64,000 nt of DNA. Origin: an uncultured Planctomycetota bacterium. Its GTDB lineage: Bacteria; Planctomycetota; Planctomycetia; Isosphaerales; Isosphaeraceae. A program made the position numbers and the translations under genes. Of this stretch, positions 1 through 64,000 are shown piece by piece. Under the pieces are notes generated by a model that saw only the letters and a list, made by a program, of their open reading frames with translations, ran no database searches and had not been told where the DNA came from. The stretch spans positions 192,001-256,000 of the forward strand of contig CAWJTV010000015.1 in assembly GCA_963845755.1 (NCBI GenBank). The letters are read 5' to 3'. Position 1 is the first letter of the stretch. Every line of letters begins with the position of its first letter.

Positions 1-1407
1 TTCCAGACGGCGTAGCCGATCGCGAGTTCCTCACGGCCGTCGCCGTCGAGGTCGAAGGGGTACGGGATAATGGCCGGTCTGGCCCTGGCCTTGCCACAGA
101 CGTTCCAGGCGATTGTTATAGACCCAGAAGTTGGTGTAGCGGTCCTTGACCATGACATCCTGACGCTTCCCCTGTCCGGAGAGATCCAGGAAGGCCAGCG
201 AGTCGCCGTTGGTCAGCGTGTAAGGCTTCAACCGGTTGTCGACCAGGGCCGGCGGCATCGAGGACGATTGCCGTAGCTTTCCCGTGGCGCCTTCACGGAT
301 CTGGATCTGGAAGTCCTTCACCATGACGACCTCGTTGCGGCCGTCGCCGTCGAGGTCGTGGATCTGGAACGGGGTATCCGCGGTCAGGAGACCGTTGCGC
401 GGGTCCGGCCGGCCCAGTTGCCAGAGCACCTTGCCGTCGAGCGTCACGGCGGTCAGGCAACTGATCTGGATGAAGTTGTCGCCGATCCGCGGGATGTTCT
501 GGGCGATCAGCATCTCGGGCGCGCCGTCGCCGTCGAGGTCGCCGAATCGCGCATTCCGCCCGGCGCCGAATCGCGGGGTGTTGAATGACTTCCAGAGCTT
601 GGGTCGTGGGTTCTCCGCGCGGAGCCGGGTCAGGTCCGCCTCGCGCCGGGCGATCCGGTCGGCGATCGCTTTCTCGACCTCCTCGGATGCCGAGACACGG
701 AAGTCCTGGAACCGCGCGGGGATGTTGGCGGTGACACCCGCCTTCCCGCGAAGCAGCTCGCCGTCGTCGGCGGTGAGGACGAGTTTTCCATCGATGGATG
801 CCTTGATCGCCGAGCCCGCGTTCTCGACTGCCAGATGGTAATAATGCGTCGTGTCGTAGGGGAAGGACACGTTGCCGAGCTCGCGCCACTCCGCCACGCG
901 AAACGTCTTTTCCAGCGGCAGCCGCACGGCCAGGCGGGCCGTTTTCCCGCCGGTGAGAGCGAAAAGGTAATAGTGGCGATTGGTGTGATACCGGAAGACG
1001 ACGCCGGCCATGTCAGCCAGTGACAGCGGCTTCACCTGGACATCAACCGTGTAACTCTCCCACTCGGGATCCCCGGTGATGAAGAGCGGATTCATGATCG
1101 CCGACTGCTCGTTGACCGTGTGCTGCTCCAGGTAGGGCGTGCCGTCCTCGTCGCCGACGGCCCAGGCGTCGAGGTGGCAAATCGCGTTGGCCCACGGCCC
1201 GAGAGGCACGCCCCGGTGCGGCAAGTAATGATACTCCTGGATCGCACCGTTGAGTTGCCCGATCGGCCTGGTCAACCATCCCGGAGGGAAGCGGGAGAAG
1301 TCGTCGCGGAAGAGGTCGGCGCCCTGACAGGGCCATTCCAGCAGTGTGGCGATAAGAGCCGCGGTAAAGGCCCACGAGAGCCTTGTCCTTCTCGGCAGGT
1401 TGACCAT
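1..1407 (-). CDS. Secreted protein with an N-terminal lectin-like domain and FG-GAP-type DxDGDG repeats (rhamnogalacturonan lyase PL11-like); runs off the window
   Basis: Signal peptide; repeated DLDGDG motifs. After a frameshift near 66 the frame continues YPYPFDLDGDGREELAIGYAVW to the window edge. Confidence 0.6.
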
Positions 1408-1550
1408 GAGCGGCTCCTTGTCGCTTCCCGACTGTTGAGGGGTTTGGAAATCCTCGACCGGTTCGCCATTTTAATGGATCCACCGCCCAGTTCGCCGCAG
1501 TAATAATGATAGAAGTGGTACGGCACACCGAAGCAACGGGAGTCACGATC

Positions 1551-4500
1551 ATGGCCAACGGGAGCCACGGCTCGGCCTTGCGGCAGATCCGCCGGGTCTT
1601 CGATGAGGGGACACTCGCCGGACTGAGCGAGGGACAGCTCCTGGAACGGTTCGTCAACCGACTCGACGAGGCCGCGTTCGAGGCGATCCTGGCGCGGTAC
1701 GGTCCGATGGTCCTGGGCGTGTGCCGGCGGTTCCTGCACCAGTCGCACGACATCGAGGACGCCTTTCAGGCGACGTTCCTCATCCTGGTCCGGCGGGCCA
1801 AGTCGCTGCGGGATCGTGACCTGCTGGGACACTGGCTCTATGGGGTGGCTTATCGGGTCGCGGTCCGGGCGCGGGCACAGGCCGTTTTGCGTCGATTACG
1901 GGAAGGCTCGGCGGTCAAGGATGTCGCCGTGGTCGCCGACTCTGCCGCCGAATCCGACTGGCAAGAGTTGAATCCCTTGCTCGACGCGGAGATCAACCGG
2001 CTTCCCGAGCGGTTCCGCGCGCCGATCGTGCTCTGTCTGATCGAGGACCGTACGCACGAAGAGGCGGCCCGCGCGCTGGGCTGGCCGGTGGGCACGGTCA
2101 AGAGCCGCCTGGCACGAGGGCGAGAGCGGCTGCGGTCGCGATTGGCCCGACTGGGTCTTGCGCCATCGGCAGCGCTCCTGGCGTTTGCCGTGGCTCCTGA
2201 TCCGGTTCGCGCGGCGGTCCCGTCGGCCCTGGCCCAGGTCACACTCCAGGCCGCGCGACGGATCGCCGCCGGACGCGCCCTGCTCGGAGCGTCGTCGGCT
2301 GTCGCACTGGCCAGAGGCGTACTCCGGTCGCTGGCGCTGGCCCGACTCGGCGTCGCTGCCCTGGTCCTCTTCGCGGTCGCGGCCGCCGGGATGGTCGTCG
2401 CTGGTACGCTCCGAGCGACTGCTGAGTCCGAGTCAACGGCCGCCCCACCCGCGCCCATCACCCCCGTGCCCTCTGGACAGGCCGCGCCGCCTCGGGCCGA
2501 GGCGCGGACCCTCGATCTCCACGTCATCGCACGCAAGACGCGCCAGCCCGTTCCCGGTGCGGTTGTGTTTATTGAGGGTCGCCGGAAGGAGAGCTCCACA
2601 ACCGACGCACAGGGCCGCTGCGCAATCGCACTGCCGAAGATTCCGAGTCGGGATGACTTCAACATCTCCGTCTGGAAAGACGGATTCGCTCCGTTGAACA
2701 TCCATTGCACCGGGTACGACCTGATCGATGATACCTTCACGAATTACACGGCTGAACTCGAACCGGCGGTGGCGATCGGCGGAACGGTCCAGGACGAGCA
2801 GGGGCATCCCATCGCCGGCGCCAGGATCCGGATCCGGCTACAGCATTTTCCGGCCCAGCTCATCAACCCGGCCCAGTCCCTGAATGATCGCGACTCCATC
2901 GAGATTGGGGTCTCCGACCCGATCGAGACCGATGCGGCCGGCCGATGGCGGCTGGGAATGTTTCCGGCCGATTTCCGGGCTAGCGAGCCTCTCAGCATCG
3001 AGGTGTCCCATCCCGACTATGTGTCCGACGTCACCCAGCCCCGGCCGAATCCCCCGCTCGAGGACCTGCGCAATCAATCGGCGATCCACGTGATGACGAA
3101 AGGGCTTCCCGTGCGCGGGACCGTGCTGGACCCGGCGGGAAAGCCAGTCGAGGGCGCAGGCGCTCATCCTGGCCTGGAGCCGGTCGAACGAGTATGAGCG
3201 GTATACCACGACGACGGATGCCGCCGGCCGGTTCGCATTCGGGCAGGCCCGGGCCGGCGAGCAGGTGCTCTGTGTCCGGTCCGATCGGTTCGCACCGACT
3301 CTCGACGAGATCGCTGTCGGCCCCGACTTCAAACCGATGACGATCCGTCTCCAGCCCGGCCGGAAAATCGAGGGACGCGTGATCGACACGCAAAATCAAC
3401 CGGTCGAGGGAGCCAGGCTCATCGTCGCGGAATGGCGGAGCCGGAATATCCTCGACTGGAAGGCCAAGTCGGACGCTCATGGTCGCTTCGTGTGGGAGAA
3501 CGCGCCGAAGGATCCGTTCACGCTCTCCGTTTTCTGGCAAATCGGCCAGAAGCCGGTCGCCGCCGGCTCCGCGCCGACGATGGTCGTGATCCGGGTGAAG
3601 CCAGAACTTAAACTCGAGGGGACCGTCGTGGATGCGACGACGGGCCGCCCCGTGGAGCGGTTCCGCATGATCCGCGGCTTCACCGAAGACCATCCCCGCG
3701 GCGTTCGCCCGAGGCTTCCCGACGAGCGCGAACGCCCGCAATGGCAATACGAAGATCCCCGGACCTTCGACAACGGCCGCTTCGAGGTCGGTTTCGGCCG
3801 TTATGATCGCATCCGCTCATCCGCCCAGTTCGCCAAGGTTGAGGCCGAGGGCTACATCCCGGAAATCTCGCGAAGCTATCAGTACGACGAAGGGCGCCAG
3901 ACGTGGCACGTCCGCCTCGAACGCTCACCCGGCATCTCGGGTATCATTCGTCTAGCCGACGGTTCACCCATAGCGGGCGCCGACGTGATCCTCGTCACGC
4001 GGACGGAGGATCTGACGGTCCGCAACGGGCACCTCGACCCCAAGCACACCCACGCCGACCGGCGTCGGACCGGAGCCGATGGGCGATTCTGGTTCGCCAG
4101 GCCGGACGAGCCGTTCCTGGTGGCGGTGCTGTCGGATCACGGGTTCGCCGTCCGGACGCCGGAAGAGATGGCCGCTGGCCAGGCCGTGACGCTCCAGCCC
4201 TGGGGTCGCATCGAGGGCGTGCTGCGCGTAGGCTCTCAACTCGGGGCCGGCGAACAGGTCGAGGCCTCCGTCCCCTTCGCCAGGACGGACACGACGTGGA
4301 TCAATTTTCAGTATGATGTGAAGACCAATAATCAGGGACGATTTATCCTGGATCGCGTGCTCCCGGGTGGTCTCTCCCTGGACCGAAAGGTCGCATTTCC
4401 AGAGGCCCTGCTGCCCAACAGCCATTTGGCGTATATCGAAATTCAACCGGGAGCCACTGTCGCGGTGACGCTCGGCACCACCGGCCGGCCGATCGTGGGA

Positions 4501-5346
4501 CGCCTGGTCCTTCCCCAGGATACCGGTCCCCAAGCCGGCTTCGCTAACGGCTCGTGCATGCTGATCCGCAATTTGCCACCACCTTATCCCAAGGAGATCC
4601 TCGGTGGGGACATGGTGCGCTTCCGTTCCTGGTGGGGTCGGTTTCGCGAGACCGAGGCGGGCCGGGACTACGCACGGCGAGCACGCGCTTACTCCGCGCT
4701 GGTCGCCGCCGATGGGACCTTCCGGATTGAAAATGTCGAGCCCGGCTCCTACGAGCTGAGATTCGGTGTCCCGCATATCCGGATTGGCGGGGAGGGGAGA
4801 GTCTGGACCACTCTGTCGGGGCAGGGGCAGCGCGTTGTTGACGTGCCCGAGATCCCAGCCGGGCGCACCGAGGAGCCGCTCGACCTGGGAGGTATCGAGC
4901 TGAAAGTCACGACCAACCGCACGCTCAAGGTCGGCGACATGGCTCCGCCGTTCACGATCAAGTCCCTCGACGGGAAGCCGCTCCGCCTGCTCGCTTATCG
5001 GAGCAAGTTTGTCTTGCTCGCCTTCTGGACGTCCTGGTCTGCCGACTGCCTGACCGAGATGTCTTATTTGAAGGACGTGCACGACGCCTTCGGGTCGGAC
5101 GCCCAATTCGTCCTGATCGGCCTGAGCCTCGACGCGAACGCCGATGCCCCGAGGCAGCTCGTCACCGCCAGGGGACTGAAGTCGGCGCAGGGCCATATCC
5201 CCACCGGTGATCTTTCCGAAGATTACGGCGTGTGGTGGGTCCCGCAGATCCTGCTGATCGGTCCCGACGGCAAGGTGATCGCCAGGGACCTCCGGGGCGA
5301 TCGAATCAAGCAGTCTGTCGCCAAGGCCCTCGGACGGGAACCGTGA
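1551..5346 (+). CDS. Planctomycete-type ECF sigma-70 factor fused to a TM segment, carboxypeptidase-regulatory-like repeats and a C-terminal TlpA/redoxin domain (frameshift near 3160)
   Basis: Sigma2/sigma4 motifs (EDAFQATFLIL, GTVKSRLARGRERLR); repeated G.V.D..G.P+.GA units; C-terminal GDMAPPF...FWTSWSADC...LIGPDGKVIAR. Joins ORFs 1506..3197 and 3265..5346. Confidence 0.8.
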
Positions 5347-5396
5347 GAGGCGCGCCGCGATCGAGTCGGAGCGAGTCATCGTTCTCCTGGCCAACA

Positions 5397-6238
5397 TCAC
5401 GTCGCTTTTCGCACCGCGAAGTAACGCTCCCAGAGCCGACGGATTTGCCGCAGGTGGCTCATGTGGTCGGGTCCGTCGGTCCCGGCGAAGCCGAGGACGA
5501 CGAAGCGACCCTTCGCAAAGGCGCGGGTCTGAGTCCAGCCTGTGGCCCAGTCGACCTTCACCGGATCGGCTCGACCGGCCACGGCGTCGATCAGGAAGTC
5601 GGCGGTCTCGGCTGTGCTCGCATAGCCCTCGGGTATGAGGGCCGAGTGGGTCACCAGGAACGTCTTGCGGCCGGCGGCGGCTTCGAGGGCAAACCGGCGG
5701 AAACCGTCCATCAAGGCCGGGTCCACCTTGTGGTCCTTCGGGTCGCCGGTGTAGCCGCAATAGATCGAGTCGGCCATGATCAGGCCATCGATCCGGTCGA
5801 AGTGCTCGGGCACCTTGAGCAGGGCGCGCACCCCGCCGAACCCCGCGCTGAAGGAACTGACCACGATGCGGCCAATTCTCGGTTCGTCCGCCACTTTCTG
5901 GTCCTTCAGAACGGATCGCGCAGTCGTCGAGCAATCGGGTGAAGAGCGTCGCGTCCGAGAACGGCTCAGCGTAGACGCGCGACAGACCTTTACGATTGAA
6001 CGCGATGAGCACGGCGGGCCATCGGGCATCCACCAGTGCCGGCTCGAGCACCGAAGGCGCACCGTGGAGATGCAGGACCACATCGACTACTCCACCCGTT
6101 CTGGGACGGTATCCCTCGGGGACGAAGAGCATCGCGCCCCTCGACGCCGAGCGGGACGCGACGGCCCGACGTAGACGGCTCCGGTCTCTGGTCCTGAAAG
6201 GCGAGGATCACGCCGACGGCCATACAGAGGAGTGTCAT
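5397..6238 (-). CDS. Secreted alpha/beta-hydrolase-like protein (two frameshifts)
   Basis: Three consecutive frames join: MTLLCMAVG..., VVLHLHG..., then a nucleophile-elbow-like SFSAG and a late His (GPDHMSH). Confidence 0.55.
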
Positions 6239-6246
6239 GTCGGAGG

Positions 6247-6322
6247 GATGAAGGATGAAGGACGAAGGATGAATCATGCCGAAGATCGTCATTGCAGGGA
6301 ACCTCTCTGGGAAGGATGAAGG
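6247..6322 (+). repeat. Short heptamer tandem repeat (GGATGAA)n
   Basis: ggatgaaggatgaaggacgaaggatgaa at ~6247-6273, with another unit at ~6315. Confidence 0.6.
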
Positions 6323-6470
6323 CTAGGAGGGCCCGGTCGAGAGGTCATCATAGTCCGACAGGGCCGCCGCCGGACAGACTCGAACTCGATGGGGAACGTT
6401 GAGTTCTTTGCGCAACGGTCAGTAAGATAGGCGGAAAATGCCTCGTCCTCTCCGAGACAGGGAGTAGCCC

Positions 6471-7238
6471 GTGCCTGATCCGTCCTCCAAGCCGGAATCG
6501 AAGTCACCCGGACCTCGGTCGGCGTCCGGGTCGCCTGCGTCGTCACAGGCACCGAAACCGGCCGCGGCGCCATCCGCTCCGCCGCGGTCCGCGCCGGTCC
6601 GCTCCGCCGCGACGGTACCCGTGAACAATGCCCCCGGCGACCTCCCGATCAGCGTGGCCATCGCGGCAGGTTCCGGGGAGCCCGGCACGGTCACGGCGCG
6701 GAAGGCCGGCGGCCTGCGCGACATGGCCCTGCAAGTGAACCCACGGAACGCCGGCGTCAAGGCGTCGCTCCAACACCTGGCCAAGGCCGTCAACATCGCG
6801 TTTCAGACGGACTTCGGCGAGAACTACCTCGAATCGGTCTACCAGGCGGCGATCGTCCGGCGCGGCGAGGTCCACATCATCCACAAAGAATACTTCGGGT
6901 TTGGCGACAACTGGTTCAGTCAGTTCGGCCGGTTGATCCGTTCGATGCAATTGACGCTCGAAGGACCCGACCCGGCCTCTCCGGAAGGCCAGAAACTGAT
7001 CGCCGAGAAAGGTCCTTCGTCGATCCGCGGCATCTTCAACCTGATCGGCCGCAAGCTCGACCTGGTCGCCGAATATGAAGACCGCGTCCCGGCCTACGTC
7101 GAACAGATGTTCGACCGGCTCGAAGCGTCCGGCATCATCCTCGGCTGGGACCGCAATGATTGGGAGATCTGGACGACCCAGATTGGCCTCGATATCCGGA
7201 TCGCTCCCAAGGCGGAAGGCGCGGTCGAACTCTCGTAG
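6471..7238 (+). CDS. Hypothetical protein with a Pro/Ser/Ala-rich N-terminus
   Basis: 255-aa ORF with a GGAG RBS and host-like codon usage. Confidence 0.65.
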   Translation: MPDPSSKPESKSPGPRSASGSPASSQAPKPAAAPSAPPRSAPVRSAATVPVNNAPGDLPISVAIAAGSGEPGTVTARKAGGLRDMALQVNPRNAGVKASLQHLAKAVNIAFQTDFGENYLESVYQAAIVRRGEVHIIHKEYFGFGDNWFSQFGRLIRSMQLTLEGPDPASPEGQKLIAEKGPSSIRGIFNLIGRKLDLVAEYEDRVPAYVEQMFDRLEASGIILGWDRNDWEIWTTQIGLDIRIAPKAEGAVELS

Positions 7239-7294
7239 CGTGCTCTGTGAGCCACGGATCCTCGTGTCGATAACGATCCTATAACGGATCCTGG

Positions 7295-8193
7295 ATGCCC
7301 GAAACGCGATCTTCGACAACGCACCCGCCTTGGCGCGGAGACCCGATTCCGATCGCGGTGGTCCTGGCTCTGCTCGGCGGCCTCGCGGCCTCGGCTTCCG
7401 AGCCGGTCCGGCTCACCGGGGACGGTGCTCGGAAGATGGCCCCGACGTTCATCGACGGCGGCCAAACCCTTGTGTTCGCGACGCACGAACGACCGAACCT
7501 GGTGTCCCTCGTGCAGGTTTCGTGTCGTGATGGGACACGCGAGCGCGTGCTGCCCAAGGTCGTCAACCACCAGCTCGACCCAGCATTCTCGTCGGACGGC
7601 CGCTTCCTCGCCTATTCCCGGACGGCGACCAGTCCCCACAGCGATCTGATCATCCGCGACCGTCGCGAGCAACGTGAAGTGACGTTCCGCCCCCAGGATT
7701 CGCGCCAACCGTTCGATATCCCTGCTTCGCGCCCGATGGCTCCCGCGTGGTCTTCAGCGTCTCCGACGTCGGCGGTCAACAGGTCGCAACCGTCAACCGG
7801 AAGGGTCAGGGGTTCACGGTGCTCGCTCCCTCGGGGGGCATCAGCGGTTGGCCGGCCTACTCGCCCAGCGGGAGGGCGATCGCCTTCTCCTCCAGCCGAG
7901 ACGGCGACCTGGAACTCTACGTGATGGATGCCGATGGCAATCACCTCCGGCGCCTCACTCGCAGCCTCGGCCGCGACGTGCGGCCCGCCTGGTCGCCGGA
8001 CGGTAACCGGATCGCGTTTACCAGCAGCCGCGATGGCGATGAGGAGATCTACGTTATCGACGTCGACGGCGCACATCCGCGGAACCTGACCCGCCATCCC
8101 GGACGCGATAGCGACCCCGGCCTGGCACCCCGATGGACGTCGACTCGCCTTCGTGTCGGATCGCGATGGGCAGTCAGATATCTATCTGATTGA
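7295..8193 (+). CDS. TolB-like PD40 beta-propeller protein (frameshifted)
   Basis: Repeated [30 protein letters not shown] motifs across ORFs 7295..7924 and 7747..8193. Confidence 0.75.
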
Positions 8194-8483
8194 AGTCGTG
8201 CCGGCAGCGCCGGACACACCTCGCTCGCCCTGAGGAGCCGCTTCGTCCATGCTATCTCGCAGTCCATGGGATTCCCGAACGCGATAAGTATGGTCATGTG
8301 AATACGTGAAGTCTCATATGGATCGACCCTGGATTCGGACGTTCCGGACGGTCAACCGGCTCCCTGTGTCCGATCAAGCAGCGGTTTACCCCGAGCCGCG
8401 GAATCAGTAGCATCGAAGGAAAGGTCGCCTGACAAGCGGCTGCCGTATCGACGCTTCAATCGACCTGGATCGCGAGTCGGGAA

Positions 8484-9050
8484 ATGGTCGGAGTGACCCC
8501 GGAACAGGCCCGTGATTTCTACCGCGCCGCGGCGAACTTCCATCGCCAGGAGCCCTGGCGATCGGTCACTTCGAGCGAGACCATCAGGGTGGATTGCGTG
8601 CAACTGGGGGGCGGTCCCTGGTACGCAGTTGTCTTGGGGAAAGAGAGCCGCCTCAGGGGATTGATGCTGTTCGATGTCCAGGAGAGCCCCCTGTTAATCG
8701 GACGCGCCGACTGCGCGACGATCGCCGACCGGCTTCGGAATATCGGTGTCCATTTCGAGGATCGGAAGCAGGTGCGTCCGGAGGAGCTGGCGGCGATCCG
8801 TCGGCACGGGTTTGAGGTGGCCGGTCCGGGTGCCTACCCGCAGTCATTTCGCATGGAACAGCGCCGACGATTCCGATCGCCGGTCGCCTGGGAACTGGAA
8901 CTGCTCGAGGCCTGCCTCTGGACGATCCCCGACTTCCTCGAGCGCGCCAAGGACCGCGCGCCCGATGTCCTGGAATATGCCTTCAAGGGGATGATCGGTC
9001 GGATGACGTTCGATCTCTCGTGGGTCTCTCGGAAAGCTTCGGAAGGATGA
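8484..9050 (+). CDS. Hypothetical protein, possibly N-terminally truncated
   Basis: 188-aa ORF with globular composition; no family recognised with certainty. Confidence 0.5.
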   Translation: MVGVTPEQARDFYRAAANFHRQEPWRSVTSSETIRVDCVQLGGGPWYAVVLGKESRLRGLMLFDVQESPLLIGRADCATIADRLRNIGVHFEDRKQVRPEELAAIRRHGFEVAGPGAYPQSFRMEQRRRFRSPVAWELELLEACLWTIPDFLERAKDRAPDVLEYAFKGMIGRMTFDLSWVSRKASEG

Positions 9051-9066
9051 AGGAGGAGCGCGTGCC

Positions 9067-9705
9067 ATGTCCGAGATTCGAGCGTTGTGGATTGAGGTCG
9101 AGGGAGGGAAAGTCCACTATCGGGTCACGGGGCAAGAGAGCGGCCGACCGGTCGTCCTGCTCCATGGAGCCAGCTTCACGTCGGCGACCTGGGAAGAAAT
9201 TGGCACGTTGGAAGCACTGGCCCAGGCCGGTTATCGCGTCTATGCCTTGGACCTGCCGGGCTTCGGCCAGTCGTCGCCATCGCACGGTTCGGCCCGCACC
9301 TGGCTGAGGATCCTTCTCGACCTGCTGAAGATCGACCGCCCCGTGATTGTCTCGCCGTCGATGAGCGGGCGCTTCTCGCTCCCATTGGTTACCGAGGACC
9401 CCGATCGCGTCTCGGGCTTCGTGGCGGTCGCACCCGTGGGAATTACGAGCTTCGCCAATCAGCTCTATCGGATCTCCGCGCCGGTGCTGGCGATCTGGGG
9501 CCAGAAGGATACCCTCATCCCCCAGGAACAGGCCGATCTGCTGGTGCGGGCCGTCCGGGTCGGCCGCAAGGTCGTCATCCGCGGCGGCAGCCATGCACCC
9601 TACGTGAGCGACCTAAAGACCTTCCACGCGAGATTGCTCGAGTTCCTGGGCGGCCTGCCCGGGAAGGTCAACCATCCCGATCCCGGCCGGCGCCCTGCTC
9701 ATTAA
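9067..9705 (+). CDS. Alpha/beta fold hydrolase (ABHD14-like)
   Basis: LLHGASF, DLPGFGQS, SPSMSG nucleophile, WGQKD and GSHAPY motifs; GGAG RBS. Confidence 0.85.
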   Translation: MSEIRALWIEVEGGKVHYRVTGQESGRPVVLLHGASFTSATWEEIGTLEALAQAGYRVYALDLPGFGQSSPSHGSARTWLRILLDLLKIDRPVIVSPSMSGRFSLPLVTEDPDRVSGFVAVAPVGITSFANQLYRISAPVLAIWGQKDTLIPQEQADLLVRAVRVGRKVVIRGGSHAPYVSDLKTFHARLLEFLGGLPGKVNHPDPGRRPAH

Positions 9706-9820
9706 TCCGGCTACTTTCGATGGCCTTGACCGCCTCGCTCGGTCGTCTAACACTGAAGAGGGTGTCTGGACCTTTCGCGTTTCCATCCTCATGCGCTCTG
9801 GGAGCCGGGAAGTGATCGCC

Positions 9821-10522
9821 ATGCAGCCGCTGTGGGTCGTGACTGCCGGGACGCTAGGGCTCGTTCTCGGAGTGGCCTCGTACGGCGACGAGCAGGAGAT
9901 CAAGTTCTCCGACTGCCCCGCCGCCGTGAGGAAGACGTTTGAATCCGAAGGACACGGGGCGAAGATCAAGACCGTCATGAAGGAGACGGATGAAGATAAC
10001 GAGACGATCTACTGGGCCGACGTGACCGTCAAGGGCAAGATGTATGCGGTCGGCGTCCTGGAGGACGGCACACTGACCGAGATGAACCTGGCTCTCGACG
10101 CGGAAGAGCACCCGTTCGACCGTTGCCCGGCGCCTGTCCAGGCGACGTTGCGTCATGAGGCGTTCGGCCAGAAAGTGGGCGACGTCGGCAAGGATATCAA
10201 GTACGGCGTGACGATCTACCAGACCGTCGTCGTTTACCGAGGCAAGTCGTACGAGATCGTGGTCGCCGAAGATGGGACCCTGGTGGAAAAAGTCCTGGTG
10301 ATCGAGGACGAGGAGGTCGAGGTGGACAAGTGCCCCACCGCCGTGCAGGCCACCCTGCGCGCCCACGCCGAGGGCGGGACCATCGGCGAGATTACTCGCG
10401 CCACCGGCATCGGTCAACCCACGTTCGAGGCCGAGATCAAGATCAAGTCCAAGGTCTACCTGGTCGAGATCGCCGAGAGTGGACTCTTGATCTCCAAGTC
10501 GCTCGAGGCCGGCGAGGAATGA
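9821..10522 (+). CDS. Secreted protein with three PepSY/BLIP-like repeats
   Basis: Signal peptide plus three CPAAV..T...Y.+.V.EDGTL repeats. Confidence 0.7.
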   Translation: MQPLWVVTAGTLGLVLGVASYGDEQEIKFSDCPAAVRKTFESEGHGAKIKTVMKETDEDNETIYWADVTVKGKMYAVGVLEDGTLTEMNLALDAEEHPFDRCPAPVQATLRHEAFGQKVGDVGKDIKYGVTIYQTVVVYRGKSYEIVVAEDGTLVEKVLVIEDEEVEVDKCPTAVQATLRAHAEGGTIGEITRATGIGQPTFEAEIKIKSKVYLVEIAESGLLISKSLEAGEE

Positions 10523-10563
10523 AGACAACTCGGCCCGAAGGCCTTCGAGGTTCCCGCCGCCCG

Positions 10564-11511
10564 CTATCGGATCGAAAGCGCGACGTTCAGCTCCTGGATC
10601 GCTCGCTGGATGTGTCCGCCCACCCAGGCGTGTCCTGATGTATTGGTCCCCTGGTTATTGAGCTGCATATTGATTCCCTGCAAGGTGCGGAGGGCCTGAC
10701 TCATCCGGGCGTCGGATTGGGCCTGGGGCATGCGGCTGAGCTTGGACGTACGGCCACCGGCCCCTAAACCGGCTCGTCCCATCCCCATGCCCCGTCCGCT
10801 ATTCATGCCGGACGCGAAGCCCACGCCGTTATACACCATCGACCGGTGGGTGAGCTGTCGGATGGCCATCGAGATCGCATGCATCGCCCGCGCTCGGTGC
10901 CCCGCGTAGTCGTGATCGATCCGCGCGAGGTTCGCGTGGACAGATCGCAACCGGCCGATCAGTGCGCGGTTGTAGCCCTGGGACCGGCCGTAACCGTAGC
11001 CCCGTCCATAAGAACGGTTGCGGTAGCCCGACCCGTAGCCGTAGGCGCGGTAGCCGCGAGCATTGTTCCCCATCCCATAGGTATAACGGTTTGGGGCAAG
11101 GCTGCTGGCCGTGGTACCCGTCGTGTTCGCGACGCTGGTCCTGCTCGCATTGAGGGTGCCCGTGGTGGCCTGCCGCCGTGCCGCCGCCGTCGCAAGGTTG
11201 GTATAAGACTGTGCGTGAATTGAACGCGTCTGAGCGTTAGTCGCGCGAGCTTGCGTATTGTACGCCGGGGCCTGCGCGTTGCCGACTCGCGTCTGCGCCC
11301 GAGCGCCGTTGCGCGCGCACGGGGCCATCGCGCGAGGCATTCGCGGTGCCTTGTAGGACTGTCGGGGCGCATTAACATGCGGAGCCCGTTCGACCCGGCC
11401 CCCCGAATGGCCGCCCCGCGACTTCTGGGCGTTGGCCTCTGGAAAGGCCAGCAGAGCAAACAGTAGCGCCACCGGCAACAGCCCGCGAATCCGGCTCGAT
11501 TGTGTGTTCAT
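10564..11511 (-). CDS. Secreted Gly/Arg/Tyr-rich hypothetical protein
   Basis: Signal peptide, low-complexity middle region, helical C-terminus with HDYAGHRARA. Confidence 0.6.
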   Translation of the reverse strand: MNTQSSRIRGLLPVALLFALLAFPEANAQKSRGGHSGGRVERAPHVNAPRQSYKAPRMPRAMAPCARNGARAQTRVGNAQAPAYNTQARATNAQTRSIHAQSYTNLATAAARRQATTGTLNASRTSVANTTGTTASSLAPNRYTYGMGNNARGYRAYGYGSGYRNRSYGRGYGYGRSQGYNRALIGRLRSVHANLARIDHDYAGHRARAMHAISMAIRQLTHRSMVYNGVGFASGMNSGRGMGMGRAGLGAGGRTSKLSRMPQAQSDARMSQALRTLQGINMQLNNQGTNTSGHAWVGGHIQRAIQELNVALSIR

Positions 11512-11721
11512 GGGAATCGTCCCAACTTTTTGTGACGCCCGAACGGTCCCGGAGGGCCCCCGCCTGACTGCCGCGCATCTCACTGGGACCGCGTTCTTCC
11601 CTCGTCTTGTACCGTGGCGGCACCTGAAGTATCTAACCCTCGAACCGGCCTGCGGTTTCGCCAGGACGCTCCACAGACGGCCCGAATCAGCCCGAGATTG
11701 GGCGGCGGATCCGGATGTCTC

Positions 11722-12048
11722 TCATCCTCCGCCGGCGATGGCGTTCAATCCCTTTCGAACCTCGTCGACCTCCGGTCGGGCCGATTGCTGGACGACCTGG
11801 CCATCCTTCAGGAAGACCAGGTTGGGCCAGATCTTCACTCGGAACGATCGCCCGAGCGGCTGGCCGGGACCGTCCTCGATTCGAATGTGGCGAATCCCCG
11901 GGTAGTCGCGCAGGAGCCCGGACAACTTGGGTGCCAGCGCCTTGCAGAACGGACACCAACTCGCGCCGAACTCCAGCAGGACCGGGCCTTGGGTCCGGTC
12001 GATCTCGTCTCGAGTGGGTTCGGTTTCCTGCGGGTCTTCTTCGGGCAT
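11722..12048 (-). CDS. Thioredoxin family protein
   Basis: WCPFC active site; 108 aa; GGAG RBS. Confidence 0.85.
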   Translation of the reverse strand: MPEEDPQETEPTRDEIDRTQGPVLLEFGASWCPFCKALAPKLSGLLRDYPGIRHIRIEDGPGQPLGRSFRVKIWPNLVFLKDGQVVQQSARPEVDEVRKGLNAIAGGG

Positions 12049-13476
12049 GGGATCTCTCCTCAGGACATTTCCGCCCTCGATCCTGGCCCAGCAGGCCCGT
12101 AAAGATCAAGGCCCGAATTCCTCGATCGTGGCGAATCACCCGGCAATCGCAACGGCGATTTCGCCGTGGTACGATCTGCGTTCGTACAATCCTCGTGCCA
12201 TATTGCGCATCCTGTGGACGCCCGATTCCCTTGAGGGATATTGCCGGGATCTCGTATTCGGAGTCCCATTCCGACTGGAGCACGCCGATGATGCCCGCCT
12301 GCACGCTGATCGCCGTCCTGGCGACCCTCTCGGCCGGGGCCATTCCCTCGGCTTCTGCGCCAACGGATAGGGCGCGGCCCAACATCGTGGTGATCCTCGC
12401 CGATGACCTCGGCTACTCCGACCTGGGTTGTTACGGCGGTGAGATCCGGACGCCTCACCTGGATGGTCTGGCCTCCCGTGGACTGCGATTCACTCAGTTT
12501 TACAACACGGCGCGGTGCTGGCCTTCGCGAGCTGCCATCCTCACGGGCTACTACGCTCAGGAAGTCCGACGCGACACCGTGCCGGGGGTCACCAGCGGGG
12601 GCAACGGCCGGCGTCCCGGCTGGGCGAAGCTGCTGCCGGAGCGGCTCCGGCCGCTCGGCTATCGGTCGTACCACTCGGGCAAATGGCACGTCAACGGCAT
12701 GCCGCTGGCCAACGGCTTCGACCGCTCCTACTACCTCCAGGATACCGGGCGCCACTTCCATCCGCACATACATTACGAGGACGATCAGAAGCTCCCGCCG
12801 GTCGAGCCCGGGAGCGGCTACTACACGACGACCGCCATCGCCCAGCACGCGACCGACTACCTCCGAGACCATGCGGCCAACCACAAAGCCCAGCCGTTCT
12901 TGCTCTATCTCGCCTTCACCGCACCGCATTTCCCCTTGCAAGCACCGTCGGAGGATATCGCCCGATACCGCGATCGGTATCGGGTCGGCTGGGAAGCCGT
13001 CCGCGCCGACCGGTGGAGGCGGATCCAGGAACTGGGCCTCGTTCGAGGGAAACTTTCGGACGTGGAGCGCGACGTCGGTCCCCCCTACCACTTCCCGGAT
13101 GCTCTCAAGGCACTCGGTCCCGACGAGGTCAACCGGCCCATGCCCTGGTCCGATCTGACTGAGGCGCAGCGCGGCTTCCAGGCGACGAAGATGGGCATTC
13201 ACGCCGCGATGGTCAACCGGATGGACCAGGAGATCGGCCGGGTCCTGGATCAACTCCGCGCGATGGGTGCCCGGGAGAACACGCTCATTCTTTTCCTGTC
13301 CGACAATGGTGCCAGTGCGGAGATCATGGTCCGCGACGACGGCCACGACCCGTCGGCGCCACCGGGCTCGGCCAGGTCGCACCTCTGCCTCGGTCCGGGC
13401 TGGTCGACCGTCGCCAATACCCCATTCCGTCGTCATAAGACCTGGGTGCACGAAGGGGGAATCGCGACCCCCTTAA

Positions 13477-14386
13477 GAGCGCTCGGAAAAAATGAGTTCA
13501 CTGGCCCAGGAGCCTCAAACAGATCAAGGAACATGCTAACTTGAGGAACGCGTCTTGAATCTCGGTGAGCCGATCCAAACGGCGGCGCAGCCGGCCGAAG
13601 GAGTGCAGCCACGCGATGGTCCGCTCTACGTACCAGCGGGACTTGCCCAAACCGCTGCCGTGCTCCGTATTGCGGGCCGCCAGCACCGGCGTGGTCCCCC
13701 GGCCGCGCAAACCCTGCCGCACCGGTTCCGAGTCGTAGCCCCGATCCCCCTGCAAGCGGTCGGGCTTCTGCCGCTTCGGCCCCGGCTTGCCGCCCACCGG
13801 CGGCATGTCGTCGAGCGTCGTGAAGACCTGGGTGATCTCGGGGACGTTGGCGGCGGTCACCGTCGCCGCCAGCGGCACGCCTTGGGCGTCGGTCATCACG
13901 TGGTGCTTGCTGCCGGATTTGCTCCGGTCCGTCGGATTCGGGCCGGTATCCTCGCCCCCTTCCGGGGCCTTGGCGAAGGAGGCGTCGATCAGCGCCCGCT
14001 CCCAGTCGATCGCGTCAGCGCCGTTGCAGCTCGGCCAGCAAGACGGCGTGCAACTGGCGCCAGACACCGGCCTGCTGCCACGCCTGCAGGTAGGACCGGC
14101 AGGTCTTGCCGCAGCCGCAGCCGAGGTCGGCGGGCAAGTCGTCCCAGGCGATGCCGGTCTTGAGCACGAACAAGATGCCGGTGAGGATCTTGCGGTAGTC
14201 CAGGGGTTTGCGTCCCGGGAAGCGGAAGCGGCGCGGAGGCGGGGGTGGCAGCAAGGGCTCCAGGCGCTTGCCACAGCGCATCGGAGACAAGGGGTTTCAT
14301 GGTGGTCCTCCTTCGGTTCGGGAGATCACTCTCCGAAGGACTCAAGAGCAGACAGCGTGCCAGTGGATTCATTTTTTCCGACGCTC
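13477..14386 (-). mobile_element. IS5-family insertion sequence, 910 bp, with a TTAA target duplication
   Basis: Imperfect ~28-bp TIRs (GAGCGCTCGGAAAAAATGAGTTCACTGGC vs reverse complement GAGCGTCGGAAAAAATGAATCCACTGGC); TTAA at 13473-13476 and 14387-14390. Confidence 0.9.
13498..14300 (-). CDS. IS5-family DDE transposase (split over frames)
   Basis: GILFVLKTGIAWDDLP...W...GVW N-terminal domain; IDAS, TGPNPTDRSKSGSKHH, GDRGYD and RWYVERTIAWL motifs. Confidence 0.88.
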
Positions 14387-14948
14387 TTAATCGTCCAGTG
14401 GACCGAAGGGATCACCGCGCGCGGCGAGCTTCGCCACAATCCGGGCCATGTCATCGACCTCCTGCCAACGATACTGGAAGTGGCCGGCGGATCTCGCGTC
14501 GAGTCTGACGATCTCCCGGGTATCCCCGTGCGTCCTGGCAAGAGCCTTGTTCCGGCCTTCGCCCACGACGGCACGGTCCGGCACGACGCACTATGGTGGG
14601 CCCACGAAGGGAATCGCGCGATCCGCGTGGGCGACTGGAAGCTCGTGGCGGCCGGTCAGGACGGGCCCTGGGAACTCTACGACCTCGCCACCGACCGTAC
14701 CGAGACCCGCAACCTCGCGCGGCAGCATCCTGAAAAAGTCCGTGAACTGGCCCAGCACTGGCAGCGCCTGTGGGACGAGTTCGCCGCGATCGCTTGTAAG
14801 TAACGTCTTACGAACCCATTCAGGCTCCGCGCTCTGGCGGAGCGTGCAAGAATTGTTTAACATTCGCGAAGTTCTCCCAGGTTGACGTCGGGACCACGGC
14901 GGCCGGCTGGTGTGATTGTGATGTCGGGAATGGGCTGGAGGCTTCGGT

Positions 14949-16361
14949 ATGAACGACGATGCGATGTCCCGGTCGGCGCACGTGGATCGCCGGACATTCC
15001 TCGTAGCCTCAGGCGCGGGCATGGCGGGGCTGCGACTGGTCCCGACTACCGAAGCGGCCGAGCCCGAAGCAGCGACGGCGCGGTCGACGATCCTGTTCTT
15101 CCTCTGTGGCGGGGCGTCGCACATCGACACGTGGGACTTGAAGCCGGATGCACCGGCCGAGTACCGCGGGCCGTTCCGTCCAATCGCGACGACGGCACCG
15201 GGCGTTCGTTTCTGCGAGCACCTGCCGCTCCTGGCCCGCCAGGCCCACCACCTGGCCGTGGTCAACTCGGTCGGCGCCACGGTGAATACGAACGACCACC
15301 ATGCCGGCTATTACTACAACCTGACCGGCCATGTCCCGGATACGAGCTTCCGGACGCTCGCCAACGACCGGACCCCGCGGCCGGACGACTGGCCTTACAT
15401 GGGCTGCGTTGCCGCCTCGCGCCGCCCGCCGCACCGGCACTTCCCTAACGCGATCACGCTGCCGCACCGGCCGAGCAAGGCACCGTACACGCGGCCCGGT
15501 CAGTTCGCCGCGCGGCTGGGGATCGAGCACGACCCGCTCTACGTCCACGGCGATCTCGGCCAGCCTCTCCGCTTCCAGGCGCCGGCCTTGACCCTGGGCG
15601 GCGACATGACCGCGCAGAGGCTCCAGGACCGCCGGGGACTGCTCGCGGCCGTCGACGCCGCCCGGCGGGACCTCGAACACGGTTCTCGGAATCGCATCTG
15701 GTCGAGCCTTCAGCAGAGGGCCTGGGGCTTGCTGGCCTCGTCGCGGACGACTTCGGCGTTCGATGTCGCCTCCGAGCCGGAACTGGTCCGCGAGCGTTAC
15801 GGCCAGACGATCAATGGTATGAGCCTGCTTCTCGCCCGGCGACTCGTCGAGGCCGGTGTCCCCTTCGTGACGGTCTTCTGGAAGGAGAACGAGGCGATTG
15901 CCAACAAGTGCAAGAGTGCCGGCGGTTGGGACACCCACGGCAACAACTTTAACTGTCTGAAGGAAAACCTCCTCCCGGAATTCGACCGGGCGTTTTCGGC
16001 CCTGGTCGAGGATCTGGCATGCCGCGGCTTGCTCCCGCAAACGCTTCTCCTGGTCACCAGCGAGATGGGGCGTACTCCGAGGATCGGCGATCCGCGATCG
16101 GGAGGCACGTCGGGAGCGGGCCGCGACCACTGGACCCATTGCATGAGCAACCTCCTGGCCGGTGGCGGCATCCAGGGGGGCCAGGTCTATGGCTCGAGCG
16201 ATCGACGCGGCGAATATCCCGCCCACAGGCCCGTCACACCGGCTCATATCGCCAAGACGGTCTATCATGCGATGGGAATCCACGACCTCACGGCCACCGC
16301 CAATGACGGACGTGTGTATCATCTGCTGGAAGAGGGTGAGCCGTTGCGGGAATTGTTCTGA
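14949..16361 (+). CDS. DUF1501 family protein with a Tat signal
   Basis: DRRTFL; FLCGGASHIDTWDLKP; LLARRLVEAGV; WDTH; EMGRTP; GRDHW. Confidence 0.9.
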   Translation: MNDDAMSRSAHVDRRTFLVASGAGMAGLRLVPTTEAAEPEAATARSTILFFLCGGASHIDTWDLKPDAPAEYRGPFRPIATTAPGVRFCEHLPLLARQAHHLAVVNSVGATVNTNDHHAGYYYNLTGHVPDTSFRTLANDRTPRPDDWPYMGCVAASRRPPHRHFPNAITLPHRPSKAPYTRPGQFAARLGIEHDPLYVHGDLGQPLRFQAPALTLGGDMTAQRLQDRRGLLAAVDAARRDLEHGSRNRIWSSLQQRAWGLLASSRTTSAFDVASEPELVRERYGQTINGMSLLLARRLVEAGVPFVTVFWKENEAIANKCKSAGGWDTHGNNFNCLKENLLPEFDRAFSALVEDLACRGLLPQTLLLVTSEMGRTPRIGDPRSGGTSGAGRDHWTHCMSNLLAGGGIQGGQVYGSSDRRGEYPAHRPVTPAHIAKTVYHAMGIHDLTATANDGRVYHLLEEGEPLRELF

Positions 16362-16475
16362 ACCGACGGGTCGGCCAACCGACGGAGAAGACGGTTTTCA
16401 GTCGATGGGCTGAGAGACGAAGGTTTTCGATGTGCTCGCTCGGTCGAGCCTGATCTACGAGATTGAGGACTCACG

Positions 16476-17180
16476 ATGATCTCGATCGGCCGGTTCACCG
16501 AACGGACATGCCAGGGAATGACGCGGCGGGCCTTCCTCCAGATCGGTGCGGCCGCGCCTTTCATGACGGGGCTTCCGGCGCGAGCATCGTTCTCGTCGCC
16601 GGCCACCCATGCGGCGCTGGACCTCTCGCGCGAGTCGGCGGCCATGCGCGCCGCGTACGGCCGCACCTCGTTCGGCCAGAGCTGCCTGCTCGGCAGGCGG
16701 CTCGTCGAGGCCGGGGTACCCTACGTCCAGGTGAACTGGAGCCAGTACGTCGAGGTCTTCTACGCATTCTCCGACTACGGCTGGGACACGCACGCCGACA
16801 ACTTCGGCCTGCTCGCCGACTGGCACGGACCGCTCCTCGACCAGGTGCTCTCGACCCTGCTCGACGACCTCCGCCGGCGCGGGCTACTCGAGACGACGTT
16901 ATTGCTCTGTATGGGTGAGTTCGGCCGCACGCCGCGGATCAACGCGATCGGCTCCCGCGACCACTGGCATCATTGCTATTCCTCGATCTGGGCGGGGACC
17001 TGCGTGCGGGCCGGCCACGTCATCGGCGAGAGCGACGCTCGCGGCGAGCACCCCGCCTCCGATTCGATCACGCCCGCGATGGTCGGGACCACAATCCTCG
17101 ATCGCCTGGGTATCAGTTCGGCGGAACGGGCCGAGCTCCGGGTACTCGTGAGCGGGCGTGTGATCGATGAGCTGGGATGA
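16476..17180 (+). CDS. DUF1501 family protein, internally deleted (possible pseudogene)
   Basis: Tat leader TRRAFL joined directly to the C-terminal half (LLGRRLVEAGV, WDTH, EFGRTP, RDHW); the GGxSHxD region is missing. Confidence 0.7.
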   Translation: MISIGRFTERTCQGMTRRAFLQIGAAAPFMTGLPARASFSSPATHAALDLSRESAAMRAAYGRTSFGQSCLLGRRLVEAGVPYVQVNWSQYVEVFYAFSDYGWDTHADNFGLLADWHGPLLDQVLSTLLDDLRRRGLLETTLLLCMGEFGRTPRINAIGSRDHWHHCYSSIWAGTCVRAGHVIGESDARGEHPASDSITPAMVGTTILDRLGISSAERAELRVLVSGRVIDELG

Positions 17181-17217
17181 CGGCGGCCGTTGCCTCGACT
17201 CGTCAAGAATCGGATCC

Positions 17218-18529
17218 TCAGCCCGGCTTGCTGCGTTTGACGAAGCGGGGGATCAACCGTGAGGACGCCCGGGAGATGCAGTACAGCAGTGGGACGGTCA
17301 CCCAGGTGGATTGGATCTCGGCCGGCCGGATGGCGGGGAGGCCGGAGATCGGATCGAGCTGGATGTTCGGGCCCAGCGAGCTCACCGCGATATAAGTGAT
17401 GTCGCGCGCGAAGCTCTCGGCGGCGGTCACGGTTTCGGGACAGTAGTGGAGGAGGATTCGCCGCAGCAGTTCCGAGAGGTGCTCGATACGGTCCATGTCG
17501 ACGCCCGCGACGTGGTCGACGGTTCGCCATGGGTCGCCCTTGGCTTCGGTGTCGAGCAGGTGGTTCCACTCATCGAGCTTCGAGAGGACGACGACCAGCG
17601 GCCGGTCGAACGGTGCGGTGTGCGGCAGTCCGGCGTGGCGACGGATCCGCGCCGCGGCCTCGTTGAGGATCGTCTCCTGCCGGCTGATCCGCCCGGCTGA
17701 CGGCACGGCGCCTCCACTGCCCGATGCGGCCCCTCGACAAGCGGAACGGAACCGCGGGTCCTGTGTCGGGTCGAACAGGAAGAGCACCGCGCGCGACCGG
17801 GCCAGATGCCGCGTCACCGGGCTCGACGCCGTGTCCTGGCCGGGCTGGAAGTGCTCGCCCGCGTTGTCGTAGAGGCAGAGCATCCGCGCCAGCTTCGCGG
17901 AGTCGCTCCGCGAGTGGCCCTCACGCGGCTGCATCGTGAATAAGAGCGGACGCGGATAGCTCACGGTTTGCTGGCCGTAGGCCACCGTGTCATACAGCTC
18001 GCCTTGCAGCTCGGTCTTCCGGATCAGATTGCCCAGGGGGATCACCTTTGTGTCGTCGGGGTTGAGGAACAGCGCCTCTTCGCAGGCGTTGAGCACCCGG
18101 TTGGCCGTCGGGTCAGCGTCGGTGAACGCGACGTGGAAGTGCATGGGTAAGACCTGTCGCAGTTGCCAGGTCATGGTGGTCAGGAAGTACGACTTGCCGC
18201 TGGCCGGACTGCCCAGGATCGAATAGAACAACGGCTCCATCTCGAGCATGGCGCGGGGGACCTGGAGATGGCAATGCGGGCAGGCCAGATCCCGGCAGGT
18301 CATGCCCTTGGCGTTCGACGGCGTCGCCCTCGACCGTGAACCGGCTCGGGAGGAAGCGCTGCTGCCGTTCCGGACCGAGCATCGGGTCGCCGAGCAGCTC
18401 GACATGCTCCGAGATCCACAAGACCTGTTCCGGCGGGAACGTCTCCCAGCAATGCGGGCAGGTCACCCTCGTCAGCAGCCGGATCGGCTCCGCGTCGTTG
18501 GTATGGGAATCGTTCTCCAACCGGGTCAT
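17218..18529 (-). CDS. TRAFAC-clade 'double-GTPase 2'-like protein with N-terminal CPxC zinc ribbons (frameshift near 18320)
   Basis: TCPHCW and ACPHCH; G1 GSPASGKS; G3 YDNAGE; G4 SKLD; VSSLG. Confidence 0.7.
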
Positions 18530-18559
18530 GCTCGGGCTTCCTCCAGGGGATCCCGCGGT

Positions 18560-18967
18560 TCAATCGGTCCTGGCCTCATCATGGCGCCGAAACACGAGCC
18601 AATCTCGAGGGCCTTTGCGATGGAAGCGGACCAGGGCATAGGTCCCATGTAGCCGCCGGCCGTTCAGCACGAATGCGATCGACGTGTCGTTCCATTCCAG
18701 CAAGTCGTAGGTGCCGTCATCCCAGATCTCAACGGTCCCCGCCCCATACTGCCCCTCCGGGATGGTCCCCTCAAACGATCCGTAAGCCAGCGGATGATCG
18801 GGCACTTGCACGGCCAGCCGGCGGGTTCCCACAGTCTCCGGGATCCCCTTGGGCACGGCCCAGCTCTTGTAGACCCCGTCCTTCTCGAGGCGGAAGTCGT
18901 AGTGCAACGTCCGGGCCCGATGTTTCTGAACGACGAACCGACCCCCCGCGCCCTGGTGCTGGTCCAT
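18560..18967 (-). CDS. Stand-alone LigD 3'-phosphoesterase domain protein
   Basis: FVVQKHRARTLHYDFRLE, SWAVPKG, RLAVQVPDH and GQYGAGTVEIWDDG motifs. Confidence 0.9.
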   Translation of the reverse strand: MDQHQGAGGRFVVQKHRARTLHYDFRLEKDGVYKSWAVPKGIPETVGTRRLAVQVPDHPLAYGSFEGTIPEGQYGAGTVEIWDDGTYDLLEWNDTSIAFVLNGRRLHGTYALVRFHRKGPRDWLVFRRHDEARTD

Positions 18968-19036
18968 ACCTCACCTCATCGATGCCCGACCCAGAGGTGC
19001 TACGATCCTGGCTGCCGTCACTTCTGGCCTATTGTA

Positions 19037-19426
19037 TCAGGTCCCGCTCACTCCCGTGGCCAGCTCGATCAGGTCAGCGATCGAGCGGATCGTCTGCGGC
19101 GCGGCGAGATAACCGATGCCGCGATGCAAGTGCAGCCGGAACTGGCGGGCCAGGACGTCTTCCGAGGTACCCAGCCCATCGCGCTGGCAACGTTCCTTGA
19201 GCAAGGCGAGGTACAGCTCGTGGGCATCGCCGCCGAAGACGGGCCAGCTCATCTCGACATTGCTGTCCGCCGGAACATCCAGCGAGGCCGGTGGCGAGGA
19301 CTGCCGGAGCGACAGGCAGAACGCCCATCGACAGAGCACATTCCAGTGAGGGATGCCCGTCCGGGTCTTGAGACGGATGAGCTGCTCCTTCGCCTGCGTC
19401 GAGAGCTTCACCTGTCGGATACTCAT
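19037..19426 (-). CDS. dndE: DNA sulfur modification protein DndE
   Basis: KEQLIRLKTRTGIPHWNVLCRWAFCLSL and FRLHLHRGIGYL; downstream of dndD. Confidence 0.9.
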   Translation of the reverse strand: MSIRQVKLSTQAKEQLIRLKTRTGIPHWNVLCRWAFCLSLRQSSPPASLDVPADSNVEMSWPVFGGDAHELYLALLKERCQRDGLGTSEDVLARQFRLHLHRGIGYLAAPQTIRSIADLIELATGVSGT

Positions 19427-19893
19427 CGCCCTCACCGTTGCTAGGAACGTCCAGAATGGTACCAGTTCGGCTGGTCTGGCCCCAGGGCCGTGACCGCCGG
19501 GGACCCGCCGAGGCTGCTGGCAGCGGGCGTGCCAGGTCCATGCCGGCTTGCTTGACGCAACCTCAAGTTTCCGTGGAATTTCGGTCAGAAAGTCGGTGGC
19601 ACAAAGTGGCACTCAATATGATCTTTTGGGAAATGCCCGCTCTTCCACGGTCCTGCCCGATTGGTCGTCGGGGCAGGCCGAGAAATGATGAGCCGATCGG
19701 CCGGCAATCTTGGGACATTCGTTCCGGACTCCGCGCATTCTGGGGGGGCTCCCGGCCCGCCGGCGCCTGCACGTTGGGCCTCTACCTATTAGGATGCCGC
19801 AACTTCGGAAAAACGTTAATGCACCTACGCGAAAAATCGCGGTTTCTCTCGCAGCAACGCGTGATGCGGTCGAGACATAAAAATTTTAAGAAA

Positions 19894-21968
19894 TTATTTT
19901 CGCCGGGGGATCCGTCCGCGACTCGGGCGGCGGATTTGCGCCGGGAGCCCCTCTCCACTCCCGTGTGCCTCCTCCCAGAAGTAGCCCGGCTCCGCGTAGG
20001 TGGCCCGGGTTTCCTCGTCGTAGCGGAGGTGATAGGCCCGGGCGATGTGGGTCCGGAGCGACTGATAGTAATGCCGGTTGACCTCCGTGTCGGTCGAGAG
20101 GATCAGCACCTGGTGGCTGGCGTTGGGGAAGTAGCGTTCGATCAGGTGGCGGCGGTGAGCGGCGTCGAGCCGGGCCATCGGCGTGTCGATGATCGCCGGC
20201 AGGGGATGGGCCGATGCGCGGGCCAGACCCCACAAGACCGAGATGGCGAAGATCTGCTTCTCGCCTTCAGATAACCGCTCCCGGGGCAGGGCATGCCCGG
20301 CCTGGTTGAAGAGGGTGATGGCGAACGTCGTGGGATCGATCTGGATCCGTTCGACCAGGCTCTGCTTGCGTAGGAGGTACCGGAACGATTCGGTGATCAG
20401 GTCGGAGAGACGGTCGATCTTCCGTTCGGTCGCCCGGGTCAGGAACTCCTGCATGACGACCTGGGTCCTGGCGGCGACCCGGGTCATCCGCAGGCGATCG
20501 TCCTGGGCGTCCTCCTCGTTCGCTTGCCGCACCTGGATCGCACGTAACTTCTCCGTCCGGGCCTCCCGTTCCGCACGACGTTCCGCGATCGTCCGGTCCA
20601 GTTGTCGGGCCTCTTCGTGGACCGTTCCCAATCGCTCGGACGACGCCCGAAGCCGATTGAGGAACTGGCGGATCGCCTCGTCCTCGACTGTGATCGAATC
20701 GTCGCGATCCACCTCCTTGAACTGCGCGGTCCAGGTCCGATCGCCGATCCATCACACTCGCGGCATCCCGACGCAATTCCGAGAGCCGTTGTCCCCGGAG
20801 GTTGTGGAGCAGGGACCGGGCGCCCGGCGCCAGGAGGAGCCGTGCCTCAACGTCGTGAGCCGCCCCGGTGCGCGATTCTCGGTCCCGGGCGAGATGCGTC
20901 TTGACCTTCCTCACGACGGCCGGCGCCGTCTCCAGCTCGGCGAGCAAGGCGAGAACCTTCTCGTCGCGCTCGTCGAGCAGGCGCCGGATGACCTCGGCCT
21001 CGGCCGCTTCCGTCTCGCGCTTGTCCTGGTCCTCGACGGCTTCGAGCAGGTCGCCGACCAGGCAGAGCGGCAGCTCCGTGGCGGCCAGGGCGACGAGCTG
21101 CGCGTCGCACGCGCGGACCTCCTGGGCGAGTCCTTCCTTCCGGCGCTCGCGGTCCCCGCGCTTCTCCCAGTGCCGGCCCCCCGCCGCCTGGAACTCGTCC
21201 TCCAACCGTTCGTAGTCGGCCTTCGCTCGCAGCACGACGTTCTCGTGCTCGCTGCGCCTCGTGTTCAGGGCAGCGATCTCCTTGCGTAGGTCCTCGATCT
21301 CCCGCGCGAGCCCGGCCCGATCCTCGCGCGGTTTGCTGGCCTCGGCGCCTCGGGCGGCCAGCCGCGTTTCGAGGACGGCGGCGTCGGCGATCAGCCGCTC
21401 GGCGATATCGAGGCCCAGAAGCGATTTGACGGCCGTCCCCAGCACCTGGCTGCTGGTCTCATCCTCGGCGAGCGATCGGATCTTCTCCGCGTCGAAGAAG
21501 AAGAGCTGGGAGACCTCCAGCGGGAAGAAATCCTCCACGAGCTGGCCCCAGTGCTCCGAATGCCAGCGATCGTGCAGACCGTCCAGCGAGACCTGGAGCT
21601 CCTCGCGCACCTTCTTGCCCTGCACGCTCCAGAACCGGCTGACATCATAGACGTGCTCCTCCCCGCCGGCTGCATGGCGGAACGTCAGCGAGACGCCCGC
21701 CCCTTCCGCGCCGCCGACCCCATGGTGGATCGACTGACGGAGGAACTCGTCATACCCCAGGTTGGCCCGCTTCGAACACCGCGCAGGGTGCCATAGAGCG
21801 CGACCTGGATCGCGTCAAGCAGCGTGGTCTTCCCGGCGCCGTTGGTGCCGCCGAACAGGACGATCGGCCGCATGCCGGCGTTCCGGGGTGCGGGCGCGGA
21901 GTCAGGTCAAAAGATTGTTCGCCGCGGTAGAGACCGAAGTTCCGCAACGTCACGCGTTCGAGGATCAT
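19894..21968 (-). CDS. dndD: DNA sulfur modification protein DndD (SMC-like ATPase; several frameshifts)
   Basis: Walker A GGTNGAGKTT, LFFFDAEKI, coiled coil, signature LSEGEKQ, IIDTPMARLD and HQVLILSTDTE. Pieces in ORFs 21750..21968, 21685..21873, 20267..21625 and 19894..20712. Confidence 0.88.
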
Positions 21969-22016
21969 TATGGTCTCGCCGGTCGGTGGTAGGGCGTCCA
22001 GAACCTTGTCTACTCG

Positions 22017-22262
22017 GTGTTCCCAGGGTGCGCCTTCGGCGACCCTGGGCTTTGATGTGCAACGCCTTTGGCGTAGGGATCATCGCGGGTGCCCTCGTGT
22101 TCCCAGGGTGCGCCTCGGCGACCCTGGGCTTTGATGTGCAACGCCTTTGGCGTAGGGATCTGGCGTTTCCTTTGATGTGCACCGCCTTCTGCGTAACGAC
22201 CCGGCGTTTCTTGACCCCAACGGGTCGGACAACAAAGCCCAGGGTCGCCGAAGGCGCATCCA
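22017..22262. repeat. REP-like palindromic cluster between dndC and dndD
   Basis: Two ~64-bp direct copies of gtgttcccagggtgcgcc(t)tcggcgaccctgggctttgatgtgcaacgcctttggcgtagggatc, a partial copy, and an inverted copy at ~22234-22258. Confidence 0.8.
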
Positions 22263-22275
22263 GCGACGGTGCTCG

Positions 22276-23789
22276 CTAATCGCTACTCTTTTCAAAGAAA
22301 ACCATCTGCCCACTCTCCCCGACTTCATCCGGGTCTTTCAACCGCTTCAACCGCTGATCCCGTTCTGTGAGGACCGCGAACGCTTCTTTCTCATCCTCGA
22401 ACACCGCCGCCTTGAGGCACTTCTCCAGCGCCTCGATGACGCCGACACGCCGGGTCATTCCCCGGAACTTCTGTTCGACCCCGAGGAGTGCGACCTGGAG
22501 GTCGAAGAGGACCTCGTCTCCCTCGCAGACGTCGCGGAGCAGCTCCCAATCGTCGGACCGGAGCGTATTGCCCTCCTCCCGCGGCCTGGGGAATTCCTCG
22601 CCGGTCACCTCCTGGTAGATCCTCGGCAGGCTGTCGTCGAACTCGTGCTTCTCGTGCAACCAGAGCCGGCGGATCTCGTCCAGTTCCTCCAGGCTGATGA
22701 GCTGGATCTCGCGGAACTCCTTCGGTCCCTCCCGGCGTGCGCTCTGCTGGGCTTCGAGCACCCGACGGAGCCAGTATTCGCGCGCCTCCTTCTTGTACGG
22801 GCCGGGGATCGTCCCATCGTGCCAGAGCTGGACCTGGCCGTTCATCCGCCGGAAGTCGCGCTTGTCCTTGTCGGGCTCGCCGAGCTCGTTGCGCAGCTCG
22901 AGGAGCGGCGTCATCCAGACTTTTTCTTCGTCGTTCTTGATCATGGCCTCCATAGAGCGGTCCTTGTCGACGACCGTGCAGACCCAGCACCCGAACCGGC
23001 TGCTGCCGCAACTGGGGGTCGAGCTATCGACGACCAGCGGGCATTCGCCCCCCTCGGTGGCCCCTTGATACATCCCCAGCAGCGACTTGTTGTCGTGGCC
23101 CCACGGGTTCTTGACCTGCATGAGGAACAGCCAGACGTCGTCGTTGTTCCAGTCCTCGATCGGCGTATAGACGAGCGAATTCGGCAGGCTGGCGTTGGGG
23201 ACGAGCCGGTCGCGGACCCGACGCTCGGCGTGCTTCTCGATGGTGATGGCCCGACGCTGGCTCTCGGCCTTGCGAGTGCCGAGGACGAGGATGGCCTCGC
23301 CATACTCCTGCACGACCCCGCGGATGAACGCATTCGACGGCTTGATCTTGAGCCGCTCGGTGCACCATCGAAACTTCTGATTCGGGGCCGGGTAACCACG
23401 CCCGATCAGGTTCACCCAGAACGAGTTGGCGATCTCGGGCGTGAGCTTGTGCGGGTGGATCGGTAGCTCCTGCTCGCGCGCCGCGGCGCGCATGCGGTCG
23501 AGCGAGGTCTCGACCCACTTCGCGACGACCGGTTGTTCGACCATCGTATCGGTCGAGATCACGTGAATCGCCTTCGTCCGCTCGGCGGCCGGCAGCTTGC
23601 GGATGGCCAGCCAGACGAGCTGGAGGGTCGCGCTCGAATCTTTACCACCGCTATAACCCACCACCCAGGGAATCGCGTCGGCGAGATACAACTCGCGAAT
23701 CTCGGCGCACACGGCCTCGACCGTCCTGGCCAGGCCCACGCGCGGAAGGCGGAAGGCGGTCCGGCAGGCTTATTAGACGACCTGGCCAT
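22276..23789 (-). CDS. dndC: DNA phosphorothioation sulfurtransferase DndC (PAPS reductase family)
   Basis: VGYSGGKDSS, FWVNLIGRGYPAP, RWCTERLKI and RFGCWVCTVV. Likely ATG at 23789 overlapping the dndB end, with a frameshift near 23740. Confidence 0.92.
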
Positions 23790-24873
23790 TGCGGTTCCTT
23801 CGGAATTGGGTTTCCAATTCCTGTTCGTCATCGGTGAGCTTGAGACCGAGGTGCTTTTTGATGGCATTGCCGGTAAGACCGACATTGATCAACCGCTTCG
23901 AGAGCCTCCCTGTGGTCATCGCACGGCCCTCCCAGAGCGCCGCGTTGCTCCGTGACCAGTCGAGCGATTCCAGCCTGGCGAGTTTCCGCTTCCAATCCTT
24001 GGGATGCTCGGCGCATAGCGCACTGCCGGCCCTGGCAATCGCGGCGAGAGCGAGAGTATGGGCGTGGATGTAATCCCGTCGGAGATCCGCGGCGCTGACC
24101 TTCCGCTCCTTGGCGAGTTGCCAGTCCGGCATTCGCTTCGCCACCTCATTCCAGAACTCGGCGGCGATTGCAGCCCTGGCTTCGATCGCGTCATCGGCGT
24201 GGTCGGCTAACAGGATGCGAGTCGCCTGATAGATCCCGCTCAGTGTGAACAGCTTGATCGATCGATTCGAAATCGTGCTTCTCTCCGTTTCCGTGAGATC
24301 CGTGAACACCGACACGCGTTGCATGAGGATCTTGGCGACCTGGGCGTCTTCGTCGCGATGGTCGTAGACGATGCTGAGCGATGTTGTCGGCCGGATTGCG
24401 TAACGGTTGAGATCGGCGAACATCTGCTGGCAACGCTTCAGACCAACGTCCATGAAGAAGACGACCGCGATCGTCTCATCCCCCAATTCGGGATTGTCCC
24501 GCAGCGCCCCTTCGATACCCGCCCGGCGGTGTTGGCCGTCGTTGATGACGAACCGAGCCGACATGGGAATCCGGAGCTGGCCGACATTGTTTTCCGGTCC
24601 CCCGGGACCAAAGGGCTCAAACGTAATCTCTCCATCGATCGAGGCGGTCAAGGCGGAGAAGGTGTAGTCTCGGGGGTGCTGCACGATGTAGCGGGCAATC
24701 TCCGGCACACGGGTCTTGTTCAGGATCCGCTGAGCACGTAGCTCCGGCTTCAGCTCATCCTCGTCGAAGAGGAAGATCCGTGGGATGAGCCTCAACGGGC
24801 ACATCGAGACGTAATAGGCCCGCCCGGCTTGGATCCCGCGAATCGCTGGAAAGATGTATTCGAAGGTCGCCAT
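23773..24873 (-). CDS. dndB: DNA sulfur modification protein DndB
   Basis: FPAIRGIQAGR, RAQR.LN..R+P.I, INDGQHR and QQMFADLN motifs; first gene of dndBCDE. Confidence 0.92.
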   Translation of the reverse strand: MATFEYIFPAIRGIQAGRAYYVSMCPLRLIPRIFLFDEDELKPELRAQRILNKTRVPEIARYIVQHPRDYTFSALTASIDGEITFEPFGPGGPENNVGQLRIPMSARFVINDGQHRRAGIEGALRDNPELGDETIAVVFFMDVGLKRCQQMFADLNRYAIRPTTSLSIVYDHRDEDAQVAKILMQRVSVFTDLTETERSTISNRSIKLFTLSGIYQATRILLADHADDAIEARAAIAAEFWNEVAKRMPDWQLAKERKVSAADLRRDYIHAHTLALAAIARAGSALCAEHPKDWKRKLARLESLDWSRSNAALWEGRAMTTGRLSKRLINVGLTGNAIKKHLGLKLTDDEQELETQFRRNRNGQVV

Positions 24874-24893
24874 AGGATTGTGGACGGCCAGAG

Positions 24894-24953
24894 TTGGAAG
24901 TCAATTAATAGACTTCCAACACACTACACTTGACTTCCAATTGCGTCAATTGG
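24894..24953. promoter_or_regulatory. Tripartite operator-like motif upstream of dndB
   Basis: TTGGAAGTC-N8-GACTTCCAA inverted repeat, N12, GACTTCCAA, then CGTCAATTGG; a second copy precedes dndA. Confidence 0.65.
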
Positions 24954-25250
24954 GCAGCTTGGAGGCCCTGTCGCCAAGCCGCGGTCTCGCGGGGTGGTGA
25001 CGGTCGCTGGGCCAAGCCGAGTGCATCTGTCCCGAATTGTCGGGTTGAACTTAAATCGTTTGCTATTGACGGGTTGTGAAACGAGAGATATAACAGGTCC
25101 CGGGATTGACGCTCGAAACCAAAGATCGGAGAGAGGGCTCGATTCGGACTCGGCGATCCACCGCGCTGGAAGTCAAACGAGGTCTCCACTCGGAGCATCC
25201 ATTCGAGCGCTTAACTTTTGCATGGCGCACGCCCTATGGCCCCGCGAGTT

Positions 25251-25348
25251 CACCCCCCGGAACCCCCCCTTCGCAAGGGGGGGACAAGAAACGGGCTTTT
25301 TCCGATCAATATCCCCCCCTTGCGAAGGGGGGGTTCCGGGGGGTTTTT
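25251..25348. repeat. REP-like long palindrome
   Basis: accccccggaacccccccttcgcaaggggggg ... cccccccttgcgaagggggggttccggggggt. Confidence 0.8.
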
Positions 25349-25436
25349 CGGGAACAGGCTTCGAGCGTGTGCAACCCAACTGTGAGGCGCTCTGGAAGAA
25401 CCTGGTCAAGATCAATCAGGCCGGGGGAAGTGACCC

Positions 25437-26053
25437 ATGTCCACGATCACACCGACTCCACCGATGACGAATTCGTACTGGATCCCCGCGCCCTGCATCG
25501 TTTGACGCTCGACGAATACGAAGCGATGGTCAAGTCTGGTATCCTGACGGCTCGGGATCGGGTGCATCTCATCAACGGATGTCTGGTGGAGAAGATATCA
25601 CATAGTCCAGCCCATGCGTGCGTCAACGAAATCTGTGGCGATACCCTTCGCGCTCTCTTGCCCCCAGGCTGGTCATTGCGAGGCGCGAAGCCCGTGCGAA
25701 TCCCGAGACCCAGACCGGAAGCGGATAGCGAGCCGGAACCGGACCGGTGCATCGTCAGGGGCACCACCCGGGATTATGAGGATCAGCATCCGGAGCCCGA
25801 GGACGTCGCGCTCGTCGTCGAGGTATCCAGGTCCAGCCTGGCGGAAGATCGCAAAATGGCAGGCATATACGGCCGCGCAGGGATACCGGTCTACTGGCTG
25901 ATCGATGCCGTGAACCGCCAGATTGAGGTCTACTCCCAACCCGGCCCGGGTGGTTACACGGTGATGGACGTGCTCGCGCCGGGGCATGTCCTGACCCTCG
26001 TTATCGACGGCGCCGAGGTGGGCCAAATCCCCGTGGAGGACATCCTGCCCTGA
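25437..26053 (+). CDS. Uma2 (DUF820) family PD-(D/E)xK endonuclease-like protein, copy 1 (frameshift near 25492)
   Basis: LTLDEYEAMV..GIL, EPEPD, LVVEVSRSSL.EDR and YGRAGIPVYWLID. Confidence 0.85.
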
Positions 26054-26120
26054 TCACTTCCGGGGGGCGGTCCGGAGAGCCTTCGATGTCCCAGGTCTTG
26101 AAGTTGCTGGAGACCAACTT

Positions 26121-26330
26121 ATGATCGACCTACCGACCATTGACGAGCTGCGTGAGACCCGTCGTCGCCTGGCAGAACAATCGGGGCTGGACGTCCAGCG
26201 CTACGCGGCCTTGCTACAGCAGTCCGTGCCGAGGTCAGCCGGCCCCTACGTGTCCACGCCGCTTCTGCCCCAACCGATGTCCCCGTTCCGTCAGTCGTCT
26301 GACCTCGAACCCGAGCACGCCGGGGCCTGA
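26121..26330 (+). CDS. Small hypothetical protein
   Basis: GGAG RBS; D..IDELRETRRRLA motif like small TA-associated proteins. Confidence 0.5.
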   Translation: MIDLPTIDELRETRRRLAEQSGLDVQRYAALLQQSVPRSAGPYVSTPLLPQPMSPFRQSSDLEPEHAGA

Positions 26331-26435
26331 TTATTTGGCCCGGGTCGTTGTGACTGCGTACCGTGTCCGCGAGAAGGGAGGCGGGACGTGACGGAGAACC
26401 TAGTCAAGACCAAGAAGGCAGGGGGAAATTGACCC

Positions 26436-27146
26436 ATGTCCACGATCACACCGACTCCGTCGATGCCGCTGCCGGAGGAACCGACGTCCGCCGCGCCATT
26501 CATCCCGGTTTCCGGCGACAAGAGGACGCTCATTCCGGGCGTTCCCTGGGAGACCTACCGCACCCTGTCCGAATCAATCGGCGAGGGCGAACATGTCCGA
26601 CTGGCCTATGACGGGAAGGACCTGGAGATCACGACCGTCGGCAATATCCACGAGATGGTTAAAGGGTTGACCGGCGACGTCGTTCATGAGGTGGCGGCGG
26701 CCCTGGACGTCGATTATGTGGCGTGCGGCGAAACGATATGGGACGCTCCGCCCCGGGGACTCCAGGCCGATCTGTCGTACCACTTCGACGCCGGGAAGAT
26801 CCGGATCGCCAGGGAAGCGGCGGCCCGCGGCTCGAAGGAACCGAGCGACGATCCCCATCCCGATATGGCGGTCGAGATCGACATGTCGCCTCCTCAGAAC
26901 GACCGGCCTGCAATCTACCGGGACCTCCGCGTTACCGAGGTCTGGCGACTGGTCAGGCTCGAGAAGCTCATGATCGAGCAACTCCAGCCGGATGGTTCCT
27001 ACGCCGCGGTAGCGGAGAGCCGGTTCCTGCGGATTCCACCCGAGGATCTTCTCCGCTGGGTGAAAGAGGGGCTCGCCGAAAGCCGACCCGCCTGGACCCG
27101 TCGCTTAAGACAGTGGGCCGCGGCGTTGGGCCAACATGCCCCCTGA
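26436..27146 (+). CDS. Uma2 family protein, copy 2 (different subfamily)
   Basis: VPWETY, RLAYDGKDLEI, QADLSY, PDMAVEID, IYRDLRVTEVWR and ESRFL. Confidence 0.85.
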   Translation: MSTITPTPSMPLPEEPTSAAPFIPVSGDKRTLIPGVPWETYRTLSESIGEGEHVRLAYDGKDLEITTVGNIHEMVKGLTGDVVHEVAAALDVDYVACGETIWDAPPRGLQADLSYHFDAGKIRIAREAAARGSKEPSDDPHPDMAVEIDMSPPQNDRPAIYRDLRVTEVWRLVRLEKLMIEQLQPDGSYAAVAESRFLRIPPEDLLRWVKEGLAESRPAWTRRLRQWAAALGQHAP

Positions 27147-27232
27147 TCGCCTCCCGGGAGGCGGTCCAAGAAGAGAAACGGCACGTGACGGAGAACCTGG
27201 TCAAGACCAAGAAGGCAGGGGGGAAGTGACCC

Positions 27233-27872
27233 ATGTCCACGATCACACCGACTCTAACGATGCCGCAGCCGGCGGATCCGGACTGGGTACCCGAGCCGCT
27301 GGGTCGCTTGACGTTGGACCAATACGAGGCGATGGTCGAATCCGGCATCCTGACGGCCCGCGACCGGATGATGCTCATCAACGGGTGTTTGGTGGAGAAG
27401 ATGACACACAGCCCTCCCCATGCGGTCGCCGATGAGCTGCTGCGGCGACGCGCTCCGACCCCTCTTGCCGGCGGGCTGGTCGTTGCGGACAGCCAAGCCC
27501 ATCCGGATCCGTAGGCCGGCCCCGGAACGGGACAGCGAACCGGAACCGGACCGGTGCATCGTCAGGGGCACCACGCGGGATTACGAGGATCAGCATCCGG
27601 AGCCCAAAGACGTCGCAGTCACCGTCGAGGTATCCAGGTCCAGCCTGGTGCTCGATCGCAAGATGGCTGGCATCTCTGGACGGGCCGGCATCCCCACCTA
27701 CTGGCTCATCGACGCGGTCAACCGCCAGGTCGAGGTCTATTCCCAGCCTGGGCCGTCCGGTTACGGGGCCATGGAAGTGCTCGCGCCGGGACATGTCCTG
27801 ACCGTCATCATCGACGGTGTTGCGGTGGGCGAAATCCCCGTCGCAGACATCATGCCACGCGAACGGCCCTGA
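27233..27872 (+). CDS. Uma2 family protein, copy 3 (frameshift near 27440); close paralog of copy 1
   Basis: LTLDQYEAMVESGIL, DSEPEPDRCIVRGTTRDYEDQHPEP identical to copy 1, and AGIPTYWLID. Confidence 0.85.
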
Positions 27873-27970
27873 CTCCTTCCGGCGGTCCCGCTTTGGCCAT
27901 GGCAAGCACGCCGACGTCGAAATCTTGGCGATCGCATCTTGAGCCAACCCGGTGTGATAGGCTATGGTGA

Positions 27971-28028
27971 TTGGAAGTCGAACAATGACTTCCAAAGTCA
28001 ACACGGAAACTTCCAACTCGTCAATTGG
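27971..28028. promoter_or_regulatory. Second copy of the tripartite operator-like motif, upstream of dndA
   Basis: TTGGAAGTC-N7-GACTTCCAA-N12-AACTTCCAA-CTCGTCAATTGG. Confidence 0.65.
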
Positions 28029-28068
28029 CGGATCGGAGATTCCGCAACATCTCCCGGAGGCTCGCTCC

Positions 28069-29212
28069 GTGAGACCGATTTACCTCGACTACAACGCGAC
28101 AACCCCGCTCGACCCGCGAGTCTTCGAGGCCATGCGGCCCTACTATCTGGCGGAGTTCGGCAATGCCGGGAGCCGGACCCACCTCTACGGCAACCAGGCC
28201 AGGGACGCGGTGGAACTTGCCCGAGCCGCGATTGCCGCACTCCTCGGCCGAAGGCCGGAAGAGGTCGTGTTTACGAGTGGCGCGACCGAGAGCAATAACC
28301 TCGTCTTGCTCGGCCTGATGGCCCATGGTCTGGGTTCCGGTCGAACCCACGTACTGGCTTCCAGCATCGAGCACAAGTCCGTCCTGGCGCCCCTGGAAAA
28401 GCTCCGGTCGGCCGGTTTCGAGGTCGAGTTGTTGCCGGTGACGGACGGAGGCTATGTCGATTCGGAAGAGGTCCGTCGTCGGTTGCGCGAATACGCTCCT
28501 TGTCTCGCTTATGCACGCCAACAATGAGACGGGCGTTCTCCAGCCCGTGCGCGAGGTCGCCGGTCTCATGGCTGACTCCCGTACGCTCTTTCACGTCGAC
28601 GCCGCGCAGACGTTCGGCAAGCAGGTGGACGAATTACGCCAGCTCGACTGCGATTTCCTCGCGATCAGCGGCCACAAAATCTATGGACCGGCCGGCATCG
28701 GGGCGCTTTGCATCCGACGTTCCCGACTCCACCGGACGGCGCTCGAACCGATTATGAGAGGCGGCGGTCAGGAAAGAGGACTCCGGCCCGGCACGCTCCC
28801 CGTTCCCTTGATTGTGGGACTCGGCGCCGCGGCCGAACTGGCGGGGCGGGAGCACGGGGCACGAACCGCCCACGCCGCGGGATTGAAGCGGGAGCTTCTG
28901 ATCGCCCTGGATGCCGTCCCCCATCGAATCAATGGGGATCTTGCCAGGATGCAACCTCATGTCCTCAACGTCAGCTTTCCGGGCGTGCAAAGCGAGGCGC
29001 TCATGCTGGCCTTGCGGTACGAGATGGCAATCTCCAACGGCTCCGCCTGTACGTCGTCCAGCTATTCGACGAGCCATGTCTTGCGAGCCATGGGCCTGTC
29101 GGAGAGCCGGATCGAAACGGCGGTCCGGTTTTCCTGGGGGCCGGGCGTGGACTCGATCCCAGTCATGGCCCTGATCGAAGCGGTCAGGAAGCTGACGTGC
29201 TCGAGCTCTTAA
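28069..29212 (+). CDS. dndA: Cysteine desulfurase DndA (IscS-like; frameshift near 28490)
   Basis: IYLDYNATTP, FTSGATESNN, HVDAAQ, PLP lysine in SGHKIYGP, catalytic Cys in SNGSACTS; GGAGG RBS before the GTG; divergent from dndBCDE. Confidence 0.88.
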
Positions 29213-29320
29213 CGTTTGAGTCGCGCACGAGCAGCACCAAGCCGACGCGCATCCTGAAGTGATACGAGAGGGGGAGGGTGACGGAGTGTGATTGGCCCCG
29301 AAGTCGCAGATGTCCTCCGA

Positions 29321-29508
29321 CGGCCTGAAGGGCCGCAGGAACCCAGCCCGGGGAGAATCCCGGGAATGGGTCGCACCGCAAGTCCTCCGTGCACCCGGAA
29401 GGGGTGCCGGAGCCGGTTCCTGCGGCCTTTCAGGCCGCCGGAGGTCTGGGGTATGCCGCGGACCCCGGGTTTTCACCCGGGGCTGGGCTTCTGCGGCCCT
29501 TCAGGCCG
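29321..29508. repeat. REP-like palindromic cluster
   Basis: cggcctgaagggccgcaggaacccagcccggg followed by two inverted copies ending ...ctgcggcc(c/t)ttcaggccg. Confidence 0.75.
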
Positions 29509-29633
29509 CCGGTGATAGGCTATCCTTAGTGATTGCAACCCATCCGTTAAGTGCTCTAGACTTTGCTCGACCGCCTTGGGGATGACGGGCAATTGCTGGG
29601 ACGCGATCGGAACGAATCTCGGAAACATTGACC

Positions 29634-30740
29634 ATGGCCGGCTTCGAGCTTCACCTACCGGCGATCCGCGGCAAGCAAGCGGGACGCGAGTTCTTCCTCA
29701 TCATGTGTCCCCTCGCGGTCCTCCCGCGCCTTTTTCGCTCGGAAGATGAGGATGTCCAGCCCGAACTCCAGGCCCAGCGGGTCCTGATCCGGAGCCGGGT
29801 CCCGGAGATCGCCCGCTACATCACGGATAATCCCGACTCTTACGTCCTGTCCTCGATCGTCGGCTCGGTCGACCGCGAGGTTCGCTTTGAGCCGGTCCCT
29901 GGCCAGGCCGGGGCGTCAGGGATGGGCACCCTGACGCTGCCGATCGCCGCCCGTTTCCTGATCCACGACGGCCTCCACCGCCGCGCCGCCATCGAAGCCG
30001 CCCTTCGTCTCAAGCCCGAACTCGGTGAAGAGACCGTCTCGCTCGTCCTGTATGTCGACCCGGGCTTCCAGCGATCGGAGCAAATCTTCTCGGACCTGAA
30101 ACGCCACGAATCGCGCTCGTCGCGCTCGCAGGGAATCCTCTGCGATAACCGCGACGAAATGGCCCTCATCACCAAGGAGCTGATCAAGAGGGTGGATGTC
30201 TTCGAAGGCATGACCGAGATGGTCCGGAGCAAGATCTCGAACCGCTCGCTCAAACTGTTCACGCTGAGCGGGATTTACCACGCGACGGAGACGCTCCTCT
30301 CCCAGAAGCCGAAGGCCCCGTTCGCCGAGAAGCTTGCCCTGGCGACGCAGTTCTGGACCGAGGTGGCGAACCAGATCCCGGACTGGAGCCGCGCCAAGCG
30401 TCGAGAGATCAGTCCGGCCGACTTGCGGGCATGGTGTGTCCACTCACACGCGATCGCGTTGGCGGCCTTGGCACGGGCGGGGCGATCTCTGCTGGAGATC
30501 GACCGAGACAAATGGCGAAAGCGTCTGGCACCGCTCCGGAAACTCAACTGGCTCCGGTCGAACCGGCAGCTCTGGGAGGGTCGAGCCATGATCGCAGGCC
30601 GCCTGTCCAAGTCGAATATGAATGTGTTGCTCACGGGCAACGTCATCAAACGGCAGTTGAGGCTGCCGCTGACGCGTGAAGAGCAGGGGGCCGAAGAACG
30701 TCTGACGACACCGACGTTGGATAAGAGCCCGAAGCGCTAG
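29634..30740 (+). CDS. dndB: Second DndB paralog
   Basis: Collinear with the first DndB (PAIRGKQAGR, ISNRSLKLFTLSGIY, LWEGRAMIAGRLSK), but the signature reads DGLHR. Confidence 0.85.
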   Translation: MAGFELHLPAIRGKQAGREFFLIMCPLAVLPRLFRSEDEDVQPELQAQRVLIRSRVPEIARYITDNPDSYVLSSIVGSVDREVRFEPVPGQAGASGMGTLTLPIAARFLIHDGLHRRAAIEAALRLKPELGEETVSLVLYVDPGFQRSEQIFSDLKRHESRSSRSQGILCDNRDEMALITKELIKRVDVFEGMTEMVRSKISNRSLKLFTLSGIYHATETLLSQKPKAPFAEKLALATQFWTEVANQIPDWSRAKRREISPADLRAWCVHSHAIALAALARAGRSLLEIDRDKWRKRLAPLRKLNWLRSNRQLWEGRAMIAGRLSKSNMNVLLTGNVIKRQLRLPLTREEQGAEERLTTPTLDKSPKR

Positions 30741-30790
30741 CGAGTGAATTCCGCCGGAGTCCATCCATTCACTCGCTAGCGGGTCGGGCT
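30726..30790. repeat. Inverted repeat (REP-like or bidirectional terminator) between convergent genes
   Basis: Perfect 14-bp arms gctagcgagtgaat / attcactcgctagc with outer agcccga / tcgggct. Confidence 0.7.
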
Positions 30791-30824
30791 CGTATGAGCC
30801 GTCGCCAACCCAACGTTCGACGCT

Positions 30825-31735
30825 CTAGCCGGATCCCAGGAACTTCTGCCTCCGATGCCAGTCGAGATACGCTGGGTCGGGGTAGAGCGACGAATCGTTG
30901 GGCAACCGGATCTTCTGCCCATGATACTCGGCGAGCGGCTTCTGGTCGGGGCTGTCTTCGGCGAAACAGTCGCGAGCGACGATGACCGTGAAGTCGTCCG
31001 CGATCGTCCAGAGCCCGTTATCGAACATCCAGTGGGCGTTTCGGCAAAGAGCGATGCCGTTCCGGACGTCGTTATTCCGCGAATCCGAGAACTGGTGGAT
31101 ATGGGCCGCGTCGATGAGCGTGCTCGACGAGACGGTCATGATCCGGTAGCCGGTCAGGGCACACGCATAGTTGTACGTCGGGACAACCTGGAGCCGGAAT
31201 CGGGCTTCCCGGCCCTTCTGCGTCGCATCCTCCGGCGCATGGTGCTGGGAGGCACTGACAACCTGGTCCTCGTTCGGAACCGGGATGCCCAGGAGAGCGC
31301 AAAGACCCGGCCACTCGTCGTTCGGGAAATACTTGCAGATCAGAACCCGGGCGCCTCGTCCCGAAAAGCCGCGTCCTTCAGGCATGCCTCGAAGTCGGGA
31401 TTGAGTTCGGCAAACCTTGCCAGGCGACGATCGGGCGCGGGCTTGCCGTTCTCGCCTACGGCCTTCCAGCAGCCGTCGCTCTGCAAGTGGTAGAACGGGA
31501 AGCGCACGTCGGGAGCCTGCGTCCGGCGTTCCGCGACGACGTACCAGTACGAACAAAACTGGAAGGCCAACTCGGGCGTCAGAGGCATGACCTTCTCGGG
31601 TAAGCGAGCTTGTTCGGCGAGCTCCATGATCGCGAGGAGAAGCAGCGGCTTGTGCGGTGCTGGGTTGCCCTTGGCCCAGTCAACTCGCAGTTTCCCGAGC
31701 TTTGACAGCCATCGCTCTCGCGTTATCGCATCCAT
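30825..31735 (-). CDS. SBD-HNH endonuclease (sulfur-binding domain plus HNH; candidate PT-dependent restriction enzyme); frameshift near 31350
   Basis: N-terminal APHKPLLLL and FPFYHLQSDGCW (SBD-like); C-terminal FRLQV...YNYACALTG...DAAHI...NGIALCRNAHWMFDNG. Confidence 0.8.
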
Positions 31736-31832
31736 CCGGATGCCCTCTTCGACTCTTCGACAACGGACAACGAAGGAATTGTGGGGAAAAGCACCGACGC
31801 CGATTCCTCCAACTCCTTATGACACCAGTTCC

Positions 31833-34394
31833 TTACGTCACAGTTATCTCGTCAGGCGCGGCTTCATAGCCCTCTTTCTCCCTGGCCTGCCGGATCCGCT
31901 CGATCAGCGCCGGCAGGTGCGGCCCAAGCCACTCTTTATTGTTCCCAGGAAACAGCCTGATTCGCCAATGACGAAACCTCTCGCCTCGCCCACCAATCTT
32001 CACTGCGTCCACCGCCGCACAGCGGAAGAATAGGTTGATTGTTCGCCGCAGAAACATTTCCCACCACTCGGGTTCCTTGGCGTGAATGCGCGTCGGAGTC
32101 TTCATAATCGGTAATCGCGTCGGCGCGGAGGTCAAGATCGTTTGATTGTTGCGAAAGCTGATGTTCTGAATTCCTTTTCCCTCCGGGCCGTTGCAGGTTT
32201 TGCACAGCGTTTGCAAATTGTCGAAGTGGTTGTTGCCCCCGTGGTAGCTAGGCGAAATATGATCCACTTGAAGCTGTGTCCTTTGCTTGCCGTAGCCACA
32301 GCACAAGCAATGGAACCCGTCCCGCGACTTGACCCGTTCCTTCAACTCGTCGGATGGCTCGACGATCGGTATCGCCTCGGGTGTCTTGAATTGGGGACGA
32401 TGTTTTCCGGGATCGGTGCCATGTCGTTTGGCGTGGAGGATTCGATTAACACAAGCATCGTAATGCGATTTGAAGAGGTCGTAGTTGTAGTAAATCACGC
32501 GCCAATATCGATCTCTATCATGATACTCTGCATCTAAGGCCGCATCCTCATCAACGCGGCTCAGACGATCCGCGAGGAGCCGATGTGCAACCGCATCGAG
32601 ATCGTGATGGTCTCTGACGTCGAACGGGAAGAACTTTGGGACCTGCTTTTCATTTTGGGCAACGTGTCTTGCAATGCCGAACAGGTCCTCAACCAGTCCT
32701 CCTCCGACGCGCACATCGACCCCAGAAAAGAACTTTTCGTGCCAGTGGTTGACTCGCTCTCTGACATCTGCAATCCGAACGGAATCCTCCTCAAACGAGC
32801 CCAAGTCTTCGTTCTTGAGTGAATTGATGAAGGACTCGAACGCTGGCTTCTCATCCTCGAACACCATGACCAGTTGGCCGACTGGCTCAACATCATCGGT
32901 TCCCTCTACGTGCGCGTAGAATTCGACGCGATACCAGCCAATCGGGAGAAAGGCTTTATAGGGAGCAGGATTCACGTTGATCCCCGAATCCATCTGTCTG
33001 GCGAGGCGTCGAACAAGGTCGATCGAAATCATCTGGAGCGGCGGCCTCTTGCCGTACTCGGGGATTGTCTCATCGGCCAACCCGGGAGCGAGCTGGTCGT
33101 ACGCCGCCCAGTTGATGCGGTGTTTCCAGTTGTCAATGAACGAGACAATGAACGCCTTGTCGGTCCCGCCGAACTTTGGTCCTCGGAGGGGGTGCCCAAC
33201 CATCTGGGTCAAGAGAATCTGGCTTGTTGTCTGCCGCGTGAGGAAGACCGTCTGCACATCGGGAACGTCGGTTCCTTCGGTGGCCATCCGGATGTTGATC
33301 AGGACGTCGAGTTTTCCGTCACGGAAGGCTTGAAGCACTTTCGCATTCTCGGCTGATGTGCGCCGGTTTCTGGCTTCTGTGCTGCCTGGATTTGCGTCAA
33401 CGTGGGAATAGATGGCATCAGCCTTCACGTCTCGTTTCTTGAGCGCTTTGCTCAGTTGTTCGCATTGCTCCCAGCGGTCCGCAAAAATGATCGTTTTTCC
33501 GTATCTCTGGCGCTGGCTGACGTAGCAGCCAGCAATATACTCGTTCCGTTCCCGGCTGCTTGCGAGCGAAGTGATGATCGTGTCGGGCAGATCCCGGTTT
33601 GTTCCCACCCAATTCTCGTATTCTCGCTCGTCGAAGTTCGCGTCGAAGGCGGTCGGAGCTTCCTCAGGCACGGGCCTGGCGAGGATGCCAGCGGCCATCA
33701 ATTTTTGCGGAGCAACTTGATAGATAATGCCTTGCGGAAAGAGCTTGTGCAGCCAACCGCGTCTATTTTCCTCGCTGTAGGTGGGCGTAGCCGTGAATCC
33801 CATCAAGTGCATCTGCGGGCAACGCTCACGGAGGCCCAGGATCAGGCTTCTGTAGCTCGGAGCCGGCGAATGGTGGGCTTCATCGAAAACGACGAACAAC
33901 CGACCCTTCGTAGAGTCCAGGAACCGATCTAATTGCCGGTGGCGATGGCTGACCGCGTTGCAAACAGTTTGCAGCGAGCTAATCACGACGTCGTCACTCG
34001 CTTGAATGGAATGGACAGGGAAGTGGCCGATCGTGCCTGAGACGACGCGACTACACAGCCGAGACTTCGGTTCTGCAATCAGGCCGACAACGTCGGAGAA
34101 GCTGGAATGGGCTTGCTCCAGCAGATGGTGGGTATGGGCCAACCACAGGACCTTGAAACCGTCGGATAGCGGGTTCCGGCAGATGAAATGACAGGCCGTG
34201 AATGTCTTGCCGGCTCCAGTCGGGAGAACGAGAATTCCCCCGCGAGGTTCCGGCGGAGCGGATTTGTACCACTTGTCGAGTTTCTGGAGTGCCTCCGCCT
34301 GATGCGGCGCAGGACTCTTGGCGACTCCATGCCGGCGAGCTTCGGAGAGGTCATATTCGCGGTAGGAGTCACTTGTTTGGTTCGGCGTGGCCAT
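31833..34394 (-). CDS. SF2 (ResIII-like) DEAH helicase fused to a C-terminal HNH nuclease
   Basis: LPTGAGKT, FDEAHH, TATP, EGTDVP; HNH CLCCG..QVDHI..GGNN..NLQTLCKTCN; visibly more AT-rich than its flanks. Confidence 0.88.
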   Translation of the reverse strand: MATPNQTSDSYREYDLSEARRHGVAKSPAPHQAEALQKLDKWYKSAPPEPRGGILVLPTGAGKTFTACHFICRNPLSDGFKVLWLAHTHHLLEQAHSSFSDVVGLIAEPKSRLCSRVVSGTIGHFPVHSIQASDDVVISSLQTVCNAVSHRHRQLDRFLDSTKGRLFVVFDEAHHSPAPSYRSLILGLRERCPQMHLMGFTATPTYSEENRRGWLHKLFPQGIIYQVAPQKLMAAGILARPVPEEAPTAFDANFDEREYENWVGTNRDLPDTIITSLASSRERNEYIAGCYVSQRQRYGKTIIFADRWEQCEQLSKALKKRDVKADAIYSHVDANPGSTEARNRRTSAENAKVLQAFRDGKLDVLINIRMATEGTDVPDVQTVFLTRQTTSQILLTQMVGHPLRGPKFGGTDKAFIVSFIDNWKHRINWAAYDQLAPGLADETIPEYGKRPPLQMISIDLVRRLARQMDSGINVNPAPYKAFLPIGWYRVEFYAHVEGTDDVEPVGQLVMVFEDEKPAFESFINSLKNEDLGSFEEDSVRIADVRERVNHWHEKFFSGVDVRVGGGLVEDLFGIARHVAQNEKQVPKFFPFDVRDHHDLDAVAHRLLADRLSRVDEDAALDAEYHDRDRYWRVIYYNYDLFKSHYDACVNRILHAKRHGTDPGKHRPQFKTPEAIPIVEPSDELKERVKSRDGFHCLCCGYGKQRTQLQVDHISPSYHGGNNHFDNLQTLCKTCNGPEGKGIQNISFRNNQTILTSAPTRLPIMKTPTRIHAKEPEWWEMFLRRTINLFFRCAAVDAVKIGGRGERFRHWRIRLFPGNNKEWLGPHLPALIERIRQAREKEGYEAAPDEITVT

Positions 34395-34448
34395 TCGAGC
34401 AGACCTTAGCTACATGGGGGCGATGACACTGTGGCTGATCGCCCGAGT

Positions 34449-34778
34449 TCAGTGGACCGGGCCCTCCTGCTCGATCGTCGGCGTCCCTTTCAACGATTTC
34501 CGCTCTGGCAGGGCTGTTTGCTCCGTCTCGCTGGCACTCTTCCAGGACTGATAGAACTCCTCAACCTTGCCGATCTTCTCGGGGTGGATGAGTTGCAAGA
34601 CGACCGCATTTGATTCTTGAAGGTCCCGTTCAGAGCCTTCAGGCCACATGCCGCCGCCGTTGCCAACCCGATCACACGCAAGGTCGTGCTTATTCAGGTA
34701 TCTACGAAACTTCCCTTCCTCTGTTCGAGGAACTTCGAATAACCCCGTCTGTTCGTTAATGATTCTTAGCTCTCCCAT
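34449..34778 (-). CDS. Hypothetical protein upstream of the helicase
   Basis: Open frame from MGELRIINEQ; AT-richer composition, co-oriented with the helicase. Confidence 0.45.
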   Translation of the reverse strand: MGELRIINEQTGLFEVPRTEEGKFRRYLNKHDLACDRVGNGGGMWPEGSERDLQESNAVVLQLIHPEKIGKVEEFYQSWKSASETEQTALPERKSLKGTPTIEQEGPVH

Positions 34779-35150
34779 GTCATGTCCCTTCACCACTATG
34801 TTGTGAGCAGATTCACCACACCCGGTCTGAGCGGGCCAGCGCATTCCAAAATAACCTCCAAACGGAAAGTTTAACGCCAAGATTGGCCGGAAGTCCATTA
34901 CATGCAGGGATTTCTCGCACCCAGCCATCCGAACGGCAACATGCAATTCCCACTGGTGGGTCGAAGTCAGCCTGACCTGAGTCTCACCGACTCGCTGGTT
35001 TGTGGGAGGTGCAATTCAGTTTCTGGACGGAGAACTCTAGCAAGTCGTGAGAACAATGGCTTTATTGCCTGCTGTCGTGGCCAGCTTCAAGAGGCAATTA
35101 ACGACATGCATCATTTACCCCGGTTCGACACCGTCGGATCCGCTGGACAA

Positions 35151-35861
35151 GACGCCGACGAGTGGGACGCGATCCGCGGCCCGCCACCGAGGACTTGCTG
35201 GTCTACCTGGCCCTCGATCGGTTCCGGCGACGTCCGCCGATGTCCGCCCTGCCGATCGGCCTCCAGCGGGACATCCGGGCGTTCTTCGGCAGCTATGCCA
35301 GCGCCTGCCGCCTGGCGGACGACCGACTTTTCCAGGCCGGTGACGCCGAGGCCGTCGACGACGCCTGCCGACGCTCGGACGTCGGCAAGCTGCTTCCCAA
35401 CGCCCTGTATCTCCACCGCACGCCCTGGAATCGCTCGACCCGCGACTCCGCGTCTACGAGGGCTGCGCCCGGGCCTACCTCGGCGAGGTCGAGGGCGCGA
35501 ACCTGATCAAGCTGCACCGCCAATCGGGCAAGGTGTCGTACCTCGTCTACCCCGACTTCGAGACCGACCCCCACCCGGCGCTGTTGCGAAGCATCAAGCT
35601 GAACCTCCGCACCCGCGAGATCGAGAGCACCGATTACGCCCAGAGCGCCAACCCGCCGGTCCTCCACCGCAAGGAGACGTTCCTGCTTCCCGATCACCCG
35701 TTACGGGCGAAGTTCGAGCGGCTCAGCGCCAGGAGGAGTGCGCCGGCCTGCTGGACGAGACCGCGACGATCGGCACGCGCGAGGGGTGGGCGGAGCGGCT
35801 CCGCGCGACGGGCTACGCACTACGAGGTCATCGGCTGGTCCGGAATCGTACAGGGGATTGA
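35151..35861 (+). pseudogene. 3' fragment of the DNA phosphorothioation-associated putative methyltransferase, copy 1
   Basis: EDLLVYLAL, GKLLPNALY, KVSYLVYPDFETDPHPAL, NPPVLHRKETF and LLDETATIGTR..W; ends RNRTGD*. Confidence 0.8.
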
Positions 35862-35959
35862 ATCGCGGTGTCAGGCGATCTACTGCCGGGACGGGTTGAG
35901 CGCGGACCACGTCGGTTTGAACTGGCACAAGGGTTACCTTCACCAGTTACATCGTCGGA

Positions 35960-36395
35960 TCAGAATTCCAGCCGGAAGGAGCCCTTGGGGCCTTCGAAGG
36001 TGAAAACGCAATGTCGAAGGACGTCTCTGCCGATCAGAGCCTGGAATCCCTGAGTCGAGAGATCCGATTCGATGACCGGAATCGTCACCATCAGGGGATG
36101 GGTCTGAGTCTCACCCAGCACAATACAAGCGTCATACTGATTGCATGCCTGAAAGGCCGGTCCCGTGGAAGGAGTGTGGATGTAGGTGATCCCTCGGAAA
36201 TCGAGACCAAGGCTCGCAATCAGTCCGCGATCCAGCGCGGCAGCTGGCGCCGGTGTCGAGCAAACCGAGGCCCACACACGGAGACGAGAAGGGAATCCCC
36301 GCTTTCTTCAGCGCCTCGACCCGCTGACGACTCTGCATGGCTTTGAAGGGGACTAGCGGCCCCAAGGCACTGATCCGGTCGGACAGGACGGACAT
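35960..36395 (-). CDS. Retropepsin-like aspartyl protease (frameshift near 36240)
   Basis: LLDTGAS catalytic motif and C-terminal LIGRDVL. Confidence 0.75.
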
Positions 36396-36619
36396 CAAGC
36401 AAGGTCCCGTGAGAAATACTGGATCGGTTCCACTCGACTGATTTGTTTGACCAAGAAAGCAACCACGCCAAACTTCTCGTATCCGGCCTGAAGCGCATCT
36501 TCGTACGAGTCGAAGGGGCCTTCGATCGCCTCGCCGTGCACGACGACGTACTTCCCCTCGTTGGCGAGCAGGTCCATCAGGTGCTCGTTGTATACGGCCA
36601 GCTCCCGCTCCAAGGCCAT
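36395..36619 (-). CDS. Small DUF5678-like protein coupled to the protease gene
   Basis: LL..EGKYVVVHG.....FDSYEDALQAGYEKFG; its stop overlaps the protease start. Confidence 0.7.
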   Translation of the reverse strand: MALERELAVYNEHLMDLLANEGKYVVVHGEAIEGPFDSYEDALQAGYEKFGVVAFLVKQISRVEPIQYFSRDLA

Positions 36620-36901
36620 CGTTATCACCTCGATCGATTGAACCTCGATGGCTAGAACGCCCTACAATCACTGAATATCGGCCCAGAAGCCGGTATTCTT
36701 TGGGCAGAATGTGCAATTCCCACAGCGTCCCCGCTTCGCAAGCTGGCTTACACGCCGAAACATTGCCGACAACTATCGCCCGGACCAACTCAATGATTCT
36801 CTGATCGTTAGTACACAATCTCGGACGGTATCAAGAGCCAGCTTCGGGAATCGGGCATTAATCCAGCTCGGCCATTCGACACGGCACCGCCAAGCTCTGG
36901 A

Positions 36902-37731
36902 CCCGGTTCGGCTCGCTCCCGCGGGCGTTCGCCCTGGTCAAACGCGTCACCGGCTCCTAGTTGGACGTGATCTCCCGGCGCAGCACCGAGGGCTTTCTCG
37001 TGTACCTGGCCCTCGGCCGGTTCTGGCGCCGGCCGACGATGTCCGCACTGCCGATCGGGCTCCAGCGGGGCATCCGGGCGTTCCCTCGCGGGAGACCCTC
37101 GGTCCGGCTCGCGACGGGGTCGGGAGACCCTCGCCGAACAGCTTCTGGCCGACGACCGGCTGTTCCAGGCCGGCGACGCCGAGGCCGTCGATGACGCCTG
37201 CCGACGCTCGGACGTCGGCAAGCTGTTGCCCAACGCCCTGTATCTCCACCGCAGCGCCCTGGAATCGCTCGACCCGCTGCTCCGCGTCTACGAGGGCTGC
37301 GCCGGTCTTACCTCGGCGAGGTCGAAGGCGCCAACCTGATCAAGCTGCACCGCCATTCGGGCAAGGTCTCGTACCTGGTCTACCCCGACTTCGAGACCGA
37401 CCCCCACCCGGCCCTGTTGCGCAGCATCAAGCTCGACCTCCGCACCCGCGAGATTGAGAGCACCGATTACGCTCGACAGCGCGAATCCGCCGGTCCTCCA
37501 CCGCAAGGAGACGTTCCTGCTGCCCGATCATCCTCTGCGCCGAAGTTCGAGCGGCTGACGCGCCAGGAGGAGCGCGCCGGCCTGCTGGACGAAACGGCCA
37601 CGATCGGCACACGGGACGGTTGGGAGGCACGATTGCAAGAGAGGGGGTTCACGATTCGCGGGCATCGCTTGATACGACGGGTTTCACGACCGCCCGATGA
37701 CGAGTCAGATCAGAGTGATGTAGACTGCTGA
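36902..37731 (+). pseudogene. 3' fragment of the Dnd-associated methyltransferase, copy 2
   Basis: Same conserved block; in-frame TAG at 36958-36960, a ~55-bp foreign segment at ~37083-37140; ends RRVSRPPDDESDQSDVDC*. Confidence 0.8.
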
Positions 37732-37749
37732 ACCATCGTCGTCAACCAC

Positions 37750-38178
37750 TTACCTCGTCCAGTCTTCGGTGACGAGGTTGGGGACTCTGGCGAAGTCCCC
37801 CGTATTACGAGTCAGCAACACCAAGGCGCGCGATAGCGCGATCGAGGCGATCCGCAGGTCCATCGTGTCAACGCGCAATCGGCGGCCGTCCAGCCCATCG
37901 AAGACCGCCGCGGCGGCTACATCGAACGGCACGACGGGAGCCGCCGCGAATTGCCTTAGGTTCCTGGCGAGCATGCTATATCCCCGCACGATGTCCTCGG
38001 CCTTCCGCGCCCGATTGATGTAAGTATGGGCCCCCAGGGCCTGCTCGTGGAAGCTCACGATGGAGAACCCCAGGTCGGACCGAGATGCTTGACGAATGCG
38101 GGCTGACAGCGTGGCATACTCCTGGCCGGATTGCCGCTGAAGGATGCTGATGTGATCGGTGTCCAGCAAGTACTTCAC
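37750..38178 (-). CDS. vapC: VapC (PIN domain) toxin
   Basis: KYLLDTDHIS, SIVSFHEQ, MDLRIASIAL and LLTRNTGDF. Confidence 0.85.
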   Translation of the reverse strand: MKYLLDTDHISILQRQSGQEYATLSARIRQASRSDLGFSIVSFHEQALGAHTYINRARKAEDIVRGYSMLARNLRQFAAAPVVPFDVAAAAVFDGLDGRRLRVDTMDLRIASIALSRALVLLTRNTGDFARVPNLVTEDWTR

Positions 38179-38388
38179 GGCACGATGTCCTCGACGGATC
38201 GCTCTCCCTTTCGAAATCGCCCGGCCGTAGGCAATCACCTCGTCAAAAGCTGGCTCATCTTTGAACGAACCGATGACCTGTTCCAGCCAATCCGGAGCCG
38301 GCGGCTGGATCAAAAGGTGCTCTCGAAGTTCGGCAACCGCAGCCTCCACGGCCGCGAGACGCTCTTCAACCGTTGTGTCCACAGGCAT
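38175..38388 (-). CDS. Putative antitoxin upstream of vapC (frameshift near 38215)
   Basis: TVEERLAAVEAAVAEL...W...GSFKDEPAFDEVIAYGRA; the duplicate at 43973..44185 is intact and overlaps vapC by GTGA. Confidence 0.7.
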
Positions 38389-38632
38389 GAGAGCTCACCC
38401 CCTAAGAGCCTCAGGTGATCCCGCTATTGTTCCATTCTCCCATCGGCTGAGGCCGCTTCAGCTCGGTCGAGCTTCACGGGATAGGGCAGAAACCCTCCTC
38501 CTAAGATAACTCGGTCTCCCAAATCTAGCGAGCCCACCGACTCGATCAAGCCCCGTTGAGATCTCGAACGAGTCTCAGGGATGCCGGACGGCATTGATCG
38601 CGGGGCGAGAGCTGTTTCGGGTTGCCAAGGGA

Positions 38633-39456
38633 GCGGTTGCCGGATGCCGACGAATGCATGCCGGCCGCCGCGATCGTGGCCCGGTTCGGCTCGCTCAAGC
38701 GGGCCTTCGCCCTGGTCAAGCGGGTGACCGGCCCCGATGAGTGGGACGCGATCGCCCGGCGCAGCACCGAGGACCTACTCGTGTACCTGGCCCTCGGGCG
38801 GTTCCGGCGCCGGCCGCCGATGTCCGCCCTGCCGATCGGCCTCCAGCGGGACATCCGGGCGTTCTTCGGCAGTTACTCCAACGCTTGCCGCCTGGCCGAC
38901 GAGCGGCTGTTCCCGGCCGGCGACGCCGAGGCCGTCGATGACGCCTGCCGACGCTCGGACGTCGGCAAGCTCTTGCCCAACGCCCTGTATCTCCACCGCA
39001 GCGCCCTGGAATCGCTCGACCCGCTCCTCCGCGTCTCCGAGGGCTGCGCCCGGGCCTACCTCGGCGAGGTCGAAGGCGCCAACCTGATCAAGCTGCACCG
39101 CCAATCGGGCAAGGTCTCGTACCTCGTCTACCCCGACTTCGAGACCGATCCCCACCCGGCCCTGTTGCGGAGCATCAAGCTCAACCTCCGCACCCGCGAG
39201 ATCGAGAGCACCGATTACTCCCAGAGCGCGAATCCGCCAGTCCTCCACCGCAAGGAGACGTTCCTGCTTCCCGATCACCCGTTACGGGCGAAGTTCGAGC
39301 GGCTGACGCGCGCAGGAGGAGCGCGCCGGCCTGCTGGACGAGACCGCGACGATCGGCACGCGGGAGGGCTGGCAGAGGCGACTGCAGGAGAGCGGGTTCA
39401 CGGTTCTCGGACATTGCTTGATACGACGGATCGCACAGAAGCCCAAGGACGAGTAG
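38633..39456 (+). pseudogene. 3' fragment of the Dnd-associated methyltransferase, copy 3
   Basis: RLPDADEC..RFGSLKRAFALVKRVTG through HRKETF; ends RRIAQKPKDE*. Confidence 0.8.
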
Positions 39457-39545
39457 GATTGAAGGTATTCCCTGGCAGCGTGGCTTGATGGAGATTCTTA
39501 TTGGCGGTTCAAGTCGAGCAGCCAGCGCGAAGAGGAGGGATGGTC

Positions 39546-39779
39546 ATGTCGAGCGTGACGTTGGAAGAGGCGCAAAGTCACCTGGCCCAGTTGATCGAGC
39601 AGCTCCAGCCCGGTGAAGAGATCGTGATCACTCGCGACCGTAAGCCGGTTGCCCGCCTGATCGCCGAGTCGGAACCCCGGCGGCAACCGCGGCGTCTGGG
39701 AACCATGAAAGGGACGGTCCTTCACATCGCGCCCGACTTCGATGCGCCTCTCGAGGACTTCAAGGAGTACATGGAGTGA
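39546..39779 (+). CDS. Phd/YefM-family antitoxin with a DUF2281-like tail
   Basis: VTLEEAQSHLAQLIE...GEEIVITRDRKPVARL and PDFDAPLEDFKEYM; GGAGG RBS. Confidence 0.85.
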   Translation: MSSVTLEEAQSHLAQLIEQLQPGEEIVITRDRKPVARLIAESEPRRQPRRLGTMKGTVLHIAPDFDAPLEDFKEYME

Positions 39780-40163
39780 GGCTCATTCTCGATTCCCATG
39801 TCCTCCTCTGGGCGGTCGATGATCCAGTCCGACTCAGTCCAACCGCCGCCGCCCTCTTGCAAGACCCGGCCAACGAGTTACTCGTCAGCGCAGCCACCAT
39901 CTGGGAGATGTCCATCAAGGTCGGACTGGGAAAGCTGACCCTTTCCCAACCGTACCGCGACGTGGATGACCCAGGCCCTTGCTGATCTCGGGGCTACGAT
40001 CCTGCCGATTACCGTGGAGTATTCCGACGCTCAGGCTGCATTGCCCTTTCATCATCGCGACCCCTTCGATCGGTTGATTATCGCTCAAACTCTTGTCGAA
40101 GGAATCTCGGTCGTCAGTGACGACGGCCAGTTCGACGCTTATGGCGTCAGCCGCCTCTGGTGA
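39776..40163 (+). CDS. vapC: VapC (PIN domain) toxin, second subfamily (frameshift near 39962)
   Basis: LILDSHVLLW, SAATIWEMSIK and HHRDPFDRLIIAQ; GTGA overlap with the antitoxin. Confidence 0.85.
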
Positions 40164-40180
40164 GGCAGAAGTTCCGCTTG

Positions 40181-40990
40181 GCGGCCCTCGGCCGGTTGCC
40201 GAAGGCCGACGAATGCCCGCAGGCGACGAAGTCGCGGCCCGGTTCGGCTCGCTCCCGCGGGCGTTCGCCCTGGTCAAGCGGGTCACCGGCGCCGACGAGT
40301 GGGATACGATCGCCCGCCGCAGCACCGAGGACCTGCTCGGGTACCTGGCCCTGGGCCGGTTCCGGCGACGGCCGCAGATGTCGGCCCTGCCGATCGGGCT
40401 CCAGCGGGACATCCGGGCGTTCTTCGGCAGCTATGCCAAGGCCTGCCGCCAGGCCGACGACCGGCTGTTCCAGGCCGGCAGTGCCGAGGCCGTCGATGAC
40501 GCCTGCCGACGCTCGGCCGTCGGCAAGCTCCTGCCCAACGCCCTGTACGTCCACCGCAGCTCCCTGGAATCGCTCGACCCGCTGCTCCGCGTCTATGAGG
40601 GCTGCGCCGGGCCTATCTCGGCGAGGTCGAGGGCGCGAACCTGATCAAGCTGCACCGCCAGTCGGGCAAGGTCTCGTACCTCGTCTACCCCGACTTCGAG
40701 ACCGATCCTCACCCGGGCCTGTTGCGGGGCATCAAGCTCAACCTCCGCACCCGCGAGATCGAGAGCACCGATTACGCCCAGCAGCGCGAATCCGCCGGTC
40801 CTCCACCGCAAGGAGACGTTCCTGCTCCCCGAGCACCCCTTGCGCGCGAAGTTCGAGCGGCTGACGCGCCAGGAGGAGCGCGCCGGGTTGCTGGACGAGA
40901 CCGCGACGATCGGCACACGGGAAGGGTGGGCGGAACGGCTGCGAACGATGGGCTACGCTCTCCGTGGCCATCGGCTGATTCGGAGCAAGT
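40181..40990 (+). pseudogene. 3' fragment of the Dnd-associated methyltransferase, copy 4
   Basis: Starts ~20 bp after the vapC stop (AALGRLPKADEC); homology ends at ALRGHRLIRSK. Confidence 0.8.
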
Positions 40991-41081
40991 CGAGGGATTG
41001 CCCCCCCGAGTCTCGAGTGAGTACCGCCGCGGACGATGACGCGGCACAGTCCGGAAGTGCTGAGTCGGCTGGCTACAGCGC

Positions 41082-41297
41082 CTATCTTTTGGATTGCGCA
41101 CGCTCCATGCCAGCGCGACGCCGTCGGCCGGCGCCCGCGTCGGAACATGCCCCGAAGGCGGCGCCCAGGAGCCCGATGATCATCAGCATGGACAGGCCGA
41201 TGCCCTTGACGTCGTTTTCCTTCAAGGCCGCGATACCGACGCTGAAAGCTGCGACGATGAAGAGAAAGCTGCCGATGGTTGACCTAGGTGGATGCAT
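41082..41297 (-). CDS. Small two-TM membrane protein
   Basis: Two hydrophobic segments; planctomycete-like PRSTIGSFLFIVAA leader. Confidence 0.4.
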   Translation of the reverse strand: MHPPRSTIGSFLFIVAAFSVGIAALKENDVKGIGLSMLMIIGLLGAAFGACSDAGAGRRRRAGMERAQSKR

Positions 41298-41478
41298 CGT
41301 GATTTTCCCATGAGCGACCCCTGCATCCTAATCTCCTCAGCGAAGGCGGTAAACGACCTGGCTGGGGGAGGAGCCTCCGTCCCGCGACCACACCGGCCGA
41401 AGATCGGCGGCCCGAGCCGGCTCCTGCAGGGGTTCGTCGGGGGCCTTTCGTCATTGCGAAACCCACAGGTTAGGCGCT

Positions 41479-42103
41479 CTAACCGCCCGCATCGACAAAC
41501 GGCCCGAACCAATCGAGCCGGTAAGTGAGGTCTAAGAGGAGTTCGTCGTAAGTCACGCAGAAGATCCGCTTGGAATTGACGATGACGTGCTCGCGTCGCC
41601 AACGCAGGCGGTCATCCTCACCGGTATTCATGTGCTGGTCACGGCCGATCACCAGGACCCCCGTATAATCGATCGCCGCGCCTCCCGCATCGGGCCTCCA
41701 TCGTGGCCGTACCAGTCATGTCCTGGAGCTTGTAGAACCAGTCGACGACCTGGGAGAATCCGTGCTCGAAGCGCGGGCTCCACTCCCGGGTGGACTTGTC
41801 GCCGTGCTTGACGAACAAGCTGCGTGGTCCCGCATCCTCAAACTCGACGAAGGTGCAAGCGCGCGTCACCGAGTCGGCGATCGCCAGGTCGCGACGAAAC
41901 TCCCCGAAGAGGGGGTACTCGTAGGCCATGAGGTCGAGCCGTTTCACTGCAGGTGTGTGGGGCCCGATCAGGGCTGTCGCATGTGGCCGCGACCGGAAGA
42001 AGTCACGGAAGGCGGCTTCCTTCAAGTGGGCATGCGATTCCAGAAGCACCCGGAACTCCTCAACCTCGGCGTGGGCAGCGCGGGGATCGAGCACGTGAGG
42101 CAC
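41479..42103 (-). CDS. DUF4263 (Shedu SduA-type nuclease domain) protein (frameshift near 41680)
   Basis: EYPLFGEFRRDLAIAD, FVEFED and FEHGFSQVVDW; the shifted frame continues GVLVIGRD...CVTYDELL to a stop at 41479. Confidence 0.72.
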
Positions 42104-42132
42104 GAAGTCGGGCTTGGGACGACGCCCTCCCC

Positions 42133-42423
42133 TTACTTGGCCCCAGCGATCGTTTGCAGCGTCTCATGGTGGACGATGTCGGCAACCTCCAGGGGCCGGC
42201 CGGGGCGCAAGGAGATCAGGATCCTCCAGCCCCCATCGATCGGTATCACGTAGAACGTCTCCGACACGCCCGGCCTCCTGGCCACGCGCGCGGGCCACTC
42301 GCTCGGAGGGAGCTTGGCGAGGGTCTCCAGCTTCGCTCGGATCGCCGCCTGGTCGGCCTCCGGCAATTGATAGAATGCGTTGAATGCGCGATAATGCAGC
42401 CCGAATCCAGCGATTTCCATCAT
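42133..42423 (-). CDS. RelE/ParE-like small protein
   Basis: ~95 aa with the pattern A..AF.QL...DQ..I...L..L ... FYVI....WRILI ... V.DIVHHE; GGAGG RBS. Confidence 0.5.
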   Translation of the reverse strand: MMEIAGFGLHYRAFNAFYQLPEADQAAIRAKLETLAKLPPSEWPARVARRPGVSETFYVIPIDGGWRILISLRPGRPLEVADIVHHETLQTIAGAK

Positions 42424-42536
42424 CGGCCTCCTCAGCCTCGACCCCGCACCGTTTCTTCTCGGGGCGGACGTCTGCCCACCGGACTCCATTCTACGTCAGG
42501 ATTCCCACCCCGCTCAAGGTCGGGTGTCGTTCGGCG

Positions 42537-43529
42537 CTGCTCGACGAAGCGGCGACGATCGGTACGCGGCCAGCCGGCAGCGGCGGAAGGCCGCGGCGCC
42601 GCGCAAGCGGATCTCGGAAGTCCGGTTCGAGGAGAACCGGGAGCTGCTCGAACCGTTCCTGGCGACGATCGCCGCCTTCGGGCGGTTGCCGGAGGCCGAC
42701 GAATGCGCGCAGGCCGCCGAGGTCGTGGCCCGATTCGGCTCGCTCAAACGGGCCTTCGCCCTCGTCAAGCGGGTCACCGGCGCCGACGAGTGGGACGCGA
42801 TCGCCCGGCGCAGGCACCGAGGACTTGCTCGTCTACCTGGCCCTGGGCCGGTTCCGGCGCCGGCCGCCGATGTCCGTCCTGCCGATCGGCCTCCCGCGGG
42901 ACATCCGGGCGTTCTTCAGCAGCTATGCCAATGCCTGCCGCCTGGCCGACGAGCGGCTGTTCCAGGCCGGCGACGCCGCGGCCGTCGACGACGCCTGCCG
43001 ACGCTCGGACGTCGGCAAGCTCCTGCCCAACGCCCGGTATCTCCACCGCAGCGCCCTGGAATCGCTCCACCCGCTACTCCGCGTCTCCGAGGGCTGCGCC
43101 CGGGCCTATCTCGGCGAGGTCGAGGGTGCGAACCTGATCAAGCTGCACCGCCAATCGGGCAAGGTGTCGTACCTCGTCTACCCCGACTTCGAGACCGATC
43201 CCCACCCGGCCCTGTTGCGGAGCATCAAGCTGAACCTGCGCACCCGCGAGATTGAGAGCAGCGATTACGCCCAGAGCGCGAACCCGCCGGTCCTCCACCG
43301 CAAGGAGACGTTCCTGCTGCCCGATCATCCTCTGCGCCCGAAGTTCGAGCGGCTGACGCGCCAGGAGGAGCGAGCCGGCCTGCTGGACGAAACGGCCACG
43401 ATCGGCACGCGGGACGGTTGGGAGGCACGCTTGCAAGAGAGGGGGTTCACGATTCGCGGGCATCGCTTGATACGACGGGTTTCACGACCGCCCGATGACG
43501 AGTCAGATCAGAGTGATGTAGACTGCTGA
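42537..43529 (+). pseudogene. Longest fragment of the Dnd-associated methyltransferase, copy 5
   Basis: LLDEAATIGTR joined to SRQRRKAAAPRKRISEVRFEENRELLEPF...; ends RRVSRPPDDESDQSDVDC* like copy 2. Confidence 0.82.
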
Positions 43530-43547
43530 ACCATCGTCGTTAACCAC

Positions 43548-43976
43548 TTACCTCGTCCAGTCTTCGGTGACGAGGTTTGGGACTCTGGCGAAGTCCCCCG
43601 TATTACGAGTCAGCAACACCAAGGCGCGCGATAGCGCGATCGAGGCGATCCGCAGGTCCATCGTGTCACCGCGAATCGGCGGCCGTCCAGCCCATCGAAG
43701 ACCGCCGCGGCGGCTACATCGAACGGCACGACGGGAGCCGCCGCGAATTGCCTTAGGATCCTGGCGAGCATGCTATATCCCCGCACGATGTCCTCGGCCT
43801 TCCGGGCCCGATTGATGTAAGTATGGGCCCCCAGGGCCTGCTCGTGGAAGCTCACGATGGAGAACCCCAGGTCGGACCGAGATTCTTGACGAATGCGGGC
43901 TGACAGCGTGGCATACTCCTCGGCCGGATTGCCGCTGAAGGATGCTGATGTGATCGGTGTCCAGCAAGTACTTCAC
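43548..43976 (-). CDS. vapC: VapC toxin, duplicate of 37750..38178 (frameshifted)
   Basis: Near-identical DNA to the first copy. Confidence 0.8.
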
Positions 43977-44185
43977 GGCACGATGTCCTCGACGGATCGC
44001 TCTCCCTCTCGAATCGCCCGGCCGTATGCAATCACCTCGTCAAAAGCTGGCTCATCTTTGAACGAACCGATGACCTGTTCCAGCCAATCCGGAGCCGGCG
44101 GCTGGATCAAAAGGTGCTCTCGAAGTTCGGCAACCGCAGCCTCCACGGCCGCGAGACGCTCTTCAACCGTTGTGTCCACAGGCAT
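43973..44185 (-). CDS. Putative antitoxin, duplicate of 38175..38388
   Basis: 70-aa ORF MPVDTTVEERL...EDIVP* overlapping the vapC start. Confidence 0.75.
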   Translation of the reverse strand: MPVDTTVEERLAAVEAAVAELREHLLIQPPAPDWLEQVIGSFKDEPAFDEVIAYGRAIREGERSVEDIVP

Positions 44186-44437
44186 GAGAGCTGCGACCCC
44201 CTCGTGCCTCCTCAGGTGATCCCGCTTTTGTTCCATACTCCCATCGGCTGAGAGCCGCATTCAGCTCGGTCGAGTTTCACGGGATAGGGCGGAAACCCTC
44301 CTCCTAAGATAACTCGGTCTCCCAAATCTAGCGAGCCCACCGACTCGATCAAGCCCCGTTGAGATCTCGAACGAGTCTCGAGAGGATGCCGGACGGCATT
44401 GATCGCGGGGCGAGAGCTGTTTCGGGTTGCCAAGGGA

Positions 44438-44760
44438 GCGGTTGCCGGATGCCGTCGAATGCGCCGCCGGTCGCCGCGATCGTGGCCCGGTTCGGCTCGC
44501 TCAAGCGGGCCTTCGCCCTGGTTAAGCGGGTGACCGGCGCCGAGGACTGGGACGCGATCAGCCGGCGCAGCACCGAGGACCTGCTCGTCTACCTGGCCCT
44601 GGGCCGGTTCCGGCGACGGCCGCCGATGTCCGCTTCGCCGATCGGACTCCAGCGGGACATCCGGGCGTTCTTCGGCAGTTATGCCAACGCCTGCCGCCTT
44701 GCCGACGACCGGTTGTTCCCGGCTGGCGACGCCGTGGCTGTCGATGACGCCCCGCCGCCG
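44438..44760 (+). pseudogene. Truncated fragment of the Dnd-associated methyltransferase, copy 6
   Basis: RFGSLKRAFALVKRVTG...LFPAGDAVAVDDA, then homology stops. Confidence 0.78.
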
Positions 44761-44885
44761 CTCGGCCGTGGATAAGCTGTCCGAATTGGGTGACGAGCGG
44801 GAAGGGTCATTGACCCTGGTCGATAATGGCTTGAGAGATCGAGATCGTTGATTTGGCAGGTCCAGGTGGATGGAGATCGAGGTTG

Positions 44886-46130
44886 ATGGCGACGAATGAG
44901 AGCATGAAGACGATGGTCACGCCGCAGGCGACCGAACAGGGGACTGTGGTCGCCGTTCTGCTGGCGCTCAGTGTATCCCATTTGCTCAATGATACGATGC
45001 AATCGCTCCTCCCGGCGGTGTATCCGATCATGAAGGCACGGTATGCCCTCAGTTTTACCCAGGTCGGACTGATCACCTTCGTCTTCCAGGTGACCGCCTC
45101 GCTCCTTCAGCCGGTCGTGGGCTTTTCCACCGACCGCCGGCCACGGCCGTACTCGCTCGCCTGCGGGATGGTTTTCACGCTCGTCGGTTTGATCCTCCTG
45201 TCGGTCGCAGGCAGTTTCTCCGCAATCCTGCTCGCTGCCGGACTGGTGGGAGTCGGTTCGTCGGTGTTCCATCCGGAGGCATCGCGGGTCGCTCGGCTGG
45301 CGTCGGGCGGCCGGCACGGGTTTGCCCAATCGTTGTTCCAGGTCGGAGGGAATGCCGGGTCGGCGATCGGACCGCTCCTGGCCGCATTCGTCGTCGTCCC
45401 GTGGGGCCAGTCGAGCATCGCCTGGTGCTCGGTCGCTGCCCTGATCGCGATGACCGTGTTATTCGCCGTCGGCCGGTGGTATGAGCAGCATCTCTCGATG
45501 GCGAGGGCGAGGCCGCGCGCGGGGCACGATTCGGGACGGGTCGGACCGTCGCGGACCCGCGTCATGTCGGCGGTCGGCATCCTCCTCCTGCTGGTCTTCT
45601 CGAAGTACTTCTACCTGGTGAGTCTGAGCAGCTATTACACCTTCTACCTGATCGACCGGTTCGGCGTGTCGGTCCCGACGGCCCAGATCCTCCTGTTCGT
45701 TTTCCTCGGTTCGGTGGCGGCAGGAACCCTGGCCGGCGGGCCGGTCGGAGATCGGATTGGCTTCAAGGCGGTGATCTGGGTGTCGATCCTCGGGGTCCTA
45801 CCGTTCACGCTGGTACTGCCTTCCGCCAACCTGTTCTGGACGGGCGTGCTGACCGTCCCGATCGGGGTGATTCTCGCCTCGGCCTTCTCGGCCATCATCG
45901 TCTATGCCCAGGAACTATTGCCCAGCCGCGTCGGGACGGTTGCCGGCCTGTTCTTCGGGTTCGCGTTCGGCATGGGCGGTCTCGGAGCGGCCCTCCTGGG
46001 CCGGCTGGCCGACTACACGAGCATCGCCTTTGTCTATCGCGTCTGCTCGTTCCTGCCCCTGATGGGGCTCTTGACTGGCTTCCTCCCCAATCTGGACAGA
46101 GGACCGTCCCGGTCCGGTGAGTCGAGATAA
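44886..46130 (+). CDS. fsr: MFS transporter, fosmidomycin-resistance (Fsr) type
   Basis: SHLLNDTMQSLLPAVYP, GSSVFHPEASRVAR, AQSLFQVGGNAG and FSKYFYL. Confidence 0.85.
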   Translation: MATNESMKTMVTPQATEQGTVVAVLLALSVSHLLNDTMQSLLPAVYPIMKARYALSFTQVGLITFVFQVTASLLQPVVGFSTDRRPRPYSLACGMVFTLVGLILLSVAGSFSAILLAAGLVGVGSSVFHPEASRVARLASGGRHGFAQSLFQVGGNAGSAIGPLLAAFVVVPWGQSSIAWCSVAALIAMTVLFAVGRWYEQHLSMARARPRAGHDSGRVGPSRTRVMSAVGILLLLVFSKYFYLVSLSSYYTFYLIDRFGVSVPTAQILLFVFLGSVAAGTLAGGPVGDRIGFKAVIWVSILGVLPFTLVLPSANLFWTGVLTVPIGVILASAFSAIIVYAQELLPSRVGTVAGLFFGFAFGMGGLGAALLGRLADYTSIAFVYRVCSFLPLMGLLTGFLPNLDRGPSRSGESR

Positions 46131-46225
46131 CTCGCCAGCACGCGTCAAGAAGTCGGTTACTGAGCGTTGCGTGAAAAACGAAACCTCGTGCCCAAGAGTG
46201 GACACTCCGAAGCGATCACGACGCT

Positions 46226-46275
46226 GTGACCACGGTCGTGAGACCGTGACCACGGTCGTGAGACCGTGACCACGG
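46226..46275 (+). repeat. 20-bp tandem repeat, 2.5 copies
   Basis: gtgaccacggtcgtgagacc x2 followed by gtgaccacgg. Confidence 0.8.
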
Positions 46276-46622
46276 CGCGGGCTCTCGGACAGCCAGGTGG
46301 GGATCTGCGAGAACTCGACAAATGTCGGCATCAACGAGCCTGAACGAGACTGCATCGAATGACCAGGAATCCGATGACCGCGATCAAGCCCTGGAGACCC
46401 TCGATGTGGAGTATTGGAGGACCTGAGGGTTCTGGCCTGAGGTGAAATCGGCCAGCGGAAAGCCTGTCGCGCAAGAGTGGAGGTCGGTCAACGGATCGAC
46501 CGAATTGTAATTAATACAATGAGTTATGGCACGCCAGATGCTCGGTGAGATCTGCCGTGTTCAGGCGGTGTCGCCTGGTTCCCATGCGACCACACAACCC
46601 CTCTTGGTGTTGGAGTACGAAC

Positions 46623-47102
46623 ATGTGCCGATCGCTTTCCGCCACGCTCTTGACGCTTTCTCTGATCTCGTCCGCAGCCTTCGCCCAGGACAGCCCGGGC
46701 CCGCTCCGTCGAGCCGGGCAAGCCCTCGATAACGCCGGCAAGAACATTCGCGCCCGAGTCGAGACCGAGATCACACGCGGCCAGATCGCCGTCCAGGAGC
46801 GCGACCTGCTGACCCGCGTCACCCGGCGGATCGAGTGGGATAAACGATTTGTCGGCTCGACGCTGAGAATCGAGGTTCAGGCGGGCGGAGCTGTGATCCT
46901 TCGGGGATCGGTCATCAACGATACCGTCAAACTGCGGGCAGTCGATCTGGTCGAGAATACGATCGGCGTCACGAGCGTCGTCGATGAGCTGGCGGTGGTC
47001 AAGGAGGTCAAGGTCATCAAGAGCAAGCCGGCGGCCACGGTGATCGAGGTGACGCCGCCGATCACTGTCCCGGCTGAGACCAAGGTCATCGTGAAGCCTT
47101 GA
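46623..47102 (+). CDS. Secreted BON-domain protein
   Basis: Signal peptide; GAVILRGSV...RAVDLVENTIGVTSVVDEL. Confidence 0.8.
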   Translation: MCRSLSATLLTLSLISSAAFAQDSPGPLRRAGQALDNAGKNIRARVETEITRGQIAVQERDLLTRVTRRIEWDKRFVGSTLRIEVQAGGAVILRGSVINDTVKLRAVDLVENTIGVTSVVDELAVVKEVKVIKSKPAATVIEVTPPITVPAETKVIVKP

Positions 47103-47360
47103 ACGCCGCGGACTCGATAATCTGTCGCCAGATGCCCGGAGATAGCAGACGAGAAGCCACGTTGAGTGGGTCCAACACTGCGGCGCGGAGTGAGGCCCAC
47201 CGAGCGAATCCGGTGGGCCTCGCCTCGATGAATCGAGGCTCGACCCACTCTACGACATGACGGGATCGTATCCTCGGTTCGGTAGCAACACGACCGGTCG
47301 TGGTATAGAATCGACTCGTGTTTTGCCGCCGATCATGATTCCTTGCCGGGGGTTGAATCC

Positions 47361-48410
47361 ATGGTTCGCGCATCGGGGTTCGCGGTGGTTTTTCTGGGTC
47401 TTTGCCTGATACGGCTAGGACATGCCGACGAACCAGCTTCGATTCCTCGTGCGACACCCCAGCAAGTCCAGAAGACGGTCGAGCGCACCATCGGATACAT
47501 GCAGGCCGAAAGCGCCGCCTGGTTGAACACGCGCAAGTGCGCCGCTTGCCATCACGTGCCGATGGTGCTCTGGTCGCTGAGCGAAGCCGAACGGCAAGGT
47601 TACGCGATCGACAAGAAATTCGTGATGGAGACGGCCGAGGCCACGCTGGGCAGTCCGGAAAAGATGATCGCAGCGAAGTTGTTCGACGATCCGTCCGCTC
47701 CACCCGACCCGCGCCCCCTCGGCAAGGGCGTAAAGATCGGCACCGCGTTCATGGCCGTCGCGGCGCGGTCGTTGCGCTCGCTCGAGGCGGGACAAAAGCA
47801 AAGTCTCAGGCGGATCGCCGACGAGATCGTCAGGAAGCAGCGCGACGACGGCTCGTGGGAGTTTTTCCTCAGTCGACCGCCGATCAACGAGAGCGAGACC
47901 ACCGACGCCGTCTGGCTCATCATGGCCTTGCAGGGCGAAATGGGACCGGACGCGTCGGAATCGCAGCGCGCGGCGCTCGCGAAAGCGATGGCCTGGCTGG
48001 CCGGCACCAGGCTGCCCGACAACCTTCAAGACAAGGTCTTCAAGGTCCTGTTGGCGGCTCGCGCCGGCAAATCCCGCGACGAGATGCAAACCACGATCGA
48101 TGAGTTGCTTGCCCTTCAACGAGCCGACGGGGGCTGGAGCCAGAAAGCCGAGATGACGAGCGACGCCTATGCCACCGGCCAGACGCTGTACGTCCTCTCG
48201 CTCGCCGGTTACACGGCCGATCGACCCGATATCAAGCGAGCCATCGACTTCCTCGTCGCCACGCAAAAGCCCGATGGCAGTTGGCCGATGACTTCGCGGT
48301 CCACTCCAGACGGCAGGCCCGGGGGGGCGAAGTTATTGACGCCCATCACCTGCGCCGCCAGTGCTTGGGCCACACTGGGTCTGGCACGACTCGCGCCGAA
48401 ACGGTCATAA
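47361..48410 (+). CDS. Prenyltransferase/squalene-cyclase repeat protein
   Basis: CAACHH; QW-type repeats QRDDGSW, QRADGGW and QKPDGSW; SDAYATGQTLY. Confidence 0.8.
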   Translation: MVRASGFAVVFLGLCLIRLGHADEPASIPRATPQQVQKTVERTIGYMQAESAAWLNTRKCAACHHVPMVLWSLSEAERQGYAIDKKFVMETAEATLGSPEKMIAAKLFDDPSAPPDPRPLGKGVKIGTAFMAVAARSLRSLEAGQKQSLRRIADEIVRKQRDDGSWEFFLSRPPINESETTDAVWLIMALQGEMGPDASESQRAALAKAMAWLAGTRLPDNLQDKVFKVLLAARAGKSRDEMQTTIDELLALQRADGGWSQKAEMTSDAYATGQTLYVLSLAGYTADRPDIKRAIDFLVATQKPDGSWPMTSRSTPDGRPGGAKLLTPITCAASAWATLGLARLAPKRS

Positions 48411-48476
48411 GGCGGACTGGCTCCTGCCCTCGACTTCCCGCGGAATCGTCTCCAGATCCCTTGCTCTACGCGCCTG

Positions 48477-50123
48477 TCAGTGATGCAGGAACCCCGTGGA
48501 GCGATCGACGGCGGTGGGGACGGCCCTGGCCTGGGCTCGCCCGTGAGAACTGCTGATCCGCACGGTCTTCGAGGCGAGGTAGCCATCGTCATCGACCTGG
48601 ATCGTGTAGGTGCCGGGGATGAGCTTCTTGATGCCCGGTTGATTCGCCTTGCCTGACCAAGTCGTTGTCAGCTTGACAGTCTGACCGTGCTTGATCGGCG
48701 TGAAGGCGCGGAGGGTCCGACTCGATTCATACACTTCGGTCAACCCCTCCAGGACGGTGATCTGTGCGACGTTCTTGCTCGCTTTCAAGGCGATATGTTT
48801 GGCGCTGGCGTCCTTCAGAGTGAGCGCGATGCGGACGCTCTCTCCGATCTTGTAGCGACCTCGGTCCGTCGAAAGCGTCGCCACGACGTCTGGTGTACTC
48901 GAACCTGTGAGGTTCTGACCCGAGGTCGTTGCTTGGGATGAGATCTGGAACGTGGCGACGTCCGCGTTGGGATCGAAGTTGTCGGAAACGGTGAATACCC
49001 CCGTGGGGTTGCCCGCGGAGCCTTGATTGGGAATCCCGTCCCAGGTCACGGTCTGAGAATACGACTGCCCGGGCTGGAGCGTCGACCAGCTCTCCGTGTT
49101 CGGATCCGCCCAGTTCCAGGTCGTTTCCCAGATGATCGTTCCATTCTGCATGACCTGGAATTCCGGCGTGCCGATGATGATCGGGACTGGCTGATTGCCG
49201 GCATTGGTCTCCGTGAACACCAGAGTTACCGGCTGGCCGGGATTGTATATGGGCTGATCCGTCGTGACGCTCGTAATCAGATCGTCCTGACTCGGTGGCG
49301 TGATTTCGAACGTCGTTGAGAGAGGAGTCGGGACGAAGGGCGGATCGTATTCGACGACGAAGTTACCCGTCGGATAGCCTTGGGAGTAGGCAACAGGCTC
49401 GGGGAGGTAGTCCGTCCCCGCCAGGTAATTCGGATGGTAACCCGGAATGCCATTCCAGGTAAAGGATGTCGTGAGTGCCTGACCTGCATCGATCGGCGAC
49501 GAGAACGGGGGTGCCCAAAGTTGCAGAGTATCCGCAATGACAGACGTTCCTTTGTAGAGGATGTTGACCTCGGAGATGTCCCACGAGGGAAGCCAGACAG
49601 TTTGGTCGGACGTGTTCGTCTCCGTGATCGATATCTGGATGGTCTGTCCAAGCTGATAGACCGACTGGTCGGTCGTAAGCGTATATGCGAGCGGATCGGT
49701 GATCTGGAAGGTCGCGTTCATGCCTTGCGGGCCATTCGGGTTCGAGACGGTGAATGTTCCGAAATTGTTGAAGGCATCGGTGGTTGTCGTCGGGGGCGAA
49801 CCGAGTTGTTCAGGGATCATTCCATCCCAGCTCGCCGTTTGCGAAATGGATTGTCCCGACAGGAGCGTTTCCGATGTCGGCGATTGACCGGCATTGGCAG
49901 GGTCCGACTGCCAGATCGCGCTGTTATTCTCCGCGATGGTGAAATCCGTCGGACTAACCTCGACCGTGACCGGCTGGTCGCTGACGTTGGTCTCGGTGAA
50001 GGTCAACTCGATTGGCTGTCCGACCTGATAAGTGGGCTGATCGGTGGTCAGGCTGTAAGACAAGGATGAGAGCAGCGCTCGTCCTTCGAGTCGTTCGACA
50101 TCTGGCACGGTACGACGGGCCAT
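48477..50123 (-). CDS. Planctomycete extracellular protein with four Ig-like (BsuPI-like) repeats
   Basis: N-terminal ERLEGRALLS; four (L/V)(T/S)TD...Y..G..+.+...E(T)N-type repeats, each with a later W(D/N/S)G. Confidence 0.7.
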   Translation of the reverse strand: MARRTVPDVERLEGRALLSSLSYSLTTDQPTYQVGQPIELTFTETNVSDQPVTVEVSPTDFTIAENNSAIWQSDPANAGQSPTSETLLSGQSISQTASWDGMIPEQLGSPPTTTTDAFNNFGTFTVSNPNGPQGMNATFQITDPLAYTLTTDQSVYQLGQTIQISITETNTSDQTVWLPSWDISEVNILYKGTSVIADTLQLWAPPFSSPIDAGQALTTSFTWNGIPGYHPNYLAGTDYLPEPVAYSQGYPTGNFVVEYDPPFVPTPLSTTFEITPPSQDDLITSVTTDQPIYNPGQPVTLVFTETNAGNQPVPIIIGTPEFQVMQNGTIIWETTWNWADPNTESWSTLQPGQSYSQTVTWDGIPNQGSAGNPTGVFTVSDNFDPNADVATFQISSQATTSGQNLTGSSTPDVVATLSTDRGRYKIGESVRIALTLKDASAKHIALKASKNVAQITVLEGLTEVYESSRTLRAFTPIKHGQTVKLTTTWSGKANQPGIKKLIPGTYTIQVDDDGYLASKTVRISSSHGRAQARAVPTAVDRSTGFLHH

Positions 50124-50322
50124 GGGGTCGCTCCTGGATGCGCCGTGATTTGATCGTAACGTTAATTCTACAGACGTAGTCGGAATCGTGCAACCAAGCC
50201 GGCCAAGCGAGCCTCGCGGATTGCACAATCCGTTCCCATCGCTCGACCTGCCGGGACGGAGACCTTATCCGGGTACAGATCGGGCCAGGTTGTTATGACC
50301 TTCGCTTCGTGGAGGCAGACGG

Positions 50323-51309
50323 TCAGGCGCGCACGAATTTCTCGCGGGCGAGGAGGGCCGCGCCGAGGATGCCGGCATCATCGCCGAGGGCCGCGCGCTC
50401 GATCCGGACCGTCCCTTCCGGATCGGTCAGCGCCTGGGAGCGCGCCGAGGTCCGGACCAGGTCGATGTAGGGGGAGCCCAGTGCCCCAGCGACGCCACCG
50501 CCGATGATGAGGATCTCGGGCCCGATGACGTTGATGAGACTGCCCAGCCCGATGCCGAGGAAATGGGCGGCGCGATGGACCTCCTTGAGGGCGACCAGGT
50601 CCTTGGCGGCGACGGCCTCGGCCAGGTCGCCGCTCTTGAGGCGTCCCCCCTTGCGGCCCATCTTCTCGGTCAGCACGGTGGGCAGGCCCCTGCGCGCGGC
50701 CTTGGTGACGCGACGGGCGATGGCCGTCTTGCTAGCCAGCGCTTCCATGCAGCCACGCGACCCGCAGCCGCAACGCGGTCCGCCCGCCTTGACGACGATG
50801 TGGCCGAGCTCGCCGGCATTGCCGGTCGCGCCCTCGAGGATCTCGCCACCGAGGATCACGCAGCCGCCGATCCCGGTGCCGACGAACGCCGCAATGATGT
50901 CGCGATACCCGCGCCCGGCCCCGAGCCGGAACTCGGCGTAGCCGCCGACGCGGACGTCGTTCTGCACCAGCACGGGGCGGTCCAGGGCGGCCGAGAGTTC
51001 CGGACCGAGCGGGAAGTTCTTGACGTTTAGATTGGCACTGAACAGGATCACGCCCGCCTTCACGTCCAGCGGACCGGGAGAGCCGATGCCGGCCGCGACG
51101 ACGTCCTGACGGCTCAGGCCGGCGTTCTCCAGGGCCTCATCGACCCCGTCGAGCATCGCCGCGAGGATCGCCGGTCCCCCTTCCTTGGCCGGCGTCGTCC
51201 GCTTGGCTCGCCCCAGGATCCGCTGGTCGCCGGCAATCACGGCAACCAGGATCTTCGTCCCACCCAGGTCGATCCCGAGTACTGGAGGTCCTTCGCCCTG
51301 CCAGCTCAT
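50323..51309 (-). CDS. ROK family sugar kinase (glucokinase-like)
   Basis: GIDLGGTK, GIGSPG, QNDV, GTGIGG, GELGH and CGCGSRGCMEA. Confidence 0.9.
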   Translation of the reverse strand: MSWQGEGPPVLGIDLGGTKILVAVIAGDQRILGRAKRTTPAKEGGPAILAAMLDGVDEALENAGLSRQDVVAAGIGSPGPLDVKAGVILFSANLNVKNFPLGPELSAALDRPVLVQNDVRVGGYAEFRLGAGRGYRDIIAAFVGTGIGGCVILGGEILEGATGNAGELGHIVVKAGGPRCGCGSRGCMEALASKTAIARRVTKAARRGLPTVLTEKMGRKGGRLKSGDLAEAVAAKDLVALKEVHRAAHFLGIGLGSLINVIGPEILIIGGGVAGALGSPYIDLVRTSARSQALTDPEGTVRIERAALGDDAGILGAALLAREKFVRA

Positions 51310-51526
51310 GCGTCCCAGCTCCCCGTCCAGAACAGGCCCTCATGCCGATGTGGGGCCGTGCACGTACCCGCTCCCGCCGACGGATTCTTGAGTTTCTCCG
51401 GTCGGTGGATTGTAACCGCTCTGTCCGCGGATTGGGAGCGGTCGCTCGGACGAGGTGAAGCAGCCTTCACGGTTTCCCGGCCGACCCGGAACGGTGGATC
51501 ACATTCCCTCCCGACTTACGGAACTC

Positions 51527-52891
51527 TCATCGGGCAGGGCCGGCCGCCGATTCGCGATGCAGACGCCCGAGGAGCTCGACGGCTTCCGCGACGATTCGCT
51601 CGCCCGTGCCCCGCTCGAGGAAGCTGTGCAAGCCGGTCCAGGTCTGATAGCCGCCGCGGTCGAAACCGCGCTGGTCGGGGATATATCCGATATAGTCGTT
51701 GGCCAGCTCGAACACACAGGTATCGCGGAACGGCGAGCGCCGCTTGATCTCCTCGCCCAGGACCGTGAAGAACTCGCCCGGTACGCCCACGATGGCCACG
51801 TCGCCGATCAGGATGGCCTGGATCCAGGTCTTGCGTTCTTCTCCCTTGTGGGGCGCCAGGAGCCGGCGCATGGCGCGGAAGGTTTCGCTCACGGATCGAG
51901 CGCCCGCGGGATCCGGGATCCGCCTGGTGCAGTAGGACACGACGGCGCGGTCGTCCGCAGCCTCGTCGAACTGCCGGACGCGGACGGTGATCTCCTGCCG
52001 CCGAGCCACGACCTGGTCGACGGGCCGAGGTTGGGCCGCATCGAGCGCGTCGGCGACCGCCCGATGGATGCGGTAGGTTGCCTCGAGCGGCGCCACGTCG
52101 AGGTTGTGCGTCGAGCCGGACGCCCCTTCGAAGAAGAGGACGGTCCCGCCTTTTTCCTTCTCGAGCTCCTGTGACGCCAGTCCATAGAACGAAGGCGATC
52201 GCACGCCCGGCTTCTGGGTGCCGATCGTGTGGGTGGAGTGATTGAACAGGACCGCCTCGAGAGCGCCATCACTCCGTCGGAAGGCCAGGACCGGCAGCTC
52301 GGGGTCGAACGGACCGGTCGGCCGCACGGCATCCTCGCGAGACCCGACCCAGTAAATGGTCCCGTCGCTCAGCAACAGCCGGCTGTTCTTGCCGACCGAC
52401 GATTCCTCGCCGAGCCGGAACAGAAACGTGACCGGTGCGAGCCGTCCACAAGCCTTCACGGCGGCCGCGACGATCTTGTCCTCCACCTGCCGCGTGAAGG
52501 TCTCATCGCGCTCGTAGCCGTGGACCGTGACGGTCGTCGGGGCGTGGTGCGTGTGGGTCGCATTGATCAAAATATTGTCGAAGGGGATGCCCGTCGCTTG
52601 CTCGATCCGATGGGCGGCCCGGTCGAGGACGTCGCGCGCGATCATCAGCACGTCGCAGGCGATCAGGGCGACCCGATGACCGTGGGCGTCCGCGATCACC
52701 ACGGCCGAGGCGCGCAGCAACCCCTCCTGACCTCTGGCCTTCCCCGGCCCGATCCCGCCGCCGATGACCATCGCATCGTCGGCCGTCAGGATCTCCGCCG
52801 CCGCGCCGGCCTTCAACTCCTGGGCAGCGGCGTTGGTGGCCGGGCCCAGCGAGACCAGGATCGTCACGAGTATTCCAGGAACTCTGCTCAT
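51527..52891 (-). CDS. Neutral/alkaline ceramidase-like hydrolase
   Basis: Signal peptide; INATHTHHAP, GPFDPEL, GVPGEFF and ELANDYIGYIP. Confidence 0.75.
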   Translation of the reverse strand: MSRVPGILVTILVSLGPATNAAAQELKAGAAAEILTADDAMVIGGGIGPGKARGQEGLLRASAVVIADAHGHRVALIACDVLMIARDVLDRAAHRIEQATGIPFDNILINATHTHHAPTTVTVHGYERDETFTRQVEDKIVAAAVKACGRLAPVTFLFRLGEESSVGKNSRLLLSDGTIYWVGSREDAVRPTGPFDPELPVLAFRRSDGALEAVLFNHSTHTIGTQKPGVRSPSFYGLASQELEKEKGGTVLFFEGASGSTHNLDVAPLEATYRIHRAVADALDAAQPRPVDQVVARRQEITVRVRQFDEAADDRAVVSYCTRRIPDPAGARSVSETFRAMRRLLAPHKGEERKTWIQAILIGDVAIVGVPGEFFTVLGEEIKRRSPFRDTCVFELANDYIGYIPDQRGFDRGGYQTWTGLHSFLERGTGERIVAEAVELLGRLHRESAAGPAR

Positions 52892-52948
52892 TCTTGGGAA
52901 TCCGTGATGCTCGTTGACGCGAACGGAACACGCCCCACTCTCCAGTCG

Positions 52949-54819
52949 CTAGGTATGGAGCTTGCGTCCTCGGAGAGGATCGGCGCCATCTCCGGGGAGG
53001 ATGGGCTGGGGACGCCCGAGGACAAGATGGGGCAGGGGGGGGCGAGTCTCGATGCGGCGGGCCTTGGTCAGGTCGATGCGTTCGTCGGAGAGGGTCACCT
53101 CGAACTTCCGATTGCCCGGGAGGATGAGAGGGACCCGGACCGTGAACGTGCTGCCCTGGCCGGGCTGGCTCTCCAGGTGGACGTCGCCGCCGAGCAACTT
53201 GGTCAGCTCGCGGACGATCGACAGGCCGAGCCCGGTTCCCTGGTGCTCTCGGGTTAGGACTGTCTCGCCCTGACCGGGCGCCTTCGCCTGGCGGAATTTC
53301 TCGAAGATGGCCTCGCGCTCCTCCTCGGCGATGCCGATGCCGGTATCCTGGACCTCGACGACGACGAACCGGCCCTCGGCACGGGCACGCAGGGTCACGC
53401 GCCCCCTTCCGGGGTGAATTTGATGGCGTTGGACAGCAGGTTGTAGAGGATCTGGCGCAGCTTGCCCGGGTCCTGGCGCAGGAGGGGGATCGCCTCGTCG
53501 ATCCGGTTCTCCAGGGCGATGTTCTTCCGCTCGGCGATCGGCCGGGTTAGGTTCACGAGCCCCTCGCAGACATCCCGGATCGAGAAGTCCTCGGTATGAA
53601 CCTCCATCTTGCCGCTCTCGATCTTGGCCAGGTCGAGGATGTCGTTAATCATCGCCAGCAGCATCTTGCCCGAGGACTGGATGTTACCGGCATATCGGCG
53701 ATGCCGCTCGTTGAGCTGGTCGGTGCCGGCAAGGACCTCCGAGAAGCCGATGATCGAGTTGAGCGGGGTGCGCAGTTCGTGGCTCATCGTCGCCAGGAAG
53801 TCACTCTTGAGCCGGTTCATCTCGAAGAGAGCGAGGTTCGCCTGGGCCAGTTCATCGACTTTACGGTCGAGGTCGTTATTGACCTCCCGGAGCTCCTGCT
53901 GCATGGCGACCAGGTTATGGAGCATCCGGTTGAAGGCGTGGGAGAGTTCCTCGAACTCGTCGCCGGTCTCGATCTGGCTGCGGATCGTGAGCCGGCCGGC
54001 GGCGATCGCATCGGAGACGTCGCGGAGGTGCTTAACCGGCTTGACGATCACGTAGCGGACGATCATGTACGAGGAGACCATCGCCAGGATCGCCGTGATC
54101 ATGGCGGCGCTGATCAGGATCGCCCGATTGCTCCGGATCGCCTTGTCGGTCTGCTCCATCGGCAGGTTGACGACCACGGCGCCGGCCAGGTCGCCCGCCT
54201 TGGTTTCTACCCAGTGGACACCATCCGGCGCCGGCCTGTACATGTGGTTGTCGATCTGGGTGTTGTCGTCGCCATGGCAAGCCATCAAGCAATTCTGCTT
54301 GAAGAAGACCGCCTGGATGTACTGGAACTCCTTCTTGCCATTGGTGACGCGCTCGATCCAGATCGGTGTGCCGTCGGCGAAAGTCGGTGGCTTGTCGGGG
54401 GCGTGGGTGGGTTTGCGCTCACCCGCCTGGGCCTGCGCGGCCTCCACGAAGTGCTTGAGGGTGGATCGCTCGAACTCGTCCCAGGGCTGCTTGTTGTGAT
54501 CCTTGGGGTTATACGGGTCCAAGACCCGGGCCTGGTGGTTGGGGACCTCGTCGAGCGGCTTGAACTCGGAGGAGAGCGTGGCGAGGGGCGTCTCGAAGTT
54601 GCTATTACCCAGCTTCTTGTAGTGGATGTTCAGCAGCGTCGGGTTGACGAGCGTCCGGGCCGTCTGGGTCGTCTGCTTTCGCACCAGGCTCTCGGTCTTC
54701 TGGCCGTACCAGAAGAAGCTGCCCGAGACCAGCACGAGGATCCCCAGGCCGAAGATGAAGCGGCATTTCCGCTCCAGGCTGGTCTCGCCGAGTAAGTGTT
54801 TGAAGCTGCGATAGGACAC
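52949..54819 (-). CDS. Membrane sensor histidine kinase (periplasmic CxxCH-like motif, HAMP, HisKA, HATPase; frameshift near 53400)
   Basis: [45 protein letters not shown]. Confidence 0.88.
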
Positions 54820-54986
54820 GAGTCCGTCCCCTTCGACCCCCTCATGGGTCGGACGACTTCGGCAGGTGGATCTTGGCAGACTGACCGGAATGCGTTGACA
54901 CCGCGAAACTGTAGATCGGCGATGCGCCGTCGGTTGCGCCAGATTACTCGGAATCCGTCGCCGGGTCGAGATCGGACCGGCGAAAC

Positions 54987-55238
54987 TCAACGAGCGACGC
55001 GTCGGCGTTTCTGGCCGGTCGGACGAGGTTCGTCAATGGCCGTAGTTTCCATGGGCTGCTGCGCTGTCGACGGCTCGAAGTGAATGCCATGATCGCCGGG
55101 ATACGGTTTGCGGTGGTCGTGCTTGTTCATCTGGATCGGGACAGGAACGCCGTCAGGAAATGCATGGCACCGGACCGGATTGAACGACGCGGAACGGTCC
55201 AGGTGCACACACTCGTAGCATTGTGGCGTATTCGTCAT
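54987..55238 (-). CDS. Small Cys/His-rich protein
   Basis: CYECVH...CHAFPDGVP...[21 protein letters not shown] overlap with the upstream gene. Confidence 0.65.
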
Positions 55239-55762
55239 GGCCTGACCCCCCGGCAACCCTCGAACAGGGCGATTATCTCCTCATCATAATGAACTTTCCC
55301 CCAAAGGCCAGCGTAGACTTCAGCCACGAATTCCTTGGGGTTCCATGCCGCCCGACCACTGACCTTCCTGGCGATGACAACCTGAGCGGGCTGCAAGCTT
55401 TCGGCATACCAGATACGCCCGCGATCAGGGACCGACATGGAGCGATAATGGGCCGCGTGACCGAGCTCGTGACGAACGATATGATGGTGATGATTCGTTG
55501 AGTAGAAGTCCTTCTGATCCTGCATGAACCCGGCCATATCGGCCCACACTGGATGATCCGGATTGAATGCGATCACATCGTCCAGGTGATCGTAAATTGA
55601 AATAACCCGGGCCTCCTCGTATGGGTCGTTGAACATGACTCTGAGATGCTCGCGCGCCTCCCGCAACGGCACGACGGCGACGCCACGGCTGCGAGCAACC
55701 CGGGCCGCTTTGCGGATTGACGCATGCACCGCTCGCTGCAGCTCGGGATCCCCGCCTCCCAT
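55235..55762 (-). CDS. Zincin-like (HExxH) metallopeptidase domain protein
   Basis: [11 protein letters not shown] and a downstream [11 protein letters not shown]. Confidence 0.6.
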
Positions 55763-55811
55763 AGTTTCCCTCACCGATTGCACCAGCTCAATCGGGATCT
55801 GCTCGATCGCG

Positions 55812-56646
55812 TTACTCCCGCACCTGGCAGCCGGGGCAATAGTAGGTCGGCCGTCCGATGAGTCCGGCAATCTTGGTCTTCAGGATCGGCCGTTGGCAGT
55901 TCCGGCAGGGAAGGTTTTCGCGGCCGTAGACCGAGTTCTGGGCCAGGAATCCGCCCTCCAGCCCGAGGACCGTGCGATAGCCGGCGTCGAAGCTGGAGCC
56001 CTCCAGCGCAATCGCCGTTGCCAGGATCTCCCCGATCGCCCGATGCAGGCGGTCGAGCTGCTCGCGTGAGAGAGTCGCGGCCTTGCGCTCCGGATGAATC
56101 CCGGCGCGGTGCAGCACCTCGTCGGCGTAGATATTGCCGATCCCCGCGAGGACCTTCTGATCCATCAAGGTCGGCTTGATCCCGCGCGGTCCGCGCCAGA
56201 CGATCGGCGAGCTCCTCGCGGCCGATTTCCAGGGCGTCGGGACCGTGCGAGCGAGCGAACGCCCTCGCCGCGGCTTCGGCATCGGAATACCAGCAGATCT
56301 TGCCCAGACGCCGCGTGTCGCAATACCAGACCGTCGCGCGCGGTTTCTCCACGTGGAATGCCAGGCGGATGTGATCGGGTCGCTGCGGTTCGACCAGCCA
56401 AAAGCCTCCGGTCATCCGCGGCTGGATGACGATAATCCCCCGGTGATCAGCCAGCTCCAGGACGACCCACTTACCCCGTCGCGTGATGACGGCAACCGTG
56501 GCCCCACGTCCGCGCCGCGACAGTTGCACGGCCGAACAACCCTGAATCAGGCTCGGATCGCGCACCTCCAGCCGCTCTAACCGGCGCCCCGCCAGCGCCG
56601 GCCGAAGCCCGCGAACCATGGTTTCGACCTCGGGTAGCTCCGGCAT
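55812..56646 (-). CDS. mutM: Formamidopyrimidine-DNA glycosylase (frameshift near 56190)
   Basis: MPELPEVET; RRGKW; LMDQKVLAGIGNIYADEVL; zinc finger CRNC...YCPGCQ. Confidence 0.92.
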
Positions 56647-56714
56647 TGTCTCTCTCCTCTACTTTTTCCCATTCTACGCGAACGACTGCCCGAACACCTC
56701 GATTCCACCATCTC

Positions 56715-56790
56715 CCTTCATAATCTTCCAGAATCCTTCATTTTTCTTGAAGTCTCTTGACAAATCAGGATGGATCTTGAAGAATCATGG
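56715..56790 (+). promoter_or_regulatory. Putative sigma70 promoter and operator repeats of the BMC operon
   Basis: TTGACA at 56757-56762 with a weak -10 (AAGAAT) 17 bp downstream; repeated TCTTGA and CCTTCA words in an AT-rich divergent intergenic region. Confidence 0.45.
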
Positions 56791-56824
56791 CGGGTCATAG
56801 TCAGGTTTTCAATCAAGGGCGGGC

Positions 56825-57670
56825 ATGCTGGCTGAGCCGCGACGGCGACGTCTCCTGGAGCTGATCACCCGGCAGGGTTACGCGACCCTGGACGAACTGG
56901 TGCGAATCCTTTCGGTCTCCGAGAGCACCATCCGGCGCGATCTCGAGGCCCTGGATCTGGCCGGTTCGATCAAGAGGACGCACGGCGGGGCCGTCTACGC
57001 GGGTGAGGTTCGGTCGATGCCGGCGTTCGACGAGCGGACGGGCACGGCGGCTGCCGAGAAGCAGGCGATCGGTCAGGCGGCGGCGGCCCTGCTCGAAGAC
57101 GGCGACACCGTGCTGCTCGACGGCGGCACGACGACGCTCGAAGTCGCCCGGGCCCTGGTCGGCCGTCGCATCCACGTGGTCACCAACAGCCTGCCCATCG
57201 CGCAGCTTCTGGCCTCCAGCCAGCAGACGGACTTGATCCTGATCGGCGGCTATGTCTACCCGCGGACCGGGGTTGCCCTCGGGCCGCTGGCCATCGCGAC
57301 CATGCAATCGATCCGAGTCCGGACGGCCATCCTGGGCGCCGGCGGAATTGTGGGTGAGGGGATCTACAACTCGAACCTGCTCCTGGTCGAGACGGAACGG
57401 CAGATGATGACGTGCGGGCAAGAGGTGATGATCGTCGCCGACCATACGAAGTTCGGACGGCTGGCTCTGGCCCGGCTCTGCGGGTTGGAGGAGATCGACT
57501 CGCTGATCGTCGATTCGGATCTGGCCGACGAGCACCGAGCCTTGCTGGACGCGGCCGGGGTGACGATCCACGTCGCGCCGATGATCGAGAGCCGGAGTAA
57601 CGGAGCGATCCTGGAGCTGGCGCGTACGGACGGCGCGACCCGCACCGAGGGCGTGGGGACTGAAGCATGA
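56825..57670 (+). CDS. DeoR/GlpR family regulator of the BMC operon
   Basis: [36 protein letters not shown]. Confidence 0.92.
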
Positions 57671-58365
57671 GCATCGTGACTGCACCAGCACCGACGCGCG
57701 ACCAGGTCGAGAGCCTGGTTCGCTCGATCCTTCAGAGGCAACTGGCCAACGGCCAGGCCGGGGCCAACGGCAAGGCGGACGTAAGTCACCGTCCCAACGT
57801 GGTCGTGCACATCTCGGCGCGGCATTGCCACCTGACGCAGGCCGATGTCGAGGTCCTGTTCGGTCCCGGGGCCCAGTTGACCCAGATGAAGCGGCTCTAC
57901 CAGGACACCGACTTCGCCGCCAACGAGACGGTGGCGGTGGTCGGGCCGAGGCAGCGGATGATCCCGGGCGTGCGGATCCTCGGGCCTTGCCGCAAGTTCA
58001 GCCAGGTCGAGCTGGCCTTTACCGACGCGATCAGCCTGGGCATCGACGTGCCGGTCCGGCTCTCGGGTGACATCGAGGGGACGCCGGGCTGCCTGCTGGT
58101 CGGCCCCAAGGGGACGCTGGAGCTCAAGCAGGGTGTGATCCGCGCGGAGCGGCACGTCCACATGGGCCCGAAGGATGCCGAGCACTACGGCGTCAAGCAC
58201 CTGGACCGGATGAACATGAGGGTCGAAAGTCCCTGTCCTTCGCTCCTCGAGGGCCTGCTGGTCCGGACTCATCCCGACTGGAAACTCGAGGTGCACATCG
58301 ACACCGACGAGGCCAACTGTTGTGACTTGCCGCATGCGAGCCGGGTCACGCTGATCCGGGCGTGA
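57667..58365 (+). CDS. pduL: Phosphate propanoyltransferase (PduL)
   Basis: [25 protein letters not shown] and HIDTDEAN. Confidence 0.92.
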
Positions 58366-58487
58366 ATCGTTATCCCGCGCGAGGCGAGCGGATTCATCGT
58401 GGGGCGAACGACGGAGCGGGAGCGGACTTCCTCAGGATCATGGGAATGTTGGTGCTCGCAGAGCACCCTACTTTAAGGAGGGCCTTC

Positions 58488-58823
58488 ATGGCCTCAGCAT
58501 CACTCGAAGCGCTCGGAATGATCGAAACCAAGGGGTTCGTGGCGCTGGTCGAGGCCAGCGACGCGATGGTCAAGGCCGCCAATGTGGACCTTGTAGGTTG
58601 GGAGAAGATCGGCAGCGGGCTGGTGACGGCCTTCGTGGCCGGCGACGTGGCGGCCGTCAAGGCGGCGGTGGACGCCGGCGCGGCGGCGGCCAGCCGGATC
58701 GGTGAGGTGGTCAGCGTTCAGGTGATCCCCCGCCCGCACGAGGACCTCGGCGGCGTATTGACCTTCACCAAGACGGCCCCGGCGGCCTCTTCCTCCAAGA
58801 CACCCAAGAGCGACGGAGCCTGA
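58488..58823 (+). CDS. BMC-H shell protein
   Basis: ALGMIETKG...DAMVKAANV...[10 protein letters not shown]...VIPRPH. Confidence 0.92.
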
Positions 58824-58827
58824 CACC

Positions 58828-59155
58828 ATGGCGACCACAGTTCAACGCGCCGGTTCGCGGATCGGCGGCAATGGCAGCGTCAACGGCGAGGCGCTGGGCC
58901 TGATCGAGACCAAAGGCCTGGTGGGCATGATCGAGGGGACCGACGCCATGCTCAAGGCGGCCAACGTCCACCTGGCGGGCCGCGTCCAGGTCGGCGGCGG
59001 ATTCGTCACGACGCTGGTCAAGGGAGACGTCGGCAGCGTCCGTGCCGCGGTCGAAGCGGGTGCAGAAGCGGCCGGGCGGGTCGGCGAGCTGGTCAGCGCG
59101 CGACGTCATCCCCCGTCCGGATGAGTCGATCTTGCGGACGTTCCTGGGATCGTGA
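58828..59155 (+). CDS. BMC-H shell protein (frameshift near 59101)
   Basis: ALGLIETKG...GDVGSVRAAV; the shifted frame gives VIPRPDESILRTFLGS*. Confidence 0.88.
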
Positions 59156-59180
59156 TCCAGCAGCACGGGAGCCAACTTTC

Positions 59181-59468
59181 ATGAACGGGAATGCCCTGGG
59201 CCTGATCGAGACGATGGGTCTGGTCGGGCTGATCCATGCGGTGGATGCCATGCTCAAGGCAGCGAGCGTCGAGCTGGCCAGCTCGGTGTTGAAGCTCGAC
59301 GGCGGCGTCGTGAGCGTGATGATCCGGGGAGATGTCAGCAGCGTCCGCGCCGCGGTTGAGGCCGGTGCCGAGGCTGCGGGACGGGTGGGCGAGCTTCGCG
59401 CCGCTCACGTGATCCCGCGTCCCGACCCGTCCGTCGTTCGGGCGTTCACGGGAGGCGGCGAGCGGTGA
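59181..59468 (+). CDS. BMC-H shell protein
   Basis: ALGLIETMG...GDVSSVRAAV...HVIPRPD. Confidence 0.9.
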   Translation: MNGNALGLIETMGLVGLIHAVDAMLKAASVELASSVLKLDGGVVSVMIRGDVSSVRAAVEAGAEAAGRVGELRAAHVIPRPDPSVVRAFTGGGER

Positions 59469-60673
59469 AAATCCTCGTCGCCAACCTGGGAAGCACCAGC
59501 TTCAAGTATCGCCTCATCGACATGGCCGACCCGGCCGAGCCGGTCCTGGCCCGAGGGGCGATCGAGCGGATCGGGTCGGACGCTGCCAAGGTCACCACGA
59601 AGTCGTCGCGCGGCCAGCGCGAGCAGGTCTGCCCGATCGCCGACCACGGCGAGGCCGTGCAGCTTTGCCTCGACCAGTTGACGGATCCCGAGATCGGCGT
59701 GCTGGCCGACGCCGCCGAGGTCTCGGCGATCGGGTTCAAGGCAGTCCACGCGCGAAATCTGACGGGCGTGCACCTCGTGGACGAGCCAGTACTGATTGCG
59801 ATGGAAGCCTTCGCGGACGTCGCCCCTGCGCACAATCCACCCTACACCAAGGCGATGCGGATGCTCCGCGACCGCTTTCCGCGGTTGCCCCTGGTCGCCG
59901 CCTTCGAGACCGGCTTCCACCGGACGATCCCCGAGGCGCACCAGCGCTATGCCATCCCCGACGCCTGGGCGACCGAGCTGGGCGTCCGCCGCTGGGGCTT
60001 CCACGGCGCCAGCCATCGCTACATCGCCTGGCGGATGCCGGAGCTTCTGGGCCGTTCCGACATCAAGGTGATCTCCTGCCACTTAGGAGGCAGCTCGTCG
60101 CTCTGCGCGATCCGACACGGCGAATCGGTCGCATGCAGCCTCGGCATGAGCCCGCAGTCCGGGCTGCCCCATAACAACCGAGTGGGCGATTTCGATGTAT
60201 TCGCCCTCCCTGTCTTGATCCGCGAGACCGGCAAGAGCCTCGACGAAATCCTCTCGATCCTGGCCAACAAGTCCGGACTGGAGGGCTTGAGCGGCGCGGG
60301 CTGCGATCTCCGCGACATCGAAGCTGCCGCATCGGCCGGCAACGAGCGGGCGAAGCTGGCCATGGACGTATTCATCGCCGCCATCCGCAACCACCTCGGC
60401 GCCCAGCTCCTCGAGCTGGACGGTGCCGACGCCATCGTCTTCACCGGCGGCATCGGCGAGAACTCGTCGGCAATCCGGTCCGGCGTCTGCCGCGACCTCG
60501 ACTGGTTCGGTATCGCTCTGGATCCGAGCCTCAACGCCTCGGGACCGGCCGAACGCCGCGTCTCAACCGCGGGCTCCCGCGTCCAGGTCTGGACCGTCCC
60601 GACCAACGAGGAGATCGTCGTGGCGCGACAGGCGAAGGAGTTACTCGACTCGAACGCATCGGTCGCTCTCTAA
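59465..60673 (+). CDS. ackA: Acetate/propionate kinase
   Basis: ILVANLGSTSFKY, APAHNP, GFHGASH, HLGG, FTGGIGEN and PTNEE. Confidence 0.9.
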   Translation: MKILVANLGSTSFKYRLIDMADPAEPVLARGAIERIGSDAAKVTTKSSRGQREQVCPIADHGEAVQLCLDQLTDPEIGVLADAAEVSAIGFKAVHARNLTGVHLVDEPVLIAMEAFADVAPAHNPPYTKAMRMLRDRFPRLPLVAAFETGFHRTIPEAHQRYAIPDAWATELGVRRWGFHGASHRYIAWRMPELLGRSDIKVISCHLGGSSSLCAIRHGESVACSLGMSPQSGLPHNNRVGDFDVFALPVLIRETGKSLDEILSILANKSGLEGLSGAGCDLRDIEAAASAGNERAKLAMDVFIAAIRNHLGAQLLELDGADAIVFTGGIGENSSAIRSGVCRDLDWFGIALDPSLNASGPAERRVSTAGSRVQVWTVPTNEEIVVARQAKELLDSNASVAL

Positions 60674-60686
60674 GGGTATTCACGCG

Positions 60687-61008
60687 ATGTTCCTGGCCCG
60701 GGTGACAGGCAGTGTGGTAGCGACCCAGAAGGTCGCCGCGATGACGGGGCACAAGCTCCTGACCGTCGAGCCCTATCGGGTTCGACGACAAGGGGCGGGA
60801 CCGCCTCGTGTTGACCGGCCGGACGTTTGTGGTGGTCGACACGCTGGGCGCGGGCGTCGGCGAGATGGTTTTGATCTGCCAGGGCTCGAGCGCCCGTCTG
60901 ACGCCCGAGACGGAGAAGCTGCCGATCGACGCCGTGGTGATTGGGCTGGTCGACACGGTCGACATCGGTGGCCAGCCGATCTTCACGGCGCACGGAGGCC
61001 ATGGTTAG
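60687..61008 (+). CDS. BMC-P vertex protein (EutN/CcmL); frameshift near 60782
   Basis: MFLARVTGSVVATQK...DTLGAGVGE.V...GSSAR...PIDAVVIGLVD. Confidence 0.88.
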
Positions 61009-61084
61009 GGGGCCGGCTCGTCCGGCCGGGGGATGACCGCGACGGCGGTCCTGATAGAGCATCCAACGAAAGACGGTGTCCGCC

Positions 61085-62513
61085 ATGCAAATGACTGAAG
61101 ACATCATCCGCAACGTCGTGCAGGAAGTGCTGGCCCAGATGGGCAACGGGTCCTCACTGGGCAATGGTAAAGCCGCGTCGCGACCGTCGGGCAACCTCGG
61201 CGTCTTCGTTTCGGCGGACGACGCCGTCGCGGCGGCCGATGTCGCGTTCCGATCGTTCCGGACCCGGCCGCTCGACGATCGCCGCAAGGCGGTGGACTGC
61301 ATTCGCAAGATCTGCGTCGAACAAGCCGAGGAGCTCGGTCGAGCCGAGCTCGAAGAAACCCAGATCGGCCGGCTCGACCACAAGATCGGCAAGCTTCGCG
61401 ACGCGATCCCGCGCGTCCCGGGGGTCGAGTACCTGCGGACCGACAACGACGCCGGAGACGGCGGCCTGACCCTCACCGATTACGCGCCCTTCGGGGTCAT
61501 CGGCGCGATCACGCCGGTCACCCACAGCCTGCCGACCCTCTCCGGCAACGCCATCAACATGCTGGCCGCGGGAAATACGATTGTGTTCAATGCCCATCCT
61601 TCGGGGGCGCGGATCGCCGCCGAGGGCGTGCGCCGGTTCAACAAGGCGATCCGCGAGGCGATCGGGCTGGAGAATCTTCTCACGATCATCGATCCCCCGA
61701 CGCTCGAATCCGCCCAGGCGCTGTTCGCACACCGGGGCGTGCGGCTCCTGGTCGTGACCGGCGGGCCGGCCGTCGCGCGGGCCGCCCTGGGCAGCAACAA
61801 GCTGCGCGATCGTCGCCGGGCCGGGGAACCCGCCGGTCGTCGTCGATTCGACCGCCTGCCTCGAGAACGCGGCCCGCTCGATCATCGCGGGCGGAGCGTT
61901 TGACAACAACCTGCTCTGCATCGGCGAAAAACAGGTATTCGCCGTCGCTCAGATCTTCGACCCGCTGATGGAGGAAATGAGTCGCCATGGCGGATACCGG
62001 CTCAACGCCAACCAGGTCGACACCCTCACGCAGGCCGCCTTCCAGAAAGGAAATGACGGTGCGCTGCACGTCAACAAGGACCTCATCGGCAAGGACCCGG
62101 CGATCCTCGGCCAGTACGCCAAGGTCAAAGTCCCCGAGGGGACCCAGATCCTCTACGCGGAGACCGGCGCAGAGCACCCGTTTGTTGACCACGAACAGAT
62201 GATGCCGTTCATCCCATTTGTCCGGGTCTCAAACATCGACCGCGCCATCACGCTGGCGAAGGAGAGCGAGCAGGGTTACGGCCACACCGCGATTCTCCAC
62301 TCCCGGGATACGTCCGTAATGTCCAGGATGGGCAAGATCATGGACTGCACCATCTTCGTCGTCAACGGGCCGTGCACCGCGGGGCTCGGCCTGGGAGGCG
62401 AAGGTGTCTTGTCCTACTCGATCGCCGGCCCGACCGGCGAAGGCGTCACCACCCCATTGACCTTCTGCCGGCAGTGCCGGACCAGCCTCGTGGGCGGAAT
62501 GCGATTCATCTAA
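61085..62513 (+). CDS. BMC CoA-acylating aldehyde dehydrogenase (EutE/PduP-like); frameshift near 61805
   Basis: N-terminal encapsulation helix ([15 protein letters not shown]); [42 protein letters not shown]. Confidence 0.9.
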
Positions 62514-62536
62514 TTCGACATACGACGGCCTTTGCG

Positions 62537-62590
62537 CGTGGGTGAAACCCACCAGGATCGGATCCCTTCGCTGGTGGGTTTCACCCACCC
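62537..62590. repeat. REP-like palindrome inside the BMC operon
   Basis: gtgggtgaaacccacc ... ggtgggtttcacccac. Confidence 0.7.
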
Positions 62591-62607
62591 CACCAAGGAC
62601 AAACCGG

Positions 62608-62868
62608 ATGCAACTCGGGCGAGTCATCGGTACAGCGACAGCGACCGTGAAGCATCCGACCTTCGAGAGCGAGCGCATGCTGGTGGTTCAACTCGAGACG
62701 TCGAGCGGAGGGCCGGACGGCGAGCCGATCCTGGCATTCGACCGGCTCGGAGCGCGACAAGGCGATCTGGCATTGCTCACCAACGATGGCGCGGCGCTTC
62801 AGGAACTGCTGGGGAAAACCACGCCAGGTCGTTGGAGCGTGATGGGGCTTCCGGACGACCGGTCTTGA
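62608..62868 (+). CDS. BMC-P vertex protein (EutN/CcmL)
   Basis: MQLGRVIGTATATVKH...DRLGARQGD...NDG. Confidence 0.85.
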   Translation: MQLGRVIGTATATVKHPTFESERMLVVQLETSSGGPDGEPILAFDRLGARQGDLALLTNDGAALQELLGKTTPGRWSVMGLPDDRS

Positions 62869-62882
62869 AAGAGGGGCCAGAG

Positions 62883-63161
62883 ATGAGGATCGGCGAAGTG
62901 ATCGGGCGAGTCACACTATCGCGTTTCTGTCCCCCACTCCAGGGAGGACGTTTCCTGATCGCTCTACCGTTGCCGCTCGTGGCACTAACCGAAGACTCGC
63001 CGGCCCGCGGGGAAGAACTGGTCGTCTACGACAACCTCGGGGCCGGCCCGGGCAGCCTGATCGGAATCAGCGAGGGCCGCGAGGCCGCCAACCCGTTCGG
63101 CAAGACCAAGACCCCCGTGGACGCCTATTGCGCGTGCCTTATCGATCGAATCTCAATTTGA
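62883..63161 (+). CDS. BMC-P vertex protein (EutN/CcmL)
   Basis: MRIGEVIGRVTLS...YDNLGAGPG...SEGREAA.PF...PVDAY. Confidence 0.85.
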   Translation: MRIGEVIGRVTLSRFCPPLQGGRFLIALPLPLVALTEDSPARGEELVVYDNLGAGPGSLIGISEGREAANPFGKTKTPVDAYCACLIDRISI

Positions 63162-63272
63162 CCTGATTACATTCCAGCTTCGAAATGAGGTCCAACCGAG
63201 TCTCCACGCAGTCGCCTGAAACTCGGGAATCTCGAATCCGGAATCTGGAATTCCGATCTCTGAAAGGACGTC

Positions 63273-64000
63273 ATGAACGGCAATGGCAACGGCTCGGTGA
63301 TGAACGAGTGGAAGCTCCGCGAGCAGATGTGCGAGATCGGTCGGCGCGTGTACAACAAGGGCTTCGCGGCGGCGAACGACGGCAACATCAGCTACCGGTT
63401 GAGCGAGGACCGCGTCCTCTGCTCGCCGACCCGCGTCTCGAAGGGCTTCATGAAGCCCGACGACCTATGCATCGTTGACATGGACGGCAAGCAGGTTTCC
63501 GGCAAGCGGAAGCGATCAAGCGAGATCCTGCTGCACTTGACCATCATGAAGGCGCGGCCGGACATTCGGTCGGCCGTCCACTGCCATCCTCCGCATGCGA
63601 CGGCGTTCGCCGTGGCGCGGGAGCCGATCCCGAAATGCGTCCTGCCCGAGATCGAGGTCTTCCTCGGCGAGGTGGCGATCTCCCCCTATGAGACACCCGG
63701 CGGTCAGACCTTTGCCAACTCGGTGCTCCCCTACGTCAAGGACACCGACACCATCCTCCTGGCCAACCACGGGACCATCACCTACGGCACCGACCTGGAA
63801 GACGCCTACTTCAAGACCGAGATCATCGATGCCTATTGCCGCATCCTGATCCTGGCGAAGCAAATCGGCCGGGTGCACTACTACGGCGACGACAAAGCAG
63901 CCGAGCTGATCCGCCTCAAGCCGGGCCTGGGCATCCCGGATCCTCGGCTGGAGCGGGGCCTGGAAAATTGCGATCTCTGCGGCAACAGTCTGTTTCGCGA
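63273..64000 (+). CDS. Class II aldolase (fuculose/rhamnulose-phosphate aldolase-like); runs off the window
   Basis: AANDGNIS, SSEILLH, HCHPPHAT and LANHG; absent from the ORF track because it has no stop inside the window. Confidence 0.9.
   Translation, partial: MNGNGNGSVMNEWKLREQMCEIGRRVYNKGFAAANDGNISYRLSEDRVLCSPTRVSKGFMKPDDLCIVDMDGKQVSGKRKRSSEILLHLTIMKARPDIRSAVHCHPPHATAFAVAREPIPKCVLPEIEVFLGEVAISPYETPGGQTFANSVLPYVKDTDTILLANHGTITYGTDLEDAYFKTEIIDAYCRILILAKQIGRVHYYGDDKAAELIRLKPGLGIPDPRLERGLENCDLCGNSLFR

Follow-up and report, generated by a model that had tools for sequence, protein, structure and literature searches.

Truncated TIGR04096 gene ends alternate with toxin-antitoxin and defence cassettes in an integrase-free array at a planctomycete Dnd locus

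Described systems of repeated gene ends and mobile defence genes

Defence islands are known hot-spots, and the accumulation in them of small systems without mobility genes is mostly unexplained. In the orphan modules of Rhs, CDI and MafB loci, a conserved gene is followed downstream by a co-oriented series of its own 5'-truncated pieces, each with small toxin/immunity-type genes behind it; these modules move by homologous recombination with the conserved piece, and what varies is the C-terminal tip encoded by the ORF itself. Silent-cassette gene conversion systems (pilE/pilS, msp2 and the hsdS shufflons) are arrays of truncated, promoterless copies that recombine. A further process, insertion with long target duplication, was reportedly described by Nobusato et al. 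in 2000.

Although the preliminary description of the present locus knew of no account of such an array at a Dnd locus, insertion with long target duplication is a close precedent already in print (Furuta et al. 2010, PMC2853133). In the available portion of that paper, RM genes are flanked by long, variable target duplications without mobility genes; the repeats often span the stop codon, so that the target gene remains whole, and amplification through the repeats is proposed. Here we analyse a window of 64,000 nt from an uncultured planctomycete, in which the 3' part of a TIGR04096 gene is present six times (35189-44751), each copy truncated at its 5' end and in the same orientation, with toxin-antitoxin (TA) and Shedu-type cargo between the copies. 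As in the available text of PMC2853133, selfish defence genes lie between long direct target repeats without a transposase or integrase. Each of the five cargo blocks is flanked by repeat copies of 306-970 nt that match the target gene, beyond the >30 bp expected of direct repeats in such insertions, and no mobility gene lies in or beside the inserts. Whereas the cases in that text are single RM insertions, with repeats of ~46-47 bp in some table rows, up to seven serial copies of 0.1-1.1 kb stand here at one gene end and recur family-wide, with TA pairs and small defence systems, instead of RM systems, making up most of the cargo.

The other systems resemble the locus in part. It shares with Rhs/CDI/MafB orphan modules the co-oriented 5'-truncated pieces, each followed by small toxin/immunity-type genes; unlike in Rhs/CDI, the whole 3' part is conserved to the stop codon, the variable cargo lies past the stop on either strand, and most arrays lack an intact head gene. 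Sedentary chromosomal integrons with TA and defence cassettes (bioRxiv 10.1101/2024.07.02.601686) are likewise long arrays of one- or two-gene cassettes rich in TA and anti-phage genes. The copy-to-copy spacing here (median 1227 nt) is cassette-sized as in integrons, with TA cargo as a plausible stabiliser, but there is no IntI, attI or attC, cargo occupies both strands, and the repeat unit is a coding piece of 0.3-1 kb. As in silent-cassette systems, truncated gene copies recombine among themselves; in contrast to them, the copies have no hypervariable block, this genome has no expression site, and unrelated cargo lies between the copies.

Repeat copies, cargo and context at the Dnd locus

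Copies were positioned by tblastn with the intact TIGR04096 homologue of a related genome (G009) as query, and the coordinates of all six agree within about 40 nt with those first proposed. A repeat search of the window returned families with 5-6 co-oriented copies, and blastn of the fifth copy against the genome found five more window copies at 87-91% identity. All six lie on the forward strand. Copy c1 (35189-35861; tblastn 35189-35855, aa 249-473), also matched by the HMM, reaches the stop codon with its reading spread over three frames. Copy c2 (36880-37731; tblastn 36880-37689, aa 212-471) extends to the stop and is the most decayed, with a TAG in frame, a foreign block of 34 nt and repeated changes of frame, while c3 (38634-39456; tblastn 38634-39429, aa 204-468) reaches the stop with a single frame change near its 3' end. 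Copy c4 (40189-41000; tblastn 40189-40995, aa 197-471) lacks the stop codon present in its homologue at locus C20, so its frame continues to 41313. The longest copy, c5 (42494-43529; tblastn 42560-43487, aa 163-471; HMM positions 151-477), has one frame change at ~42816. The terminal copy, c6 (44446-44751; tblastn aa 204-307), is missing its 3' end and stops short of an MFS transporter gene (44853-46130, forward strand; Pfam) that forms the right border of the array. As rpoB lies in two frames and a DndA-like gene is also split, the assembly contains indel errors, so that the frameshifts in the copies are uncertain and truly broken copies cannot be told apart.

Protein identity among the copies is ~93-97%. 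Homology ends at the stop codon and variation begins beyond it; the copies have no hypervariable block, and the window's copies vary in their 5' ends and share no conserved start codon. The preliminary assignment of the repeat to the TIGR04096 3' region holds: the ORFs of c3 and c5 score 263.8 and 249.7 bits against a curated cut-off of 150 (several other pieces fall below it), and the Dnd context expected for this family (dnd_rel_methyl) is present. The N-terminal methyltransferase part was not found in the assembled genome, where only profile positions 151-477 are matched and aa 1-162 of the intact homologue have no tblastn match; the genome has no intact gene to serve as the landing pad originally envisaged. 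Intact relatives have an MTase fold (model pLDDT 82.4; Foldseek to SAM-dependent MTases, E 4e-5).

DndE (19040-19612), DndC (22279-23739) and DndB (23773-24870), all on the reverse strand, a split DndA-like desulfurase gene (27964-29209, forward) and a second DndB (29628-30740, forward) lie 4-16 kb upstream of the array. They are followed by a PT-dependent HNH_2 endonuclease-like gene (30825-31556, reverse) and, as divergent neighbour of the array, by an 853-aa ResIII helicase with a C-terminal HNH domain (31833-34394, reverse) that is PbeA-like or type IV REase-like. Three Uma2 ORFs also occur within 19040-31556. At most surveyed loci the array adjoins either a divergent REase-helicase or an HNH_2 gene with DndB, and the single intact gene of G009 stands in this same context, which indicates that the arrays occupy the native locus.

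Cargo 1 (35960-36628, reverse strand) comprises a retropepsin-like ORF (35960-36277) and a DUF5678-like ORF (36395-36628); these earlier labels recur as language-model leads only (scores 0.94 and 0.90), and neither ORF matches Pfam or NCBIfam at E<=0.05. Homologous cargo lies behind the orthologous copy in a related genome, G001. In cargo 2 (37750-38388, reverse) an antitoxin and a VapC (PIN) are fused in a single 212-aa ORF (NCBIfam VapC 3.1e-11; Pfam PIN 0.0049), and cargo 5 (43610-44260, reverse) is a recent copy of it at ~98% identity, with VapC in pieces and the antitoxin at 43973-44260. Cargo 3 (39501-40163, forward) encodes a Phd/VapB antitoxin (39501-39779) and a VapC PIN protein in two frames (39776-39985 and 39966-40163). 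Cargo 4 (41479-42489, reverse), whose ORFs belong to clusters 1 and 6 of the cargo ORF clustering, carries an SduA/DUF4263 (Shedu) nuclease in two pieces, 41479-41652 and 41639-42103 (PADLOC 1.2e-43 for the latter; Pfam SduA_C 1e-10), and a 118-aa ORF (42133-42489). Profiles or identity thus bear out VapC, Phd/VapB, DUF4263 and the duplicated antitoxin-VapC, whereas the 'RelE-like' 118-aa ORF and the 'membrane ORF' of the preliminary description match no family in Pfam, NCBIfam or PADLOC. In a wider scan of 145 ORFs from the surveyed loci (cargo and distal flanks of up to 2.5 kb), 105 have no Pfam match at E<=0.001.

The array was described as integrase-free, and contig C15 (277 kb), which carries it, has none of the genome's 43 tyrosine recombinase (PF00589) or 37 serine recombinase (PF00239) matches; none occurs among the 145 scanned ORFs either, and the ORFs scanned in the window include no IntI. 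Transposases at the surveyed loci are confined to IS21, DDE_3 and IS200, at four loci. An inverted-repeat search of 34400-45000 gave seven pairs, none recurring as an attC-like structure at cassette borders, and 62 listed tails have no common motif beyond the stop codon. An integron was accordingly rejected, there being no IntI beside the array, no recurrent attC-like pairs and cargo on both strands. The repeat occurs at just two loci (C15 and C20) in the 14.27-Mb genome, co-oriented at each, which sets aside a non-autonomous transposon or MITE scattered across the genome, and a phase-variable MTase or hsdS shufflon was discarded for want of a hypervariable block in the copies and of a recombinase on the contig.

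Arrays in related genomes and recombination among repeats

In a family sample of 121 genomes, TIGR04096 matches were found in 27, and 25 loci from 21 genomes were fetched for array anatomy. Two to seven co-oriented copies are present at 20 of these loci, in 17 genomes, and the same architecture is found in two distant families (G044 and G059); the arrays are therefore more than a one-off, and a single copy with invariant neighbours is not the rule, as homologous loci are mostly arrays whose neighbours vary. Among 83 copies 77 are 5'-truncated, of which 61 still reach the 3' end, and 56 of 58 non-terminal copies extend exactly to the end of the gene. The truncated copies start anywhere in aa 61-440, with 30 of the 77 starting in aa 200-250. 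Derivatives with internal deletions exist, and in-frame stops occur in short-read assemblies also. Single intact genes were found in G009, G436, G458, G465 and G462, which belong to genera other than that of this genome.

Cargo families recur in varying order, and units of a gene tail plus its downstream cargo, the unit first proposed, are shared with other genera. The copy that follows one and the same cargo is differently truncated across genera (aa 163/166, 217, 230 and 314), which is at odds with a simple excision and re-integration of circles. In G443 two cargo modules are inverted relative to the repeats when compared with other genomes, and we therefore take the cargo to be what moves; exchange through the repeats alone, as formerly proposed, cannot give rise to both orientations. 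A tree built on the final 330 nt of 60 copies groups them by genome or genus. This points to an in-situ origin of the copies, and does not support the stacking of incoming units from distant donors, although homologous recombination among the repeats, the other element of that model, is supported.

The tracts 37499-38660 and 43296-44465 are ~98% identical, against only 88-94% in the repeat sequence that flanks them on both sides; one cassette was thus copied recently, with both end-points within repeats. The copies are mosaic, 377 of 703 informative site pairs being incompatible in the four-gamete test, and a PHI-like permutation test gave P = 0.001. These results agree with the earlier suggestion that the repeats act as homology arms. 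Synteny with G001 breaks inside c3, and the 3' part of c1 is 10% diverged from its positional orthologue there (differences 8/7/31 by codon position), whereas the enclosing syntenic tract is 95.6% identical overall.

Origin of the arrays

The occurrence of the same kind of array in related bacteria points to recombination-driven, integrase-free stacking of defence genes. We favour, with a probability of about 0.55, serial insertion with long target duplication at the stop codon, after which the repeats recombined homologously with one another; the native Dnd-linked TIGR04096 site would thereby have turned into a cassette array, with the gene itself now dead. Small selfish modules (TA pairs, and defence systems of one or two genes) would insert at or just past the stop codon, and each would duplicate a long 3' stretch of the gene in direct orientation; the left-hand copy would remain complete down to the stop, a new 5'-truncated copy would lie behind the cargo, and the event would be repeated in series, in the Kobayashi manner. 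As no insert/empty-site pair between very close relatives was found among the surveyed loci, this step is read from array anatomy. With two or more repeats of 0.3-1 kb in place, homologous recombination and gene conversion, partly visible in the tracts above, would work on the array, incoming related alleles also participating. This would copy, replace, reorder and delete cassettes and keep the copies mosaic and protein-like. Addictive TA cargo may then guard the array against deletion except at the unprotected edges, which would erode, the first copy losing its 5' end and the last its 3' end. Such a mechanism would need no site-specific recombinase; nothing among the findings explains why precisely the TIGR04096 gene end is the target.

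A broader proposal is tentative: the TIGR04096 3' half may serve as the recombination module of a cassette platform that depends on RecA but on no integrase and that fills, in Gemmataceae-like planctomycetes, the role of a chromosomal integron. TA and anti-phage modules would be captured, banked and reshuffled there, the addictive cargo would keep the platform intact, and it would outlive the founding methyltransferase; the truncated copies may even still be translated. One gene end gathers up to seven cassettes in many genomes, with repeats, break-points and shared cargo that can be read, so the old and mechanistically unsolved insertion with long target duplication becomes testable in culturable planctomycetes. 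The arrays can also be mined for compact modules that are candidate TA or defence systems.

The arrays might instead be passive debris, in which the 3' part was duplicated by chance in a decaying defence island, TA and defence genes landed independently and the repeats have no role in cargo movement. We consider this rather unlikely, given the recent cassette copy with both end-points in repeats, the mosaic copies, the exact 3' ends of nearly all non-terminal copies and an architecture whose recurrence across genomes and distant families is not expected from chance; yet the clustering of copies by genome, the two modules found in both orientations, the many frame changes and in-frame stops, short-read assemblies included, and near-neutral copy pairs (dN/dS 0.84 for two G487 c1 copies and 0.52 for G012/G456 c2) would all suit it. 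Low dN/dS (0.09-0.33 among c1, c3, c4, c5 and C20b, at dS 0.19-0.47) counts against the favoured serial insertion, since duplicates that decay in situ as pseudogenes should approach 1; we account for it by conversion from selected alleles, but no intact donor is present in this genome. These low ratios would be expected if the truncated copies were working genes, the C-terminal, probably DNA-binding, domain being expressed alone, for example as a regulator or decoy, since it would then belong to each cassette and be conserved. Consistent with this are positional orthologues that are fragments in both species (dN/dS 0.27, with 16 differences distributed 1/4/11 by codon position, and 0.14), the single frame change in each of c3 and c5 despite an error-prone assembly, an HTH-like three-helix unit in the model (VIA Z 6.9, rmsd 2.2 A over 59 residues, a weak match to a common arrangement), and at least 1298 database proteins of 123-394 aa that match the C-terminal part at E<=1e-10, many beginning at a conserved internal Met (MATIAALGRLPE). 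Many of these short proteins must, however, be ORFs cut at contig ends, and the variable 5' ends without a shared start codon in the window, the in-frame stops in short-read assemblies, the internally deleted derivatives and the dN/dS of 0.5-0.9 for c2, c6 and C20c make working genes improbable.

Equally improbable is a site-specific recombinase encoded elsewhere and acting in trans, integron-like or IMEX-like, to insert cassettes in the 3' half of the gene. The concentration of 5' borders in aa 200-250, the c3/c6 and c4/C20a borders, which lie pairwise within ~20 nt of each other near GGTTGCCGNAGGCCGACGAATGC, and the tyrosine recombinases elsewhere in the genome would favour such an enzyme, but the borders spread over aa 61-440, the listed tails have no common motif past the stop, no inverted repeat recurs, scans of ORFs from the 25 loci gave no recombinase, both strands carry cargo, and repeats only 85-91% identical are unlike identical cores. 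An assembly artefact of the long-read metagenome bin is barely credible, even with its indel errors and with repeats that are hard to polish: the copies are 9-15% divergent and the cargo differs from one to the next, arrays recur in 17 genomes that include fragmented, presumably short-read assemblies (G438, G460 and G484), and error-free 151-nt pieces from one independent low-depth soil run fall on the cargo and on one border between cargo and copy.

The repeat array and its Dnd neighbourhood

A repeat search of the window found direct-repeat families with five to six co-oriented members at 35.1-44.9 kb. When the longest copy was compared by blastn with the whole source genome (G000, a 14.27-Mb assembly of 49 contigs, 87.9% complete, in which the window covers 192001-256000 of the 277-kb contig C15), it matched six window copies, c1 to c6, at 87-91% identity; the sole other matches were three fragments on contig C20. 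The c3 and c5 ORFs score 263.8 and 249.7 bits against TIGR04096, 'DNA phosphorothioation-associated putative methyltransferase' (cut-off 150), and the profile search of G000 covers positions 151-477 of this model only. Both the six co-oriented copies and their assignment to the C-terminal region of this family, as given in the preliminary description, are thus borne out. With the intact 474-codon homologue of another genome, G009, as tblastn query, the copies were placed at 35189-35855 (c1; amino acids 249-473 of the intact homologue), 36880-37689 (c2; 212-471), 38634-39429 (c3; 204-468), 40189-40995 (c4; 197-471), 42560-43487 (c5; 163-471) and 44446-44751 (c6; 204-307). The methyltransferase domain (amino acids 1-162) has no match anywhere in the G000 assembly, by profile search or tblastn. 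Directly upstream of c5, about 33 nt (window ~42470-42505) resemble the far 3' region of the gene (LLDEAATIGTR, compare amino acids ~441-451); a stretch of this kind occupies the same place before C20c, one of the C20 fragments. It is joined in another frame to amino acid ~150 and may be a microhomology junction from an old deletion.

We regard the array as almost certainly real. The same arrays, in-frame stops included, are found in three fragmented assemblies which we take to be short-read (G438, G460 and G484). The lone public run with the stretch (X1, share 0.08) yields 12 short low-depth pieces, none spanning the array. Indel errors are present in the G000 assembly, as rpoB (G000:C34:79366-83015, outside the window) occupies two adjacent frames, at model positions 4-632 and 634-1237, and a DndA-like gene is also split; related assemblies that combine few contigs with low completeness, such as one of a single contig and 58% complete, resemble it in this. 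The copies hold at least 10 frame changes in ~5.4 kb, more than their neighbours: the 2.5-kb helicase gene has none and the 3.7 kb of rpoB has one. Some of the changes in the copies may be assembly indels.

A Dnd cluster lies upstream of the array and encompasses DndE (19040-19612), DndC (22279-23739), DndB (23773-24870), three Uma2 ORFs in a row (25106-27869), the DndA-like desulfurase divided over two frames, a second DndB and an HNH_2 gene resembling a phosphorothioate-dependent endonuclease. On either side of the split DndA-like gene, the two DndB paralogues (50% identity) point in opposite directions (23773-30740), and the Dnd locus itself looks rearranged. A divergent ResIII-helicase-HNH gene of 853 amino acids (31833-34394) follows, and an MFS transporter gene (44853-46130) marks the right limit of the array. 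Between the helicase gene and c1, the GC content falls to 54-58% (34395-35188); a 165-aa minus-strand ORF in this interval (34449-34946) has no Pfam, NCBIfam or PADLOC match. A stand-alone ORF with a LigD 3'-phosphoesterase domain (18563-18967) adjoins dndE, and a LigD_N ORF is also found near the intact TIGR04096 gene of G458 (L039). Further downstream, a bacterial-microcompartment cluster unrelated to the array (56825-63158) comprises genes for a DeoR regulator, PTAC, two BMC shell proteins, acetate kinase, aldehyde dehydrogenase and EutN.

Toxin-antitoxin and defence genes had been proposed to lie between the copies, and this was confirmed with Pfam, NCBIfam and PADLOC. The same antitoxin-VapC pair occupies gaps 2 and 5, gap 3 holds Phd/VapB with a PIN gene divided over two frames, and gap 4 contains a two-piece Shedu SduA/DUF4263 gene (PADLOC, 1.2e-43) together with a 118-aa ORF that has no family match. 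The labels of RelE-like protein and membrane ORF given earlier to cargo of this gap likewise drew no family match. For the two small ORFs of gap 1, the earlier labels of retropepsin-like protease and DUF5678 agree with matches in a language-model atlas (0.94 and 0.90), which is their sole link to these families.

Distribution and anatomy of homologous loci

Within the same taxonomic family, 27 of 121 genomes have TIGR04096 matches, as do 8 of 400 other genomes of the phylum (an even sample); source names of the close homologues are Gemmataceae, Planctomycetota and Isosphaeraceae. We compared 25 loci from 21 genomes. At 20 of these (17 genomes) there are two to seven co-oriented copies, and the remaining five carry a single intact gene; homologous loci are therefore mostly arrays, with varying neighbours, and do not show the invariable single-copy state that would have refuted the preliminary description. 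Most arrays start just past a divergent REase-helicase gene, or past an HNH_2 gene plus DndB; this is where the gene natively resides, the intact G009 copy having the same surroundings. In two genomes of other families, G059 and G044, 3' fragments of distant homologues are paired. At the G059 locus (L047; C3:112693-114609), a 3' fragment (amino acids 308-467) immediately precedes a distant homologue of nearly full length, both within one 679-codon open frame in the genome search. The second, smaller array of G000 (C20:106403-109821; L026 8401-11822) has three TIGR04096 fragments, C20a to C20c, outside any Dnd context; glycosyltransferase genes flank it on one side and DUF11 surface-protein genes on the other, a ParE-like ORF is close by, and its junctions and those of c4 and c5 are homologous.

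Among 83 copies, 77 are 5'-truncated, and 61 of these 77 still reach the 3' end. Their 5' start points range over amino acids 61-440, with 30 of the 77 within 200-250, and median copy spacing is 1227 nt. Homology stops at the stop codon; c4 and its C20 homologue part exactly there. The 3' end is missing from two of 58 non-terminal copies, one of them split by IS21, and from 14 of 20 terminal copies, one of which is interrupted by the end of its contig. In 19 of the 20 arrays the first copy, too, is 5'-truncated. Visual comparison of 12 arrays places the end of the terminal copy at a later point in the gene than the start of the first copy. Several copies in L038 (G486), L034, L043 and L023 keep amino acids ~230-310 and ~435-474 with the middle gone, and these internally deleted copies share a recurrent 3' break near amino acids 435-441; when those of G486 were mapped at the DNA level to a distant intact gene, the match was too weak for fixing the junctions.

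Cargo was scanned in 145 ORFs, including up to 2.5 kb of flank past the last copy of each array, and 40 of these have a Pfam match at E<=0.001. By Pfam and PADLOC, toxin-antitoxin types include PIN/VapC, Phd, ParE, DUF433 with DUF5615, UPF0175, HEPN and nucleotidyltransferase; named or candidate defence systems are SduA, AAA_21 with DUF4276 (HEC-01), PDC-S02 and PDC-S70; and further enzymes, mostly nucleases, are dCTP-deaminase-like, AHJR and DUF4058 nucleases, and DUF1016/YhcG. Of 236 cargo-ORF clusters, 41 have members in more than one place, and the same cargo families come back in different genera in other orders. The SduA cassette shows a common tight junction with the stop codon on C20 of G000, in G487 and in G486. 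In G443 (L041), the PIN with f40 and F5 with f31 modules are inverted relative to the repeats, compared with G459 (L040) and G487 (L029).

In models of intact homologues (pLDDT 82.4), a class I SAM-methyltransferase domain (Foldseek E 4e-5) forms the N-terminal part, and the C-terminal region is helical and alpha/beta. A separate model of the latter (pLDDT 77.5) matched nothing in the PDB at E<=0.001 (Foldseek), and VIA wide returned TetR-like three-helix HTH matches alone (Z<=6.9, residues 36-96), which are too weak to name a function. A PD-(D/E)XK motif around YPDFE was a guess without support and was dropped. One intact homologue has a weak, sub-threshold HNH_repeat match (Pfam) at amino acids 201-240 (3e-4, 21.5 bits against a cut-off of 26).

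Recombination and selection among the copies

The window copies are mosaic: the nearest relative of a copy shifts between successive 60-nt windows, of 703 informative site pairs, 377 are incompatible under the four-gamete test, and P = 0.001 in a PHI-like permutation test. The tract 37499-38660 runs from the final ~230 nt of c2 through cargo 2 into the opening ~25 nt of c3. Its identity to 43296-44465 is ~98%, that of the adjoining repeat sequence only 88-94%; a cassette has thus been copied, and its two end-points fall inside repeats. Had the c2 to c5 duplication come from one Campbell insertion of an excised circle, c6 would be c2-like after its first 25 nt; this origin was rejected, as c6 and c2 share only 79% identity.

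Between G000 and its congener G001, synteny extends at 95.6% identity over 3.5 kb, from an IS21 site in the first copy of G001 to 293 nt into c3, past which the two arrays hold different cargo. Inside it, divergence between the 3' part of c1 and the positional orthologue amounts to ~10% (8, 7 and 31 differences by codon position), which suggests that one of the two orthologues was overwritten by another allele.

In a tree of 60 copies (last 330 nt), copies group by genome or genus; they therefore arise or are homogenised within lineages, and do not come from distant donors. Values of dN/dS are 0.09-0.33 among c1, c3, c4, c5 and C20b (dS 0.19-0.47) and 0.5-0.9 for c2, c6 and C20c; paired copies give 0.27, 0.14, 0.11, 0.52 and 0.84, with the c4 and C20b pair left out as it included non-homologous sequence. 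Given the within-lineage origin, such protein-like divergence needs either conversion from selected alleles or a function of the fragments. Database matches to the C-terminal part include at least 1298 proteins 123-394 aa long, many of which begin at a conserved internal Met.

Candidate mechanisms

The preliminary description had likened the locus to an integron lacking an integrase. The absence of integrase and attC-like sites holds: on the contig of the array we found none of the 80 recombinase matches of the G000 profile search (0 of 43 tyrosine and 0 of 37 serine recombinases), and inverted repeats of the array region are not shared between cassette borders. The 145 ORFs scanned over arrays include neither a tyrosine nor a serine recombinase, and transposases at four loci; the serine-recombinase match closest to the second array on C20 lies ~100 kb away from it. 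An integron was rejected on the missing recombinase, the missing border repeats and the presence of cargo genes on both strands. A dispersed transposon, proposed earlier as a possible refutation, was rejected on the confinement of the repeat to the C15 and C20 loci in G000. An Rhs/CDI orphan array in the strict sense and a specificity shufflon were also rejected, as was specificity switching by silent cassettes, the copies being without a variable block.

We place slightly better than even odds (roughly 55%) on a two-step mechanism, namely insertion with long target duplication at the stop codon, followed by homologous recombination among the repeats. Cargo would insert at the gene end, leaving the left copy whole to the stop and a new copy starting at a variable point, and the repeats of the inserted units would then serve as homology arms. 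Four features describe the anatomy: a left copy whole to the stop, a variable new start, no mobility gene, and cargo in either orientation. Direct evidence bears on the second step, in which the repeats would act as homology arms. The earlier interpretation, in which incoming units stack on a landing pad, is thus partly supported, as the cassette copy and the mosaic copies uphold the role of the repeats in recombination and the grouping of copies by genome or genus speaks against distant donors.

A search of a limited literature collection, without supplements, found no mention of TIGR04096 and no such array at Dnd loci, in line with the preliminary description, which knew of none. The new elements are serial insertion, toxin-antitoxin and defence cargo, family-wide recurrence and repeats as homology arms. 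Insertion with long target duplication is itself known; its published description adds that a stop codon often falls within the repeats and that amplification of the units between them is possible (PMC2853133). The arrays studied here differ from it in being serial, a single gene end having as many as seven repeats of 0.1-1.1 kb, in carrying toxin-antitoxin pairs and small defence systems, and in recurring over a family.
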